In this document: positions 1-64,000 of the stretch, one piece after another | Numbering within the stretch: position 1 is the first letter of the stretch | Layout of the letters: each line of letters opens with the position of its first letter | From: Mizuhopecten yessoensis | Lineage: Eukaryota | Assembly: GCF_002113885.1 (NCBI RefSeq) | Contig: NW_018403488.1 | Span: 6,260-70,259 of the forward strand | Direction of reading: 5' to 3' | Length of the DNA: 64,000 nt | Notes under the pieces: generated by a model | Database searches by the model: none | Told to the model about the DNA's origin: nothing | What the model saw: the letters and a program-made list of their open reading frames with translations, nothing else | Translations under genes and position numbers: made by a program

Positions 1-2127
1 TTATGCATACCCTAATAGCCTACAATGCATGTCCCCGTTTCTGTGGGTTACAGTAATTGTACATGCATTCCCTAATAGCCTACACTGCATTTCCCCGCTT
101 CTGTGTGTTAAAATAATTGTACATGCATACCCTAATAGCCTACACTGCATTTCCCCGCTTCTGTGTGTTAAAGTAATTGTACATGCATACCCTAATAGCC
201 TAGAGTGCATTTCCCCGCTTCTGTGGGTTACAGTAATTGTCCATGCATACCCTAATAGCCTACACTGCATTTCCCCGCTTCTGTGTGTTAAAGTAATTGT
301 ACATGCATACCCTAATAGCCTAGAGTGCATTTCCCCGCTTCTGTGGGTTACAGTAATTGTACATTCATACCCTAATAGCCTACAGTGCATTTCCCCGCTT
401 CTGTGGGTAACAGTAATTGTACATGCATACCCTAATAGCCTACAATGCATGTCCCCGTTGCTGTGGGTTACAGTAATTGTACATGCATTCCCTAATAGCC
501 TACACTGCATTTCCCCGCTTCTGTGTGTTAAAGTAATTGTACATGCATACCCTAATAGCCTACATTGCGTTTCCCCGCTTCTGTGGGTTACAGTAATTGT
601 CCATGCATACCCTAATAGCCTACACTGCATTTCCCCGCTTCTGTGATTCACAGTAATTGCCCTAAATTGATGATATCTGTTCGTGTAGGCATATCCTAAT
701 AGCCTACAGTGCGTTTCCCCGCTTCTGTGGTTTACAGTAATTGAACATGCATACGATAATAGCCTACACTGCATTTCCCCGCTTCTGTGGGTTACAGTAA
801 TTGTACATTCATACCCTAATAGCCTACAGTGCATTTCCCCACTTCTGCGGGTTACATGTACAGTAATTGTACATGCATACCCTAATAGCCTAGAGTGCAT
901 TTCCCCGCTTCTGTGTGTTACAGTAATTGTTTATGCATACCCTAATAGCCTACAATGCATGTCCCCGCTTCTGTGTGTTACAGTAATTGTACATGTATAC
1001 TCTAATAGCCTACAGTGCATTTCCCCACTTCTGCGGGTTACATGTACAGTAATTGTACATGCATACCCTAATAGCCTACAATGCATGTCCCCGTTTCTGT
1101 GGGTTACAGTAATTGGACATGCATTCCCTAATAGCCTACAGTGCATGTCCCCACTTCTGTGGGTTACAGTAATTGTACATGCATACCCCAATAGCCTACA
1201 GTGCATTTCCCCGCTTCTGTGTGTACAGTAATTGTACATGCATACCCTAATAGCCTAGAGTGCATTTCCCCGCTTCTGTGGGTTACAGTAATTGTACATG
1301 CATCCCCTAATAGCCTACAGTGCTTTTTCCCGCTTCTGTGGGTTACAGTAATTGTAAATGCATATCCTAATAGCCTACAGTGCGTTTCCCCGCTTCTGTG
1401 TGTTGCAGTAATTGTACATGCATACCCTAATAGCCTAGAGTGCATTTCCCCGCTTCTGTGTGTTACAGTGATTGTTTATGCATACCCTAATAGCCTACAA
1501 TGCATGTCCCCGCTTCTGTGTGTTACAGTAATTGTACATGTATACCCTAATAGCCTACAGTGCATTTCCCCGCTTCTGTGGGTTACAGTAATTGTCCATG
1601 CATACCCTAATAGCCTACACTGCATTTCCCCGCTTCTGTGGGTTAAAGTAATTGTACATGCATACCCTAATAGCCTAGAGTGCATTTCCCCGCTTCTGTG
1701 GGTTACAGTAATTGTCCATGCATACCCTAATAGCCTACACTGCATTTCCCCGCTTCTGTGATTCACAGTAATTGCCCTAAATTGATGATATCTGTTCGTG
1801 TAGGCATATCCTAATAGCCTACAGTGCGTTTCCCCGCTTCTGTCGGTTACAGTAATTGTACATGCATACCCTAATAGTCTACAGTGCGTTTCCCCGCTTC
1901 TGTGGGTTACAGTAATTGTCCATGCATACCCTAATAGCCTACACTGCATTTCCCCGCTTCTGTGGGTTACAGTAATTGTAAATGCATATCCTAATAGCCT
2001 ACAGTGCGTTTCCCCGCTTCTGTCGGTTACAGTAATTGTACATGCATACCCTAATAGCCTACACTGCATTTCCCCGCTTCTGTGATTAACAGTAATTGCC
2101 CTAAATTGATGATATCTGTTCGTGTAG
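1..2127. repeat. 60-bp minisatellite array, truncated by the window edge; lies in intron 1 of methyltransferase copy A
   Basis: Unit CCTAATAGCCTACACTGCATTTCCCCGCTTCTGTGGGTTACAGTAATTGTACATGCATAC repeats in register with the 60-nt lines, about 35 units. Confidence 0.97.
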
Positions 2128-2930
2128 ATTATATTTAAACTTTACAATAAAAGCTACCCGTTTGAGAAAGTTTACATTGTTAGTGAATATGCGCGATGCT
2201 GATGTTCACACGTGAAAAGTTCTTATATATTTGTATTTCTGAACGTTTTTTACGTAACTTTATTTAATTATTTATGACATTGTTTATGTCAATGTGTAGA
2301 AGAATTTAGTTTTTTCTATCAATTTACTATTCTTTTGTCTTTATGTATGGTACGATTGTATCAATGTGCGATCGTATTGAACGAGATTTGTTTTAATGCC
2401 TGGTATTTAATATCTGTTCTATTTTTGTTAGTGCATGGTATTTTTGTATTGTTGGTTCATTTGTCCTACATGTTTATATGAATAAACAACATAAATGTTC
2501 CGTTGAAGTAGAACACAAATACATTTACATTGGACAAGATATTTAACATAAAAATGTATAAATAAATATCATTCAACAGTGGAAGACGGTCACTGTTTCG
2601 GTATGTAAACCTGATTTCAGTCAACACCTTTGCCCAGCTTATATTTCCTGGTTTATATTCAATCAAACTCGGACTATTGTTAAGTTCTGTTTTTTCATAC
2701 TCATGGTTAAATGATCTGTTATTTTTTGACAACAATTGAAGAAGACCATAACGCATGTTTGCGAATACGTAGGTTAAACAGTGGATCTTATTTATTTTTC
2801 CTAAAGTATGTCATTTCAATTATGTAACCAAAGTCATAGTAATTATACATGTATGTACTTTAACACTTAATAGCCTTTTACGTTTACCTGTCACGATAAC
2901 AAAAAGGTTGTAGACAATACTGATCGATTT

Positions 2931-4953
2931 CTTCTTCCCCTCCCTCCCGTAACCTTTATAGAAACAACTGTCTTTCCCTCCCTCCCGTAGCCTTTATATA
3001 AACCAACTGTCGTCCCCTTCCTCCCGTAACCTTTATAAAAACAACTGTCTTCCCCTCCCTCCCGTAACCTTTATAGAAACAACTGTCGTCCCCTTCCTCC
3101 CGTAACCTTTATAAAAACAACTGTCTTCCCCTTCCTCCTGTAACCTTTATAAAAACAACTGTCTTCCCCGTTCTCCCGTAACCTGTATAGAAACAACTGT
3201 CTTCCCCTCCCTCCCGTAACCTTTATAGAAACAACTGTCTTTCCCTCCCTCCCGTAACCTTTATATAAACAACTGTCTTTCCCGCCATCCCGTAACCTTT
3301 ATAGAAACAACTGTCNNNNNNNNNNNNNNNNNNNNNNNNNNNNNNNNNNNNNNNNNNNNNNNNNNNNNNNNNNNNNNNNNNNNNNNNNNNNNNNNNNNNN
3401 NNNNNNNNNNNNNNNNNNNNNNNNNNNNNNNNNNNNNNNNNNNNNNNNNNNNNNNNNNNNNNNNNNNNNNNNNNNNNNNNNNNNNNNNNNNNNAGAAACA
3501 ACTGTCTTCCCCTTCCTCCCGTAACCTTTATAGAAACAAATGTCTTTCCCTCCATCCCGTAACCTTTATAGAAACAACTGTCTTCCCCTTCCTCTCGTAA
3601 CCTTTATAGAAACAACTGTCTTCCCCTCCCTCTCGTAACCTTTATAGAAACAACTGTCTTCCCCTCCCTTCCGCAATCTTTATAGAAACAACTGTCTTTC
3701 CCTTCCTCCCGTAACCTTTTTAAAAACAACTGTCTTCCCCTCCCTCCCGTAACCTTTATAGAAACAACTGTCTTTCCCTTCATCTCGTAACCTTTATAAA
3801 AACAACTGTCTTCCCCTCCCTCCCGTAACCTTTATAGAAACAACTGTCTTCCCCTTCCTCCCGTAACCTTTACAGAAACAACTGTCTTCCCCTTCCTCCC
3901 GTAACCTTTATAGAAACAAATGTCTTTCCCTCCATCCCGTAACCTTTATAGAAACAACTGTCTTCCCCTTCCTCCCGTAACCTTTATAGAAACAACTGTC
4001 TTCCCCTCCCTCTCGTAACCTTTATAGAAACAACTGTCTTCCCCATCCTCCCGTAACCTTTATGGAAACAACTGTCTTTTCCTACATCCCGTAACCTTTA
4101 TAGATACAACTGTCGTCCCCTTCATCCCGTAACCTTTATAGAAACAACTGTCTTCCCCTTCCTCCTGTAACCTTTATAGAAACAACTGTCGTCCCTTTCC
4201 TCCCGTAACCTTTATAGAAACAACTGTCTTCCCCTCCCTCCCGTAACCTTTATAGAAACAACTGTCTTCTCCTCCCTCTCGTTACCTTTATAGAAACAAC
4301 TGTCTTCCCCTTCCTCCTGTAACCTTTATAGAAACAACTGTCGTCCCCTTCATCCCGTAACCTTTATAGATACAACTGTCTTCCCCTCCCTCCCGTAACC
4401 TTTATAGAAACAACTGTCTTCCCCTTCCTCCTGTAACCTTTATAGAAACAACTGTCTTTCCCTCCATCCCGTAACCATTATAGATAAAACTGTCTTCCCC
4501 TCCCTCCCGTAACCTTTATAGAAACAACTGTCTTCCCCTTCCTCCTGTAACCTTTATAGAAACAACTGTCGTCCCCTTCCTCCCGTAACCGTTATAGAAA
4601 CAACTGTCTTCCCCTCCCTCCCGTTACCTTTATAGAAACAACTGTCTTCTCCTCCCTCTCGTTACCTTTATAGAAACAACTGTCTTCCCCTTCCTCCTGT
4701 AATCTTTATAAAAACAACTGTCTTCCCCATTCTCCTGTAACCTTTATAGAAACAACTGTCTTTCCTTCCATCCCGTAACCTTTATATAAACAACTGTCTT
4801 TCCCGCCATCCCGTTACCTTTATAGAAACAACTGTCTTCCCCTTCCTCTCGTAACCTTTATGGAAACAACTGTCTTCCCCTCCCTCCCGTTACCTTTATA
4901 GAAACAACTGTCTTCCCCTCCCTCCCGTAACCTTTATAGAAACAACTGTCTTC
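2931..4953. repeat. 38-bp minisatellite array containing an assembly gap
   Basis: Unit CCCGTAACCTTTATAGAAACAACTGTCTTCCCCTCCCT; successive starts at 3061 and 3099. Confidence 0.97.
3316..3493. other. Assembly gap (N run)
   Basis: Run of n characters inside the 38-bp array. Confidence 1.
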
Positions 4954-5885
4954 TTTGAGTACGGGCACGGTTCATCCAACACCCATTTTATTCATTGTTA
5001 CTTTGCCTACACACAGTACGTTAAGCTGTGGCAATGCTTAAGCAGGAGAGGAAGCAGTATTTGTTGGTAACATGATATAACTAGACTGCACCAATGTTTT
5101 CAAACCATATAATTACTACAATCCACCCAGTGTACGGTAACATAGCACACCCTCATCACCTACATTGAAATATTCCTCTTTTGTGAGTCACATTAGATGT
5201 CCTTCACCCAACACATTTGTGTAATACTCATCCGCTAGAGATGGTTTACGTTCTTGTTTGATTGGATGCTGTTGATTTCTCTACGCGGAAAGATTTTGTT
5301 TGATTTGTTTGTATTCCTGAACGTTATTTTTCGCAATTGTAGTGTGATTATTGATTATGCTTGTTATGAAATAGGTCTTTGCTTGTTCCTGTTTTTAATT
5401 TTTGTCTTACAATATGCCCATTGTTTTCGCCTTTGTGTGTGGTACGTTAGTGTATATGTGCGATCTTTTATTTTACCAATACGTGATTTTTGATAAATAT
5501 TATTTGTGTTGTAAATGCACGGTATTTTTACCTAATGCATCGTGCGTCTTATTTTGTTTATCTGTGGTGCATTTAGTGTTAAAATTTGCCATGTTTTCGT
5601 CTCTGGTTTTGTAATACATTTCTCCTACGTGTACATATTATTAAACAACAAGACTTCCCCGTTGATCAAAAAAACATTGCATTAGACAAAATATTATACA
5701 CAAAAATACACATAAAGGTATTTTTAAAGTTTTTTAAATAAATTCAACAGTGGAAGTCGATTACCTGTTTGGCAGGCAAGCATGAGTGTAGTCAACACCA
5801 CTAGTCAGCTTACATATATTACGTGGATTAAATTCAATTAAACTTTTCTGCATACTCAACGTTCAATAACCTGGCAAATCGTTGG

Positions 5886-7700
5886 CAGACACCCAGCTGC
5901 CATATGGATGTGTGACAGACATCCAGCTGTCATATGGATGTGCAACAGACACACATCTGTCATATGGATGTGTGACATACACCCATCTGTCATATGGATG
6001 TGTGACAGACATCCAGCTGTCATATGGATGTGTGACATACACCCATCTGTCATATGGATGTGTGCATACACCCATCTGTCATATGGATGTGTGACATACA
6101 CCAATCTGTCATATGGATGTGTGACAGACATCCAGCTGTCATATGGATGTGTGTAGACACTCAGCTCTCACGTTGATGTGTGACAGACACCCAGCTGTCA
6201 CGTGGATGTGTGATAGACACCCAGCTGTCACATGGATGTGTGACAGACATCCAGCTGGCATATGGATGTGTGCAGACACTCAGCTCTCACGTTGATGTGT
6301 GACAGACACACAGCTGTCACGTGAATGTGTGACACACACACAGCTGTCATATGATGTGTGACAGACACACAGCTGTCATATGGATGTGTGACAGACACCC
6401 AGCTGTCATATGGATGTGACAGACACTCAGCTGTCATGTGGATGTGTGACAAACACAGCTGTCATATGATGTGTGACAGACACCCAGCTGTCATATGATG
6501 TGTGACAGACACACAGCTGTCACGTGAATGTGTGACACACACACAGCTGTCATATGATGTGTGACAGACACACAGCTGTCATATGGATGTGTGACAGACA
6601 CCCAGCTGTCATATGGATGTGACAGACACTCAGCTGTCATGTGGATGTGTGACAAACACAGCTGTCATATGATGTGTGACAGACACCCAGCTGTCATATG
6701 ATGTGTGACAGACACACAGCTGTCACGTGAATGTGTGACACACACACAGCTGTCATATGATGTGTGACAGACACACAGCTGTCATATGGATGTGTGACAG
6801 ACACCCAGCTGTCATATGGATGTGACAGACGCTCAGCTGTCATGTGGATGTGTGACAAACACAGCTGTCATATGATGTGTGACAGACACCCAGCTGTCAT
6901 ATGATGTGTGACAGACACACAGCTGTCACGTGAATGTGTGACACACACACAGCTGTCATATGATGTGTGACAGACACACAGCTGTCATATGGATGTGTGA
7001 CAGACACCCAGCTGTCATGTGGATGTGTGACAAACACACAGCTGTCATATGATGTGTGACAGACACACAGCTGTCATATGGATGCGTGACAGACACCCAG
7101 CTGTTATATGGATGTGACAGACGCATAGCTGCCACGTGAATGTGTGACACACACACAGCTGTCATATGGATGTGTGACAGACACCCAGCTGTCATATGGA
7201 TGTGACAGACACTCAGCTGTGATGTGGATGTGCGACAGACACTCACCTGTCATATAGATGTGTGACAGACGCTCAGCTGTCACGTGGATGTGTGACAGAC
7301 ACACATCTGTCACGTGAATGTTTGACAGACACCCTTCTGTCAGGTGGATATGTGACAGACACCCTTCTGTCATGTGGATGTGTGACAGACACACAACTGT
7401 CACGCATATGTGTGACAGACAACCAGCTGTCACGTGGATATGTGACAGACAACCAACTGTCATATGTTTCAGTGACAGACACACAGCTGTCAGGTGTATG
7501 TGTGACAAACACACAGCTGTCACGTGGATGTGTGACAGACACCCAGCTGTCACGTGGATTTGTGACAGACACCCAGCTGTCATGCTGGTGTGTGACAGAC
7601 ACACACCCGTCACGTGTATGTGTGATAAACACACAGCTGTCACGTGAATGTATGACTGACAACCAGCTGTCTCGTGTTTGTGTGACAGATACGTTGTGTG
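5886..7700. repeat. About 30-bp minisatellite array
   Basis: Unit TGTGACAGACACCCAGCTGTCATATGGATG with 28-30 bp variants, about 60 units. Confidence 0.96.
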
Positions 7701-8404
7701 ACAGATACATATCTGTCACTTGTACAATGTATGTATGACATAGTAGTATTGTATCACATGGAAGACAGTACATGTGCTAGTGCCTTATAGGAACATTAAT
7801 TCAATTTAATTTATTAAATCGGATATAAAACTGAAATAGCGCAAAATGTACAAATAACTGATTACAGGTAAAGGTAAGATATCGGAAATATCTAAAACAA
7901 AATAAGAGAAAATGTCAAAGTTGTAGTGATTGTGTGTAAATTAGGCAATTGGACTAAATATTTCTGACATATAACTACAACTGTATCTACAGGTGCGCAG
8001 TATTCAAATTCAGTTTTTCACATTCGTCAGTTTCGTTACTGTTGCATCATTTCTATTGGAAATTATCATGTAAACAAAATTTGCATTGATCTACGTTTTC
8101 TTAACATACGCATTCGAAAGCTACGGTAATACCTTACGCAATGTACACTGCAATCCTGCTCTGACAACTGTGTCAGATTGGGGTGTGCTTAGTAACACAT
8201 AGAACACGATACAGCGGAGGTAAGAGAGTCTAAGTGTACACCTCTTGTATGTTCTATTTTACATCTAGGGATAAACAGAATAAAGCAGAAAACGGTTAAT
8301 TTGTTAAATAATGATCAGTTGCTGGTGGTTTATTACCTGCAATTACTTCCTTTTGAACACAATGCAAAAGATAGGACGAATGATGTACTTTGTGCATGGA
8401 CCAT

Positions 8405-10003
8405 TTCTATGTATGTCCGTATCGCGCAGGCTTAACGGTCCGACTTGTGATGTACTACGTGTGATTATATATAATTTCCTCCCTCTGTGGGTATGTCCGT
8501 ATCGCGCTGGCTTACCGGTCCGACTTGTGATGTATTACGTGTGATTTCCTCCCTCTGTGGGTATGTCCGTATCGCGCTGGCTTACCGGTCCGACTTGTGA
8601 TGTAATACGTGTGATTACCTCCCTCTGTGGGTATGTCCGTATCGCGCTGGCTTACCGGTCCGACTTGTGATGTAATACGTGTGATTACCTCCCTCTGTGG
8701 GTATGTTCGTGTCGCGCAGGCTTACCGGTCCGACTTGTGATGTACTACGTGTGATTATATATAATTGCCTCCCTCTGTGGGTATGTCCGTATCGCGCAGG
8801 CTTACCGGTCCGACTTGTGATGTATTACGTGTGATTATATATAATTACCTCCCTCTGTGGGTATGTCTGGGAGTAGATGGGCTGTATGGTCTGACTAGTG
8901 AATATTACGTGAAATTATCTCCCTTTGTAGGTATGCCCGGGAGTGGCTGGGCTGTATGGTCTGACTAGTGAATTATTACGTGTAATCATCTCCCTTTGAA
9001 GTTATGTCCGCGAGTGGCTAGGCTGTATGGTCTGACTAACGATGTATTACGTGTAATTATCTCCCATTGTAGGTATGCCCGGGAGTGGCTAGGCTGTATG
9101 GTCTGACTATTGAATTATTACGTGTTATTATCTCCCTTTGTAGGTATGCCCGGGAGGGGCTAGGCTGTATGGTCTGACTAACGATGTATTACGTGTAATT
9201 ATCTCCCTTTGTAGGTATGCCCGGGAGTGGCTAGGCTGTATGGTCTGACTAACGATGTATTACGTGTAATTATCTCCCTTTGTAGGTATGTCCGCGAGTG
9301 GCTTGGCTGTATGGTCTGACTAACGATGTATTACGTGTAATTACCTCCCTTTGTAGGTATGTCCGCGAGTGGCTTGGCTCTATGGTCCGTCTAGTGAATT
9401 ATTACTTTGTATTCTTCAATGCTTGGTGCAGTACAATTCACAGAGGCAGGGCAGGTGGCATTCTTATTGAAGTTACTTTATATATTGATGAAAACTATTA
9501 TTACACAAGGAATAATTTACAGAAAAACATAGAAACTTACTTTGTAACTGCCTGGAATACTTTAAAGACAAATAGATAGAGCTTGTGATCAGCTTGGCAG
9601 GCAGGAGTCTAACTGACCTAACAATGATATTCCCGCCAAGACTGACCAACAAGGGATTATAAAAATAGCGACCAATAAAAAGCAAGACAAAACATGGACT
9701 CTTGACTTAAATCACTGGGCGTAAACTGTTACACTGAAAATAACAACACATTACACAAAATACATAGAACACCGCACCCTGTAACATGTAACGCCAACAA
9801 ATGGACAAACACATACACAAAACACACTGGGAACATACAAATGGATATTTATACACAATTATAACATTTACTATAAATGACAATAAAATTGACCCTGTTA
9901 CAGGTATGTGCGCGAATGGCTTGGCTGTATGATCCGTCTAGTGAATTATTACGTGTAATTATCTCCCTTTGTAGGTATGTCCGGGAGTGGCTGGGCTGTA
10001 TGG
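8405..10003 (+). repeat. 70/71-bp minisatellite built from the intron1/exon2 splice-acceptor junction (copy A); interrupted by an insertion at about 9410-9895
   Basis: Unit ...TACGTGTAATTATCTCCCTTTGTAG|GTATGTCCGGGAGTGGCTGGGCTGTATGGTC...; the last unit is the real acceptor and the start of exon 2 at 9975. Confidence 0.93.
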
Positions 10004-10162
10004 TCGCCACCAGGATCGTTTCACTGGATGACTCAGACAAATACTTCATCCCACAGTCACTAAAACCGGGACTGAAAGCTCTGGGTTTCACATTTTTCTA
10101 TCCTGTCATGGGTCCTTTTACAGACAAAGCGAGGAACTGCTTCAAAAAGGACGGGCCTAAAG
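9975..10162 (+). CDS. Rv2258c-like SAM-dependent methyltransferase, copy A, exon 2
   Basis: TTTGTAG|G...AAAG|GTAGG, 188 nt; encodes (R)YVREWLGCMVATRIV...NCFKKDGPKG. ERYVREWL matches the N-terminal winged-helix region of the Rv2258c family as I recall it. Same length as copy B exon 2. Confidence 0.92.
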
Positions 10163-10320
10163 GTAGGTGTTTTGCAGTAGTATACAATGTCCTGTTATAA
10201 GTTTCCTAGCAGATACATACATTTTTCTTTTTCCCAAACATACACCCAGAAACAGTCAAAATTAATTAACCATTTATTAAATCATAATAAAATGTGACGT
10301 ACCAATCTTATGTTTTATAG

Positions 10321-10431
10321 GTTTTGGCTATGGAGACATGCCACCTGGTGTTGTTGAAGCCATTGAAGAGAAAACAGGGGACCCTGACAGCATTGTAGAG
10401 GAGCTCCTTAAGCCGATCACCAAGCCCATAG
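10321..10431 (+). CDS. Methyltransferase copy A, exon 3
   Basis: TTTTATAG|GT...ATAG|GTAAG, 111 nt, phase 1-1; encodes GFGYGDMPPGVVEAIEEKTGDPDSIVEELLKPITKPI. Confidence 0.92.
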
Positions 10432-10878
10432 GTAAGCTTTCTATGTATTTAGTGAACATCAATGAGTTAACATCATAGCTCATAGTTACATTGTTAGGTT
10501 AGTGTTTTTCTTACTACGCCCAGTCGATGTCCTTTCATACATTACATCGGCTTATAGACCAAGCTTACCATAATGGTGGTTTGGTATTTCCCCGTCTCAC
10601 AAGAGCTCTAACGATATAAATAGACTCGTGAAGTTTGTAATTTCGAGAGATCATGTAAAGAAAAGTTTATTTTGAACACTAGAATTCAATCTTCTTCAGA
10701 CTTTGCATTTTTATTGTATCAAATATATATGTTTCTAGTAAACGACACATGCATTGAAAACATACAATCAAACTTGTAGGTGTGAAAATTGTTGATTCCT
10801 TGAGAAATTAAGGAACGCTAGATGTTAGTTTATATTAAAAAAAAAAAAAAGAGGTCTTACTGAGTGTGTAACTTTCAG

Positions 10879-11444
10879 AGTCGTTGAACACCATACTTGA
10901 CCTAGGCTGTGGAGGAGGATGTGCAACTAGAGCGTTAAGAAAGCGTTTTCCAAAGGCAGTCATATACGGCGTCGATTATAGCGAGGATGCGCTAACCAAA
11001 GCAAAATCAACTGCCAAAGCTCAAGGCACAGAAAACCTGCATTTTGTAAAGGAAGACGTGACATCATTGCCCGCCGACTGGACAGGGAAGTTTGACTGGG
11101 TCATCCTGTTAGACGTGCTTCATGATCTGCCTGATCCAGTTAATGCCATGAAAGAGGTTCGCCGCGTCTTGAAGGACGACGGAGTCGTGTCCATCGTTGA
11201 TCCAGACCTACATAGTAGCCATAGAGACAACATAGGAGATGCTAACTTGGCAGGTGTAGGGTACGCCATCAGTTCTGTGATTTGTCTCCCTTGCAGTTTG
11301 TCGATAGACGGCGCAGCTGGTCACGGCATGGGCTGGGGAACCGAAAACAAAGAAAAGTTTTTAACCGGTTCTGGCTGGCTAGTGCAGGACAAACGAAATA
11401 TCGAAAGTCCGTTTGCTTTGAACTTCACTTGTGTCAAAGCATAA
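10879..11444 (+). CDS. Methyltransferase copy A, exon 4 (class I SAM-binding domain, ends at stop)
   Basis: ACTTTCAG| acceptor in phase; motif I ILDLGCGGG, then YGVDYS, FDWVILLDVLHDLPDP and LKDDG. Confidence 0.95.
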
Positions 11445-14400
11445 CCAAAGAACTAGCAAGTGAATCTCAGCATGTTAAGATATTACTCTTTTCTTCCGGG
11501 GAAAATGCTTTTAACCAGATATTGCTTTGAGAACACCAGACACTGTATATATAAGAGATAGTATACAGCACAGCTTTTTATCAAATATTATCACAACACT
11601 AAACGCGACGATGTAACAGCTGTACACATTTTCCAATTCAACATTAAATTTTCTCCTAAAAACTATATCTCGGAATTCTTGGATTGTGTTAAGACTATTA
11701 GAAATAAGACTTTACATTTCGATTAAGGAAGAATGCTTGTTGAAGTAATATAGTGTACACGCGATACTGATAACACAGTAAACCACAGCATCAACATGAA
11801 AGGTAGAACTCTACCTCACCATCATGTAAGTGGTGAAACTGGGACAAGTTTTATGTCTGTGAAATAATCTGTATGTATGACGACATTTGAGTCAGATTGT
11901 AATGCACTTTTTTGTAAAATAGCAATTAATCAGTAAATGGGAATATGGTTTTTCTTGAGTAGGTCATCTCTAAGTTACGTCATCGAGTCATACCATTAAG
12001 ATAACCCTAAACATGTGTCATAAGCTTGACCTTAAACGCACATCATCAGGATGACCTTAAGGTCGAGCTGTTACGTTGGCCCTAAGGTCAAGCTGACACG
12101 ATTACCTTAAAACATAGATTTAAGTCAAACAGTTATGAACGGATTATTATTTTATTTTTATCAATAAGTTATTTATCTACAACTAAAGCTTACTGTTTAA
12201 CGTTATACAGTCGTAGTTGATAAAAATATGAATGTTGTTCTCTTCTATGATGTCCGTGTTTTATTAGATTAGGAAAACAACTGATATTTAAATATTCATA
12301 GGTGATTTTTTTTTTTTACCATGATACGGGCAAGTATGCAGAGGACACACTGTGTAAGCAACCTGTGTTGACCCTTGTGTGTGATTCTTGTGGGGGTTTT
12401 CTGTGATATTATGTAAACAGAACAGCCACCAAACAGCTGTAGTCGTTTGAGTGTTTGATTCGATGGTCTGTACTGGGTTATTTGAAGTGAACTGCTGAGC
12501 TGCACGGTCCAAATACAACTTGGCGACAAGCAGTAAACATGCAACAAAAGAGAAAGAATAGTACATGCATTCGTCAAGAAAATGTATACATGTCTTTATT
12601 TGCTTGTGAGAGTTTTGATGCCAATTTGTTTTCGAACTCTAATTATCAAATTAGACTATATGTGATTGACATCTTACACAGGACAACCAATCAAAATGGA
12701 AAATCGTATGTCGTGTTTGGAATGTATTAAATTTATACTAACAATAGTAGCAAAACATAATAAGTCTCATAGATGTTTGATACATGTAACTAAGTAACAT
12801 ATTGTTATTCTATCTATTGATAACTGAATAAAAAGCATATTTGGAAACAAAGCGTTGAGTTTATCTGGGTTAATTGATCCCGTGTTACCATCCTGTCTGA
12901 ACTACGGATGTTCCAATGAACAAGTAACGGTATGTGACAGTGAGAAACAGGGGAAGAGACTTGGTCCAATGCAAATGGAGTGAACATATTAAAAAAGGAT
13001 TCTTTTCGCATACAAATCGATTTATTACACAAATCAAAGTATATGTTCGGTCAGCGTTAGACCAAACATTACGTTGAAGGGTCATGATGGTGAACAGCCA
13101 AACTCAACTGATTGGGATTAGGATGGTAACCTGGGGTCAAGGGGCGAAAATACGACGAACAGTAGTTGAAGGCGTACATTAACCACATACTTTTTATTGC
13201 AGCAGGGACTTATTACAGGAACATGAACGATACATACACATACATGGAAAATGTATTTACGATGAAATTCTTACACTTTACTTAGCCTAACTCTTGCCTA
13301 ACTAAATATCTAAGACTTGCATGTTCGACAATAAAAGCTCTTCTCGTCTTATTGTTTAGGAATCTATAAAATTTAATAAAAAAAATACTGTAGAAAATTT
13401 TATTTATTACATATAATACATGTCTACAAAAATTCGATTCCGTATGTTATACGTGAAGGAAATGTGTATTTTTTGGTTTTGAACATATTTTAATGTTTTT
13501 CTGTTGGTCTATGTGACCTGGTGGGGGTCAAGATCTTTTGATTTCAGAAGATAAACGGACGGTTATCAATTCTGGCAACCTGCCATATATCAAGACGCAA
13601 ACGTCGACATTTTGGATTATATTTGATAGTGTGCCTTGTTATTTCGTAGTCACTACCCTGGTTCTCGCGATGAGAACATGACATTATTGGATTTGAACTT
13701 CATGAACACGACAGCTGTCGTCGATGAAACAGTAGACGTTTAACCTTCTGGCCCACCTGGTCTTATTATCTTGAGCTTTTCAAGTACCTCCATTTAAGCA
13801 TATATGTTCATATTTCGCCATCTTATTATCATTTTTGAGTTGGAATTTCTGTTTAGTTGAAACTATTTATTCCATTGGTTTATTATTTTAGTTGATTGAA
13901 TTCAGATAGTGATAAATTTAGGCGATCATGTAACAACGGGACTGTGTTTTTTTATTTTGATATTATTTTTCTTTTCTGATGGCTATTCGGCCATCACAAA
14001 TTAATACTTTTTCAGATAGATTAGAGGCACATTCTATTTATAAATGTACATTACTGAATAATGAACTCAAATAAGGAGAGATGTCAAATGCTTGTAAGTA
14101 AAGAAAGGACATAAGGATAAAGATGTAGAAACAAAGATAGTATATAAAAAAAATCAACGTAGCAAGCTTTCACTCTGAATTCAGAAAAGGAATCCCATAT
14201 TAAGTCAGACGTTGGTTTTCTTATATCTTTTCATATTTATTCATATACCGATAACAAAATTTGATGCATGGACCTATTATTCTCTACTGTATATTGCACA
14301 TTTTAAACTGTGTTAAAACACTCGATGAAATAGTAAACATGGCAAGACTTAACTTTATGGAAAGGTTAACAACAGGCCGTTCGTCATGCTCTACTTCTTA

Positions 14401-14779
14401 TCTACCGGCCGGCATCTAGCGATAATCAGGCGTTACCCGACACTGTTGAGAATGCACATATTTAAATTTAGCAGACACACAGATAAAGCCCTCACTGTCA
14501 TTTAATGTACAATTTATGGAGTGTTTAAATGGAAAACATATATGACCTAGGTTACAATAAAACGGCAGTTTCCCGACTTTGTAGAGAACTTGTATCTACA
14601 GATTTGTAAAGATCATAATTCAAATCAAAATACATGTAACCGTTGAAAGAAATTTAACTTCAATCACTGTAAACACTAGTTTGACCTACATCAAGGTAGA
14701 TAAAAGTAAACGTACATGACAAGGAATTTAACCTACAGCGCTTTAAAACGGAGATTTAACTCCATCACTTTAAACAGCA

Positions 14780-16632
14780 GTTGAAATTACATCACTGTTA
14801 CCAGTAGGTTAGCCTACATCAAGGTAAACAACAGTTAGTTTAACCTACATCACTGTTAAAAAAAGGTTAGACTACGTCACTGTTAACAAAAGTTGGACTA
14901 CAACACTGTTACCAGAAGGTTAACCCTACATCACTGTAAAATAAATTTGACTATGTCACTGTTACCAATAAGTTAACCTACATCACTGTAAACAAACGGT
15001 ATGTTACATCATTATTACCAGTATGTTAGACTACATCACTGTTACCAGTAGGTTAGGCTACATCACTGTAAAAAAACGTAAGAGTACATCACTGTTACCA
15101 GTAGGTTAGGCTACATCACTGTAAACAAAGGTAGACTACATCACTGTAAACAAAAGGTAGACCACATCACTGTTACCAGTAGGTATGCCAATATCACTGT
15201 TACCAGTAGGTTAGACTATATCACTGTAAACAAAGGTAGACTACATCATTGTTACCAGTAGGTAAGCCAATATCACTGTTACCAGTAGGTTAGGCTACAT
15301 CACTGTAAACAAAAGTAGACTACATCACTGTAAACAAAAGGTAGACCACATCACTGTTACAAGTAGGTATGCCAATATCACTGTTACCAGTAGGTTAGAC
15401 TACATCACTGTAAACAAAGGTAGACTACATCATTGTTACAAGTAGGTAAGCCAATATCACTGTTACCAGTAGGTTAGGCTACATCACTGTAATCAAAAGG
15501 TAGACTCCATCACTGTTACCAGTAGGTTAGGCTACATCACTGTAAACAAAGGTAGACTACATCACTGTAAACAAAGGTAGACTACATCATTGTTACAAGT
15601 AGGGAAGCCAATATCACTGTTACCAGTATGTTAGCCTACATCACTGTTACCAGTAGGTTAGGCTACATCACTGCAAACAAAGGTAGACTACATTACTGTT
15701 ACCAGTAGGGAAGCCAATATCACTGTTACCAGTATGTTAGCCTACATCACTGTTACTGCTAGATTAGACTACATCACTGTTACCAGTATGTTAGCCTACA
15801 TCACTGTAAACAAAGGTAGACTACATCACTGTTACCAGTAGGTTAGGCTACATCACTGTAAACAAAGGTAGACTCCATCACTGTTACCAGTAGGTAAGCC
15901 AATATCACTGTTACCAGTATGTTAGCCTACATCACTGTTACCAGTAGGTTAGGCTACATCACTGCAAACAAAGGTAGACTACATCACTGTTACCAGTAGG
16001 TAAGTCAATATCACTGTTACCAGTATGTTAGCCTACATCACTGTTACCGCTAGATTAGCCTACATCACTGTAAACAAAAGTTAGACTTCATCACTGTAAA
16101 CAAAGGTAGACTCCATCACTGTTAACAAAAGTTAGACTACATTTAAAATATATTTTATTGATTAAACAAAAGGATTGAGCAACAGGCTTTGCCTATATAA
16201 GCTCTCTCCATGGCTTCAGGTTAGACTACATCACTGTTACCAGTAGGTAAACCTACATCACTGTAAACAAAAGTAACACTTCATCACTGTTACAAGTAGG
16301 TAAACCTACATCACTTTAAACAAAAGTTAGACTCCATTACTGTTATCAGTAGGTAAGCCAATATCACTGTTACCAGTAGGTTAACCTACATCACTGTAAA
16401 CAAAAGTAACACTTCATCACTGTTACCAGTAGGTAAACCTACATCACTGTAAACAAAAGTTAGACTCCATCACTGTTATCAGTAGGTAAACCTACATCAA
16501 GGTAAATAAAAGTTAGAATACCTCACTGTTACCAGTAGGTAAACCTACATCACTGTAAACAAAAGTTAGACTCCATCACTGTTACCAGTAGGTAAACCTA
16601 CATCAAGGTAAGCAAAAGTTAGACTACCTCAC
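14780..16632. repeat. 22-23-bp minisatellite array (copy A)
   Basis: Alternating CTACATCACTGTTACCAGTAGGTTAG and CTACATCACTGTAAACAAAGGTAGA variants; short A/T-rich insertion at about 16140-16218. Confidence 0.93.
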
Positions 16633-16734
16633 TATAAAGAAAGTGAGCCGGGGGATTTTTTGTTTCCCCCTTTTTTAACACATCTTTCATAATAACTATG
16701 TTTTAGCAGAAAAGCCACACAACAACTAAACTGT

Positions 16735-16857
16735 TATCCTCTATTTAGACATGTATCCGACTTTCAGATAAATCAAAATGTAAGCGTAAATATGCATTTG
16801 TTTTTATCCTGGAATCATATCTCTGAAGGTCGGATGAATGTCTAAATAAAAGATAAA
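16735..16857. repeat. Inverted repeat, probably a MITE fragment
   Basis: TTATCCTCTATTTAGACATGTATCCGACTTTCAGATA pairs imperfectly with TATCTCTGAAGGTCGGATGAATGTCTAAATAAAAGATAA. Confidence 0.6.
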
Positions 16858-17924
16858 ATATTGTGTCTGTTGTACCAAAAATTATGGGTATTATATAGGA
16901 TTAAAAGTGTAAAATAGGAATAGTGTAACAACATCTACTGAACACCTTTTCGGCAATATTGTACATTATGTAGACCAAATCGTTCTTTGAATGATTGGTA
17001 AACCTCGAACGCTTGTGTGTGTCGGACGCAATCTTTTTTGTTATGAAGAGAAGTTCTAGTTTGAGTTATCGCCCCATCGCACATGCTTTAATAGACCGAG
17101 TAGAGCGGGGTCTGTAAACTATAGACCCCGGAAAGATATCCAATCAGAAAGAGTGTTACAAATTAGAAGTCAGACAATGTTGTATGGGTTAGAGTGTATT
17201 TGGGAATAACATACCAAAATGTGTTGACATAATTAAGCCGATATATAGCAAGGTCACAGTAACCTACCTATCAATAATGTGCTGCTTTTTTTCGGCCATT
17301 TTTATTATTTGAAGCTTAAGTGTTACACAATTCATTAAAATTATGAAGACTCTTTCAAATCATAATATGATGTTTTGTCAAAAAGAGATCATTTGTGATT
17401 TTGGTCCCCCACTTTAATCCGTCATTTCTCGGAAGCTGACATTAAATTCATGTCATATGACATAACCCCAAGGTATGTATATACAACATTGGAACTTATT
17501 GGTGATATCCACAAGGATTACAAACTTGGCACCGATCTAAATTTCAAGATTTTAGTTTATATAACAAGGCAGATGCCTTCATAATGGTGGGATTATGGTG
17601 TTTATTGTTCGTTAATAAGGTGTTCTATATATATCCGAAGATGGGAACAACTATAAGTTGGTGTTTTGTTGTTTTTTGGTGGGTTTTTTAAGATGCAGAC
17701 ATCTACAATGGAGATATCTTACAGCACAAATTTCGTCAATTTAAAAATCATCAGTTTTCCTAAAGGTAAACACAAAACAAACAAAAATTATAATTAAACA
17801 TTACATGTTTAAAGTGTCAGGAAACATGTGACGAAAACAGGTGCCAATAAAACTTATAAGATTACAAATTACGTTTGAAAGCAACAAATAACTTATATTT
17901 TAACTAGTATTTCATGTAAACCAC

Positions 17925-18525
17925 TTCATCCACAACCCACTGATATTAGAAATATAAGTGTCCATACAGGTTGGTAAGTAGAACGGTTGTATGCTTGATC
18001 ACAGACTCTACGTCATCCACCACCGACTGATAATAGAAATATAAGTGTCCATACAGGTTGGTAAGGAGAACGGTTGTATGCTTGATCACAGACTCTACGT
18101 CATCAACCACCCACTGATATTAGAAATATAAGTGTCCATACAGGTTGTTAAGGAGAACGGTTGTATACTTGATCACAGACCCTACGTCATCCACAACCCA
18201 CTGATATTAGAAATATAAGTGTCCATACAGGTTGGTAAGGAGAACTGTTGTATACTTGATCACAGATTCTACGTCATCCACCACCCACTGATAGTAAAAA
18301 TATAAGTGTCCATACAGGTTTTTAAGGAGAACGGTTGTATACTTGATCACAGACTCTACGTCATCCACCACCCACTGATATTAGAAATATAAGTGTCCAT
18401 ACAGGTTGGTAAGGAGAACGGTTGTATGCTTGATCACAGACTCTACGTCATCCACCACCCACTGATATTAGAAATAGAAGTGTCCATACAGGTTGGTAAG
18501 GAGAACGGTTGTATACTTGATCACA
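17925..18525. repeat. 87-bp minisatellite, about 7 units (copy A only)
   Basis: AATATAAGTGTCCATACAGG recurs at 17951, 18038, 18125 and onward. Confidence 0.95.
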
Positions 18526-19599
18526 ATTCAATGCATGAAAACAAATGGAAATCAATGAAAGGCACTCCAGCGTGTACAATGTTTGTTATGGTGTATGGTC
18601 TAATATTACACTGTATGATACAAGAAGGTTACACTTTTATCAATTTGATATATTAAAGATATCAAAGTTGCAAAAGATCATAGTTTTCGAGAACCGAAAT
18701 ATATGCCAAAGTAATTATGTTTTTGGGTTTTTGGGTAGAATACCAGTACTTTCAGCAATATAGTTATCGCTGTTCATTTGTGGATGGCATTTAAGTACAG
18801 AGAAATTAGCTTCTTAGTCAGTTAACATTCCTTAGTGGTTTTCTCCCAAAAATCCTACATTAAAAACGACGAAACCAACGCTACAGGAATATACTCTTTC
18901 TGTACTCTTTATTCAAAACATTCTTAATTGTTATTTTTCACTCCAAAGTAACTTAAACTGAAGTCTTCCATCATTGTCCGAAACAGCTGTCTATGGTAGG
19001 GATAGAGTTACAAAATTTACATACTGTAACTGGTAATGCAAACCATGCCAAACGTCATTACAATAAGTTCGTCACATATCATGACGTAGGTCTCCGAAAA
19101 CAGGAACAGTATTCATTTCACGCCTAGTTTCACATATCTCATGAAAATGTATGTCCAGGTGTGAATGATAATGGATAACGTTATTTGAATAGAGTTCCCA
19201 TAATCCAAAATGTTAAGATAAATATCAATGATTTCACACAGTGTCTTAATTTTAGAAACTTATACCTCTGTTACTTGAGAAACCTTTGAGCGTGAGGTAT
19301 CCTGTTATAATCTACATGTATCCCTAGTTATAGGTGCAGATCAATAGTATGACAGTACTCTTAATGATAGATAACATACTTAGTAATGTATTGTCAAACA
19401 TACTGTTTTACACTTAACCAATTCGGTGTACTTATCAATAATATTATCGGCAACAACATGTAATATGATTCTCTACACAATGTAGCAAATATTGGTGTTA
19501 ACAGAGCGGACGACGAGACAATTTATATAAATGTAGTTATGGGGAAGGAAAATGTGACAACAAGTCAACAATACAGGATAATGTGAACACTGATAGTAT

Positions 19600-21210
19600 G
19601 ACGTTACTGTGGTAACTAGTACAGTGTTGTTACCGAGACAGACGATGTCACACAATAAAATTGTAGTAACTAGGACGGACGCTGTGGTAACTAGTTCAGT
19701 GTTGTTACCGAGACAGACGATGTGACACAATTAAGTGTAGTAACTAGGACGGACATTGTGGTAACTAGGACAGTGTTGTTACCGAGACAGACGATGTGAC
19801 ACAATTAAAGTTTAGTAACTAGGACGGACATTGTGGTAACTAGTACAGTGTTGTTACCGAGACAGACAATGTTACACAATTAAAGTGTAGTAACTAGGAC
19901 GGACATTGTAGTAACTAGTACAGTGTTGTTACCGAGACAGACGATGCGACACAATTAAAGTGTAGTAACTAGGACGGACATTGTGGTAACTAGGACAGTG
20001 TTGTTACCGAGACAGACGATGTGACACAATTAAAGTGTAGTAACTAGGACGGACATTGTGGTAACTAGTACAGTGTCGTTACCGAGACAAACGATGTGAC
20101 ACAATTAAAGTGTAGTACAAATGTAACTAGGACGGACATTGTGGTAACTAGTACAGTGTTGTTACCGAGTCTGACGATTTGACACAATTAAAGTTTAGTA
20201 ACTAGGACGGACGTTGTATTAAATAGTACAGTGTTGTTACCGAGACAGACGATTTGACACAATTAAAGTTTAGTAACTAGGACGGACGTTGTATTAAATA
20301 GTACAGTGTTGTTACCGAGAAAGACGATGTGACACAATTAAGTGTAGTAACTAGGACGGAGTTTGTGGTAACTAGTACAGTGTCGTTAGCGGGACAAACG
20401 ATGTGACACAATTAAAGGGTAGTAACTAGGACGGAGGCTGTGGTAACTAGTACAGTGTTGTTACCGAGACAGACGATGTCACACAATTAAAGTTTAGTAA
20501 GTAGGACGGACGTTGTATTAACTAGTACAGTGTTGTTACCGAGACTGACGATTTGACACAATTAAAGTGTAGTTACTAGGACGGACGTTGTGGTAATTAG
20601 TACAGTGTTGTTACCGAGAAAGACGATGTGACACAATTAAAGTGTAGTAACTAGGACGGACGTTGTGGTAACTAGTACAGTGTTGTTACCGAGACTGACG
20701 ATGTGACACAATTAAAGTGCAGTAAGTAGGACAGACGTTGTGGTAATTAGTACAGTGTTGTTACCGAGACAGACGATGTGACACAATTAAAGTGTAGTAA
20801 CTAGGACGGACGTTGTATTAACTAGTACAGTGTTGTTACCGAGACTGACGATGTGACACAATTAAAGTGTAGTAAGTAGGACAGACATTGTGGTAATTAG
20901 TACAGTGTTGTTACCGAGACAGACGATGTGACACAATTAAAGTGTAGTAACTAGGACGGACGTTGTGGTAATTAGTACAGTGTTGTTACCGAGACAGACG
21001 ATGTGACACAATTAAAGTGTAGTAACTAGGACGGACATTGTGGTAACTAGTACAGTGTTGTTACCGAGACAGACGATGTGACACAATTAAAGTGTAGTAA
21101 CTAGGACAGACGTTGTGGTAACTAGTACAGTGTTGTTTTCGAGACAGACGATGTGACACAATAAAAGTGTAGTAACTAGGACGGACGTTGTGGTAGCTAG
21201 TACAGTAGTG
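19600..21210. repeat. 75-bp minisatellite array (copy A; heterogeneous units)
   Basis: Unit ACACAATTAAAGTGTAGTAACTAGGACGGACGTTGTGGTAACTAGTACAGTGTTGTTACCGAGACAGACGATGTG. Confidence 0.96.
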
Positions 21211-22450
21211 TATTTGTCGGGAAATGCGATGGCATCCGTCATTCAAAGATGTACCAGTGCACCAGGTTTTATGATCCAAGGTAAAATATGGAGGAAGACT
21301 TGCAATCTTACAGCTCATAAGGTACTAGTTAATACACAAGGTGGTTACAATCACAGTTTCCTGCATGTCTCAATGAATACAGTTCATCATTTTAAGATTG
21401 CGGTAGAGAAAACAGTTTGCAATCTAAATAAAATACATTCTCAACACTAGAAATAACAAAAGAACACCAAGGTGTGACCAAAACCGTGATTCGAATTAAA
21501 AATTGATAAATAATGACTTGGAAACACATGGAAGGAAGATAGTATGCAAAATAGATGTAAAAATGTTCACAACTGGTTGACGTCTCTCTGATGTACCACA
21601 AAACCAAGTTTTATTATTCTGGGAAAAATTATGAGGATGATTTACAATCTCATCAGGCGGGTTATGATCATAAGTACCTATAGTTTGTCTATGCATTATG
21701 TCCCTAGTTAAGCGGTTGGGGGTATTGGCAAGGTGTTGCAAGCTAGATTTCAACTATTATGTAAAAGGTCAGTAATGAAAGAATAAATTTTAACTTCACG
21801 AGACAACAAGAAAATACCGTAGTATGAACAAACCGTAATTTGAATCCAAAATTAAAAAAACAAGACAAAATATGAAGGAATGATTTACATATAACGTAAA
21901 GTATCAGGGAATACGACCAGTTGCTTCAGAAAAGTAGTCGACTTTGCTTCTAAGCCGACACCTGCCCTGAACATCTTTGTAAATTTCATAATGCTATGTC
22001 CTTGAAGTGCGAACTAGCATTGGGACATCCAAACAACAAATGGCATTGATTAGCATGATATCGTAAACAAATTAATATCCATTTCGGGAATAGAGAAAGA
22101 CTTTTTCCCAACGAATTCATTATGTCGACAATGATCTTAGCACATGATGATGACCATAAAAGTTCGTTAATTTTATGGCCACAACAAAATCGTCATGTGA
22201 TTAAAAAGTATCTTTATTATTGGTATTTTTTTGTTAACTTTTAAACAGTGGACTTTTTTACCATGGGTAGCTGAAACGATGTTTTTTGTCCATAACTACA
22301 CAGGTTAATCCCCTTTGTCATATTTTTCAAAAGGCTCCCTCTTTCATAGTGCGTCAAATATGCAAAAAAGTAAAGGTACATTAATGATAGCATTATGCAA
22401 AGTCCCAAATGATGGCGTGCGAATAAAAGAAAACCACATGGAAAAAAAAT

Positions 22451-22667
22451 GGTTTGTGTCTGTTTAACGTCTTATTTACAGCAATGGTCATTTAAGGACG
22501 TGCCAGGTCTTGGTGGTGTAGAAAGCCGGAGTTCTCGGAGAAAAACCACCGACATACGGCCAGTACCTGGCGACTGCCTCACGTAGGCCACAAACCCGCG
22601 ACCCAGTGTAGGAGGGCTAGTCAAGCAGAATATAAGACGCCTGAACCATTTTGCCACTGGAGCCCCT
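22451..22667 (-). mobile_element. tRNA-derived SINE (V-SINE-like)
   Basis: Minus strand begins GGGGCTCCAGTGGCAAAATGGTTCAGG (A-box-like). Central CCGGAG...GGAGAAAAACCACCGAC on +. Its tail TGTTTAACGTC...GGTCATTTAAGGAC is shared with the element at 25246. Family assignment is from memory only. Confidence 0.7.
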
Positions 22668-22901
22668 ACATTAGAAGAAAATACATTGTAGTATACAAAT
22701 CCATTCATGCATATCAACGTATTCAGACCGGATCTGTCTTTGACTTCGATCACATCACTCCTATCTCTTTGAGACACGTAGCTCAATATAGCCGCCCTAC
22801 TTTCTTCTTGCACCTATATTTGACTGGTATTGCAAATAAGTTCTGAACAAAAGAATCTTCTTAATTATTAGATGCATGTGTAATAACTTAAGGTTTTTAA
22901 G

Positions 22902-23291
22902 GAAGTTAGCACCGGATTCGTTATTCGTTTTTCGTTTTTCGAACTCATACACCTAAACACCCCCATTTGGCCTTGGTGTGTTATAATCGTTAACTGGATA
23001 TCCAAAAGCCCTGCTTTTCCTTATTTGCTATTTGAATAACGAAAAAAAAAAAACGAATAACGGGAAAGCTCGTTATTCGTTATTTGTTTTTCGTTTTTCG
23101 TTTTTCGAGCTCATGCGCTAAAACACTGCCGTAATTGACCTTGGCGTGTTAGAGTCGTGATCTGAATATCCAAAAAACACTAATGATTCTTATTTGGTAT
23201 TTGAAAACGAAAAACAAAATTGAATAACGAATAACGGGAAAACTCGTTATTCGTTATTCGAATAACAAAAAACGAATCCGGTGCTAACTTC
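22902..23291. mobile_element. MITE with 21-bp terminal inverted repeats
   Basis: GAAGTTAGCACCGGATTCGTT ... AACGAATCCGGTGCTAACTTC; internal TTCGTTA / TAACGAA repeats; absent at the paralogous site near 46295. Confidence 0.85.
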
Positions 23292-23849
23292 ACGGTGCAC
23301 TAGTGTATTGAATTATCAGGGTATGCAATACACAAATGCAATAAGTATTGTCTAAATTAAAGATAAACAAGTTCATAATTTATCACTGTTTATATGAAGC
23401 TTTCTTCGTTACCTTAAAATACCTGCGATTCAGTCTCTGGTAATTCTAACTACAGTAAGAGAAAACAAAATCTTAACGATTTATTTTGAAAGCAAGTCTC
23501 TTGCATCGCCATGCGTTATGTGTACTTTTTACCGATACAGATTTCGGTGTTATGATAGTTTTATCCTTTATTCAACGGTTAAGTGACAGCAGGACCTTGG
23601 CCTTAATAGAGTGTCACGTCAAAAAATCAGTTGTTCGTTTCCCTAGCTTCTCTTCACATCAAATGTTATTTTAAAATTTTGCTTTGTTGCAAATATGTTA
23701 ATCTACTTGAATCATAGAACTATATTATTCTATCCATTACACCTGTTACTTATAATAACTGTTACATATGTTTTGTGGCATTTACAATTGTTATACAGCT
23801 TTTACCATAACAACATATGTTTAGCACATTTCAAAAGTTTGACTGTTTG

Positions 23850-24387
23850 TTAAGATGTCAGCAAATCCGTAGAGTACAAAACTTCTTAAGATTCTAAGGT
23901 ACCAGGTCAAAATGTGATGTTTACTACCTTCTGAAAATCAAACCATATGAGCTATATGAGAAACAATATAATGACCATCATCCTTAATTATTGTTTTCAC
24001 ATCAGCAATATTCTTCTTTGATGCTGCAACTCTCTGATGTCAACTTTATCATACTTTCATTTGTTCAGCAATCTGAAAATATTTCTCATTTTTACGGCAG
24101 AGGTGCCTTTTATGCTGCACAATTCTGCATGTTTCTGTTTTGAAGGTTACTGTAAAGCCCACCGAGCTTTAATATATGAGCGTATTTTAGCAATGAAAAA
24201 GGAGCCACTAGTCATGAGTGCAAAAAAAATCAACAACGAATTACTTGTTCAATTATTGTCGCATGATGTCGACATTTTGAAATTTCAAAGCTTTTACAGT
24301 CTACATGTACCTAGGCGCTAAATTATTTAATCAATGTTCGTATGGCAGCTGTAAAGTGACATAATTTATTCAAAATTGGCCCTCGTA
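23850..24387 (-). pseudogene. Degenerate Tc1/mariner transposase fragment (copy A)
   Basis: Minus strand reads KIRSYIKARWALQ*PSKQKHAELCSIKGTSAVKMRNIFRLLNK*; end GGCCCTCGTA at about 24378-24387; paralogous to 50220-55289. Confidence 0.75.
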
Positions 24388-25245
24388 CAAAATAAATATC
24401 TTTGTAAGCAATAGGGTTTCCATCCATTGCTTTCTACATGGAGTATTTATGTCGGTGCACATGACGGTATTACGGAAGTGTTTCATTCACAATTAATGCC
24501 TAATTTTTGAACTGGTATAGTTATATATCTAACAGTGATGTAAAAGTACAGGTTTAGATACCAAATAGATTACATGGTTTGGTTGTATCAGTCAACAGTC
24601 AAAATATACTTGCATGTTTTGCGAACCACCGTAAAAACAAGGGTTTGTTTGGCTATTTTCTTTTGGTTTAAATTTTAATTTTAATTCATATCTCATTTAA
24701 AATAATTTCAGCAGAACAATCTTGCCTATTCCTTGATAAAACTACCTGCTGCCCACCACTCTTGATTGGTGTTATCTGATGGCAGCTATACCAGTAAGCT
24801 GCAACATCTGTGTAGTTTATTGCTTAGTTAACCACAAATCAAAGTGTTCCTGTCCTAAAATGGCTTCTTATCAGGCTTGCCAACCTATTCATAACAGCCT
24901 CCTGATCCTAGCCACGTAAACGTGCTAGTATTCCGCTCAAAACTGTAAATGTGTTCCATAATGTGAACACGTTAAATTGCCTGGTATAACAGTACAAAAA
25001 TGTCAAGGAAGGTTATGTTTTTTGCAACATCCATGTGCAAATTTACGAATTGGCAAGATATAAAATACGAACTGGTTGTATAAATAGATACGCTTTTCAG
25101 GCTGTTTGATAAAAACAATTTCTTTCGTTAATTCCAACATCTCACAGAGGGTCACTTTACCAAGCAAACGCACCAAAATACGAAGTAAAAAGGGAAACAA
25201 TATAAAACATTAGTGACACCTTATGGTCGTTTCCTCCATGTAATG

Positions 25246-25760
25246 TTTGATTAAGTGTAGTATTGTTTAACGTCCTATCAACAGCTATGGTCATTTAAGG
25301 ACGGTCTCCCCTGTGTTCAAGATGCATGTGTGTAGTGTATGTGTGTACGTTTTGGGAGGCTGCGATATGTTCGTGTTTGTCTTCTTGTGATAGCGCGGGA
25401 CTGATGCCAACTTTACAGTGAAACATACTGCCGAAGACTGCCAGGAGGACACCCCACCCGGTCACATTATACTGACAACGGGCGAACCAGGCGTCCCACT
25501 CCTAAATTGCTGAGCGTTAAGCAGGAGTAGAAACTACCATTTTTAACGACTCGGGTATGTCTCGGCCAGGGGACAGAACTCAAAGACTCTAACAGGGGCG
25601 AACGCTCAACTAAAGGCCAAAAGTAAGGCATTGGCAGGGGTGACATTAGGAAGAAAAAAGCTGTTTAGAAAGAAGAGAAAAGATAAGATCCCAAATTTAG
25701 TCGCCTCTTACGATCATGCAATGGGGGCGGCAGGTACAATTCTTACGCCCTACCTGCAGG
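25246..25760 (-). mobile_element. tRNA-derived SINE (Meta/Deu-type core suspected), possibly composite
   Basis: Shared tail TTGTTTAACGTCCTATCAACAGCTATGGTCATTTAAGGAC; core TATACTGACAACGGGCGAACCAG...GCTGAGCGTTAAGCAGG; degenerate tRNA head near 25560-25620. Confidence 0.65.
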
Positions 25761-26689
25761 AACTTCCTTCATGTCAAACTGATCAGTGATACTACAGACC
25801 AAAATAACACACCTCAATTCCCCAAGTGCTCTGAAACACACAACGTATTTAGAAATACTGTTAATGAGAAAGATGTTTTTGAAAATTTCATAATTTTACG
25901 AAAGCAACACGACGAAGTGTCAGCAAAACTATCATTTCAACTCAAAATCAATAAGACTATGGCAAAAAAGAGACACATTCCGTCACCTCTACCCAGCACT
26001 GTTACATCTGACAATACTTACAAATCAAAATACAATACTGAAAGGTAATTGTAACGAGTAGGTAGAAACTCAAGAAACAAAAGAATGCAAGGATTTTTGT
26101 TATCGTTTTTGTTTTTGTCTACCTTTAAAAGATTTCTAAAACGAGTTTGAAATGGCGTATCAAGTCAATGTTGCTACAACTAATGTTAACTTTGACCTAA
26201 AAAAAAAAATTGTTTGCGTGTTCGTGGGCAGAGAGTTGGTGTTGCAAATGTCATAAAAAAAAAAGACTGATGGATGCTTCTATTGGCTCAATATTCTCCC
26301 GAAATAAATGCGCAAGTATCCGTTGCGCCTATCGATATAATACTCTCCACAACATATACTTTCCTGGAATGAGCATTTTACAGCTACGGTTATTATATTC
26401 TTTATCCATAAACTAGTTTCTAGAGTCAAGGGACATAACTCATATTGTCTTGCATTTGTACCTGGTATTATGGAACTTTTTTTGTGTTAAAGTAAATTTT
26501 ATATATTTACTTTATCTGCATAGTACGATGGCCGATGCCAGAACACTGCTATTCATAAAAAGTGCTTTGCCTTGCTATATAAACTGTCTCTATGTAACAG
26601 AAGTTTTTATTTGCAATGCTTTAGCTAAGGGTCAATCCCGAGATCACTGGTTTATTAGTGTGTCATTATACTGATTGATCTTATGAACG

Positions 26690-26820
26690 CAAGTTACCTT
26701 GAAGCGGCTAGTTGGGAGCAATATAACAGCAAAGAAAAATTGCAACTGCAAGACTAGGTTCGAACACGGGACTTTCGAACTCTAGACGGGCGCTCTCATG
26801 TTTAGCTACCTGGTCGCCAG
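26690..26820 (-). mobile_element. tRNA-derived (SINE-like) element upstream of copy B exon 1
   Basis: Minus strand GGCGACCAGGTAGCTAAACATGAGAGCG...GTTCGAACC (A- and B-box-like) followed by a T5 tract; no clean cloverleaf. Confidence 0.55.
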
Positions 26821-27050
26821 GTATCGAACTCTTCCAGTTACTGTACATCTGCATCGTACTCCATACTGACAATATTGTACTAAAAGGCTTCCATCGCTCA
26901 CCACTACATGTATATATAGGTAACAGTTCAATAACAGTAGTCATACGTGTCTCGCCTTGGAAATAGAGAGAGGAAATAGAGAGGCTTTCATTATCAATGA
27001 TATAATTGCAAGTCCTAGAAAATTTAAGGGTCGATATTTGAAATAGCAAA

Positions 27051-27217
27051 ATGGATTTGGAAACATATTCTAAAATCATTACAGATTTTATTGCTGGAAG
27101 TTACATCACCTCTGCCATCAGGCTAGGAAAGGACCTGGGACTTTTTGATGAGCTAAAGAAACTTGACAAAGCCGTCTCTTCACAGCAGTTAGCAGACGCT
27201 TGTAATCTGAAAGAGAG
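27051..27217 (+). CDS. Methyltransferase copy B, exon 1 (not in the ORF track)
   Basis: AAAATGG start; encodes MDLETYSKIITDFIAGSYITSAIRLGKDLGLFDELKKLDKAVSSQQLADACNLKE(R); ends AG|GTAAG in phase 2 and joins G-TAT of exon 2 to give LKERYVREWL. Confidence 0.92.
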
Positions 27218-30200
27218 GTAAGATTCTGTGTATTTAGGCAGGTGAATCAAAGGCCATGCTATGAAACGTTTAATTCGAGCGAAGGAACATTATCATCAAT
27301 TGCTATCAATGTATTCGTATGCTTATATACGGTTTCTATATGCGTTGCACGAGTAAAGCGTGGTTAACGTACTTAACATCATAAAGATAGACATTTAAAA
27401 ACAGACAAAGCCTGCTGACAGTAGGTTTTTGTGTCTTTAAACAGGAGAAAAAGAAATGAAAAATGAAAGATTTTTATTAATCGAGGCATTATTGAACCGC
27501 AATAAGCATATCAGTGTCCGGGACACATAAAGACAGACAGGAAATGTGTATTTATGTGTGATACTTTTTGTATCTATGGTTTGATGTCTGTTTTGGCTTA
27601 TGTGTTAAGGTCGTGGGATTTTATTTTATTTATATTTCGTGCAAAACTTTATGATTTTTTTGTTTGATTGTATTGTTTTGTAACGGTGTGTGTAAGGTTT
27701 TGTTGATATGAGCTGTTTTTGACAATTTATAGTGTTTTCGTTAATGTGTCACTTGTTTTTGTTGAGTTACACTGTTGTTTGTTTCCTTTTAAATATTACA
27801 TCAATTTTTCTTCTCTCCTTTATCTTTACATTATTCTTTCACTTGGTATGAAAATATTGAAACACGTTATTAGTACCTTTTGTATTTATATTATTAAATC
27901 AAACGTCCTTGGTGTCCATTTATTTTTATTAGGGAAACATATTTGTAATTTTTCAAAAATGTCTCTAGTCAATAAAATAAGTAAACATATGCAATGAAAT
28001 GAAGTTTATACTAATGTGTAACTTGTCATGTGCAGTTTATCTGTGGCGTATTTGTATTGATATTGTATGCTTTTGTGTATTGTTGGTATACTTGTACTAC
28101 ATGTACATGTAAATATGATTAAATCACAAATATATCCGGTTGATGCACAACAAACATATAAACATTACACAAGATAATAAACAAACAAAAATATAAATAG
28201 ATTTCTAAAGGCACATAAATGTCACAGAACAGTTGCATGATCGGTAGGCAAGCGCACGTCTAGCCAACAACCTTTAGTCAGCCTGTATTACGTAATTTCA
28301 TTAAAACTCAGTCTAGTGTTTAACTCTGTGTCTGCATACTCAAGGTGGAAATACCCGGTGTGACGTCATGTGGAGCAGAACATAATGCAATTATTTTGTT
28401 AATACATTATTTTAAAAGTGACGGTGAATTCTAATTTTCATAAAAATAGGTCCTGTCAATAACGTCACTAAGACAATGACATGCGGTCACTGCTGTATCT
28501 ATTACAACTCGTATAGGTTCAGTGACACGTCTGTTACGTTAATGAGTCTACATACTCCGGAGATTGCCCGAACCTTAATAGACACACCTATCTTCTTAGA
28601 TTAGCTGCACGGTTCATAACAATCTCACTTAATTCATTATTATTTTTGCCAATAAATCTTCCTAATCTACATTGAAATATTCCTCTTTTGTAAGTAACAG
28701 CAGATGTCCCACACTAACACATTTGTATTGTTTAATGAAGGTAACATATAAGACCACAATAATACTCACCCGCTTGAGAAAGTTTAAGTTCTCGTTAAAG
28801 TGGGTGGTGTTGATTTTCCCGCGCGAAATGTTTTCGTTTGATTTAATGTATTTCAGAACGCTTTTTCGTAATTCTAAAGTGAGTATTGTATGCTTGTTTG
28901 AAAAAAGGTTTTTAATTGTTCGTTTTGTATTTGTGTCTAAAAACGTTTTCCCTTTTTAAAACGTCTTCCCTTTTTGTGAGGTACGTTTGTGTCTACGTGC
29001 AATCGGGTTTTTTTTAATACGTCTTTTTTATTCATAATATGTTTTGTAAATAAGTTTTTTTACTAAATGCCTCGCGCATCTTTTGTTGTTGGTCTGTGGT
29101 GCATTTCGTATTAATGATTGACGGGGATTTTTCGTTTGTGTATCTATATTGTTGGTATATCTGTTTGACATGTATATAGAATTAAACAATAACAAAATTC
29201 CGTTGATACAAAACTATTTTCATTAGACAAAATAGTATACACACAAATATACATACATAATAGTGTTTTAGATATCACTCAACAGTGGAAGTTGGTCACC
29301 TGCTCGGTATGCAAACTGTATTAGTCAGATTACATTCCGTGGTTTCTATTCAATCAAACTCTGACTATTTTTAAGATCTTTTACTGGTTACTCAACGTAA
29401 AATAATCTGTAATTATAATGACAATTAAATCAGATCACGATGCATTGTTTGTGAATACGTAATTTGACGGTTAATCCTGTTTGGTGTAGGGTACTTCATG
29501 TTTGGCATAGATGTACGTGCTTCTTTTACGTTCATCTTTAAGTATTCTTTTATTTAAAATTAAAATAACATTCAATTTAGAAAGATTGATGAGAATTGTT
29601 GTCGACTTATATCGATTGGTTTGTCGATATGTTTAAAAAGAACTACTGTAAAAGTATTATGATATGTATAAATAAGACCAAGAAGAAAAACACATACTGA
29701 ATTTATTTCAGGATATGTATCCTTTTATGTAAGGCATTTTACAAGTGAAGCATATGAAAGCCTGTTTTTGTTGTTGGCTGTTTTAACTATGCCTTCTATG
29801 ATGCAACAGCGGTGACAGACACCCAGCTGTCTCGTGCATTAGTGACATAGAAGTATCACATCACATGGACAACAGTACGTGTGCTAGTGCCTTAAAAACC
29901 ATAATTAGATTTGATTTACTATATCGGGAAATCAGAATTAAAGTCCAAACTGTACAAATAAGTGATTACAGGTAAAAGTAAGAAATCGAAATAAACATTG
30001 AAAACTAATTAAAAGAAATAAGTGATAGTTAGTGTACGTTAAAGTGGCAGTGGGCCTAAGTGTGTTGGACGTGTAGCTATCTGCTGGTGCGCAGTATTTA
30101 AATTAGTATTTGAACGATAGCAAAAACATTCGATTGGTTTCTATTGAAAATTATTCTTTATTCAAAAGGTGCATTGCTCTACGAATTTTTAAAATCCAAG

Positions 30201-30479
30201 AAAGCTACGGTAATACCTTACGCTATGTACATTGCAATCCTGCTCTGACAACTGTGTCAGATTGGGGTGTGCTTAGTAACACATAGAACACGATACAGCG
30301 GAGGTAAGAGAGTCTAAGTGTACACCTCTTGTATGTTCTATTTTACATCTAGGGATAAACAAGAAAATTAGTTATTTTTTACACAACATGGTTAATTTGT
30401 TAAATAATCATAAATTGCTACTTGTAGAAGTATATTACCTGCAATTACTGTTTTTTTTAACTTAATGCCAAAAAAATGA

Positions 30480-32470
30480 TTTATGATGTATTATGTGCAG
30501 GGAACTTTCTTTTTTAATGTATTTCCGAGAAGACGCAGGCATACTTGTCTAACTTATATGATGTATTACGTGTTATTATCTCCCTTTGTAGGTATGTCCG
30601 GGATTGGTTGGGCTGTTTGGTCTGATTAGTGGTGTATTACCTGTTACTATCACCCTTAATATGTATGTCCAGAATTGGCGTAGCTGTATGGTCTGCCTAT
30701 TGATTTATTGCGTGTTATTATCTCCCTTTGTATTTAGTCCGGGATTGGCTTGTCTATTGATGTATTACGTGTAATTACCTTCCTTTAAAGTTAGTCCGGG
30801 AGTGGCTTGGCTGTACGGCCTGACTATTGCTGTATAACGTGTAATTACCTCCCTTTGTAGTTAGTCCGGGAGTGGCTTGTCTGTACGGCCTGACCATTGG
30901 TGTATTACGTGTAATAATCTCCCTTTGTAGTTAGTCCGGGAGTTGCTTGGGTGTACGGCCTGACTATTGCTGTATTACGTGTAATAATTTCCCTTTGTAG
31001 TTAGTCCGGGAGTTGCTTGGGTGTACGGCCTGACTGTTGATGTATAACGTGTAATTATCTCCCTTTGTAGTTTGTCCGGAATTGGCTTGACTGTAAGGCC
31101 TGACTATTTATATATTACGTGTAATTATCTCCCTTTGTAGTTTGTCCGGGAGTGGCTGGGCTGTACGGCCTGGCTATTGATATATTACTTGTAATTATCT
31201 CCCTTTGTAGTTAATCCGGGAGTGGGTGGGCTGTACGGCCTGACTATTGATGTATTGCGTGTAATTATCTCCCTTTGTAGTTAGTCCGGGAGTGGCTTGG
31301 GTGTACGGCCTGACTGTTGATGTATAACGTGTAATTATCTCCCTTTGTAGTTAGTCCGGGAGTGGCTGGGCTGTACGGCCTGGCTATTGATGTATTACGT
31401 GTAATTATCTCCCTTTGTAGTTAGTCCGGAAGTGGGTGGGCTGTACGGCCTGACTATTGATGTATTACGTGTAATTATCTCCCTTTGTAGTTAGTCCGGG
31501 AGTGGCTTGGGTGTACGGCCTGACTGTTGATGTATTACGTGTAATTATCTCCCTTTGTAGTTAGTCCGGGAGTGGCTGGGCTGTACGGCCTGGCTATTGA
31601 TGTATTACGTGTAATTATCTCCCTTTGTAGTTAGTCCGGAAGTGGGTGGGCTGTACGGCCTGACTATTGATGTATTAAGTGTAATTATATCCCTTTGTAG
31701 TTAGTCCGGGAGTGTAAGTTTTAGAATCTTCCGACTGTAGTCAGATTCCCATACAATCAACAAATAAATTCACGTCTGGATTTTCGAATTAACTTCCAAA
31801 AATTACTCCCTCGTGGAGGTCAAGGTCGGATTCACGGTGTTCACTGTAAATACCATACAAAAACAGTTCAATGCTTAATTATCTCCCACTGTAGGTTTGT
31901 CCAGGACTCGCTGGGTTGATGGTCTTACTATTGATGTATTACAATTACGTAGGTATGTCCAGGAGTGTTTGGGCGGTATGGTCAGACTATCGATATATTA
32001 CGTGCAATTTCCAACCTTTGTGATATTTCTGGGATCGGCTGGGCTGTATAGTCTGACTAGTGATGTATTACAATTAGTTATCTCCCTTTGTAGGTATTTC
32101 AGGGAGTGGATGGGCAGTACTGTCCTACTATTGGTGCATTACGTGTAATTTTCTCCCTTTGTAGGTACAGTATGTATGTCCGCGAGTGGCTTGGTTGTAT
32201 GGTCTTACGTGTTATCTCTCTTCGAATGTATGCCCGGGAGTGGCTGGGCTCTTTGGTCTGACTAGTGATGTATAACGTGTAATTACCTCCCTTTGTATGT
32301 ATGTCCGCTAGTGGCTTGTCCGTATGGTCTGACTAGTGATGTATTACGTGTACTTATCTCCCTCTGTAGGTATGCCCGGGAGTGGCTTGGCGGTATGGTC
32401 TTACTTGTGATGTATTATGTGTTATTATCTCCCTTTGTAGGTATGTCCGGGAGTGGCTTGGCTGTATGGT
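30480..32470 (+). repeat. 70-bp splice-acceptor-derived minisatellite (copy B); interrupted at about 31714-31875
   Basis: Unit GTAATTATCTCCCTTTGTAG|TTAGTCCGGGAGTGGCTTGGGTGTACGGCCTGACTGTTGATGTATAACGT, about 25 units; the last unit is the real acceptor at 32440. Confidence 0.93.
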
Positions 32471-32628
32471 CGCCACCAGGATCGTTTCACTAGATGACTC
32501 GGACAAATACTTCATCCCTCAGTCACTCAAATCGGGACTTGACGTTCTTGGTTTAACATTTTTCTATCCTGTCATGGGTCCTTTAACAGTCAAAGTGAAG
32601 AACTGCTTCAAAAAGGACGGGCCTAAAG
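32441..32628 (+). CDS. Methyltransferase copy B, exon 2
   Basis: TTTGTAG|G...AAAG|GTAGG, 188 nt; encodes YVREWLGCMVATRIV...KDGPKG. Confidence 0.93.
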
Positions 32629-32869
32629 GTAGGTGTTTTGCGGTTGTATACAATGTCCTGTAATTGTTTTCCCAGTAGATACTGGTATGACCAGTTAAAA
32701 TGGCAATATAGCCGAAAGTGAGACTGCTAAATCTATTACAAAGTAGGTAAATATATCATTTAATACTTATATTTTTCTTTCGCTCTACCACACAACCAAA
32801 AATAGTCAAAAGAAATTAACTATTTATGAAATTATATTAACTAGGACGTTCCAATCTTATGTGTCATAG

Positions 32870-32980
32870 GCTTTGGCTATGGAGACATGCCACCTGGTGT
32901 AGTTGAAGCTATTGAAGAAAAATCAGGGGACTCCGAGGACACTGTGCAACAGCTCCTTAAGCCTATCACCAAGCCCACAA
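32870..32980 (+). CDS. Methyltransferase copy B, exon 3
   Basis: TCATAG|GC...ACAA|GTAAG, 111 nt; encodes GFGYGDMPPGVVEAIEEKSGDSEDTVQQLLKPITKPT. Confidence 0.93.
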
Positions 32981-33409
32981 GTAAGTTTTTCATGTGTTTA
33001 GTAAAAGTTCATGTTCTATTGCGCCTCTCATTGTCATCGTTTACATCAAAACTCATAGTTACATTTTATAGCGTTTTTCTCATCACGCCCAGTTAATGTT
33101 CTTTTATACATTACATCGTCTTAAAGATTATATCCACCAGAATTGTATTGTGGTATTTTTTTTCCGTCTCACAAAATATTTGAGGATAAAAACAGAATCT
33201 CGATGGTTGTAATTTCGATTGATCGTAAAATGAAAAGTTTATTTGGAAAAGTAGACTTTCATCTTATTCAGACTCTTCATCTTTCATCTTTTTTTAGTAT
33301 CAGTTTTAAAACATTTCTAGCGTACGAGACATGTATTGAAAACATACGATCAAACTCATATAATATATTAATATAAAACATAATGTCTAACTTAGTGTGT
33401 AACTTTCAG

Positions 33410-33987
33410 AGTCGTTGAACACCATACTTGACCTAGGCTGTGGAGGAGGATGTGCAACTAGAGCGTTAAGAAAGTGTTTTCCAAAGGCAGTCATATACGG
33501 CGTCGATTATAGCGAGGATGCGCTAACCAAAGCAAAATCAACTGCCAAAGCTCAAGGCACAGAAAACCTGCATTTTGTAAAGGAAGACGTGACATCATTG
33601 CCCGCCGACTGGACAGGGAAGTTTGACTGGGTCATCCTGTTAGACGTGCTTCATGATCTGCCTGATCCAGTAAATGCCATGAAAGAGGTTCGCCGCGTCT
33701 TGAAGGACGACGGAGTCGTGTCCATCGTTGATCCAGACCTACATAGTAGCCATAGAGACAACATAGGAGATGCTAACTTGGCAGGTGTAGGGTACGCCAT
33801 CAGTTCTGTGATTTGTCTCCCTTGCAGTTTGTCGATAGACGGCGCAGCTGGTCACGGCATGGGCTGGGGAACCGAAAACAAAGAAAAGTTTTTAACCGGT
33901 TCTGGCTGGCTAGTGCAGGACAAACGAAATATCGAAAGTCCGTTTGCTTTGAACTTCACTTGTGTCAAAGCATCGCCAACGACCTAG
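33410..33987 (+). CDS. Methyltransferase copy B, exon 4; the spliced CDS is 167+188+111+578 = 1044 nt, 347 aa
   Basis: ACTTTCAG| acceptor in phase; ILDLGCGGG motif I; all four exons join without a frameshift. Confidence 0.95.
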
Positions 33988-36035
33988 CAAGTGCATCTCA
34001 GTGAATCATGGCGAGATATTAATGTGTTTCCCCCGGTGAAACACTTTTAACCAGATGTTGCTATCAGAACACTAGATATTGTCTTTTTACGAGACAGCAT
34101 ACAACACAGCTTTTTATCAAACATTAAAACTGGACGGGACAATGTTATAGGTGTACACATTTTCCTAATTCATCAGTAGGTCTCTGCTAAAAATTATATA
34201 TAGGAATAATTTAATGATGAGAAGTAAGTATTTATATTTCGATTAAGGAAGAATGCTTATTGAAGTAATATAATGAATACACGATACTGATAACACAGTA
34301 AACCACAGCATCAACATAAAAGGTAAAACTCTACTTCACCATCATCCCACAAGAATACAGCTATTTCATCTGCACACACCACCTGTGGCATCCGCCGCTA
34401 TGCCTGACGTTTTTTTCCAGAAAAGTTCGTGGTCGCCTATACTGTAAGACACAGAATATATATTTGTATTCAATGTAAACACTAATAGTTCATTATCTGT
34501 AACGCCGATAACCCTTAAGTCATAGCATTAGTATAACCTTACATATGTGTCATAAGAACAGCCATCCAAACAGCTGTAGTCGTTTGAGTGTTTGATTCGA
34601 TGGTCTGTACTGGGTTATTTGAAGTGAACTGCTGAGCTGCACGGTCCAAATATAACTCGGCGTCAAGCAGTAAACATGCAACAAAACAGAAAGAATGGTA
34701 CAAGCATTCGTCAATAACATGTATACGTTTCTTTATTTGCTTGTGAGAGTTTTGATGCCAATTTGTTTTCAAACTCCATTTATCAACTTAGACTATATAT
34801 ATTTGACATTTACACAGGACAAATCATATATCCAGTAATGTAAAATGGAAAATTGTATTTCGTATGTGGAACGTTTCGAATTTATACTAACAATAAATTA
34901 TCTCAGACAATCTAGTAGCATAGCATTATAAGTCGTCTAGATCTTTAATACATGTAACTATGTAACTCATTTTTATTCTATCTATTGATAACCAAATAAA
35001 AAAGCATATTTAGAAAAAGAAGTGTTGAGTTTATCTAGGTTAAGTGATAACCTTTGTTACCTTGATGTCTGAACTACGGATGTTCCAATAAACAAGTTAT
35101 AAGTTATGGTATGTGACAGTGAGGAATAGGTGAAGAGACTTTTTCCAATACTTATGGAGTGTTAATTTTGAAATGTCATTATTTTTGTCTACAAATCGAT
35201 TTATTTCATGCATCAAAGTTCGGTCAGCGTTAAATACTAACATTATATGGGAAGGTCAGGTTGATGCATAGCCAAATGCAACTATTTTGGGTGAGGATGG
35301 AAAACTAAAACTGAAGTCAAGGGGCGAAAATACTAACGGCATGAGTTAAAGGTGTACATCTAACCGAACATGTTATTACAGTAGGGACCCATTACAGGCA
35401 CATATAGATAAATGAAAAATGTATTTACGATACAATTCTTACATGTTACTAAGCCTAGTTCTTATGTTAACTAAATATCTAAGACTTGAATGTTCGACCA
35501 TTATGGAATAAATGAAATTTAAAAACAAAACTCAATTTATATAATACATGCATAGCAAAATTCGATTCCGTTTGTTATACGCGAAAGTATTTGAATGTTT
35601 TACTGTTGGTGTATTTGACCTTGAAAAAGGTCAAGATCATTGCATTTGAGAAGATTTGCGGCTATTAATTCTGGTACTATGCCCTATATCAAGACGCGAG
35701 CGTCAATATTTTGAATTATGTTCCATAGTGTGGCTCGTTATTTGGTAGTTTCTGCTCCTATTCTCGCGATAAAAATATGTGACTTTACTTTGAATTCGTC
35801 TACATTTGCATGGCAGCTGTCGTCGATGAAACAGTAGACGTTTAACCTTCTGGACCACCTGGTCTTATTGTCTTAGGGTTTTCAAGTGCCTCCATGTAAG
35901 CATATATATGTTCATATTTTGCCATATCATAATCATTTTGAGTTGGAAATTCTGTTTAGTTGAAACTGTTTTTCCATTGGTTTATTATTATTGATTAAGT
36001 TCAGATAGTTATGACGATCATGTAACAATGGGACT

Positions 36036-36580
36036 GGTATATATGCTTCTATCATATTTGATCTCTTCAAGTATTTCTTATGATAAGTTCTTTCTACATA
36101 ACCAATAACATTTTCTATGTGACGTTTCGATGACTAGTAAAATATATACACTGTCACCTTCATCAGACAAATGACCAATGAAGCGTATGCACACAAAGGT
36201 GTAAAATATTTACGAGTTGTCTATAAAATGGATGTCGATTTCGACTACGCTGGAAACGTATGTATAATAGTTGATATATATATACCGAAATGACTCAATT
36301 CAGCTACGCTTTGTTAACACTTGTTCATACATGTAGATGTGCGAGAGTCTATTATCCCCCTCGTCTCGATTTAGAACTGGCCCAATGCGGCGTATTCAGA
36401 TGGCTTACTTTATCTGTCGCTTAAACCATCTAAAGGACGCCATCTGGATACGGCGCATCGGGTCAGTTCTAAATCGAGACGAGGGGGCTCAAAGACTCTC
36501 GCACATCTATGACCAAGTGTTAACAAAGCGTAGCTGAATTGAGTCATTTCGGTATATATACAACAACTAAGAAATCACCA
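36036..36580 (-). mobile_element. Truncated Penelope-like retroelement with an inverted 5' segment
   Basis: Endonuclease C-terminus-like AIWIRRIGSVLNRDEG on both arms of an inverted repeat (about 36274-36405 and 36438-36560); hammerhead core; absent at the paralogous site near 13945. Confidence 0.8.
36110..36175 (-). ncRNA. Hammerhead ribozyme (minimal type I, Penelope-associated)
   Basis: Minus strand UUUGU-CUGAUGA-AGGUGAC[loop]GUCAUC-GAAA-CGUC-ACAUA: conserved core, stem II, palindromic short stem III and a GUC cleavage triplet. Confidence 0.75.
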
Positions 36581-37694
36581 GGTATTAGTTTTCGATTTGC
36601 GATTTTTTTTCTAATTGCTATTTGAACATCACAAATTAGGATCTCTTAAGATAGATTAGAAGCACATTATACAAAATTCTAAATTTACATCTTTGAATAC
36701 TGAAGTCAAATAAGGAGAGATGACAAAAAGCTTGTCAATACAGAAAAGACAAAAAGATAAAGATGTAGAAAAAAACATAGTATATAACGGTTTCTTTTAA
36801 AATTTCGACACAGAAAACTTTCAATCTGAATTCAGGAAAGGAATCCCATATTAAGTCAGACGTTGGTTTACTTATATCTTTTCATATTTATTCATATACC
36901 AATAACAAAATTTGATGCATGGATCTATTATTCGCTATTGTATATTGCTCCCTTTAAACAGGCACTGTGTCAAAACAGTCGGTGAAATAGTAAACATAGC
37001 AAGACTTAACTTTATGGAAAGGTTTGCAACAGGCCGTTCGTCATGGTCTACTTCTTATCTACCGGCCGGCATCTAGCGAAGGAAACGTGTGTGCAGATTA
37101 TGTTCACCACATTTGTTGCAGCTATATTTTATGCAAAACCATTGTACAGCCTGACTGCCTGTTAAAATGTGTAAAGTCTACCTTGGTACGATGGCCAGTA
37201 GCAGACACACAGATAACGCCCTTACTGTCGTTTAATGTACCATTCATTGAGCGTTTAAATGGAAAACATTAATGTTAGTCGGGAATCACTAGCGAAAGTT
37301 GTGCCACAGTTTGGACGATTCAAGTTGTTTTCCTTTTATGACAAAAGCTTTAGTACCATGTAAATTTCATCCAATACGTTTCCATACAAATATTGCAGAA
37401 CCATGTTTATTGGTACGCATGCACTGCACCTACTAACTCGTGCACATTTCAATGATGAATGTGACATAGATTACAATAAAACGACAGTTGACCGAACGTG
37501 TACAGTGTATCTACAGATTTTTGAAGATAATAATTCAAATCAGCGTAACCGAATTTAACTTCAGTCACTGCAAACACTAGTTTGATCAAGATAAACAAAA
37601 CATAAATTAACGCACATGACCAAAAACACGAAATTAACCTACATGGCTGTAGCACGGAGTTTAATCTCCATCGTTTTAAACATGAGTTTAAATA

Positions 37695-38400
37695 ACATCA
37701 CTGTTACCAGTAAGTAAAACTACATCACTGTAAACAAAAGGTAGACTACATCACTGTTACCAGTAGGTTAACCTACATCAATGTAAACAAAAGCAAGACT
37801 CTATCACTGTTACCAGTAGGTTAACCTACATCACTGTAAACAAAATGTAGACTACATCACTGTTACCAGTAGGTTAAGCTACATCACTGTAAACAAACGT
37901 TAGACTACATCACTGTTACCAGTAGGTTAACCTACCTCACTGTAAACAAAAGGTAGACTACATCACTGTTACCAGTAGGTTAACCTACATCACTGGAAAC
38001 AAAAGGTAGACTACATCACTGTTACCAGTAGGTTAACCTACCTCACTGTAAACAAAAGGTAGACTACATCACTGTTACCAGTAGGTTAAGCTACATCACT
38101 GTAAACAAACGTTAGACTACATCACTGTTAGCAGTAGGTTAACCTACATCACTGTAAACAAACGTTAGACTACATCACTGTTACCAGTAGGTTATCCTAC
38201 ATCACTGTAAACAAAAGGTAGACTACATCACTGTTACAAGTAGGTAAGCCAATATCACTGTTACCAGTAGGTTAGGCTACATCACTGTAAACCAAAGGTA
38301 GACTACATCACTGTTACCAGTAGGTTAGCCTACATCACTGTAAATAAAAGTAAGACTACAACCCTAGCTGTTACCAATAGGTAAGCCTACATCACTGTTT
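37695..38400. repeat. 22-23-bp minisatellite array (copy B counterpart of 14780-16632)
   Basis: Same CTACATCACTGT-based units, mostly regular dimers. Confidence 0.93.
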
Positions 38401-38879
38401 GCACGCTTTTAATCTTTAATCTTGTAAAGAATGATTTAACTTTTTTCACAGTTAATATAAACTGCATGACTGTTAACATGAGGTAAATCCTCATCGCTGC
38501 AAACAGGAGTTTAAATCTTTCTCAATATTATCCTACTTCACAGTAAGTAGGCGTTTTAATTAAACCAATGCAAACAGCAATTAAACCTACGTAACAGATA
38601 TTTTTACACACCAGGAGCTGGTGTTTCTTATCTTTTCGCTTGTTAGAGAATAGAGGTTGGCAGTTCTCTTCCTATATGGCGTTACTCATCAGGAGTTGAG
38701 CCTCTATTTCTCTGTGTGGTTAAAACAACAGAAGATGGTGATTCTCCTTATTTGTGTCGTTATCCACTTTTTTTTCCTCCACTATGATGACGCTTCTCTT
38801 TCTTTCTCTGTGTGGTCTGACATTAGGAGTTGACGTTAGACAGCAGGAGTTCGTGCTTATCCACTCTGTGTGGGTCCTC

Positions 38880-39720
38880 TCCTCTGTGTCGTTAGACCTC
38901 TGGGGTTGGCGTTTCTCTTTATTTCTCTGTGTCGTTAGACCTCTGTGATTGGCGCTTCTCTTTATTTCTCTGTGTCGATAGACCTCTGTGGTTGGCGTTT
39001 CTCTTTATTTCTCTGTGTCGTTAGCCCTCTGTGATTGGCGTTTCTCTTTCTTTCTCTGTGTCGATAGACCTCTGTGATTGGCGTTTCTCTTTATTTCTCT
39101 GTGTCGATACACCTCTGTGATTGGCGTTTCTCTTCCTTTCTCTGTGTCGTTAGACCTCTGTGATTGGCGTTTCTCTTTCTTTCTTTCTCTGTGTCGATAG
39201 ACCTCTGTGATTGGCGTTTCTCTTTATTTCTCTGTGTCGTTAAACCTCTGTGATTGGCGTTTTTCTTTATTTCTCTGTGTCGATACACCTCTGGGATTGG
39301 CGTTTCTCTTTCTTTCTTTCTCTGTGTCGATAGACATCTGTGATTGTCGTTTCTCTTTCTTTCTCTGTGTCGATACACCTCTGTGATTGGCGTTTCTCTT
39401 TCTTTCTCTATGTCGATAGACCTCTGTGATTGGCGTTTCTCTTTCTTTCTCTGTGTCGATACACCTCTGTGATTGGCGTTTCTCTTTCTTTTTCTGTGGC
39501 GATAGACCTCTGTTATTGACGTTTCTCTTTCTTTCTCTGTGTCGTTAGCCCTCTGTGATTGGCGTTTCTCTTTATTTCTCTGTGTCGATAGACCTCTGTG
39601 ATTGGCGTTTCTCTTTCTTTTTCTGTGTCGATAGACCTCTGTTATTGACGTTTCTCTTTCTTTCTCTGTGTCGTTAGACCTCTGTGATTGGCGTGTCTCT
39701 TTCTTTCTCTGTGTAACTAG
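38880..39720. repeat. 43-bp minisatellite (copy B only)
   Basis: Unit CTCTGTGTCGATAGACCTCTGTGATTGGCGTTTCTCTTTATTT; starts at 38882 and 38925. Confidence 0.95.
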
Positions 39721-40384
39721 ACAGCAGGAGTTTGCGCTTCCCTATCTTTCTGTTATCAGAACACTGGCGATTAACACAGCTCTCAGTCAGTTAAACCTTC
39801 CCTACTTTTCCCCCAAAAATCCTGCGTTATGAAGGGTGAAGTTAACGCTTTAGGAATATACTATTTATATATTTAATGTCGTTTAATAGATCATTCTTGA
39901 GTTATATTCTCAGATGAAAATTCTTTTATTTAAAATATTCTGAATTGTTATATTTTACTCCTTAACAACTTAACTGAACTCTTCAATCATTGTCCGGCTG
40001 TCTACGGTAGGGACAGAGTTACATAATTTACATACTGTAATTGATAATGCATACCATGCCAAACGTCATTACAACAAGTTCGTCACATATCATGACGTAG
40101 GTCTCCGACAACAGGAACAGTATTCATTTCACGCCTAGTGTCACATATCTCCTGAAAATGTATGTCCAGGTGTGAATGATAAAGGATGACGTAATATGAA
40201 TGGATTCTACATAATCAGAATTGTTAAAGATGAATATAAATAGTTTCACATAGTATCTTAGATTTAGAATTTCATACCTCTGACTCTTGAGAACCATTTT
40301 TTACGACAACTTATACAAAGTGTAATTATATATGTGACCACTTGTATGATGCAGTTACAAAGCAAAACTACGTGACAGGTTATG

Positions 40385-43240
40385 TACTGTTGTTACAAAG
40401 ACAGACGATGTCACACAATTAAGGTGTAGTAACTAGGACGGACATTGTGGTAACTAGTACAGTGTTGTTACCGAGATAGATGATGTCACACAATTAAAGT
40501 GTAGTAACTACGCCGGACATTGTGGTAACTAGTACAGTGTTGTTACCGAGACAGACGATGTGACACAATTAAACTGTAGTAACTAGGACGGACGTTGTGG
40601 TAAATAGTACAGTGTTTTTACCGAGACAGACGATATCACACAATTAAAGTGTAGTAACTAGGACGGACGCTGTGGTAACTAGTACAGTGTTGTTACTGAG
40701 ACAGACGATGTGACACAATTAAAGTGTAGTAACTAGGACAGACGTTGTGGTAATTAGTACAGTATTGTTACCGAGACAGACGATGTCACACAATTAAAGT
40801 GTAGTAACTAGGACGGACATTGTGGTAACTAGTACAGTGTTGTTACCGAGACAGACGATGTCACACAATTAAAGTGTAGTAACTAGGACGGACGTTGTGG
40901 TAACTAGTACAGTGTTGTTACCGAGACAGACGATGTCACACAATTAAAGTGTAGTAACTAGGACGGACGTTGTGGTAACTAGTACAGTGTTGTTACCGAG
41001 ACAGACGATGTCACACAATTAAAGTGTAGTAACTAGGACGGACGTTGTGGTAACTAGTACAGTGTTGTTACCGAGACAGACGATGTCACACAATTAAAGT
41101 GTAGTAACTAGGACGGACGTTGTGGTAACTAGTACAGTGTTGTTACCGAGACAGACGATGTCACACAATTAAAGTGTAGTAACTAGGACGGACGTTGTGG
41201 TAACTAGTACAGTGTTGTTACCGAGACAGACGATGTCACACAATTAAAGTGTAGTAACTAGGACGGACGTTGTGGTAACTAGTACAGTGTTGTTACCGAG
41301 ACAGACGATGTCACACAATTAAAGTGTAGTAACTAGGACGGACGTTGTGGTAACTAGTACAGTGTTGTTACCGAGACAGACGATGTCACACAATTAAAGT
41401 GTAGTAACTAGGACGGACGTTGTGGTAACTAGTACAGTGTTGTTACCGAGACAGACGATGTCACACAATTAAAGTGTAGTAACTAGGACGGACGTTGTGG
41501 TAACTAGTACAGTGTTGTTACCGAGACAGACGATGTCACACAATTAAAGTGTAGTAACTAGGACGGACGTTGTGGTAACTAGTACAGTGTTGTTACCGAG
41601 ACAGACGATGTCACACAATTAAAGTGTAGTAACTAGGACGGACGTTGTGGTAACTAGTACAGTGTTGTTACCGAGACAGACGATGTCACACAATTAAAGT
41701 GTAGTAACTAGGACGGACGTTGTGGTAACTAGTACAGTGTTGTTACCGAGACAGACGATGTCACACAATTAAAGTGTAGTAACTAGGACGGACGTTGTGG
41801 TAACTAGTACAGTGTTGTTACCGAGACAGACGATGTCACACAATTAAAGTGTAGTAACTAGGACGGACGTTGTGGTAACTAGTACAGTGTTGTTACCGAG
41901 ACAGACGATGTCACACAATTAAAGTGTAGTAACTAGGACGGACGTTGTGGTAACTAGTACAGTGTTGTTACCGAGACAGACGATGTCACACAATTAAAGT
42001 GTAGTAACTAGGACGGACGTTGTGGTAACTAGTACAGTGTTGTTACCGAGACAGACGATGTCACACAATTAAAGTGTAGTAACTAGGACGGACGTTGTGG
42101 TAACTAGTACAGTGTTGTTACCGAGACAGACGATGTCACACAATTAAAGTGTAGTAACTAGGACGGACGTTGTGGTAACTAGTACAGTGTTGTTACCGAG
42201 ACAGACGATGTCACACAATTAAAGTGTAGTAACTAGGACGGACGTTGTGGTAACTAGTACAGTGTTGTTACCGAGACAGACGATGTCACACAATTAAAGT
42301 GTAGTAACTAGGACGGACGTTGTGGTAACTAGTACAGTGTTGTTACCGAGACAGACGATGTCACACAATTAAAGTGTAGTAACTAGGACGGACGTTGTGG
42401 TAACTAGTACAGTGTTGTTACCGAGACAGACGATGTCACACAATTAAAGTGTAGTAACTAGGACGGACGTTGTGGTAACTAGTACAGTGTTGTTACCGAG
42501 ACAGACGATGTCACACAATTAAAGTGTAGTAACTAGGACGGACGTTGTGGTAACTAGTACAGTGTTGTTACCGAGACAGACGATGTCACACAATTAAAGT
42601 GTAGTAACTAGGACGGACGTTGTGGTAACTAGTACAGTGTTGTTACCGAGACAGACGATGTCACACAATTAAAGTGTAGTAACTAGGACGGACGTTGTGG
42701 TAACTAGTACAGTGTTGTTACCGAGACAGACGATGTCACACAATTAAAGTGTAGTAACTAGGACGGACGTTGTGGTAACTAGTACAGTGTTGTTACCGAG
42801 ACAGACGATGTCACACAATTAAAGTGTAGTAACTAGGACGGACATTGTGGTAACTAGTACAGTGTTGTTACCGAGACAGACGATGTCACACAATTAAAGT
42901 GTAGTAACTAGGACGGACGTTGTGGTAATTAGTACAGTGTTGTTACCGAGACAGACGATGAGACCACTAATACATGTATAATGAAGCTAGCAGGACAGAC
43001 CACATTACTGCGAGGTTATGTATTGTTGTTACCGAGAAAGACAATGCGACAACTAGTTAACAATACAGAAGGTGTGACAACTAATATAATGAAGTTACCA
43101 GGACAGAGACCTTGTCTGGTTATGTACGTATGGGCTGTTGTTATCGACACAGACGATGTGACACAATTAAAGTGTAGTAACTAGGACGAACGTTGTGTTA
43201 CATGTAACTAATACAGTGCTGTAACTGAGACAGACGAAGT
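40385..43240. repeat. 75-bp minisatellite (copy B; core identical unit to unit)
   Basis: Same unit as 19600-21210; lines repeat exactly every 300 nt from about 40860 to 42840. Confidence 0.97.
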
Positions 43241-44477
43241 TCCAATAAAGTTATATAGAATTGTTACCTGAAAAAGGACGTGCCAATTAAAATATGGTAA
43301 GTAACGCATATACACGAATAGATTGTATTGATTGTATAGACTGTTTATCTATGTACTGTAAAGCGCTGTATAGTGGTTTATTATAGCTAGACAAGGAGCT
43401 ATATCAAATGCTGTATGCTTTATTTTATTATTATAACAGACCATACGACAAGTTAATATAGTGGTGTTAACATGACAAAGGATACGACAACGAAAACTAT
43501 GGTGTAGTTGCTGGGAAATACGACTGTAATTCATATAAATATGTATATCCGTCTTCCCAAGATGTACCAGCGTGCCAGCGTCAATGATGCTATATAAAAC
43601 AATACACTATCACCACTAAAACACTAAAGAATACCTAGGTGTGATCGAAACCATGATTCGAATTGAAAATTATTAACACTGGGAAAATATATGAACGAAC
43701 GATTTACACATATCATCAAGTTTAAGAAATAAGTATATGGAAAATATGTCCTCTGTTTCATTGACAACACAACAATGAAACCTTGATAATTTCCAAAAGA
43801 TGATATTCTCTTGAAGTGAGCCCCGGAATTGTGACATATGATGCTCAAACATGGAGTTTATGGTCAAGCCTGATTTCTTGTTCCGGTTATAACTTGATAA
43901 TAACATTTTATTTTGTCAATGATTTTGAAAACCTTTGAAGAGACTTTAAGTCGAATACTGTTTTCAATGTTTTAATTTTATGTTTTGATCGTTTGACATG
44001 ATTAAAGCGAGTTACAAGAATGTTGATTTGAGTACAAAACCCATGATTGAGCATAAAAACGGATTCATGAATACGGACCTTGAACTACAACTGTCAGTAA
44101 TGAGCATGCTATATTAAAACAGATTAATACTCATATCGCAAAGAAATAGCGGCTATTAGACTATTGTGGTAACTATGACCTTCAAGAATGTGATGGCCCA
44201 ATCAAAACAATAATTATTTTAAAAGTGTCAAAAGTTTATACACAATTACCGTTGGAAATTGTGTGTATTGTCACAATTAAAACACGAGTCATCTCCCTTG
44301 TGTATACGTACTGTTCCTCACACTGAGGTCTTCGTACCGTATAACGTATTGCACTCGGATTAACCTGGTTTTACATTCAGAAAGCTTAAAATAAAGTAAG
44401 TTAATGATATTTACAAATGCTAACGTGCTTTATAAAAACAAACATGTTGCAGGAAAAGAGTATGCAAAGTAGATGTA

Positions 44478-45391
44478 CAGGGGCGGATCCAGGATTTCCT
44501 AAAAGGGGGGGGGGGGCCGAGAAATTTTTCTCAATAGCCAACAGCGTGCTGCGAAAGGCAGCAGCCCGAGCGCGTAGCTGGAGGAGGGTGAGGGTACAGA
44601 CCCCCTCCCCCTAAGGGGGGTTTGGGGATTTCCCCCCAAAAAATGTGTTTTCTAGAACGTCTCAGAAGCGATTTCCCGTGTTCTGAGGATTGTTTTTATG
44701 TTTAATTAACAAGAAGAAAAAAACATATTTTAAGTATGGCCCAAAGGCTTTTTTTGTGTACTGGAAAGAAAATTTAAGTTTCGGTTCAAATTCTCTATCA
44801 ATAGCGTGTTTTAGAAGTCATATGGTATTATTATAGGGGCAACCTGGTGATGACAAATGTATGAATCCACAGGGGACTTGTTCATTATTACCTAGTTTGG
44901 CGTCCCACCCGCAAGGGGGATACGAGAGGTCCACCGTCAAAATATAAACCTAGTCTTCAGACATTGTACGTTTGTCGTACAAAAGAACAAATAACACCAT
45001 AACATCGTTGCTGTTTAATTAATGAGTTACTCATGGCATCACTAAGTTTGTAAACAAACGGTAAGTTCAAATCAATGCGACACCCAAGGTCACTAGCTAT
45101 ATACAGGGGCGTTTCTAGGATATTTGAAAGAGTGGGCGTAGAATAAGATCTGTCGCCGAGCGGAGCAAGGCGAAAAAAGTTTTGGACCTTTTTTTTAAAA
45201 AACATAAAATAATTGTGAAATGCACTAATGTAACGGTTCCTATATATATTTTATAGTTGAAGTGCCATGGTTTGACATTTTTTTTTATCAGAGTATGTCT
45301 TTAATTAATGAATATGATTAATTGCCATATTCAATACAATATTAGCAGATTACGAAAAAAAAAAAACCCCCCTCCCCTGGACCCGCCCCTG
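44478..45391. mobile_element. Non-autonomous DNA transposon(s) with CAGGGGCGGATCCAGG-type termini
   Basis: CAGGGGCGGATCCAGG at 44478 and CCTGGACCCGCCCCTG ending at 45391 (1 mismatch); a second related left end, CAGGGGCGTTTCTAGG, at about 45103. Confidence 0.7.
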
Positions 45392-48300
45392 ATATAGTCT
45401 CGCGTTTTATAATTGTTGACTAATTCCCTAGTGTAGACAATGATATATCTGAAATGTCCACGCTGATTAACTCATGTAAGGGCGTGCATATTACCAACGA
45501 TGGTACATTTGCTAAGCTATCTGGTTAAAATGGTACAACTTAGGAGGCACATACGCGTCACCTTTAAATTTAATTTAACAATGATCATACTGTGTGAAGA
45601 TACTTTCTTGAACGTACACGATGGTAAGCTATAAGTACCACAATGAGATATTATGTTGTACATACAAGATACATTGTAGTTAAACAGTTCCAACAATATA
45701 TACAATACCAAAATAATTGAATGGATATGTTTAATCGATTATACAAAATATTGTCAGCCGCAAAAAATCGTTCTTGTATAATGAGATGATTAATATCGCC
45801 CGGGCGTTTAGGAAGGTTACAATAAAAAGTATTAATTTTTTAGATCATCTATAACGAGCGGTCAATAATATAATTATGCAACTTATGCTAGTATATTTCC
45901 GCCGAGCGTTGCAAGTTGCAACTGGGGGTTTTGCGGAGGTGGTAAAATAAAAAACACACTTTAGGGTCAAGATACAAAGTAGACGAGCTTAGCGATGCCA
46001 ACAAATATTGTTTTAATAAAGAAAATATAGTAAAAATATCAGATAACGGAAACCCACAATATTTGCTAGGATGCCGTATGGGATGTGTGGGGCGTAGCCC
46101 CAGATTTTTTTTATACAAGCTCCGTGCATTATTTGATGCATTTTAAANTTACAGCACGTAGCTCCATATAGCCGCCCTACTTTAGTCATCATAACGCAGT
46201 TACCTGTAAAGTATATTAAAGTTTTATTATTAGCAAATACGTTCTTAAAAACGAATCTCCTCAATTAGTAGATACATTTGTATCACCTTTGGTTTTCAGA
46301 ACCCTTAATTTACTAATACATTAAAGTTATCGGGATATGCAATACACGAATGCAAGAGGCCTTGTCCATATTTAATATTAACAATTTCATTATGTTTCAC
46401 CGTTTAAATTAAGCTTTCTTCATTACATTGAAATACCTTTGATTCCATAAGGTAATTCTAACTACAGTAAGATAAACACATCTTAACGATATTTTTTTAA
46501 AGGCAAGTGTGTTGCATCGCTATGTGTTATGTGTACTTTGTACCGATACAGATTACGGTGTTATGGTAATTTTATTTTATTAAATCGGGTAAATGACTGA
46601 AGAAAAAAGTGTGGTACGCGTCACCCCTATGACTGATGTATTCTATAACAAATGAAGAAATACATCAAAAGGGAAAGATTCAAAATAAAGATTTCTTTAG
46701 CATGACATAGTGATGACTTTGGGATGTTAACAATCACTTTATTAATCCCTAACTACAAGGCGGACGGAGGACATTACAATGTTCGTCCGTATATACGTAC
46801 GTTTGGACCTTGGCCTTATGATATATGTTTGCCCCAGTATTACACATGCGAACATCAAAATTGATATGCAAGCATAACTTAGGAAGACAGAGTGTCACGT
46901 CAAAAGATGAGTTGAGGGTTTTCCTGGTTTCTCGTTGGAGATGAGGATATCTCTCCATTTTGCTGTTGCAAACATATTTCTTAATTTAAGTGTATGACAG
47001 GTATCGCTTATATTTTATAAATAGTAAAATATCTTGGGCAAAATCCTTTCAATCATAAAACTCGATAATTGTATGCATTGTGTTTGGTACAGTACACTGT
47101 TACATATGTTTTGTGACATTTACAATTGTTATACAACTTTATCCAGAACAGCACATTTAGCATTAAAGTAAAGGTTAAAATGTACGTGACAGTTTTCCCA
47201 AGTTGTACCACCAAACCAAGTTTTATCATCCCCGGACAAATATAGAAAGACATTTACGAACCCATCACGCGGGTTATGAATGTGTCTATGAATAAAGTTT
47301 ATAATTTAGCGGTAATAGGGTACTGACAACGTGTTGCAAGGTAGTTTTCAACTTTTATGTCAAGTTAGTAATGATAGAAAAAAGAAAAAAGAAAAGACTA
47401 TAACCAGGTTTGAACCGACCCGTCATTTGATTTCATACTCAATAACACCAGGACAAAATATGAACAAATGTACGATTTACATTTATCGTCAAATATAATA
47501 AATAAGGTTAAGGAAATATGACCGATTGTTCCAGAAAGGTAGGCATATTTCCCAACGAAATCATTATGGCGACCATGAGCCTTGTATATGATGATGACCA
47601 TAACTGTTTTCATTTTATGGCCACATCAAAATTGACTTTACATTAAAAAGGTGTCTTCTAAGCACAGGTAAAAAAAAAATATATATATATATATACATCA
47701 TTCGTAGGTCGTCTGGGGATGGGCTGCCCCAGCTACGACCCACAATACATGAAACACTCTCTATTTTCTTTCTTCACAAATCAACACTTATTCATTTCTT
47801 TCTCTCTCACTTTTTCACACTCTCATACTGAAATTTCTTCTTGTTTACCTCACTTTTTTACACTCTCGTGTAAACCCTCCTCACACGGAGGTAACAAAAA
47901 CAAAAAAACAAAATACGGAACTTTTGTCCGGTTTCCGGTTTCCTTAGCTACATGTATGTGTTTTCATGCATTTCCGCTGATTGCTGTGCACAGGGAGTGC
48001 GAAGGATTACAGAATGAATAAAAGTGGTAATACTTATATTTAAATGACTGTGAAAGCTAATAATATATTTTGAATGCCTCAGTTATATTGTTGTTCATGT
48101 TGTGTGGCCCTGTTATGTTCAGTATTTGCATTACTCGACTACGCTCGATCGGTTTTGTTTTACCATGATCTCGGTCACATGTTTACAATCTCAATGTAAT
48201 GCCAATGTTGCAAACATTTCTCTTCCTGTACGACTCCGGATTCTGTATATCCCTGCTAATCGCACCCTGTTATGTTTAGCCGAATCTATTATAATAGCCT

Positions 48301-48574
48301 AAGAAATTATTTGTTGTTTCTGGTGGGTAATTAGTATTACGTGAATTGGGGGGGGGGGGGGGGGGATACATAATATTAGAGATTGCATAATATTAGAGTA
48401 TCATTTTTAACGCTCTAATGCATTTTTTAATTCTTGAAGTTGAGTGCTATTGTTAGATTTTAAGTGAAGTCTTGTACTACTTTTTAACATATTTAAAAAA
48501 ATAACAATAGTTGATTCTTATCTTGATATTTTTATATTCCTTACTTACCATATGCAATATTTTAGTGTGAATAT

Positions 48575-48960
48575 ATAGAGAATAATACAGGCCTTTTTCC
48601 ATATCACACCCAGTATCAACCCGAGACTGCAATATCAGCCCAAGGGCCGAAGGCCCGAGGGCTGATATTAGTCGAGGGTTGATATTGGTCGTGATATGGA
48701 AAAAGTGATGTTTTATTCTGTTTATTACATACTTACTAATAAAAGCTACTATCTTATGATAAATTTTTCTTTTGAAACATTGAAAAACGAAAAAAAATCC
48801 AAAAGGGGTGTGATACGGGTTTTGCGGGCTGATACGGGTTTTGCGGGCTAAAACGGGTTTTGGGGTGTGATACGGTGGGGGCTGATACGGTATTTGGGGT
48901 GTGATACGGCGAGGGCTGATATGGGTAAGAGCAATTGTGTCGTATCGCATATACAAAAAA
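48575..48960. mobile_element. Palindromic non-autonomous element with short internal subrepeats
   Basis: Long hairpin centred on GGGCCGAAGGCCC (TTTTTCCATATCAC...GTGATATGGAAAAA); GGGTGTGATACGG / GGGCTGATACGG repeats at 48805-48925. Confidence 0.6.
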
Positions 48961-49863
48961 AACGTATTTATTAGTAAGTATGTAATATAACAGAGTTCAT
49001 CACACAATAGCTTGTACTTGTTTTGCATACTCCTAGCATCACACTCTCTTCACATATCATGTTGTCCTCATCCATGTCTGGTAGCTGGTCAAAAATTGTT
49101 CCCTGTACTATATTTATTTAATTAGTACCAAAGGGACATTGATAAAATAGGTGATTGAGGGTTTCTGGGGTGTTTTGACATAGATGACACTGTCCGTCGG
49201 ATCTGTTCATTAAGCACAGGTATTTTACCGTAGGCAGTAGGAACGATATTTGTTTATGCCAATTACAACACGAGCTACCCCCCTTGTGTGGGGGTTTTCA
49301 TGTGTAAGTCCCACTATTTCATAATTTGTCAAAAGATTGATAAACATGACTGTTCATAGAGTCAAAAAGGACTTTAATTGTAGCATTAAGCAAAGTCACA
49401 AATGATTGCATGCGGATATAATAAACACACGGAGAGAAAATAGTATAAAAATACATTCATATATATGCTAACATATTCACAACTGAACTTTTGTTGAATT
49501 TGATTAACCATCCTTATCACTTTACATCCCTTAGATCCATAAAGACACCCCACACTCTTCGGACGACTGTACATAAAAAATAGTTTAACAGCACACAAAG
49601 GTAGTTGTTACAGTGAAAAGGGTTTGGAAAAAGATATCTTTAATAGTAGATGCAATTGAAACAGCTTTAGTTAATCATGAATAACAGAAATAACTTGCAG
49701 TTACTAAAATTACCGGTGTATACAATATACCTATGTAACATACATTTTTTAAATTCAACATTAAAATTTGGCAATATGTCACCGTTAGTATTAGTTTTTT
49801 ACCATATAATATTGCAATATGCTTTCGATACTGTCTTCGGCTAGTTTAACTAATATATTTGTA

Positions 49864-52800
49864 TATGAGGGTCATTCAATAAATTGTGTCACTAGGGCCA
49901 GGAATCACAGGTATGTTGTATTTAGTTTGATCTTTCTATTACATTCCGTCGATGTATCCCATCGCGGTAGTTTTGCCATGGTATACTGGCGAGTCAATAG
50001 GGCGGGTGGCCAATCTGCACTACCTTTTCTTAGTTCAAATGCATGTACAATATTGCTCTTGTGGTATGAACCACTGTTGTGAATTAGATGGATCCCATTC
50101 AATGCTCATTTCGAGGTGTGTTTTTTTATTTCATCCCTGTAAGTAACTCGGATGTCCTACCTGAGTCGCAATTGTCGTATTTTTTCAATATATTTCGGCA
50201 CATTTCATACGTTTGACCTTTTGTTAAGATGTCAGCAATGGGGAATCAATCGGGCACTAGGTCAAAATGTGATATGTACTGCCTTCTGGAATGCAAACTA
50301 TATGAGAAAACAATATAACGACCATCGTCCTTAATTATTGCTTTCACAGCTGCAATGCACTTCTTTGATGCTGCAACAACTGGCCTGCCTTTCCGTGTAT
50401 TATCTTTAATGTCATTTTTACCATTCTTCAATTTGTTCACTCACCTGTAAACAGTTCTTATTTTTGCAGCAAATGTGTCTTTTATGCTTCACAACTATGT
50501 CTGTATCTGTCTTGGTGTTATCTGTATCTGTCTTGGTGTTATCTGTATCTGTCTTGGTGTTATATGTATTTGTCTTGGTGTTATATGTATCTGTCTTGGT
50601 GTTATATGTATCTGTCTTGGTGTTATATGTATCTGTCTTGGTGTTATATGTATCTGTCTTGGTGTTATATGTATCTGTCTTGGTGTTATATGTATCTGTC
50701 TTGGTGTTATATGTATCTGTCTTGGTGTTATATGTATCTGTCTTGGTGTTATATGTATCTGTCTTGGTGTTATATGTATCTGTCTTGGTGTTATATGTAT
50801 CTGTCTTGGTGTTATATGTATCTGTCTTGGTGTTATATGTATCTGTCTTGGTGTTATATGTATCTGTCTTGGTGTTATATGTATCTGTCTTGGTGTTATA
50901 TGTATCTGTCTTGGTGTTATATGTATCTGTCTTGGTGTTATATGTATCTGTCTTGGTGTTATATGTATCTGTCTTGGTGTTATCTGTATCTGTCTTGGTG
51001 TTATATGTATCTGTCTTGGTGTTATATGTATCTGTCTTGGTGTTATATGTATCTGTCTTGGTGTTATATGTATCTGTCTTGGTGTTATATGTATCTGTCT
51101 TGGTGTTATATGTATCTGTCTTGGTGTTATATGTATCTGTCTTGGTGTTATATGTATCTGTCTTGGTGTTATATGTATCTGTCTTGGTGTTATATGTATC
51201 TGTCTTGGTGTTATATGTATCTGTCTTGGTGTTATATGTATCTGTCTTGGTGTTATATGTATCTGTCTTGGTGTTATATGTATCTGTCTTGGTGTTATAT
51301 GTATCTGTCTTGGTGTTATATGTATCTGTCTTGGTGTTATATGTATCTGTCTTGGTGTTATATGTATCTGTCTTGGTGTTATATGTATCTGTCTTGGTGT
51401 TATATGTATCTGTCTTGGTGTTATATGTATCTGTCTTGGTGTTATATGTATCTGTCTTGGTGTTATATGTATCTGTCTTGGTGTTATATGTATCTGTCTT
51501 GGTGTTATATGTATCTGTCTTGGTGTTATATGTATCTGTCTTGGTGTTATATGTATCTGTCTTGGTGTTATATGTATCTGTCTTGGTGTTATATGTATCT
51601 GTCTTGGTGTTATATGTATCTGTCTTGGTGTTATATGTATCTGTCTTGGTGTTATATGTATCTGTCTTGGTGTTATATGTATCTGTCTTGGTGTTATATG
51701 TATCTGTCTTGGTGTTATATGTATCTGTCTTGGTGTTATATGTATCTGTCTTGGTGTTATATGTATCTGTCTTGGTGTTATATGTATCTGTCTTGGTGTT
51801 ATATGTATCTGTCTTGGTGTTATATGTATCTGTCTTGGTGTTATATGTATCTGTCTTGGTGTTATATGTATCTGTCTTGGTGTTATATGTATCTGTCTTG
51901 GTGTTATATGTATCTGTCTTGGTGTTATATGTATCTGTCTTGGTGTTATATGTATCTGTCTTGGTGTTATATGTATCTGTCTTGGTGTTATATGTATCTG
52001 TCTTGGTGTTATATGTATCTGTCTTGGTGTTATATGTATCTGTCTTGGTGTTATATGTATCTGTCTTGGTGTTATATGTATCTGTCTTGGTGTTATATGT
52101 ATCTGTCTTGGTGTTATATGTATCTGTCTTGGTGTTATATGTATCTGTCTTGGTGTTATATGTATCTGTCTTGGTGTTATATGTATCTGTCTTGGTGTTA
52201 TATGTATCTGTCTTGGTGTTATATGTATCTGTCTTGGTGTTATATGTATCTGTCTTGGTGTTATATGTATCTGTCTTGGTGTTATATGTATTTGTCTTGG
52301 TGTTATCTGTATCTGTCTTGGTGTTATATGTATCTGTCTTGGTGTTATATGTATCTGTCTTGGTGTTATATGTATCTGTCTTGGTGTTATATGTATCTGT
52401 CTTGGTGTTATATGTATCTGTCTTGGTGTTATATGTATCTGTCTTGGTGTTATATGTATCTGTCTTGGTGTTATATGTATCTGTCTTGGTGTTATATGTA
52501 TCTGTCTTGGTGTTATATGTATCTGTCTTGGTGTTATATGTATCTGTCTTGGTGTTATATGTATCTGTCTTGGTGTTATATGTATCTGTCTTGGTGTTAT
52601 ATGTATCTGTCTTGGTGTTATATGTATCTGTCTTGGTGTTATATGTATCTGTCTTGGTGTTATATGTATCTGTCTTGGTGTTATATGTATCTGTCTTGGT
52701 GTTATATGTATCTGTCTTGGTGTTATATGTATCTGTCTTGGTGTTATATGTATCTGTCTTGGTGTTATATGTATCTGTCTTGGTGTTATATGTATCTGTC

Positions 52801-55289
52801 TTGGTGTTATATGTATCTGTCTTGGTGTTATATGTATCTGTCTTGGTGTTATATGTATCTGTCTTGGTGTTATATGTATCTGTCTTGGTGTTATATGTAT
52901 CTGTCTTGGTGTTATATGTATCTGTCTTGGTGTTATATGTATCTGTCTTGGTGTTATATGTATCTGTCTTGGTGTTATATGTATCTGTCTTGGTGTTATA
53001 TGTATCTGTCTTGGTGTTATATGTATCTGTCTTGGTGTTATATGTATCTGTCTTGGTGTTATATGTATCTGTCTTGGTGTTATATGTATCTGTCTTGGTG
53101 TTATATGTATCTGTCTTGGTGTTATATGTATCTGTCTTGGTGTTATATGTATCTGTCTTGGTGTTATATGTATCTGTCTTGGTGTTATATGTATCTGTCT
53201 TGGTGTTATATGTATCTGTCTTGGTGTTATATGTATCTGTCTTGGTGTTATATGTATCTGTCTTGGTGTTATATGTATCTGTCTTGGTGTTATATGTATC
53301 TGTCTTGGTGTTATATGTATCTGTCTTGGTGTTATATGTATCTGTCTTGGTGTTATATGTATCTGTCTTGGTGTTATATGTATCTGTCTTGGTGTTATAT
53401 GTATCTGTCTTGGTGTTATATGTATCTGTCTTGGTGTTATATGTATCTGTCTTGGTGTTATATGTATCTGTCTTGGTGTTATATGTATCTGTCTTGGTGT
53501 TATATGTATCTGTCTTGGTGTTATATGTATCTGTCTTGGTGTTATATGTATCTGTCTTGGTGTTATATGTATCTGTCTTGGTGTTATATGTATCTGTCTT
53601 GGTGTTATATGTATCTGTCTTGGTGTTATATGTATCTGTCTTGGTGTTATATGTATCTGTCTTGGTGTTATATGTATCTGTCTTGGTGTTATATGTATCT
53701 GTCTTGGTGTTATATGTATCTGTCTTGGTGTTATATGTATCTGTCTTGGTGTTATATGTATCTGTCTTGGTGTTATATGTATCTGTCTTGGTGTTATATG
53801 TATCTGTCTTGGTGTTATATGTATCTGTCTTGGTGTTATCTGTATCTGTCTTGGTGTTATATGTATCTGTCTTGGTGTTATATGTATCTGTCTTGGTGTT
53901 ATATGTATCTGTCTTGGTGTTATATGTATCTGTCTTGGTGTTATATGTATCTGTCTTGGTGTTATATGTATCTGTCTTGGTGTTATATGTATCTGTCTTG
54001 GTGTTATATGTATCTGTCTTGGTGTTATATGTATCTGTCTTGGTGTTATATGTATCTGTCTTGGTGTTATATGTATCTGTCTTGGTGTTATATGTATCTG
54101 TCTTGGTGTTATATGTATCTGTCTTGGTGTTATATGTATCTGTCTTGGTGTTATATGTATCTGTCTTGGTGTTATATGTATCTGTCTTGGTGTTATATGT
54201 ATCTGTCTTGGTGTTATATGTATCTGTCTTGGTGTTATATGTATCTGTCTTGGTGTTATATGTATCTGTCTTGGTGTTATATGTATCTGTCTTGGTGTTA
54301 TATGTATCTGTCTTGGTGTTATATGTATCTGTCTTGGTGTTATCTGTATCTGTCTTGGTGTTATATGTATCTGTCTTGGTGTTATATGTATTTGTCTTGG
54401 TGTTATATGTATTTGTCTTGGTGTTATATATATCTGTCTTGGTGTTATATGTATCTGTCTTGGTGTTATATGTATCTGTCTTGGTGTTATCTGTATCTCT
54501 CTTGGTGTTACATGTATCTGTCTTGGTGTTATCTGTATCTCTCTTGGTGTTACATGTATCTGTCTTGGTGTTATCTGTATCTCTCTTGGTGTTACATGTA
54601 TCTGTCTTGGTGTTATCTGTATCTCTCTTGGTGTTACATGTATCTGTCTTGGTGTTATCTGTATCTCTCTTGGTGTTACATGTATCTGTCTTGGTGTTAT
54701 CTGTATCTCTCTTGGTGTTACATGTATCTGTCTTGGTGTTATCTGTATCTCTCTTGGTGTTACATGTATCTGTCTTGGTGTTATCTGTATCTCTCTTGGT
54801 GTTACATGTATCTGTCTTGGTGTTATCTGTATCTCTCTTGGTGTTACATGTATCTGTCTTGGTGTTATCTGTATCTCTCTTGGTGTTACATGTATCTCTC
54901 TTGGTGTTACATGTATTTGTCTTGGTGTTACATGTATCTGTCTTGGTGTTATCTGTATCTCTCTTGGTGTTACATGTATCTCTCTTGGTGTTACATGTAT
55001 CTGTCTTGGTGTTACATGTATCTGTCTTGGTGTTATATGTTAACCACGCCATGCTTTTATTTACGAGCTCATTTCAGATTTAGTCTCGACGCTTATTTTA
55101 GCATTGTAAAGTAGCCACTAGTCATGAGTGCATTATATTCAACAATGTTCAATTCTTGTCGGATGATGTTGGACTTTTGAATGTGCATTGTTCTTTAACT
55201 GCTCTGAGGTCTGCCAAGGCACTTAATCATTGTATAACATGTTTGTACAGGACCTGTGTGGTGACAGAATTGATTGAATGGCCCTCGTA
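49864..55289 (-). mobile_element. Internally deleted, degenerate mariner element expanded by a 4.5-kb minisatellite
   Basis: 29-bp ends TATGAGGGTCATTCAATAAATTGTGTCAC and GTGACAGAATTGATTGAATGGCCCTCGTA (4 mismatches, TA termini). Minus-strand remnant KIRTVYR*VNKLKNGKNDIKDNTRKGRP contains a mariner-type GRP motif. Confidence 0.88.
50498..55040. repeat. 21-bp minisatellite, about 215 units
   Basis: Unit ATGTATCTGTCTTGGTGTTAT, almost invariant; 42-bp dimer variants at 54480-55020. Confidence 0.99.
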
Positions 55290-55830
55290 CAAAGCAAAAA
55301 CATCCTTTTGATAAATTTGTAAGCAATAGAGTTTCAATCGCTTTTTGCGTTGAGTACTTTGTGCCGGTGCACATTACGGTGTTATGGTAGTGTTTTTTGC
55401 ACAGTTAAGTGGCCAATCAAAAAGCTGCATTGATTGTGAAAATTACAAAAGAACGAATCGTTATGATTCGATTATGATGGTACATGTATTTTTATATATT
55501 TTAATTGTCTAGTGGAGCGTAATGTGACACACTATTGCCGATTATTTCTGTCACTTTAGTTTTCATGTTTTCCTTTACACTTGTTTTAAGGTGACTATTC
55601 CCTTTTTTTATTCAAGAATACATATATCAGCTCGTTTGGTGATATCCTACAGTGACGTAAACTTACAGATTGTGGGATCCAATACAGTTTAAGGTTTGAT
55701 GTGATCAATCAACAGATAAAATATAACTACATGCTTTGCAAACCACTGTTACAGTTTTTGTTATACTGTACGTACACGTTTAAATAGAAAGCTCCAGCTC
55801 TACGGAATCGATGAACCACAAGCAGGCCTG

Positions 55831-56130
55831 CATATATATGTACTTATATCGGTTTCACCTTCAGTCATAGACATATATATGTACTTATATCGGTTTCACC
55901 TTCAGTCATAGACATATATATGTACTTATATCGGTTTCACCTTCAGTCATAGACATACATAATGTACTTATATCGGTTTCACCTTCAGTCATAGACATAT
56001 ATATGTACTTATATCGGTTTCACCTTCAGTCATAGACATATATATATGTACTTATATCGGTTTCACCTTCAGTCATAGACATACATAATGTACTTATATC
56101 GGTTTCACCTTCAGTCATAGACGTATATAT
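55831..56130. repeat. 41-bp minisatellite, about 7 units
   Basis: Unit CATATATATGTACTTATATCGGTTTCACCTTCAGTCATAGA. Confidence 0.95.
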
Positions 56131-56664
56131 CACCTTACTGAAACTAGGCTTCACTATATCCACATAGATGTGAGCGCGGGACGATTCCATTGCGAGGGGT
56201 TGTTTGGCTGTTATCCGAAGGTAATCAAACAGTTACACAATGGTTTCGCAGAGAAATTGCATTTTGTTACTAAATAATTTCTAAAATACTTTCTAATGTA
56301 GAAATTAAAAGAATAGACCTAAACCTAAATACAGACAATGGTAGGAATAAACAGAAACGGTCGCAGAATGTATCATATTTTTACTGATAATAGCCAGTTA
56401 TGTGTATAGAATTGACACGATATATCCTTGCCATGTAGACATGCTCCGGGTGTCCGTATAAGCACGTTAATATACACTTTTCATCATCGAATCTCCACCT
56501 GCCGTACTATCATAGTATGATACCAATCAGCACTTCGTGTAAGCATGGTGTGTAGACATTCACAATAGAAATCTCTATTCATATATACTACTGGACTGCC
56601 TTTATTGGCCTCTGTGATACAAATAAAGGTAGCATTTCTTAAAGAATCTAAAGCACGTTTCTGT

Positions 56665-56817
56665 CCAGTGGGTTCTTGGGGCTTCAGGAAACCCCCCTAC
56701 CAAGAGAATTTTCTTTAAAAATTATGTATTTTCACCAGTTTCCTCAATTTTCCCCACTTGGACCCCCCCTGGAAATTTGGAACTCCACCCCCAGATAGGT
56801 CTCTGGATCCGCCACTG
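56665..56817. mobile_element. Short MITE remnant
   Basis: Ends CTGGATCCGCCACTG, related to the termini of 44478-45391; degenerate left end CAGTGGGTTCTTG. Confidence 0.5.
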
Positions 56818-57271
56818 CTGTCTGTAAGACAGATTACATTTTTACACGTTTCCAATTATCTCACTTTGAGATGGATTTTTCAAATTATCAATGACGTTTT
56901 CATAAATCTGTCGGCACTTCTGGGCGGGTTAAATCGTCCATGAGATACATTTTGCAATGAAGATTGTGAAAGTCTGAATGGAAATAGATACTTTGTAGAA
57001 TTGGAAAACATAATTGACTAAATTTCTGTATGGGTGATATCTCGTAGAATTCGTCAGTATTTTGAATAATTCTCGACGTCGTTTCTTAACAACAAATCGT
57101 CCCTTCATGAAACATGAGCCAAGTTAACACAGTCTTTACTTAATTAAAATCAATGAAACAAAGCGTATTGAGTACTTCCTTGACGTTTTCAATTACGAAG
57201 ATAATTACTTGTTGGTTATTTCAAGAACATTCCATATGCAGTTTTAAAAATAGAGCTTTTAGGACTGATAT

Positions 57272-57299
57272 TTTATTAATCAATATTTATTCATTTATT
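57272..57299 (-). terminator. Candidate polyadenylation signals of the Ser-rich gene
   Basis: Three TTTATT on + (AATAAA on -), about 230-250 nt downstream of the stop at 57525. Confidence 0.5.
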
Positions 57300-57524
57300 T
57301 CATGTACAATATTTTTATCTTCCCAGTACAAAATAATCATGATATTACAGGTAGACGTATTAGTATGTATCATCATTTTACGCAATCGGAACCATGGATG
57401 AAAACACGATCATCATACCATACATAAGACATTAATAACCGATAATAATGGTTACTCCACTCCATATCGTTACAAATACACACACACCAGTATGTTATGT
57501 CAGGGACGACGGAGTGGAAGGGAT

Positions 57525-59722
57525 TCATTGTCGCTTTCTCCGGACACCGTTATCCGGCTCCTCATCTGTACTCTTACTTGAATCGTTATCGTCAGTGTCA
57601 TCATCCTCTTCTCCCACACTACCATTCCCAATAATTCTAGAGGAGGACTCCTCTCTTGAATCGGATTCGTTACTTACGTCAACATCGTTCTTGTCATCTT
57701 CTTCGCTGCTCTCATTATCATCACTACTTTCATCATAATTTTCATCAAAGTCATCGTAATCGGTATGGAATAGATGGTTGTCGATTCCCATATCGTTTTC
57801 GTCTGAAGAGTCGTATAAATTAATGATATCTTTAGGATTCTCTTTACCGGTTTTTGATATGCTATTGCTTACATGAACATGTCCGTCGTCACCACCCTTG
57901 CTCCTGGCCTTTCTACTACTACTCATCATAGAGGCCCGCCATTCTCTGATGTCGTGGTCGTCGTTTCTTCTTCTACGCGTCTGTCTATCGTCATTATTAC
58001 CTGATATATCTAATCCATTATTGCTTCGATTTTTCTTTCGTAGACGTTCAAGATTTTTCGATTTGTATTTAAGATATTTCTGGCGATATTTGGAATATTT
58101 GTCAAGGTATCGATAACGTGTACTTAGACGACCGTACTTATCGCCGTCGTCTTCGTTGCTGTGGTTACTACCGCTGTCACTACTACTTTCAGTACGACTG
58201 TTGTCACTGTTGTCACTTTTACTATTACTTTTCATTCGACTGTTTTCACTATTTATACTTTCATTCCTTGTACTGCTGTCACTATCACTGTTACCGTCAC
58301 TACCACTGTCTTTGCTATCGCCACTTTCACTACTAGTATCTTCGCTATTGCTATCAGTTTCTATACTGTTGTCGCTTTTGTCACTATCAGTGTTACTATC
58401 GACGCTATTACTATAACCGTCTCTACTGTTTTCACTATTGCTACTTTCACTGTTACTGTCACTTTCGCTTTGACTATTTTCACTACTTCTGCTTTCACTA
58501 CCTGTATAACTGTCACTATTACCACTTTGTCCAATGCGACTGTTTTCACTGCTACTACGTTCACTGTTACTTCTACTTCCGATTCTACTAAATTCACTGC
58601 TACCACTTTCACTACCACTTTCTCTACCACTTTCACTATCACTTACACTACCACTTTCACTACCACTTTCACTATCACTTTCACTACCACTTTCACTACC
58701 ACTTTCACTACCACTTTCACTACCACTTTCACTATCACTTTCACTATCACTATCACTATCACTTTCACTATCACTTTCACTACCACTTCCACTACCACTT
58801 TCACTACAACTTTCACTATTACGGCTACTTTCTACGCGACTGTTTTCACTATAGCTACTTTCACTTCTGCTACTTTCACTATTACGGCTATTTTCACTAC
58901 TTCTGCTTTCACTACCTGTATTACTGTCACTATTTCCACTTTGTCCAATGCGACTGTTTTCACTGCTACTACTTTGACTACTTGTAATACTTTCACTATT
59001 ACTATTGCTTTCGACACTACTGTTTTCACTATTGTCACTTTCACTGTTTTCGCTACTTCTATTTTCACTATTACTTCTATTTTCACTATTACTTCTACTT
59101 TCACTATTACTTCTACTTTCACTTTTACTTTCAACACGACTGTTTTCACCATTGTCACTTTCAGTATTGCTTCTTTCACTATCGCTACTTCTTTCAATAC
59201 GACTGTTACTATTACGCTTACTTTCTTCACGACTCTTTTCATTACTGCTACTGTCAGCACTACGGCTATTTTCAACCCCACTGTTTTCACTACTACCTAT
59301 TTCACTATTACTTTTACTTTTGGTACGATTGTTTTCGTCGCTTCTGCTTTCACGGTTACTCTCAATATGACTGTTTTCGCTATTGTCACTTTCACTACGA
59401 CTACTTTCACTACTTTCATTACGACTGTTTCCATGTCTGTCACTGTCACTACTACTATCCTCAATACGACTGTTTTCGCGATCATTACTCTCACTACCAA
59501 CACTTTGTGATGTTGTACTACTCTCCCTGCTGCTGCTACTGTCGGTCGTAACCTTATTAGTGTAACCGTTGTTAATATCTTCATTGCCGCTATCTCTATT
59601 CGAGCTGTCCTTGTTATCAGTGATTGTCTTCTTGGGGACACATTGCTTTTTCACAATTGTTTCTTTCCTCCTTGATTTTTCATCAATCTTGTTATTTCTG
59701 TCCTTTCTTCTCCTATTCTTTC
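57525..59722 (-). CDS. Last coding exon of a Ser/Glu/Asn/Asp-rich low-complexity protein (DSPP-like in composition)
   Basis: 2.2-kb open frame; acceptor TTCCTCAACTATAG|GA is in phase with the donor at 60046; SESG and SNSESR repeats; ends GVRRKRQ*. Confidence 0.85.
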
Positions 59723-60046
59723 CTATAGTTGAGGAACATATGTATATATTATGCAAAACAATGAAGTGATTACAGCAAGTTATGTTATCAATTAACATAT
59801 TCACACGTATTTAGTATGGTTCAAATGTTACAAGTATTTAATGGTTTTAACAACTCAACGATACTCCTGAACAGCTTTGGCTTTCAAAAGAAGACCACAT
59901 ATATAAAGAACATGAACTTTCTTTCAAAATATTCCATTTCCAATAATCAGACCTGTGTAAGTATTCAGAACCCTAACAAAATTTAACGTAAATCTTTAAA
60001 TCAAACAAACGTATCATAACACGTGACTGTTAAAACGGCTACTTAC

Positions 60047-60400
60047 TCGCCATTTTCTTCCTCGTCATTCGTCTGCCGGAAGTACGTGCCGAATACCTAG
60101 GTGATGGCTTCTGTCGTCGCCGGGGTCTGTCGGAAGATCTGACCTTGTAAATCATTTTCGATCTTGTCTTATGAACAAAAGACGTCCTTGACCTTGATCT
60201 GTTGTTACGTCGCCTTGATGGTCTATACCGTCTGTTCCTGTATGGAATGGGAGCGTCCAAGTAAGGGAAATCTGACATTGGTTCGTCCGGGTGGGCAGCA
60301 AGTATCTCATATCCGGTATTACCGGTCAAGCCCGACTTCACGATGTCTGGTAGAGGAGTAGCGAGAACGTTGGTATGCCTGTTACTTTCAGTCGTCTGGC
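60047..60400 (-). CDS. Internal exon of the same gene (Arg-rich)
   Basis: TTTCGTCATGTTCCCAG|GC ... GCGA|GTAAGT; 354 nt, phase 1-1; encodes GQTTESNRH...RRYRPSRRRNNRSRSR...RKKMA. Confidence 0.8.
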
Positions 60401-60640
60401 CTGGGAACATGACGAAACGATCATAACAATTACTCTATCACACACCAGTAGCTATGGAACCAGCCTTATGGGACAATCGTAAACGATTCATTGTAAGGAA
60501 TGCAAGCTTCGAACGCTCTCTGAAAGGAGTTTACGGTGGCAGGCGTTTTACGAACTCTATACATATTCAATCTTTCCCTTAATGAATGAGAACAAAACTG
60601 CACTTTAAACTCCAAACTGTTATAAGGGTATTTTTTATTT

Positions 60641-61678
60641 AAACTAGAACACTGACAGGTCAGTAAGGGCTCCGTCTTGTGGCAATATATCCCCCATAAT
60701 CATCAAGAAGCAATCTGCCCATATAGCTGAGCTTGATGTTTGATATGTGGACTTCAAAAAGAATCGCAAGGAAGCAAAATATACATTTTACATGTACTAT
60801 GATGGGAGTCTTGTTTCCTTCCACCTCCATATTGGCTGGGCTAACAGAAATGTAAATACCGGTGCAATGCTCATTTGTTAGCTTTGATTTGTTTTATTTC
60901 ACCTTATATACCTCCTCCATCAAGAGCCAGGGTCAAAGTCAGAGATCCACTTTGTCTTTGACCTTTGGACCCAAATGACCTTCACCATTAACCCAGTGAC
61001 CCTGATCTTTGGTCAGTTGACTTATTCTTTAATTCCGACCAACTTTGCTCCTTAATATCATAACAAAATGTTCATCAGTGAAAAGATGTAAAATTTGACC
61101 TTGACCCTTGAACCTAATGACCTTGACCTTTGGTCAATTGACTCCTTGTTTAATCTGAGTTACATTGCTTCAAAGTGTCATAGCGAAATGTTCACTTGTG
61201 AACAGATACAAAATTTAACGTTGACCTTTGACCCAATGACCTTCACCTTTGATCAGTTGACCCCTTGTTTAATTCTGATCAACTTTGCTTCATAATGTCA
61301 TAACAAAATGTTCATCAGTGAAAAGATGTAAAATTTGACCTTGACCCTTGAACCTAATGACCTTGACCTTTGACCTCGACTTTTTACCTCGGTGTGTCTC
61401 TTTGTTTAATTTCGAACAACTTTGCTCCATAATGTCATAGCGAAATGTTCACCAGTGAAAAGCTACAAAATTTGACCTTGACCCCTGGCCCGATGACCTT
61501 GGCCTTTGGTCAGTTGACTCCTTGTTTAATTCTGCTCAACTTTGCTTCATAATGTCATAACAAAATGTTCATCAGTGAAAAGATGTAAAATTTGACCTTG
61601 ACCTTTGAACCTAATGACCTTGACCTTTGACCTTGACTTTTTACCTCAATGTGTATTTTTGTGAACTAGACAGACAGA

Positions 61679-61710
<32 letters not shown>

Positions 61711-61730
61711 CCGATACGGGGCCCTAATTA
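60641..61730. mobile_element. HINE / pearl-type (Helentron-associated) non-autonomous element in an intron
   Basis: AAACTAGA start; subterminal inverted repeats AGGGCTCCGT (about 60667) and ACGGGGCCCT (about 61716); about 120-bp tandem core repeats rich in TGACCTTTGACC (60950-61650); (GTCT)n microsatellite at 61678-61710. Confidence 0.75.
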
Positions 61731-61737
61731 GCCTTAC

Positions 61738-61887
61738 CGTCTTCCTTGAACATTTCCTCTACTGACGGGTTGTTCTCGAAAAACTGCAATACCTCTAATT
61801 TTAATACGTCAACGCCTGACAGATAACCCGGATCTGCCTGATTACGGGCTGAATGAATAGCTGGCTGGTGATTGGCTGGCTGAATAT
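61738..61887 (-). CDS. Internal exon of the same gene (not in the ORF track)
   Basis: TGTCTATTGCAG|AT ... GACG|GTAAGG; 150 nt, phase 1-1, open; encodes NIQPANHQPAIHSARNQADPGYLSGVDVLKLEVLQFFENNPSVEEMFKED. Confidence 0.8.
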
Positions 61888-62330
61888 CTGCAATAGACAC
61901 AAGTCAAATTTATCGTGCATATGATGACAAATGTTCCTTACGCGTAATTACATTTTCTTCCACCGATCAGCAAAGCCACACATAGGATCAAAATTGAAAC
62001 AGGAATTAATCTTTACTTTCCTATCTAAAAAACTATGATATACGTTGTATAAATGTATATAATTGTATAAGAATCTTTGAATCTACATATTTCATTAACC
62101 AGTCTGTAGTTAAAAAAAAGAAACAGAACAAGCATAAAAAAACTGCATATTTTTGATAGATGTTTAACTTTTAAAAGGCTGGGGTTTTAAATTATTTTCA
62201 AACCAGACCAGTGTAATCTACAGAAAAAATAATATTACACATAACATTTTACTCTCCCAATTTTGGATGGGCTTAGAATGCCAATACGTTTCTGTTATAC
62301 AAACTGGTGTGTAGATTCGAGCAATCTTAC

Positions 62331-62646
62331 TTCCGCTCGTTGGACTTTTAGACGGACTGTCGACAGATATGAACTGCTTGAGTCGTGCCAGAATGGCTGG
62401 AACGTTTGTTTCAGGTTTCGAAATCTTTTCGGGTTCATTTGTCAGACAGTCATCTCCATTCGTCTCTCCTTTCGTCACTTCATCGGTGAAATAATTATCT
62501 AACGATATTCCTAAGTCTTCGAACCTTTTCTTTAACACCATGATATAATCAGTAACTTCTGTCTTACTCATCTGTGGTCCCTCAGGTTTAGCAGTCGGTT
62601 CCGTCGTCCAACGTCCACTCGCAGGTATGTCATCACTTGTTGAGTC
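62331..62646 (-). CDS. Most upstream identifiable coding exon of the same gene; true 5' end unresolved
   Basis: ATTTATATAG|GAC ... GGAA|GTAAGA; open; encodes DSTSDDIPASGRWTTEPTAKPEGPQMSKTEVTDYIMVLKKRFEDLG...SPTSG; its phase-1 donor fits the next exon. Confidence 0.75.
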
Positions 62647-64000
62647 CTATATAAATATAGATCGATACTTTACAGTTTTTCCATCTTAAATTGTATAAGA
62701 TGAAATTGAAGAATGCTAGATACTGCGTGACAAATTCGTTTTATGTTCACACATATATATATCTCCTTTCTTCAAGAAGGATATACTCACTCCAAGGTAG
62801 GAAAACACCGATCAGTCAGGGAACCTACATTTGAATATTTAGAAACACCGACCAATACACAGTCATCTCCAGAAAACATTTTCACATAATATATTTTATA
62901 TTTGACTTTCTAACCTGTGATACTATAATGTTATCTGTGTTAGGCGACTACCTTAATCTAATGTTTATCTGTGTGTATTTGTGTTATGTATCATATTTTT
63001 CACTCATGTTGTAAATATTATATATTTTATGTCGACCACACCCATTGTGGGATGAGTCCTTGACTCAATGTGTTATCGAATTTAAATAAAATATCTATTA
63101 TTATTCTCTAACGTTAACCTTTTGAAGAAACATATTCGAATCCCTACGTATGTATAAGCAGTAATGAGGTCGCCATGAATATTAATTACAAAGAGTAAGA
63201 CACACATCTGACGTGGTTTTGTTCACGCATACAGATAAACGTAGCCAAGATCATATGTAACTTAGACAGTTTGTCGTCACCACCCGGGGCATTTCACTTG
63301 CCGAGATGTGAAAATGTCAGATGTAACGCACAAAAAGAAGCCATAGGCCGAGACAATTTACAAACAAGTAAAGTCCAATGGTATTTTGAAAACAGTCATA
63401 TGATCGGTCAACTCTCTAAGCAGTGATCGACACCGCTACAGCTTGTTTCCAATACTATCAAATACTCATCAAAATGTTTTATCATCTCTGCTCTAGTACC
63501 TATGGGTCTTACACATTCTTAACCGTTTACAGTCATCATTTATTATTTATCATGCATTGTACAATTGAACAAAATGCAAAATATACCGATCACAAGTAAA
63601 ATGCCTAGTGAACCATATTTGCACAAGAGCATGCCGGGTGTTTCATAGTTCATGTTTCATGATGAAAATCTGTGTTTTATCATGAATTGGTACATTTTAT
63701 ACATACACTTTTATTTTTTAAGGTAATGTCTAGAAATCATTTGAAACAAACTTTATTCCTTTAAAAAAGCACATTTTGTTCAATACAGTTTCGTATAATT
63801 AACATCCATTTGGGTTGTAATTATTCTGATTACGAAAGTCTAAAATACATAAGAAAACAACAATCGATTTTCCCTTCATGTCAAAAATAGTTTTTAAGAT
63901 GCGAGGTGTCAGGGACGCGGTCCAGCAGGTTATCGTATTGACACGACAGATTTATTTGGGAATATTTCCTAGCCGTGATTTACACCCTTTGTGTGGTGAG

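What the first reader, a model, noticed from the sequence alone, without database searches (positions are those of the whole stretch)
1..7790. Three arrays whose single-copy progenitors are still visible in paralogous sequence
Seen: the 60-bp unit matches one unamplified copy at about 5146-5200 (CACACCCTCATCACCTACATTGAAATATTCCTCTTTTGTGAGTCACATTAGATGT) and another at about 28660-28710. The 38-bp unit matches one copy at about 28566-28600, followed by the same flank GCACGGTTCAT. The 30-bp unit matches one copy at about 29812-29835, followed by the same flank CACATGGA...GTGCTAGTGCCTT. Inference: these arrays are not inserted satellite families but arose in place from ordinary intron DNA after the duplication, so the locus gives before-and-after views of minisatellite birth. 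Collapse of the arrays in copy B is the alternative.
Basis: partly seen in the sequence, partly recalled or inferred. Interest (0 to 1): 0.7.

Follow-up and report, generated by a model that had tools for sequence, protein, structure and literature searches.

The report
Minisatellites born inside scallop gene intron
In a scallop enzyme gene that exists as neighbouring duplicates, three short intron stretches are repeated dozens of times in one copy but occur once in the other copies, so they likely multiplied on the spot by ordinary DNA slippage, one of them from the remains of an old jumping element; a tidy example of a known process.

Summary
Observation confirmed; interpretation partly supported. 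The window holds two tandem scallop SAM-methyltransferase genes (A, B). The 60-, 38- and 30-bp arrays lie in intron 1 of A; each has collinear single-copy counterparts, as reported. As arrays they were found only at this locus, and DNA contigs from 4 runs show B's sites as single copies. Outgroups point to gain for the 30-mer (single in paralog C) and the 38-mer (single in a third local copy and in dispersed relatives); the 60-mer is unpolarised. Two corrections. The 38-mer's source is not ordinary intron DNA but a decayed piece of a dispersed ~370-390-bp hammerhead-bearing (retrozyme-like) element. And intron 1 of A has an internal duplication that is not clearly younger than the A/B split, so B is not a clean 'before' state. 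A 6-bp direct repeat at exactly one unit length flanks 2 of 9 single-copy sites. This fits the known microhomology/slippage model of minisatellite birth. Side finding: the adjacent 71-bp array is the exon-2 splice acceptor plus exon start, repeated in 9 paralogs; the transcripts seen use only the last copy.

The parts
1..2127 (+). 60-bp minisatellite in intron 1 of gene A (segment A-i); 33 anchored units here, 13 more upstream across 5486 N; a 28-bp piece of its right flank is also copied into the array at 661-688 and 1776-1803
2128..2932 (+). intron module, copy A-i (homologous to 5201-5885 and 28711-29625)
2933..4953 (+). 38-bp minisatellite (about 10 + 38 units around an N gap), starting at the junction of the internal duplication
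4925..5005 (+). last 38-bp unit plus flank: decayed piece of a dispersed hammerhead-bearing element
5145..5202 (+). single copy of the 60-bp unit (segment A-ii)
5203..5885 (+). intron module, copy A-ii; lacks the equivalent of B 29410-29810
5886..7735 (+). 30-bp minisatellite (61 units by TRF to 7689) with degenerate right end
8400..9405 (+). 70/71/80-bp array of A: copies of the exon-2 acceptor plus the first ~29 nt of exon 2; one more copy at 9904
9975..10162 (+). gene A exon 2 (exon 1 lies on scaffold C76420, L010:4855-5021)
10321..10431 (+). gene A exon 3
10879..11444 (+). gene A exon 4 (Rv2258c-like SAM methyltransferase domain); 562/566 identical to exon 4 of B
26849..26909 (+). single copy of a 55-bp unit that forms an 8-copy array upstream of gene A (off window)
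27051..27217 (+). gene B exon 1
28557..28640 (+). single 38-site plus flank in B; relic of the dispersed element
28659..28710 (+). single 60-site in B
29811..29846 (+). single 30-site in B, bounded by GTGACA direct repeats exactly 30 bp apart
30534..32440 (+). 70/71-bp acceptor array of B
32441..33990 (+). gene B exons 2-4 (32441-32628, 32870-32980, 33410 to about 33990)

Best explanation
The three arrays are locus-private minisatellites in intron 1 of a duplicated scallop methyltransferase gene, and each likely arose in place when one 30-60-bp stretch was duplicated by slippage or unequal exchange and then expanded, likely without function. Shown: collinear single copies in paralogous DNA; arrays confined to this locus; single state of B in other samples; correct splicing of the whole intron. 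Inferred by parsimony: gain of the 30-mer on the A lineage after the A/B split, and gain of the 38-mer in segment A-ii from a decayed retrozyme-like element at the breakpoint of an internal duplication. Inferred only by analogy: gain of the 60-mer. Inferred: the first step used short flanking direct repeats (visible for the 30-mer and the off-window 55-mer only), and later unequal exchange homogenised the units and copied flank pieces into the 60-bp array.
For: Own-genome searches: 60-mer 28 of 28 matches at this locus or the adjoining scaffold end; 38-mer 21 of 21 local; 30-mer 23 of 26 local and 3 on a 229-bp contig made only of the array. DNA contigs of 4 runs from 4 studies cross B's three sites collinearly with no back-joint; two do so in one contig of 2546 and 2661 letters. 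Paralog C, outside the A+B clade (98% support), has one 30-site (score 42, background maximum 17). The 38-site is single in B, in A-i and in the 27 fetched dispersed loci, none of which has a tandem repeat of that part. A 6-bp exact repeat at the exact period flanks the 30-site of B and the 55-site of C; background rate 1.2-1.6%. Units within arrays are 88-91% alike, while the 60-mer is 29/43 from its single copies, close to the 67-74% of the surrounding intron. The same pattern recurs for a 55-mer upstream of A and a 21-mer at 50502-55040. A-type exon 1 is joined to 9975 in 2 of 4 RNA-type runs.
Against: The 60-site has no outgroup: its two single copies are 39/43 alike and may be one lineage, and the module tree groups A-ii with B (88%; site patterns 8:19:19), so B may be a chimera and collapse is not excluded. 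A collapse to one unit would leave the same flanking repeat, so microhomology does not polarise. 7 of 9 sites tested lack a repeat longer than 3 bp at the exact period, including both 60-sites and both 38-sites. The paralogs exchange sequence (exon 4), so they are not independent witnesses. Negative genome searches are weak: B's own 38-site query found only local matches although the family exists, so the 60- and 30-sites could also be unrecognised relics.
Confidence: 0.8

Rival explanations
1. The arrays were ancestral and collapsed to one unit in the other copies (at least the 60-mer).
For: The 60-site singles in A-ii and B may be one lineage (39/43 alike; module tree); tandem duplications with flanking microhomology revert readily (PMC13167724, passages).
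Against: For the 30-mer it needs two independent exact collapses (B and outgroup C); for the 38-mer it needs collapse in B, in A-i and in every dispersed copy fetched.
Confidence: 0.12
2. The arrays are the internal repeats of inserted mobile elements or members of dispersed satellite families.
For: The 38-mer's source is part of a dispersed element (150 candidates, 37 of the 40 scored are dispersed matches to this part); that element carries other private minisatellites in at least 2 of 27 loci.
Against: The arrays themselves match only this locus; both flanks of each array are continuous with paralogous single-copy DNA, with no inserted element ends; the 60- and 30-sites of B and A-ii do not score against the element's profile.
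Confidence: 0.04
3. The single copies in B are short-read assembly collapses.
For: The assembly breaks at these arrays (gaps, scaffold end) and seems to have collapsed a 286-bp duplication nearby.
Against: Contigs of 4 runs cross the B sites at flat depth with no back-joint.
Confidence: 0.02
4. The arrays are kept for a function such as tuning expression or splicing of gene A.
For: They lie in intron 1 of an expressed gene; no direct evidence.
Against: Each paralog has different private arrays; B-type transcripts are present without them in 1 of 4 runs.
Confidence: 0.02

Closest known systems
Minisatellite birth from single-copy DNA flanked by 5-10-bp direct repeats (Haber and Louis 1998; Taylor and Breden 2000; both known only through PMC3389668, PMC6947457 and PMC13167724, passages; originals not read), now called microhomology-mediated tandem duplication
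   Same: One unit in the unexpanded state, many in the expanded; 6-bp direct repeat at exactly one unit length at the 30-site of B and 55-site of C.
   Different: Here the unexpanded state is read from paralogs in one genome; 60- and 38-sites show no such repeat today; units are 67-90% from their single copies, so these are old events.
Transposable-element-derived minisatellites (Alu, B1, LTR; PMC3389668 and PMC6947457, passages)
   Same: The 38-mer comes from part of a dispersed element, and other copies of that element carry different private arrays.
   Different: The donor is a hammerhead-bearing retrozyme-like element; my searches showed no report of that donor type, in a library that lacks most subscription papers.
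Non-LTR retrozymes with type I hammerhead ribozymes (PMC7229834, passages; 10.64898/2026.07.22.740005, abstract)
   Same: About 370-390-bp unit, 37% GC, type I hammerhead layout in the family majority; mussel repeats are about 350-390 bp.
   Different: Copies fetched are decayed (72% to the majority), mostly one unit plus a partial; the window's intron copies keep about 80-150 bp and no ribozyme.
Splice-site minisatellites (human F7 intron 7, CBS, 6-16, LMNB2, PDGF; PMC1557585, passages)
   Same: For the neighbouring 71-bp array: an exon boundary is repeated into the intron and the copy next to the exon is used.
   Different: Those repeat a donor; this repeats an acceptor with AG|GT and is shared by 9 paralogs.

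Membership tests
Locus-specific minisatellite | Head-to-tail array of 10-100-bp units | tested here: met
Locus-specific minisatellite | Array confined to one locus | tested here: met
   search is blind to diverged relatives
Locus-specific minisatellite | Copy-number variation between individuals | not testable with these tools
Microhomology-mediated birth (Haber-Louis type) | Unexpanded single copy at the homologous site | tested here: met
Microhomology-mediated birth (Haber-Louis type) | Direct repeat of 5-10 bp one unit apart in the single copy | tested here: inconclusive
   6 bp in 2 of 9 sites (30-site of B, 55-site of C); 3 bp or less at the exact period in 7 of 9, including all 60- and 38-sites
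Microhomology-mediated birth (Haber-Louis type) | Direction is gain, shown by an outgroup | tested here: inconclusive
   met for the 30-mer and 38-mer, no outgroup found for the 60-mer
TE-derived minisatellite (38-mer) | Unit aligns within a dispersed repeat | tested here: met
   38 unit and B site beat 60 of 60 shuffles against the element profile; nhmmer E 5.5e-6 for B and 9.5e-5 for A-ii
TE-derived minisatellite (60-mer, 30-mer) | Unit aligns within a dispersed repeat | tested here: inconclusive
   one 60 unit hits the collinear profile position with 1 of 60 shuffles as good; a second unit and both single sites do not; 30-site not at all; single-sequence searches local only
Non-LTR retrozyme (the dispersed donor) | Type I hammerhead motif | tested here: inconclusive
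   layout readable in the majority line and several copies; Rfam Hammerhead_1 hit in 1 of 16 loci, 25.8 bits, below the gathering score of 34; minimum-energy folds did not give the hammerhead
Non-LTR retrozyme (the dispersed donor) | Unit of 150-450 bp, GC under 50% | tested here: met
   terminal repeat period 351-387 bp in 7 loci, other periods in 4, none in 16 of 27; GC 37%
Non-LTR retrozyme (the dispersed donor) | Tandem multimers | tested here: inconclusive
   fetched copies are about one unit plus a partial
Non-LTR retrozyme (the dispersed donor) | Self-cleavage and circular RNA | not testable with these tools
   needs in vitro assay and RNA data
Recursive-splicing ratchet points (71-bp array) | Acceptor directly followed by donor (AG|GT) | tested here: inconclusive
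   AG|GT in 8 of 15 units of A, 7 of 23 of B, 12 of 14 on C5373; 13 central units of B keep AG but read AG|TT
Recursive-splicing ratchet points (71-bp array) | Splicing intermediates at the sites | not testable with these tools
   contigs show only the exon 1 to 9975 join; one decoy (9904) was laid and had no join; contigs drop rare forms

The most novel reading that the evidence does not exclude
The 71-bp array beside the finding is a ladder of dual acceptor/donor (AG|GT) sites, kept in 9 paralogs and absent from the two AG|AT outgroup genes, through which the long first intron is removed stepwise or mis-splicing is corrected by re-splicing; this would be what lets the intron tolerate repeated minisatellite births, including one seeded by a dead ribozyme retroelement.
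Probability: 0.05. Interest if true: 0.7.

Novelty: new member of a known kind. Interest (0 to 1): 0.33.

Why it matters
The first step of minisatellite birth is rarely seen; here one gene family supplies at least five before/after pairs (60, 38, 30, 55, 21 bp) in a group of animals where tandem repeats are the largest repeat class (11.3% and 21.7% of two scallop genomes; PMC5700196, PMC10225492, passages) and fill 37% of this window. Scanning scallop paralog pairs genome-wide would give a sizeable test set for the microhomology model and an estimate of how much comes from decayed mobile elements. The mechanism itself is known, so this is an illustration, not a discovery.

Tried and rejected
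No paralogous site was found for the 87-bp (17926) and 43-bp (38882) arrays, and only the left flank for the 41-bp array (55831). No outgroup 60-site in 11 regions searched by nhmmer. The idea that the 60-site continues the dispersed element: no score gain from adding it. The 30-, 55- and 71-bp units are not part of that element. The background contained the tested sites and was redone. Alignments of intron 1 of C and C3109 to B were too gapped to trust apart from the 30-site, so the 29- and 35-bp arrays of C3109 are not counted as pairs. No genomes of related species were available, so no species outgroup was tested. A profile search of the whole genome could not be run, which leaves diverged relatives of the 60- and 30-sites open. 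Two look-ups of earlier findings returned nothing. Supplements were not read; those of PMC7229834 might list scallop retrozymes.
Full report
Setting. The window is G000:C161:6260-70259. Self-BLAST shows a tandem duplication of about 22 kb. Each copy holds a four-exon gene for an Rv2258c-like SAM methyltransferase; relatives are named from scallops, and the upstream paralog C is identical to a protein named as Mizuhopecten yessoensis. Gene B lies wholly in the window. Exon 1 of gene A is at the end of another scaffold (C76420), which stops inside the 60-bp array, while C161 begins inside it. RNA-type contigs of 2 of 4 runs carry A-type exon 1 joined to position 9975 (the RNA label of those two runs is the tool's guess), so the three arrays sit in one spliced intron of about 17 kb counting gaps. 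Tandem repeats cover 37% of the window and 15% of 19 other fetched loci.

Observation. All four single-copy matches are real, collinear with 67-74% identical paralogous blocks, and above every background window. Details are in the observation check. Units within arrays are 88-91% alike (27, 39 and 12 full-length anchored units compared).

Intron 1 of A contains an internal duplication: A-i = single 38-site, flank, 60-bp array, module; A-ii = 38-bp array, flank, single 60-site, module, then a deletion of about 400 bp and the 30-bp array. B has one segment with all three sites single. The left edge of the 38-bp array is the duplication junction, and the left third of its unit aligns to B only with a gap. 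An older module pair also exists at the start of intron 1 in both genes.

Are they local? As arrays, yes: 28 of 28, 21 of 21 and 23 of 26 matches are at the locus, the other 3 on a 229-bp contig consisting of the array. B's single state is real: contigs of 4 DNA-type runs from 4 studies cross the sites without back-joints, two in single contigs; in one run the 38-site lies close to a contig end; one run may be the source sample, and contigs drop rare alleles.

But the 38-mer's source is dispersed. A profile of the three local 38-sites found two further single copies in fetched DNA. One of them, used as query, gave 150 candidates, and 37 of the 40 scored are dispersed matches at 69-87% over this part; the other gave 254 candidates. 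In 27 fetched loci (two are the same place) the shared element is about 370-390 bp, 37% GC, with a terminal direct repeat and a degenerate type I hammerhead layout; Rfam support is below threshold (1 of 16 loci). It works like a non-LTR retrozyme (PMC7229834, passages), but membership is not established. The 38 unit and B's site score against its profile above 60 of 60 shuffles; the 30-, 55- and 71-bp units do not; the 60-mer is inconclusive. None of the 27 loci repeats the 38-bp part, but at least two carry other private arrays made from other parts of the element (19 bp in L054, 24 bp in L052). B's own query had missed this family, so the local-only results for the 60- and 30-sites are weak negatives.

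Direction. A and B form a clade against C (98%); the 30-site is single in B and C, and its right flank groups A with B (75% against 41-45%): gain on the A lineage. The 38-site is single in B, A-i and the dispersed copies: gain in A-ii. The 60-site has only A-ii and B as singles; they are 39/43 alike against 29/43 to the array, and the module tree gives (A-i,(A-ii,B)) at 88% with site patterns 8:19:19. So the internal duplication is not clearly younger than the A/B split, B could be a recombinant of the two segments, and collapse is not excluded for the 60-mer. Exon 4 is 562/566 identical between A and B while introns 2-3 are 79-82% and exons 2-3 are 92% and 84%; one RNA-type run shows B-type exons joined to the same exon-4 contig, so conversion between the copies is likely real and they are not independent witnesses.

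Mechanism. Two more pairs fit the pattern: a 55-mer (8 copies upstream of A, single in B and C; A/B/C order there unresolved) and a 21-mer at 50502-55040 (one degenerate unit at about 24130). Of 9 single sites tested, 2 have a 6-bp direct repeat at exactly the unit length (background 1.2-1.6%; by hand about P = 0.008 for 2 of 9, though sites are paired and not independent); 7 have 3 bp or less. This matches the model in which DNA flanked by 5-10-bp repeats duplicates by slippage or unequal crossing-over and then expands (PMC3389668, PMC6947457, PMC13167724, passages; the 1998 and 2000 originals were not read). A 28-bp piece of right flank copied twice into the 60-bp array points to later unequal exchange (inference). 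No evidence for function was found.

Adjacent array. The 70/71-bp repeat before exon 2 is the acceptor region plus the first 29 nt of exon 2. It occurs in 9 paralogs (3-23 units, counting the real junction), is absent from 2 outgroup paralogs whose junction reads AG|AT, and could not be scored in 2 loci where exon 2 was not found; all 46 genome matches are at these genes. The last 43 intronic bases are 81% alike among 7 paralogs against 55% for intron 2. Many units read AG|GT like ratchet points or dual-specific sites (PMC8605326, introduction; PMC10809524, abstract), but 13 central units of B have lost the GT, and contigs show only the last acceptor in use. Donor-type arrays are known from human genes (PMC1557585, passages), and two unchecked notes of this scan describe such arrays elsewhere in this genome. 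Most likely it is a tolerated array anchored by selection on its last unit (inference).

Verdict. Seven paper searches (listings only unless named above) showed no report of this locus, of a retrozyme-derived minisatellite or of a family-wide acceptor array, in a library without most subscription papers. New member of a known kind; interest 0.33.

Noticed in passing
window 8400-9405, 9904, 30534-32440; paralogs on C76420, C3109, C2110, C2403, C5373: Tandem copies of the exon-2 splice acceptor plus first 29 nt of the exon (many AG|GT) in 9 paralogs, none in the two AG|AT outgroup genes; only the last acceptor seen in transcripts.
   Followed up: partly
window 10860-11442 and 33390-33973: Exon 4 of A and B is 562/566 identical amid about 80% introns: likely a recent gene-conversion tract, supported by RNA contigs of one run.
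   Followed up: yes
window 11387-11672: All 4 RNA-type runs have a loose end before 11387 that matches 11646-11672, at about 2-3 times exon depth, and a 275-bp match lies on small scaffold C32977: likely a 286-bp tandem duplication of the CDS end and 3' UTR collapsed in the assembly, or a circular RNA. Not tested in DNA runs.
   Followed up: partly
L011:8437-8739, L028:4149-4390, L019:5253-5480, L041-L070: Dispersed 370-390-bp element with a degenerate type I hammerhead layout (retrozyme-like), at least 150 candidate places; other copies carry private 19-, 24- and 26-bp arrays.
   Followed up: partly
L010:4270-4714 and window 26849-26909: 55-bp array upstream of gene A, single in B and C, with a 6-bp repeat at the exact period in C.
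   Followed up: yes
window 50502-55040 and 24130-24150: 216-copy, 98% pure 21-bp array whose paralogous site has one degenerate unit.
   Followed up: partly
window 19608-21206 and 40388-42960; 14788-16633 and 37695-38341: 75-bp arrays shared by both duplicates are about 93% alike while the duplicated flanks are 70-85%; 27/53-bp arrays are also shared. Possible conversion between arrays.
   Followed up: no
window 26757-26789: Depth spike and loose ends in DNA runs over a tRNA-like motif: likely the head of a dispersed SINE just before the 55-site.
   Followed up: no
window 58179-59131 and 60976-61662: Low-complexity 6-24-bp repeats (possibly coding on the minus strand) and a 120/257-bp TGACCTTGACC-rich repeat.
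   Followed up: no
C76420:3593-3760 (L018): Exon 1 of paralog C is 95% identical in protein to B while its other exons are 56-72%: possible exon-1 conversion.
   Followed up: partly

Follow-up and report, generated by a model that had tools for sequence, protein, structure and literature searches.

A minisatellite of decoy splice acceptors before exon 2 in a scallop methyltransferase gene family

Introduction

When the end of an intron has been turned into a tandem repeat whose units resemble its own acceptor, which of these sites is joined to the preceding exon, and does the repeat serve the gene that carries it? The question is raised by a stretch of 64,000 nucleotides of the Mizuhopecten yessoensis genome, referred to here in its whole length as the window. 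Positions 8405-9974 of the window are a minisatellite with units of 70, 71 or 80 bp, located at the end of intron 1 of a SAM-methyltransferase gene (copy A), immediately before exon 2.

Organization of the host gene

The host gene has four exons and encodes an Rv2258c-like winged helix (PF21320) together with a class I SAM methyltransferase domain. The PF21320 model comprises 75 positions, and searching the exons singly assigned positions 6-39 to exon 1 and 40-67 to exon 2, with intron 1 cutting the profile at position 39/40. A tandem paralogue, copy B, lies about 22.5 kb downstream of copy A, and the two are colinear from positions 7736 and 29843 onward. The features of both genes are listed below; here and throughout the text a slash within a motif marks the splice joint.

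9975..10162, + strand: exon 2 of copy A, which starts GTATGTCC and encodes (R)YVREWLGCMVATRIV...; PF21320 match with E=3e-6, RNA junctions
10321..10431, + strand: exon 3 of copy A; raw reads and contigs show a GT..AG joint at either end
10879..11444, + strand: coding part of exon 4 of copy A; Methyltransf_31, Methyltransf_11 and Methyltransf_25 matches with E=1e-21 to 1e-27, TAA at 11442-11444
27051..27217, + strand: coding part of exon 1 of copy B, from the ATG at 27051 to ...GAGAG/gtaaga
30559..32440, + strand: junction array of copy B, from Tandem Repeats Finder and reading of the units
32441..32628, + strand: exon 2 of copy B, from Pfam

Exon 4 of copy A is also matched by Methyltransf_12 (Pfam), and it is followed after 11444 by a 3' UTR with RNA depth to 11700.

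Exon 1 of copy A was found neither in the window (tblastn) nor in contig C161. The 30 letters that precede the joint in RNA reads ending at 9975 match the genome exactly once, at C76420:34989-35018, where an exon-1 paralogue with the donor GAGAG/gtaagc has its 3' end; exon 1 of copy A thus ends in ...GAGAG, as does exon 1 of copy B. The end of C76420 and the start of C161 lie within one 60-bp minisatellite and have 20 identical letters. That C76420 might be a haplotig of C161 was considered and rejected, its exon 2 being only 69% identical to that of copy A. C76420 is the upstream neighbour of C161, as established by the satellite common to their ends and by the RNA junction that links them. 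With exon 1 of copy A on C76420, intron 1 therefore measures at least about 17.3 kb and extends over two contigs.

Anatomy of the junction array

Intron 1 of copy A is rich in repeats. Tandem repeat makes up 67% of positions 1-9974, and 36% of the window consists of tandem repeat with a period of 10 or more. The segments at the end of the intron are the following:

1..8404, + strand: intron 1 of copy A before the array, as far as the window includes it; unrelated 60-, 38- and 30-bp minisatellites predominate (Tandem Repeats Finder)
8405..8860, + strand: distal sub-array of 70- or 80-bp units, about 6.5 in number, whose junctions read GG/GTATGTCCGTATCGCG and whose exon-like part has diverged
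8861..9405, + strand: proximal sub-array, 7.5 units of 71 bp, with junctions from 8861 (GG/GT) to 9357
9410..9902, + strand: fragment of 493 bp of a dispersed repeat, 5'-truncated, internally deleted and inserted in the array
9903..9974, + strand: last decoy unit (junction 9904), also the true 3' end of intron 1, with AG at 9973-9974

Tandem Repeats Finder reported the array as 8474-8836 (period 70, score 573), 8684-8867 (period 80) and 8842-9405 (period 71, 8 copies, 89% matches, score 820). The unit consists of about 40 nt of the end of intron 1 and the first 30 nt or so of exon 2. Its intron part is CTGACTAAC or CTGACTAGT, then TTACGTGTAATTAYCTCCCTTTGTAG, with a branch-point-like CTGAC or CTAAC, a pyrimidine tract and AG; its exon-like part is GTATGYCCGGGAGTGGCTNGGCTGTATGGTC. 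Each unit also contains TTACGTGTAA, a motif with an ACGT core. The preliminary description of this DNA had read the unit as the tract, the AG and about 30 nt of exon 2, the real exon being the last unit, and the register of the units with 9975 bears this out: real exon 2 (9975-10162) is the terminal unit of the array.

Junctions of the form AG/GTATG have their first exon-like base at 8931, 9073, 9144, 9215, 9286, 9357 and 9904, the real one being at 9975. At these seven decoys, as at the real site, tccctttgtAG/GTATGY juxtaposes a 3' and a 5' splice-site motif (tract-AG/GTRWGT). The seven intact YAG/GTATG decoys reported earlier were recovered within 1-2 nt of their positions, and so was the change of AG to GG in the distal units, with GG/GTATG at 8491, 8561, 8631, 8701, 8781 and 8861. 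The remaining forms are a single AAG/TTATG junction at 9002 and the AT/GTATG of the first partial unit at 8411. Splice-site strength was judged by direct comparison of these near-identical sequences. From -11 to +31 the decoys are within 1-3 nt of the real site; over these 42 nt, decoys 9215 and 9286 differ from it by 2 nt and have better branch-point matches. In addition, GTATGT is identical to GTAAGT at five of six positions, and the same is true of the real exon-1 donor, GTAAGC.

The array owes one of its junctions to the dispersed repeat that splits it. This element has at least 30 genomic copies with 89-97% identity, and every copy ends in ...CCTGTTACA, with flanks that differ between copies. 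From this common end it follows that the AG at 9902-9903 is composed of the last A of the element and a G from the array; the pyrimidine tract of decoy 9904 is sequence of the element as well. At 9410 and 9541, RNA reads derived from other copies of the repeat produce loose ends.

An assembly artefact was ruled out as the source of the array by contigs of the independent run X2, which span parts of it with few differences, by the paralogues and by a second scallop genus.

The form of the junctions would allow recursive, self-correcting splicing, in which decoys would accept exon 1, the resulting GAGAG/GTATG would act as a donor and be spliced onward, and the array would be removed in steps. 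As stated in the preliminary description, the joining of an exon 1 ending in ...GAGAG to a decoy would regenerate AG/GTATG, and the sequence agrees with this, the form of a recursive or dual-specific site being present. The one to three nucleotides that separate decoys from the real junction and the donor match of GTATGT, equal to that of the exon-1 donor, speak for this reading. So does the intron itself: in at least 17 kb filled with satellites, stepwise removal might help and would explain why the expansion was tolerated. It has moreover been proposed that repeats with dual-specific sites do less harm, since splicing can remove them (PMC10809524).

The reading frame points to a different use of the same decoys. 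In the phase of exon 1 (...GAG AG + G), decoys 8931-9286 encode RY(A/V)REWLGCMV and then TGA, decoy 9904 reaches a stop after 18 codons, and all decoys of the copy A array lead to early stops; none of the unit lengths (70, 71 and 80) is divisible by 3. Both the immediate TGA and the frame-breaking unit length had been noticed before and hold in the phase of exon 1. According to a second reading, the array would be a copy-number rheostat, in which decoys divert transcripts to a premature stop and nonsense-mediated decay (NMD) or to a short peptide, and array length tunes expression. The early stop met from every decoy favours it. The peptide had been envisaged as consisting of the winged helix only, which is not what the sequence predicts: the product of joining exon 1 to a decoy would have about 67 residues and, as the PF21320 match goes on in exon 2 from position 40, an incomplete winged helix.

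The acceptor used in RNA

RNA-type runs from several studies contained 59-69% of the sampled words of 9975-11700, a region whose exonic share is about 65%. For the splice joints, RNA was compared with 7710-11700 in one raw-read run (X24) and three contig sets (X2, X3 and X14), all of them shallow and steady-state. The GT..AG joints 10162>10321 and 10431>10879 were present. Exon 1 was joined to 9975 in five raw reads of X24 and in a contig of X2, and a contig of X3 (880 nt, depth 193) runs continuously through exons 1, 2, 3 and 4. Copy A is expressed, and its mRNA uses the real acceptor at 9975.

No exon-1-to-decoy join was found in this shallow steady-state RNA (five junction reads in the raw-read run), in which 9975 was the only acceptor joined. 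Similarly, there were no loose ends at any decoy AG in the four steady-state runs and no joints inside the array, i.e., no unit-to-unit splicing was seen in them. RNA depth over 7710-9317 was zero in X24, X3 and X14. In X24, array-retaining RNA amounts to less than roughly 8% of mRNA, with 0 reads against about 40 expected on 1 kb at an exon-2 depth of about 6x. One contig of X14 covers 9637 to 10160 with no splice at 9975 and is then joined to exon 3; it represents either a retained intron end or a transcript start within the insert.

These results weigh against both of the above readings. Recursive splicing finds no exon-1-to-decoy read, no joint inside the array and no array coverage in the RNA examined, and stepwise removal, as the preliminary description had proposed it, is left unsupported by data in which exon 1 leads only to 9975. 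In the same way, diversion to NMD lacks any decoy-joined RNA in these shallow steady-state runs, and in the raw-read run array-containing RNA stays under the limit, roughly 8% of the exon-2 level. It must be considered that contigs lose rare variants, that NMD would clear decoy-spliced mRNAs and that recursive intermediates leave no trace in steady-state mRNA, the final product being identical. Any decoy use in copy A would therefore be rare, NMD-cleared or transient and recursive.

Paralogues and origin of the array

A search for the unit over the genome (988 Mb, 82,659 contigs) found it only on contigs that also bear the methyltransferase gene family. In all nine paralogues whose exon 2 starts AG/GTATGT, decoy units adjoin exon 2, their number per gene lying between at least 1 and 21. 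These counts come from a core (Hamming) scan, which in C2403 copy L008 detects the real site only; for this gene, the genome-wide unit search matches just 5' of exon 2. Across the nine paralogues, the decoys show a mixture of states (AG, GG, AA or AT, then GT or TT) with no pattern.

The array of copy B begins with one AG/GTATG unit, continues with 13 homogenised 70-bp TAG/TTAGTCC units, in which the tract and the AG are kept and the GT is lost, and ends in a degenerate proximal block with AT/GT and AG/GT units. In C5373, 12 near-perfect AG/GTATGTCC units fill a 3.5-kb intron. These C5373 units and the 13 of copy B are the only homogenised blocks (within-block identity 0.90-0.91); for the other units, divergence within arrays equals that between arrays. 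Mixed unit states together with two homogenised blocks look as expected of old arrays with local re-amplification, which is the usual turnover of minisatellites.

The gene family also includes members with no array. Three paralogues of a diverged subfamily (among them C4782 and C82020) encode RYVREWLGCM with the intron in an identical position and phase, with AG/ATACGT and unrelated, AT-rich intron ends, and no junction array was found in them. A second scallop genus (GCA_902652985.1), which provides the closest full-length relative, has two tandem genes, both with decoys before exon 2, among them a 45-bp sub-array that retains AG/GTATGTCC. In a more distant bivalve, which likewise encodes RYVREWLGCM, the intron has the same position and phase, a length of 895 nt and an AT-rich end (ttag/ATATGT at the joint), and no junction array was found in this gene. 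Relatives of 343-353 aa share the domains of the host gene. GTATGT corresponds to synonymous codons (AGG TAT GTC versus AGA TAC GTT) and is confined to the array-bearing subfamily.

Since the array-free paralogues and the distant bivalve encode equal residues at an equal intron position, the coding part is ancestral, and sequence comparison shows that the array is derived from the gene boundary, in the direction from exon to array. By the same comparison, its origin dates to one pectinid subfamily or earlier, and it was inherited across paralogues and the second genus. The opposite origin, an exonised dispersed satellite or mobile element, was rejected, the unit being private to the family and its coding part ancestral.

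The paralogues also bear on the two readings introduced above. Copy number varies widely among them, as a rheostat would allow, but many decoys have a disabled AG (GG, AA or AT) without any pattern. Taking this together with the RNA, we regard the rheostat as extremely unlikely. Recursive splicing gains from the restriction of the synonymous GTATGT to the array-bearing subfamily, although this correlation represents one evolutionary event. Against it stand the 13 units of copy B, which were amplified after the loss of GT with tract and AG kept and thus argue against the need for a donor.

Conservation of the decoy signals

When 59 decoys were set against the nine real sites, the array-weighted match to the consensus was 0.83 for AG and 0.91 for GT. 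By position it was 0.76 for G at -1, 0.65 for T at -3 and 0.94-0.97 from -4 to -7. The AG and GT of these 59 decoys, non-independent units collected with a junction-centred probe, are not kept above their neighbours (0.84-0.97). If anything, the decoy acceptor seems to erode. Recursive splicing is not favoured by signals that are conserved no better than the positions around them and, in the light of all the above, we consider it unlikely, with a small chance of being right.

Between paralogues, the 40 intron-derived nt of the unit show about the same conservation as its exon part. This agrees with a further reading, according to which the array has some other cis-regulatory role, as a landing pad for U2AF and U2 near the true acceptor or as an intronic enhancer of repeated factor sites. 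The branch-point-like CTGAC or CTAAC, the tract and the AG of each unit would suit the former, and the ACGT-core TTACGTGTAA would be a repeated site for the latter. Nevertheless, array turnover accounts for this conservation by copying the real boundary anew, the number of units varies between at least 1 and 21, and copy A is expressed with its array split by a mobile element. Such a role has no direct support in our data, and its probability is minimal.

The array as a probable mirage

The array can be explained by a type of repeat already known from amphioxus. Tandem repeats across an intron-exon boundary occur there in Adh3 and in the globins BflGb6 and BflGb9 under the name of "mirage" (PMC3087553), a term which that paper credits to its reference 68, on Adh3. 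In these repeats, the authentic boundary is terminal, many units have AG or GT and splicing is undisturbed (PMC3087553); they show concerted evolution and degenerate edges, and are found in more than one species (PMC3087553). All the mirage features that we looked for were observed in the scallop: the array is tandem, its boundary unit is terminal, it is derived from the gene and the authentic site is the one spliced in the RNA examined, which is of limited depth.

The array is probably a tolerated, neutral mirage minisatellite that is removed with intron 1, the real acceptor being used. A segment of about 71 bp across the boundary of intron 1 and exon 2 would have been duplicated in tandem, in a scallop genome in which minisatellites make up about one third of the sequence. 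Later turnover would have involved unequal exchange or slippage, local re-amplification, decay and one mobile-element insertion. Because the decoy copies lie 5' of the exon, they are intronic and lost together with intron 1. In the RNA examined, the spliceosome joins exon 1 to the last, exon-proximal acceptor at 9975, and the decoys would be silent pseudo-sites in spite of branch-point, tract and AG that match the real ones. As the decoys are as good as the real site, the choice of 9975 would depend on the downstream exon body and donor 10163: exon definition would favour the only acceptor that is followed by a real exon with a donor of its own. The array would then be a by-product, passed on through the duplications that built the gene family. 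Both the neutrality of the array and exon definition as the discriminator are what we infer from these data.

The preservation of the junctions can be read in another way. No member of the subfamily lacks intact AG/GTATG decoys, and the second genus has them too, which could reflect selection instead of inheritance. If the ladder had been kept for a function, the synonymous change would have created dual-specific rungs by which an intron of at least 17 kb could be removed step by step and with tolerance of errors, and this would explain the intact rungs in nine paralogues and in another genus. We hold such a history to be very unlikely. Should the ladder be functional, a minisatellite would have given rise to a natural ladder for recursive splicing, with many copies of the site.

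Comparison with known systems

The scallop array, which we take as a probable mirage, has in common with those of amphioxus the boundary-spanning unit, the terminal position of the authentic boundary and the retention of AG and GT. It differs from them in several respects. It is found in a bivalve, is common to a paralogue subfamily (nine genes, and two in the other genus) and is interrupted by a mobile element. The intron that it ends measures at least 17 kb and consists for the most part of other minisatellites, and the GTATGT of its junction doubles as a good donor consensus.

A similar situation on the donor side is known from intron 7 of human F7, where the end unit of a 37-bp VNTR spans the exon-intron boundary (Borensztajn et al., 2006; PMC1557585). 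The pseudo-donors of this intron are identical to the authentic one and functional but silent, the exon-proximal one being chosen (PMC1557585), and experiments showed that the donor is selected by scanning from 5' to 3' (PMC1557585). Both loci have a run of authentic-like splice sites of which the exon-proximal one is chosen. In F7, however, the donor side is duplicated and the evidence on selection is experimental, whereas in the scallop it is the acceptor side and exon definition is the rule that we infer.

Tandem repeats with dual-specific AGGT splice sites have been described in UBC and VCX3A (Duan et al., 2024; PMC10809524). There, as in the scallop, each unit bears an AG/GT that is a potential 3' or 5' splice site. 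The UBC units are coding, have lengths that are multiples of 3 and are demonstrably spliced between sites, and their expansions were argued to be tolerated through splicing out (PMC10809524). In contrast, the scallop units have 70, 71 or 80 nt, are intronic and run into stops in the phase of exon 1, and no splicing between them was seen.

Juxtaposed acceptor and donor motifs within a long intron also relate the decoys to the ratchet points of long introns in Drosophila and vertebrates (reviewed in PMC8605326). These are single, conserved sites documented by junction, lariat and saw-tooth evidence. The rungs of the scallop ladder are recent copies for which no extra conservation (in a weak test) and, in shallow steady-state RNA, no junction reads were seen. 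Rogers' model (PMC3265369, PMC4974935) derives intron gain from the tandem duplication of an AGGT segment. The tandem AG/GT duplication likewise gives paired splice signals in the scallop but, unlike in the model, no new intron; the copies lie within an ancient intron, whose position is conserved in the distant bivalve.

Significance of the array

Minisatellites that span a splice boundary had already been described and, with the gene spliced normally, the scallop array is a further case of little importance in itself. Its interest lies in the natural experiment that it offers on the choice of a 3' splice site, with up to a dozen acceptors 71 nt apart that have equal or better signals and, among these near-equal decoys, only the exon-proximal acceptor seen in mRNA. 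In this regard, the paralogues are a ready allelic series in the number of units, in AG intact or disabled and in GT present or lost, with one array split by a mobile element. The series is suited to tests of exon definition against scanning, and of whether dual-specific AG/GT sites make expansion harmless. For annotators, it must be noted that arrays of this type invite wrong boundaries of exon 2 and break assemblies, as illustrated by intron 1 of copy A with its two contigs.

Finally, the synonymous GTATGT, which represents a single evolutionary event, would fit a dual-specific site that makes the expansion tolerable via re-splicing.

Junction arrays in another scallop genus and in the paralogues

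Decoy units, the tandem copies of the intron 1/exon 2 junction that in the window precede exon 2 of copy A (one of two tandem winged-helix SAM-methyltransferase paralogues, A and B), were also found in a homologous gene:

L018:13824-14426 (GCA_902652985.1, LR736852.1, another scallop genus), about 10 decoy units before exon 2

Within this stretch, a sub-array with a 45-bp period (14146-14383) keeps only the tract and AG|GTATGTCCGGGAGTGGCTGGG, which indicates that arrays of different period arose repeatedly around one junction. The exon 2 start, R-Y-V, is written AG|GTATGT in all array-bearing paralogues and AG|ATACGT in the array-free L010, L011 and L012 (G000:C4782, C82020). On comparison of these sequences, the donor-like motif is a synonymous variant accompanying the arrays, as one evolutionary event. 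TTACGTGTAA, an ACGT-core, bZIP-like motif, lies about 20 nt upstream of the AG in every unit of window 8405-9405 and is also kept at the real intron 1/exon 2 boundary of all nine paralogues. Some of the paralogues look damaged:

G000:C2110:286800-296000 and C2403:709400-720900, damaged-looking paralogues L007, L008 and L009

Exon 1 of the C2403 copy could be matched only as two shifted pieces, stops included, in the second C2110 copy exon 2 is interrupted by a TAA or a frame break, and the second C2403 copy carries stops immediately upstream of exon 2. They are likely pseudogenes, in which decoy units are still retained.

Transcripts and the dispersed repeat in the copy A array

The copy A junction array is split by an insertion:

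Window 9410-9902, dispersed-repeat copy, 5'-truncated and internally deleted

Full copies of this repeat are about 1.2 kb or longer, and at least 30 copies (89-97% identity) were found, all with CCTGTTACA as the 3' terminus. RNA reads with foreign flanks stop at 9410 and 9541, and they reflect transcription from other copies of the repeat. Among the RNA contigs compared with window 7710-11700, one of 621 nt from run X14 (depth about 40) joins 9637-10160 to 10319-10414, so that the 9975 acceptor is crossed unspliced while the splice to exon 3 is present; seven differences from the reference lie within 9690-9832. An ATG at 9877, inside the 3' end of the element, is in frame with copy A exon 2. 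This contig may represent either an alternative start, whose protein product would lack the exon 1 half of the winged helix, or just a retained intron end.

Contig break and tandem-repeat content

Intron 1 of copy A is interrupted by a contig break:

G000:C76420:34854-36121 and G000:C161:1-120 (L021, L013), contig ends with a common 60-bp minisatellite

The last 20 nt of C76420 equal the first 20 nt of C161, both inside this minisatellite, and RNA shows exon 1, located on C76420, spliced to the exon 2 that starts at window 9975. C76420 and C161 are thus neighbours that the assembly separated within the 60-bp array.

The window (1-64000) holds 28 tandem arrays with a period of at least 10, which together cover 36% of it; one of them, at 50502-55040, has 216 copies of a 21-bp unit. 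Arrays downstream of copies A and B are common to both, with different copy numbers:

Window 14788-16633 and 37695-38398, 27/53-bp units, common to A and B
Window 19608-21206 and 40388-42960, 75-bp units, common to A and B (34 units in the latter)
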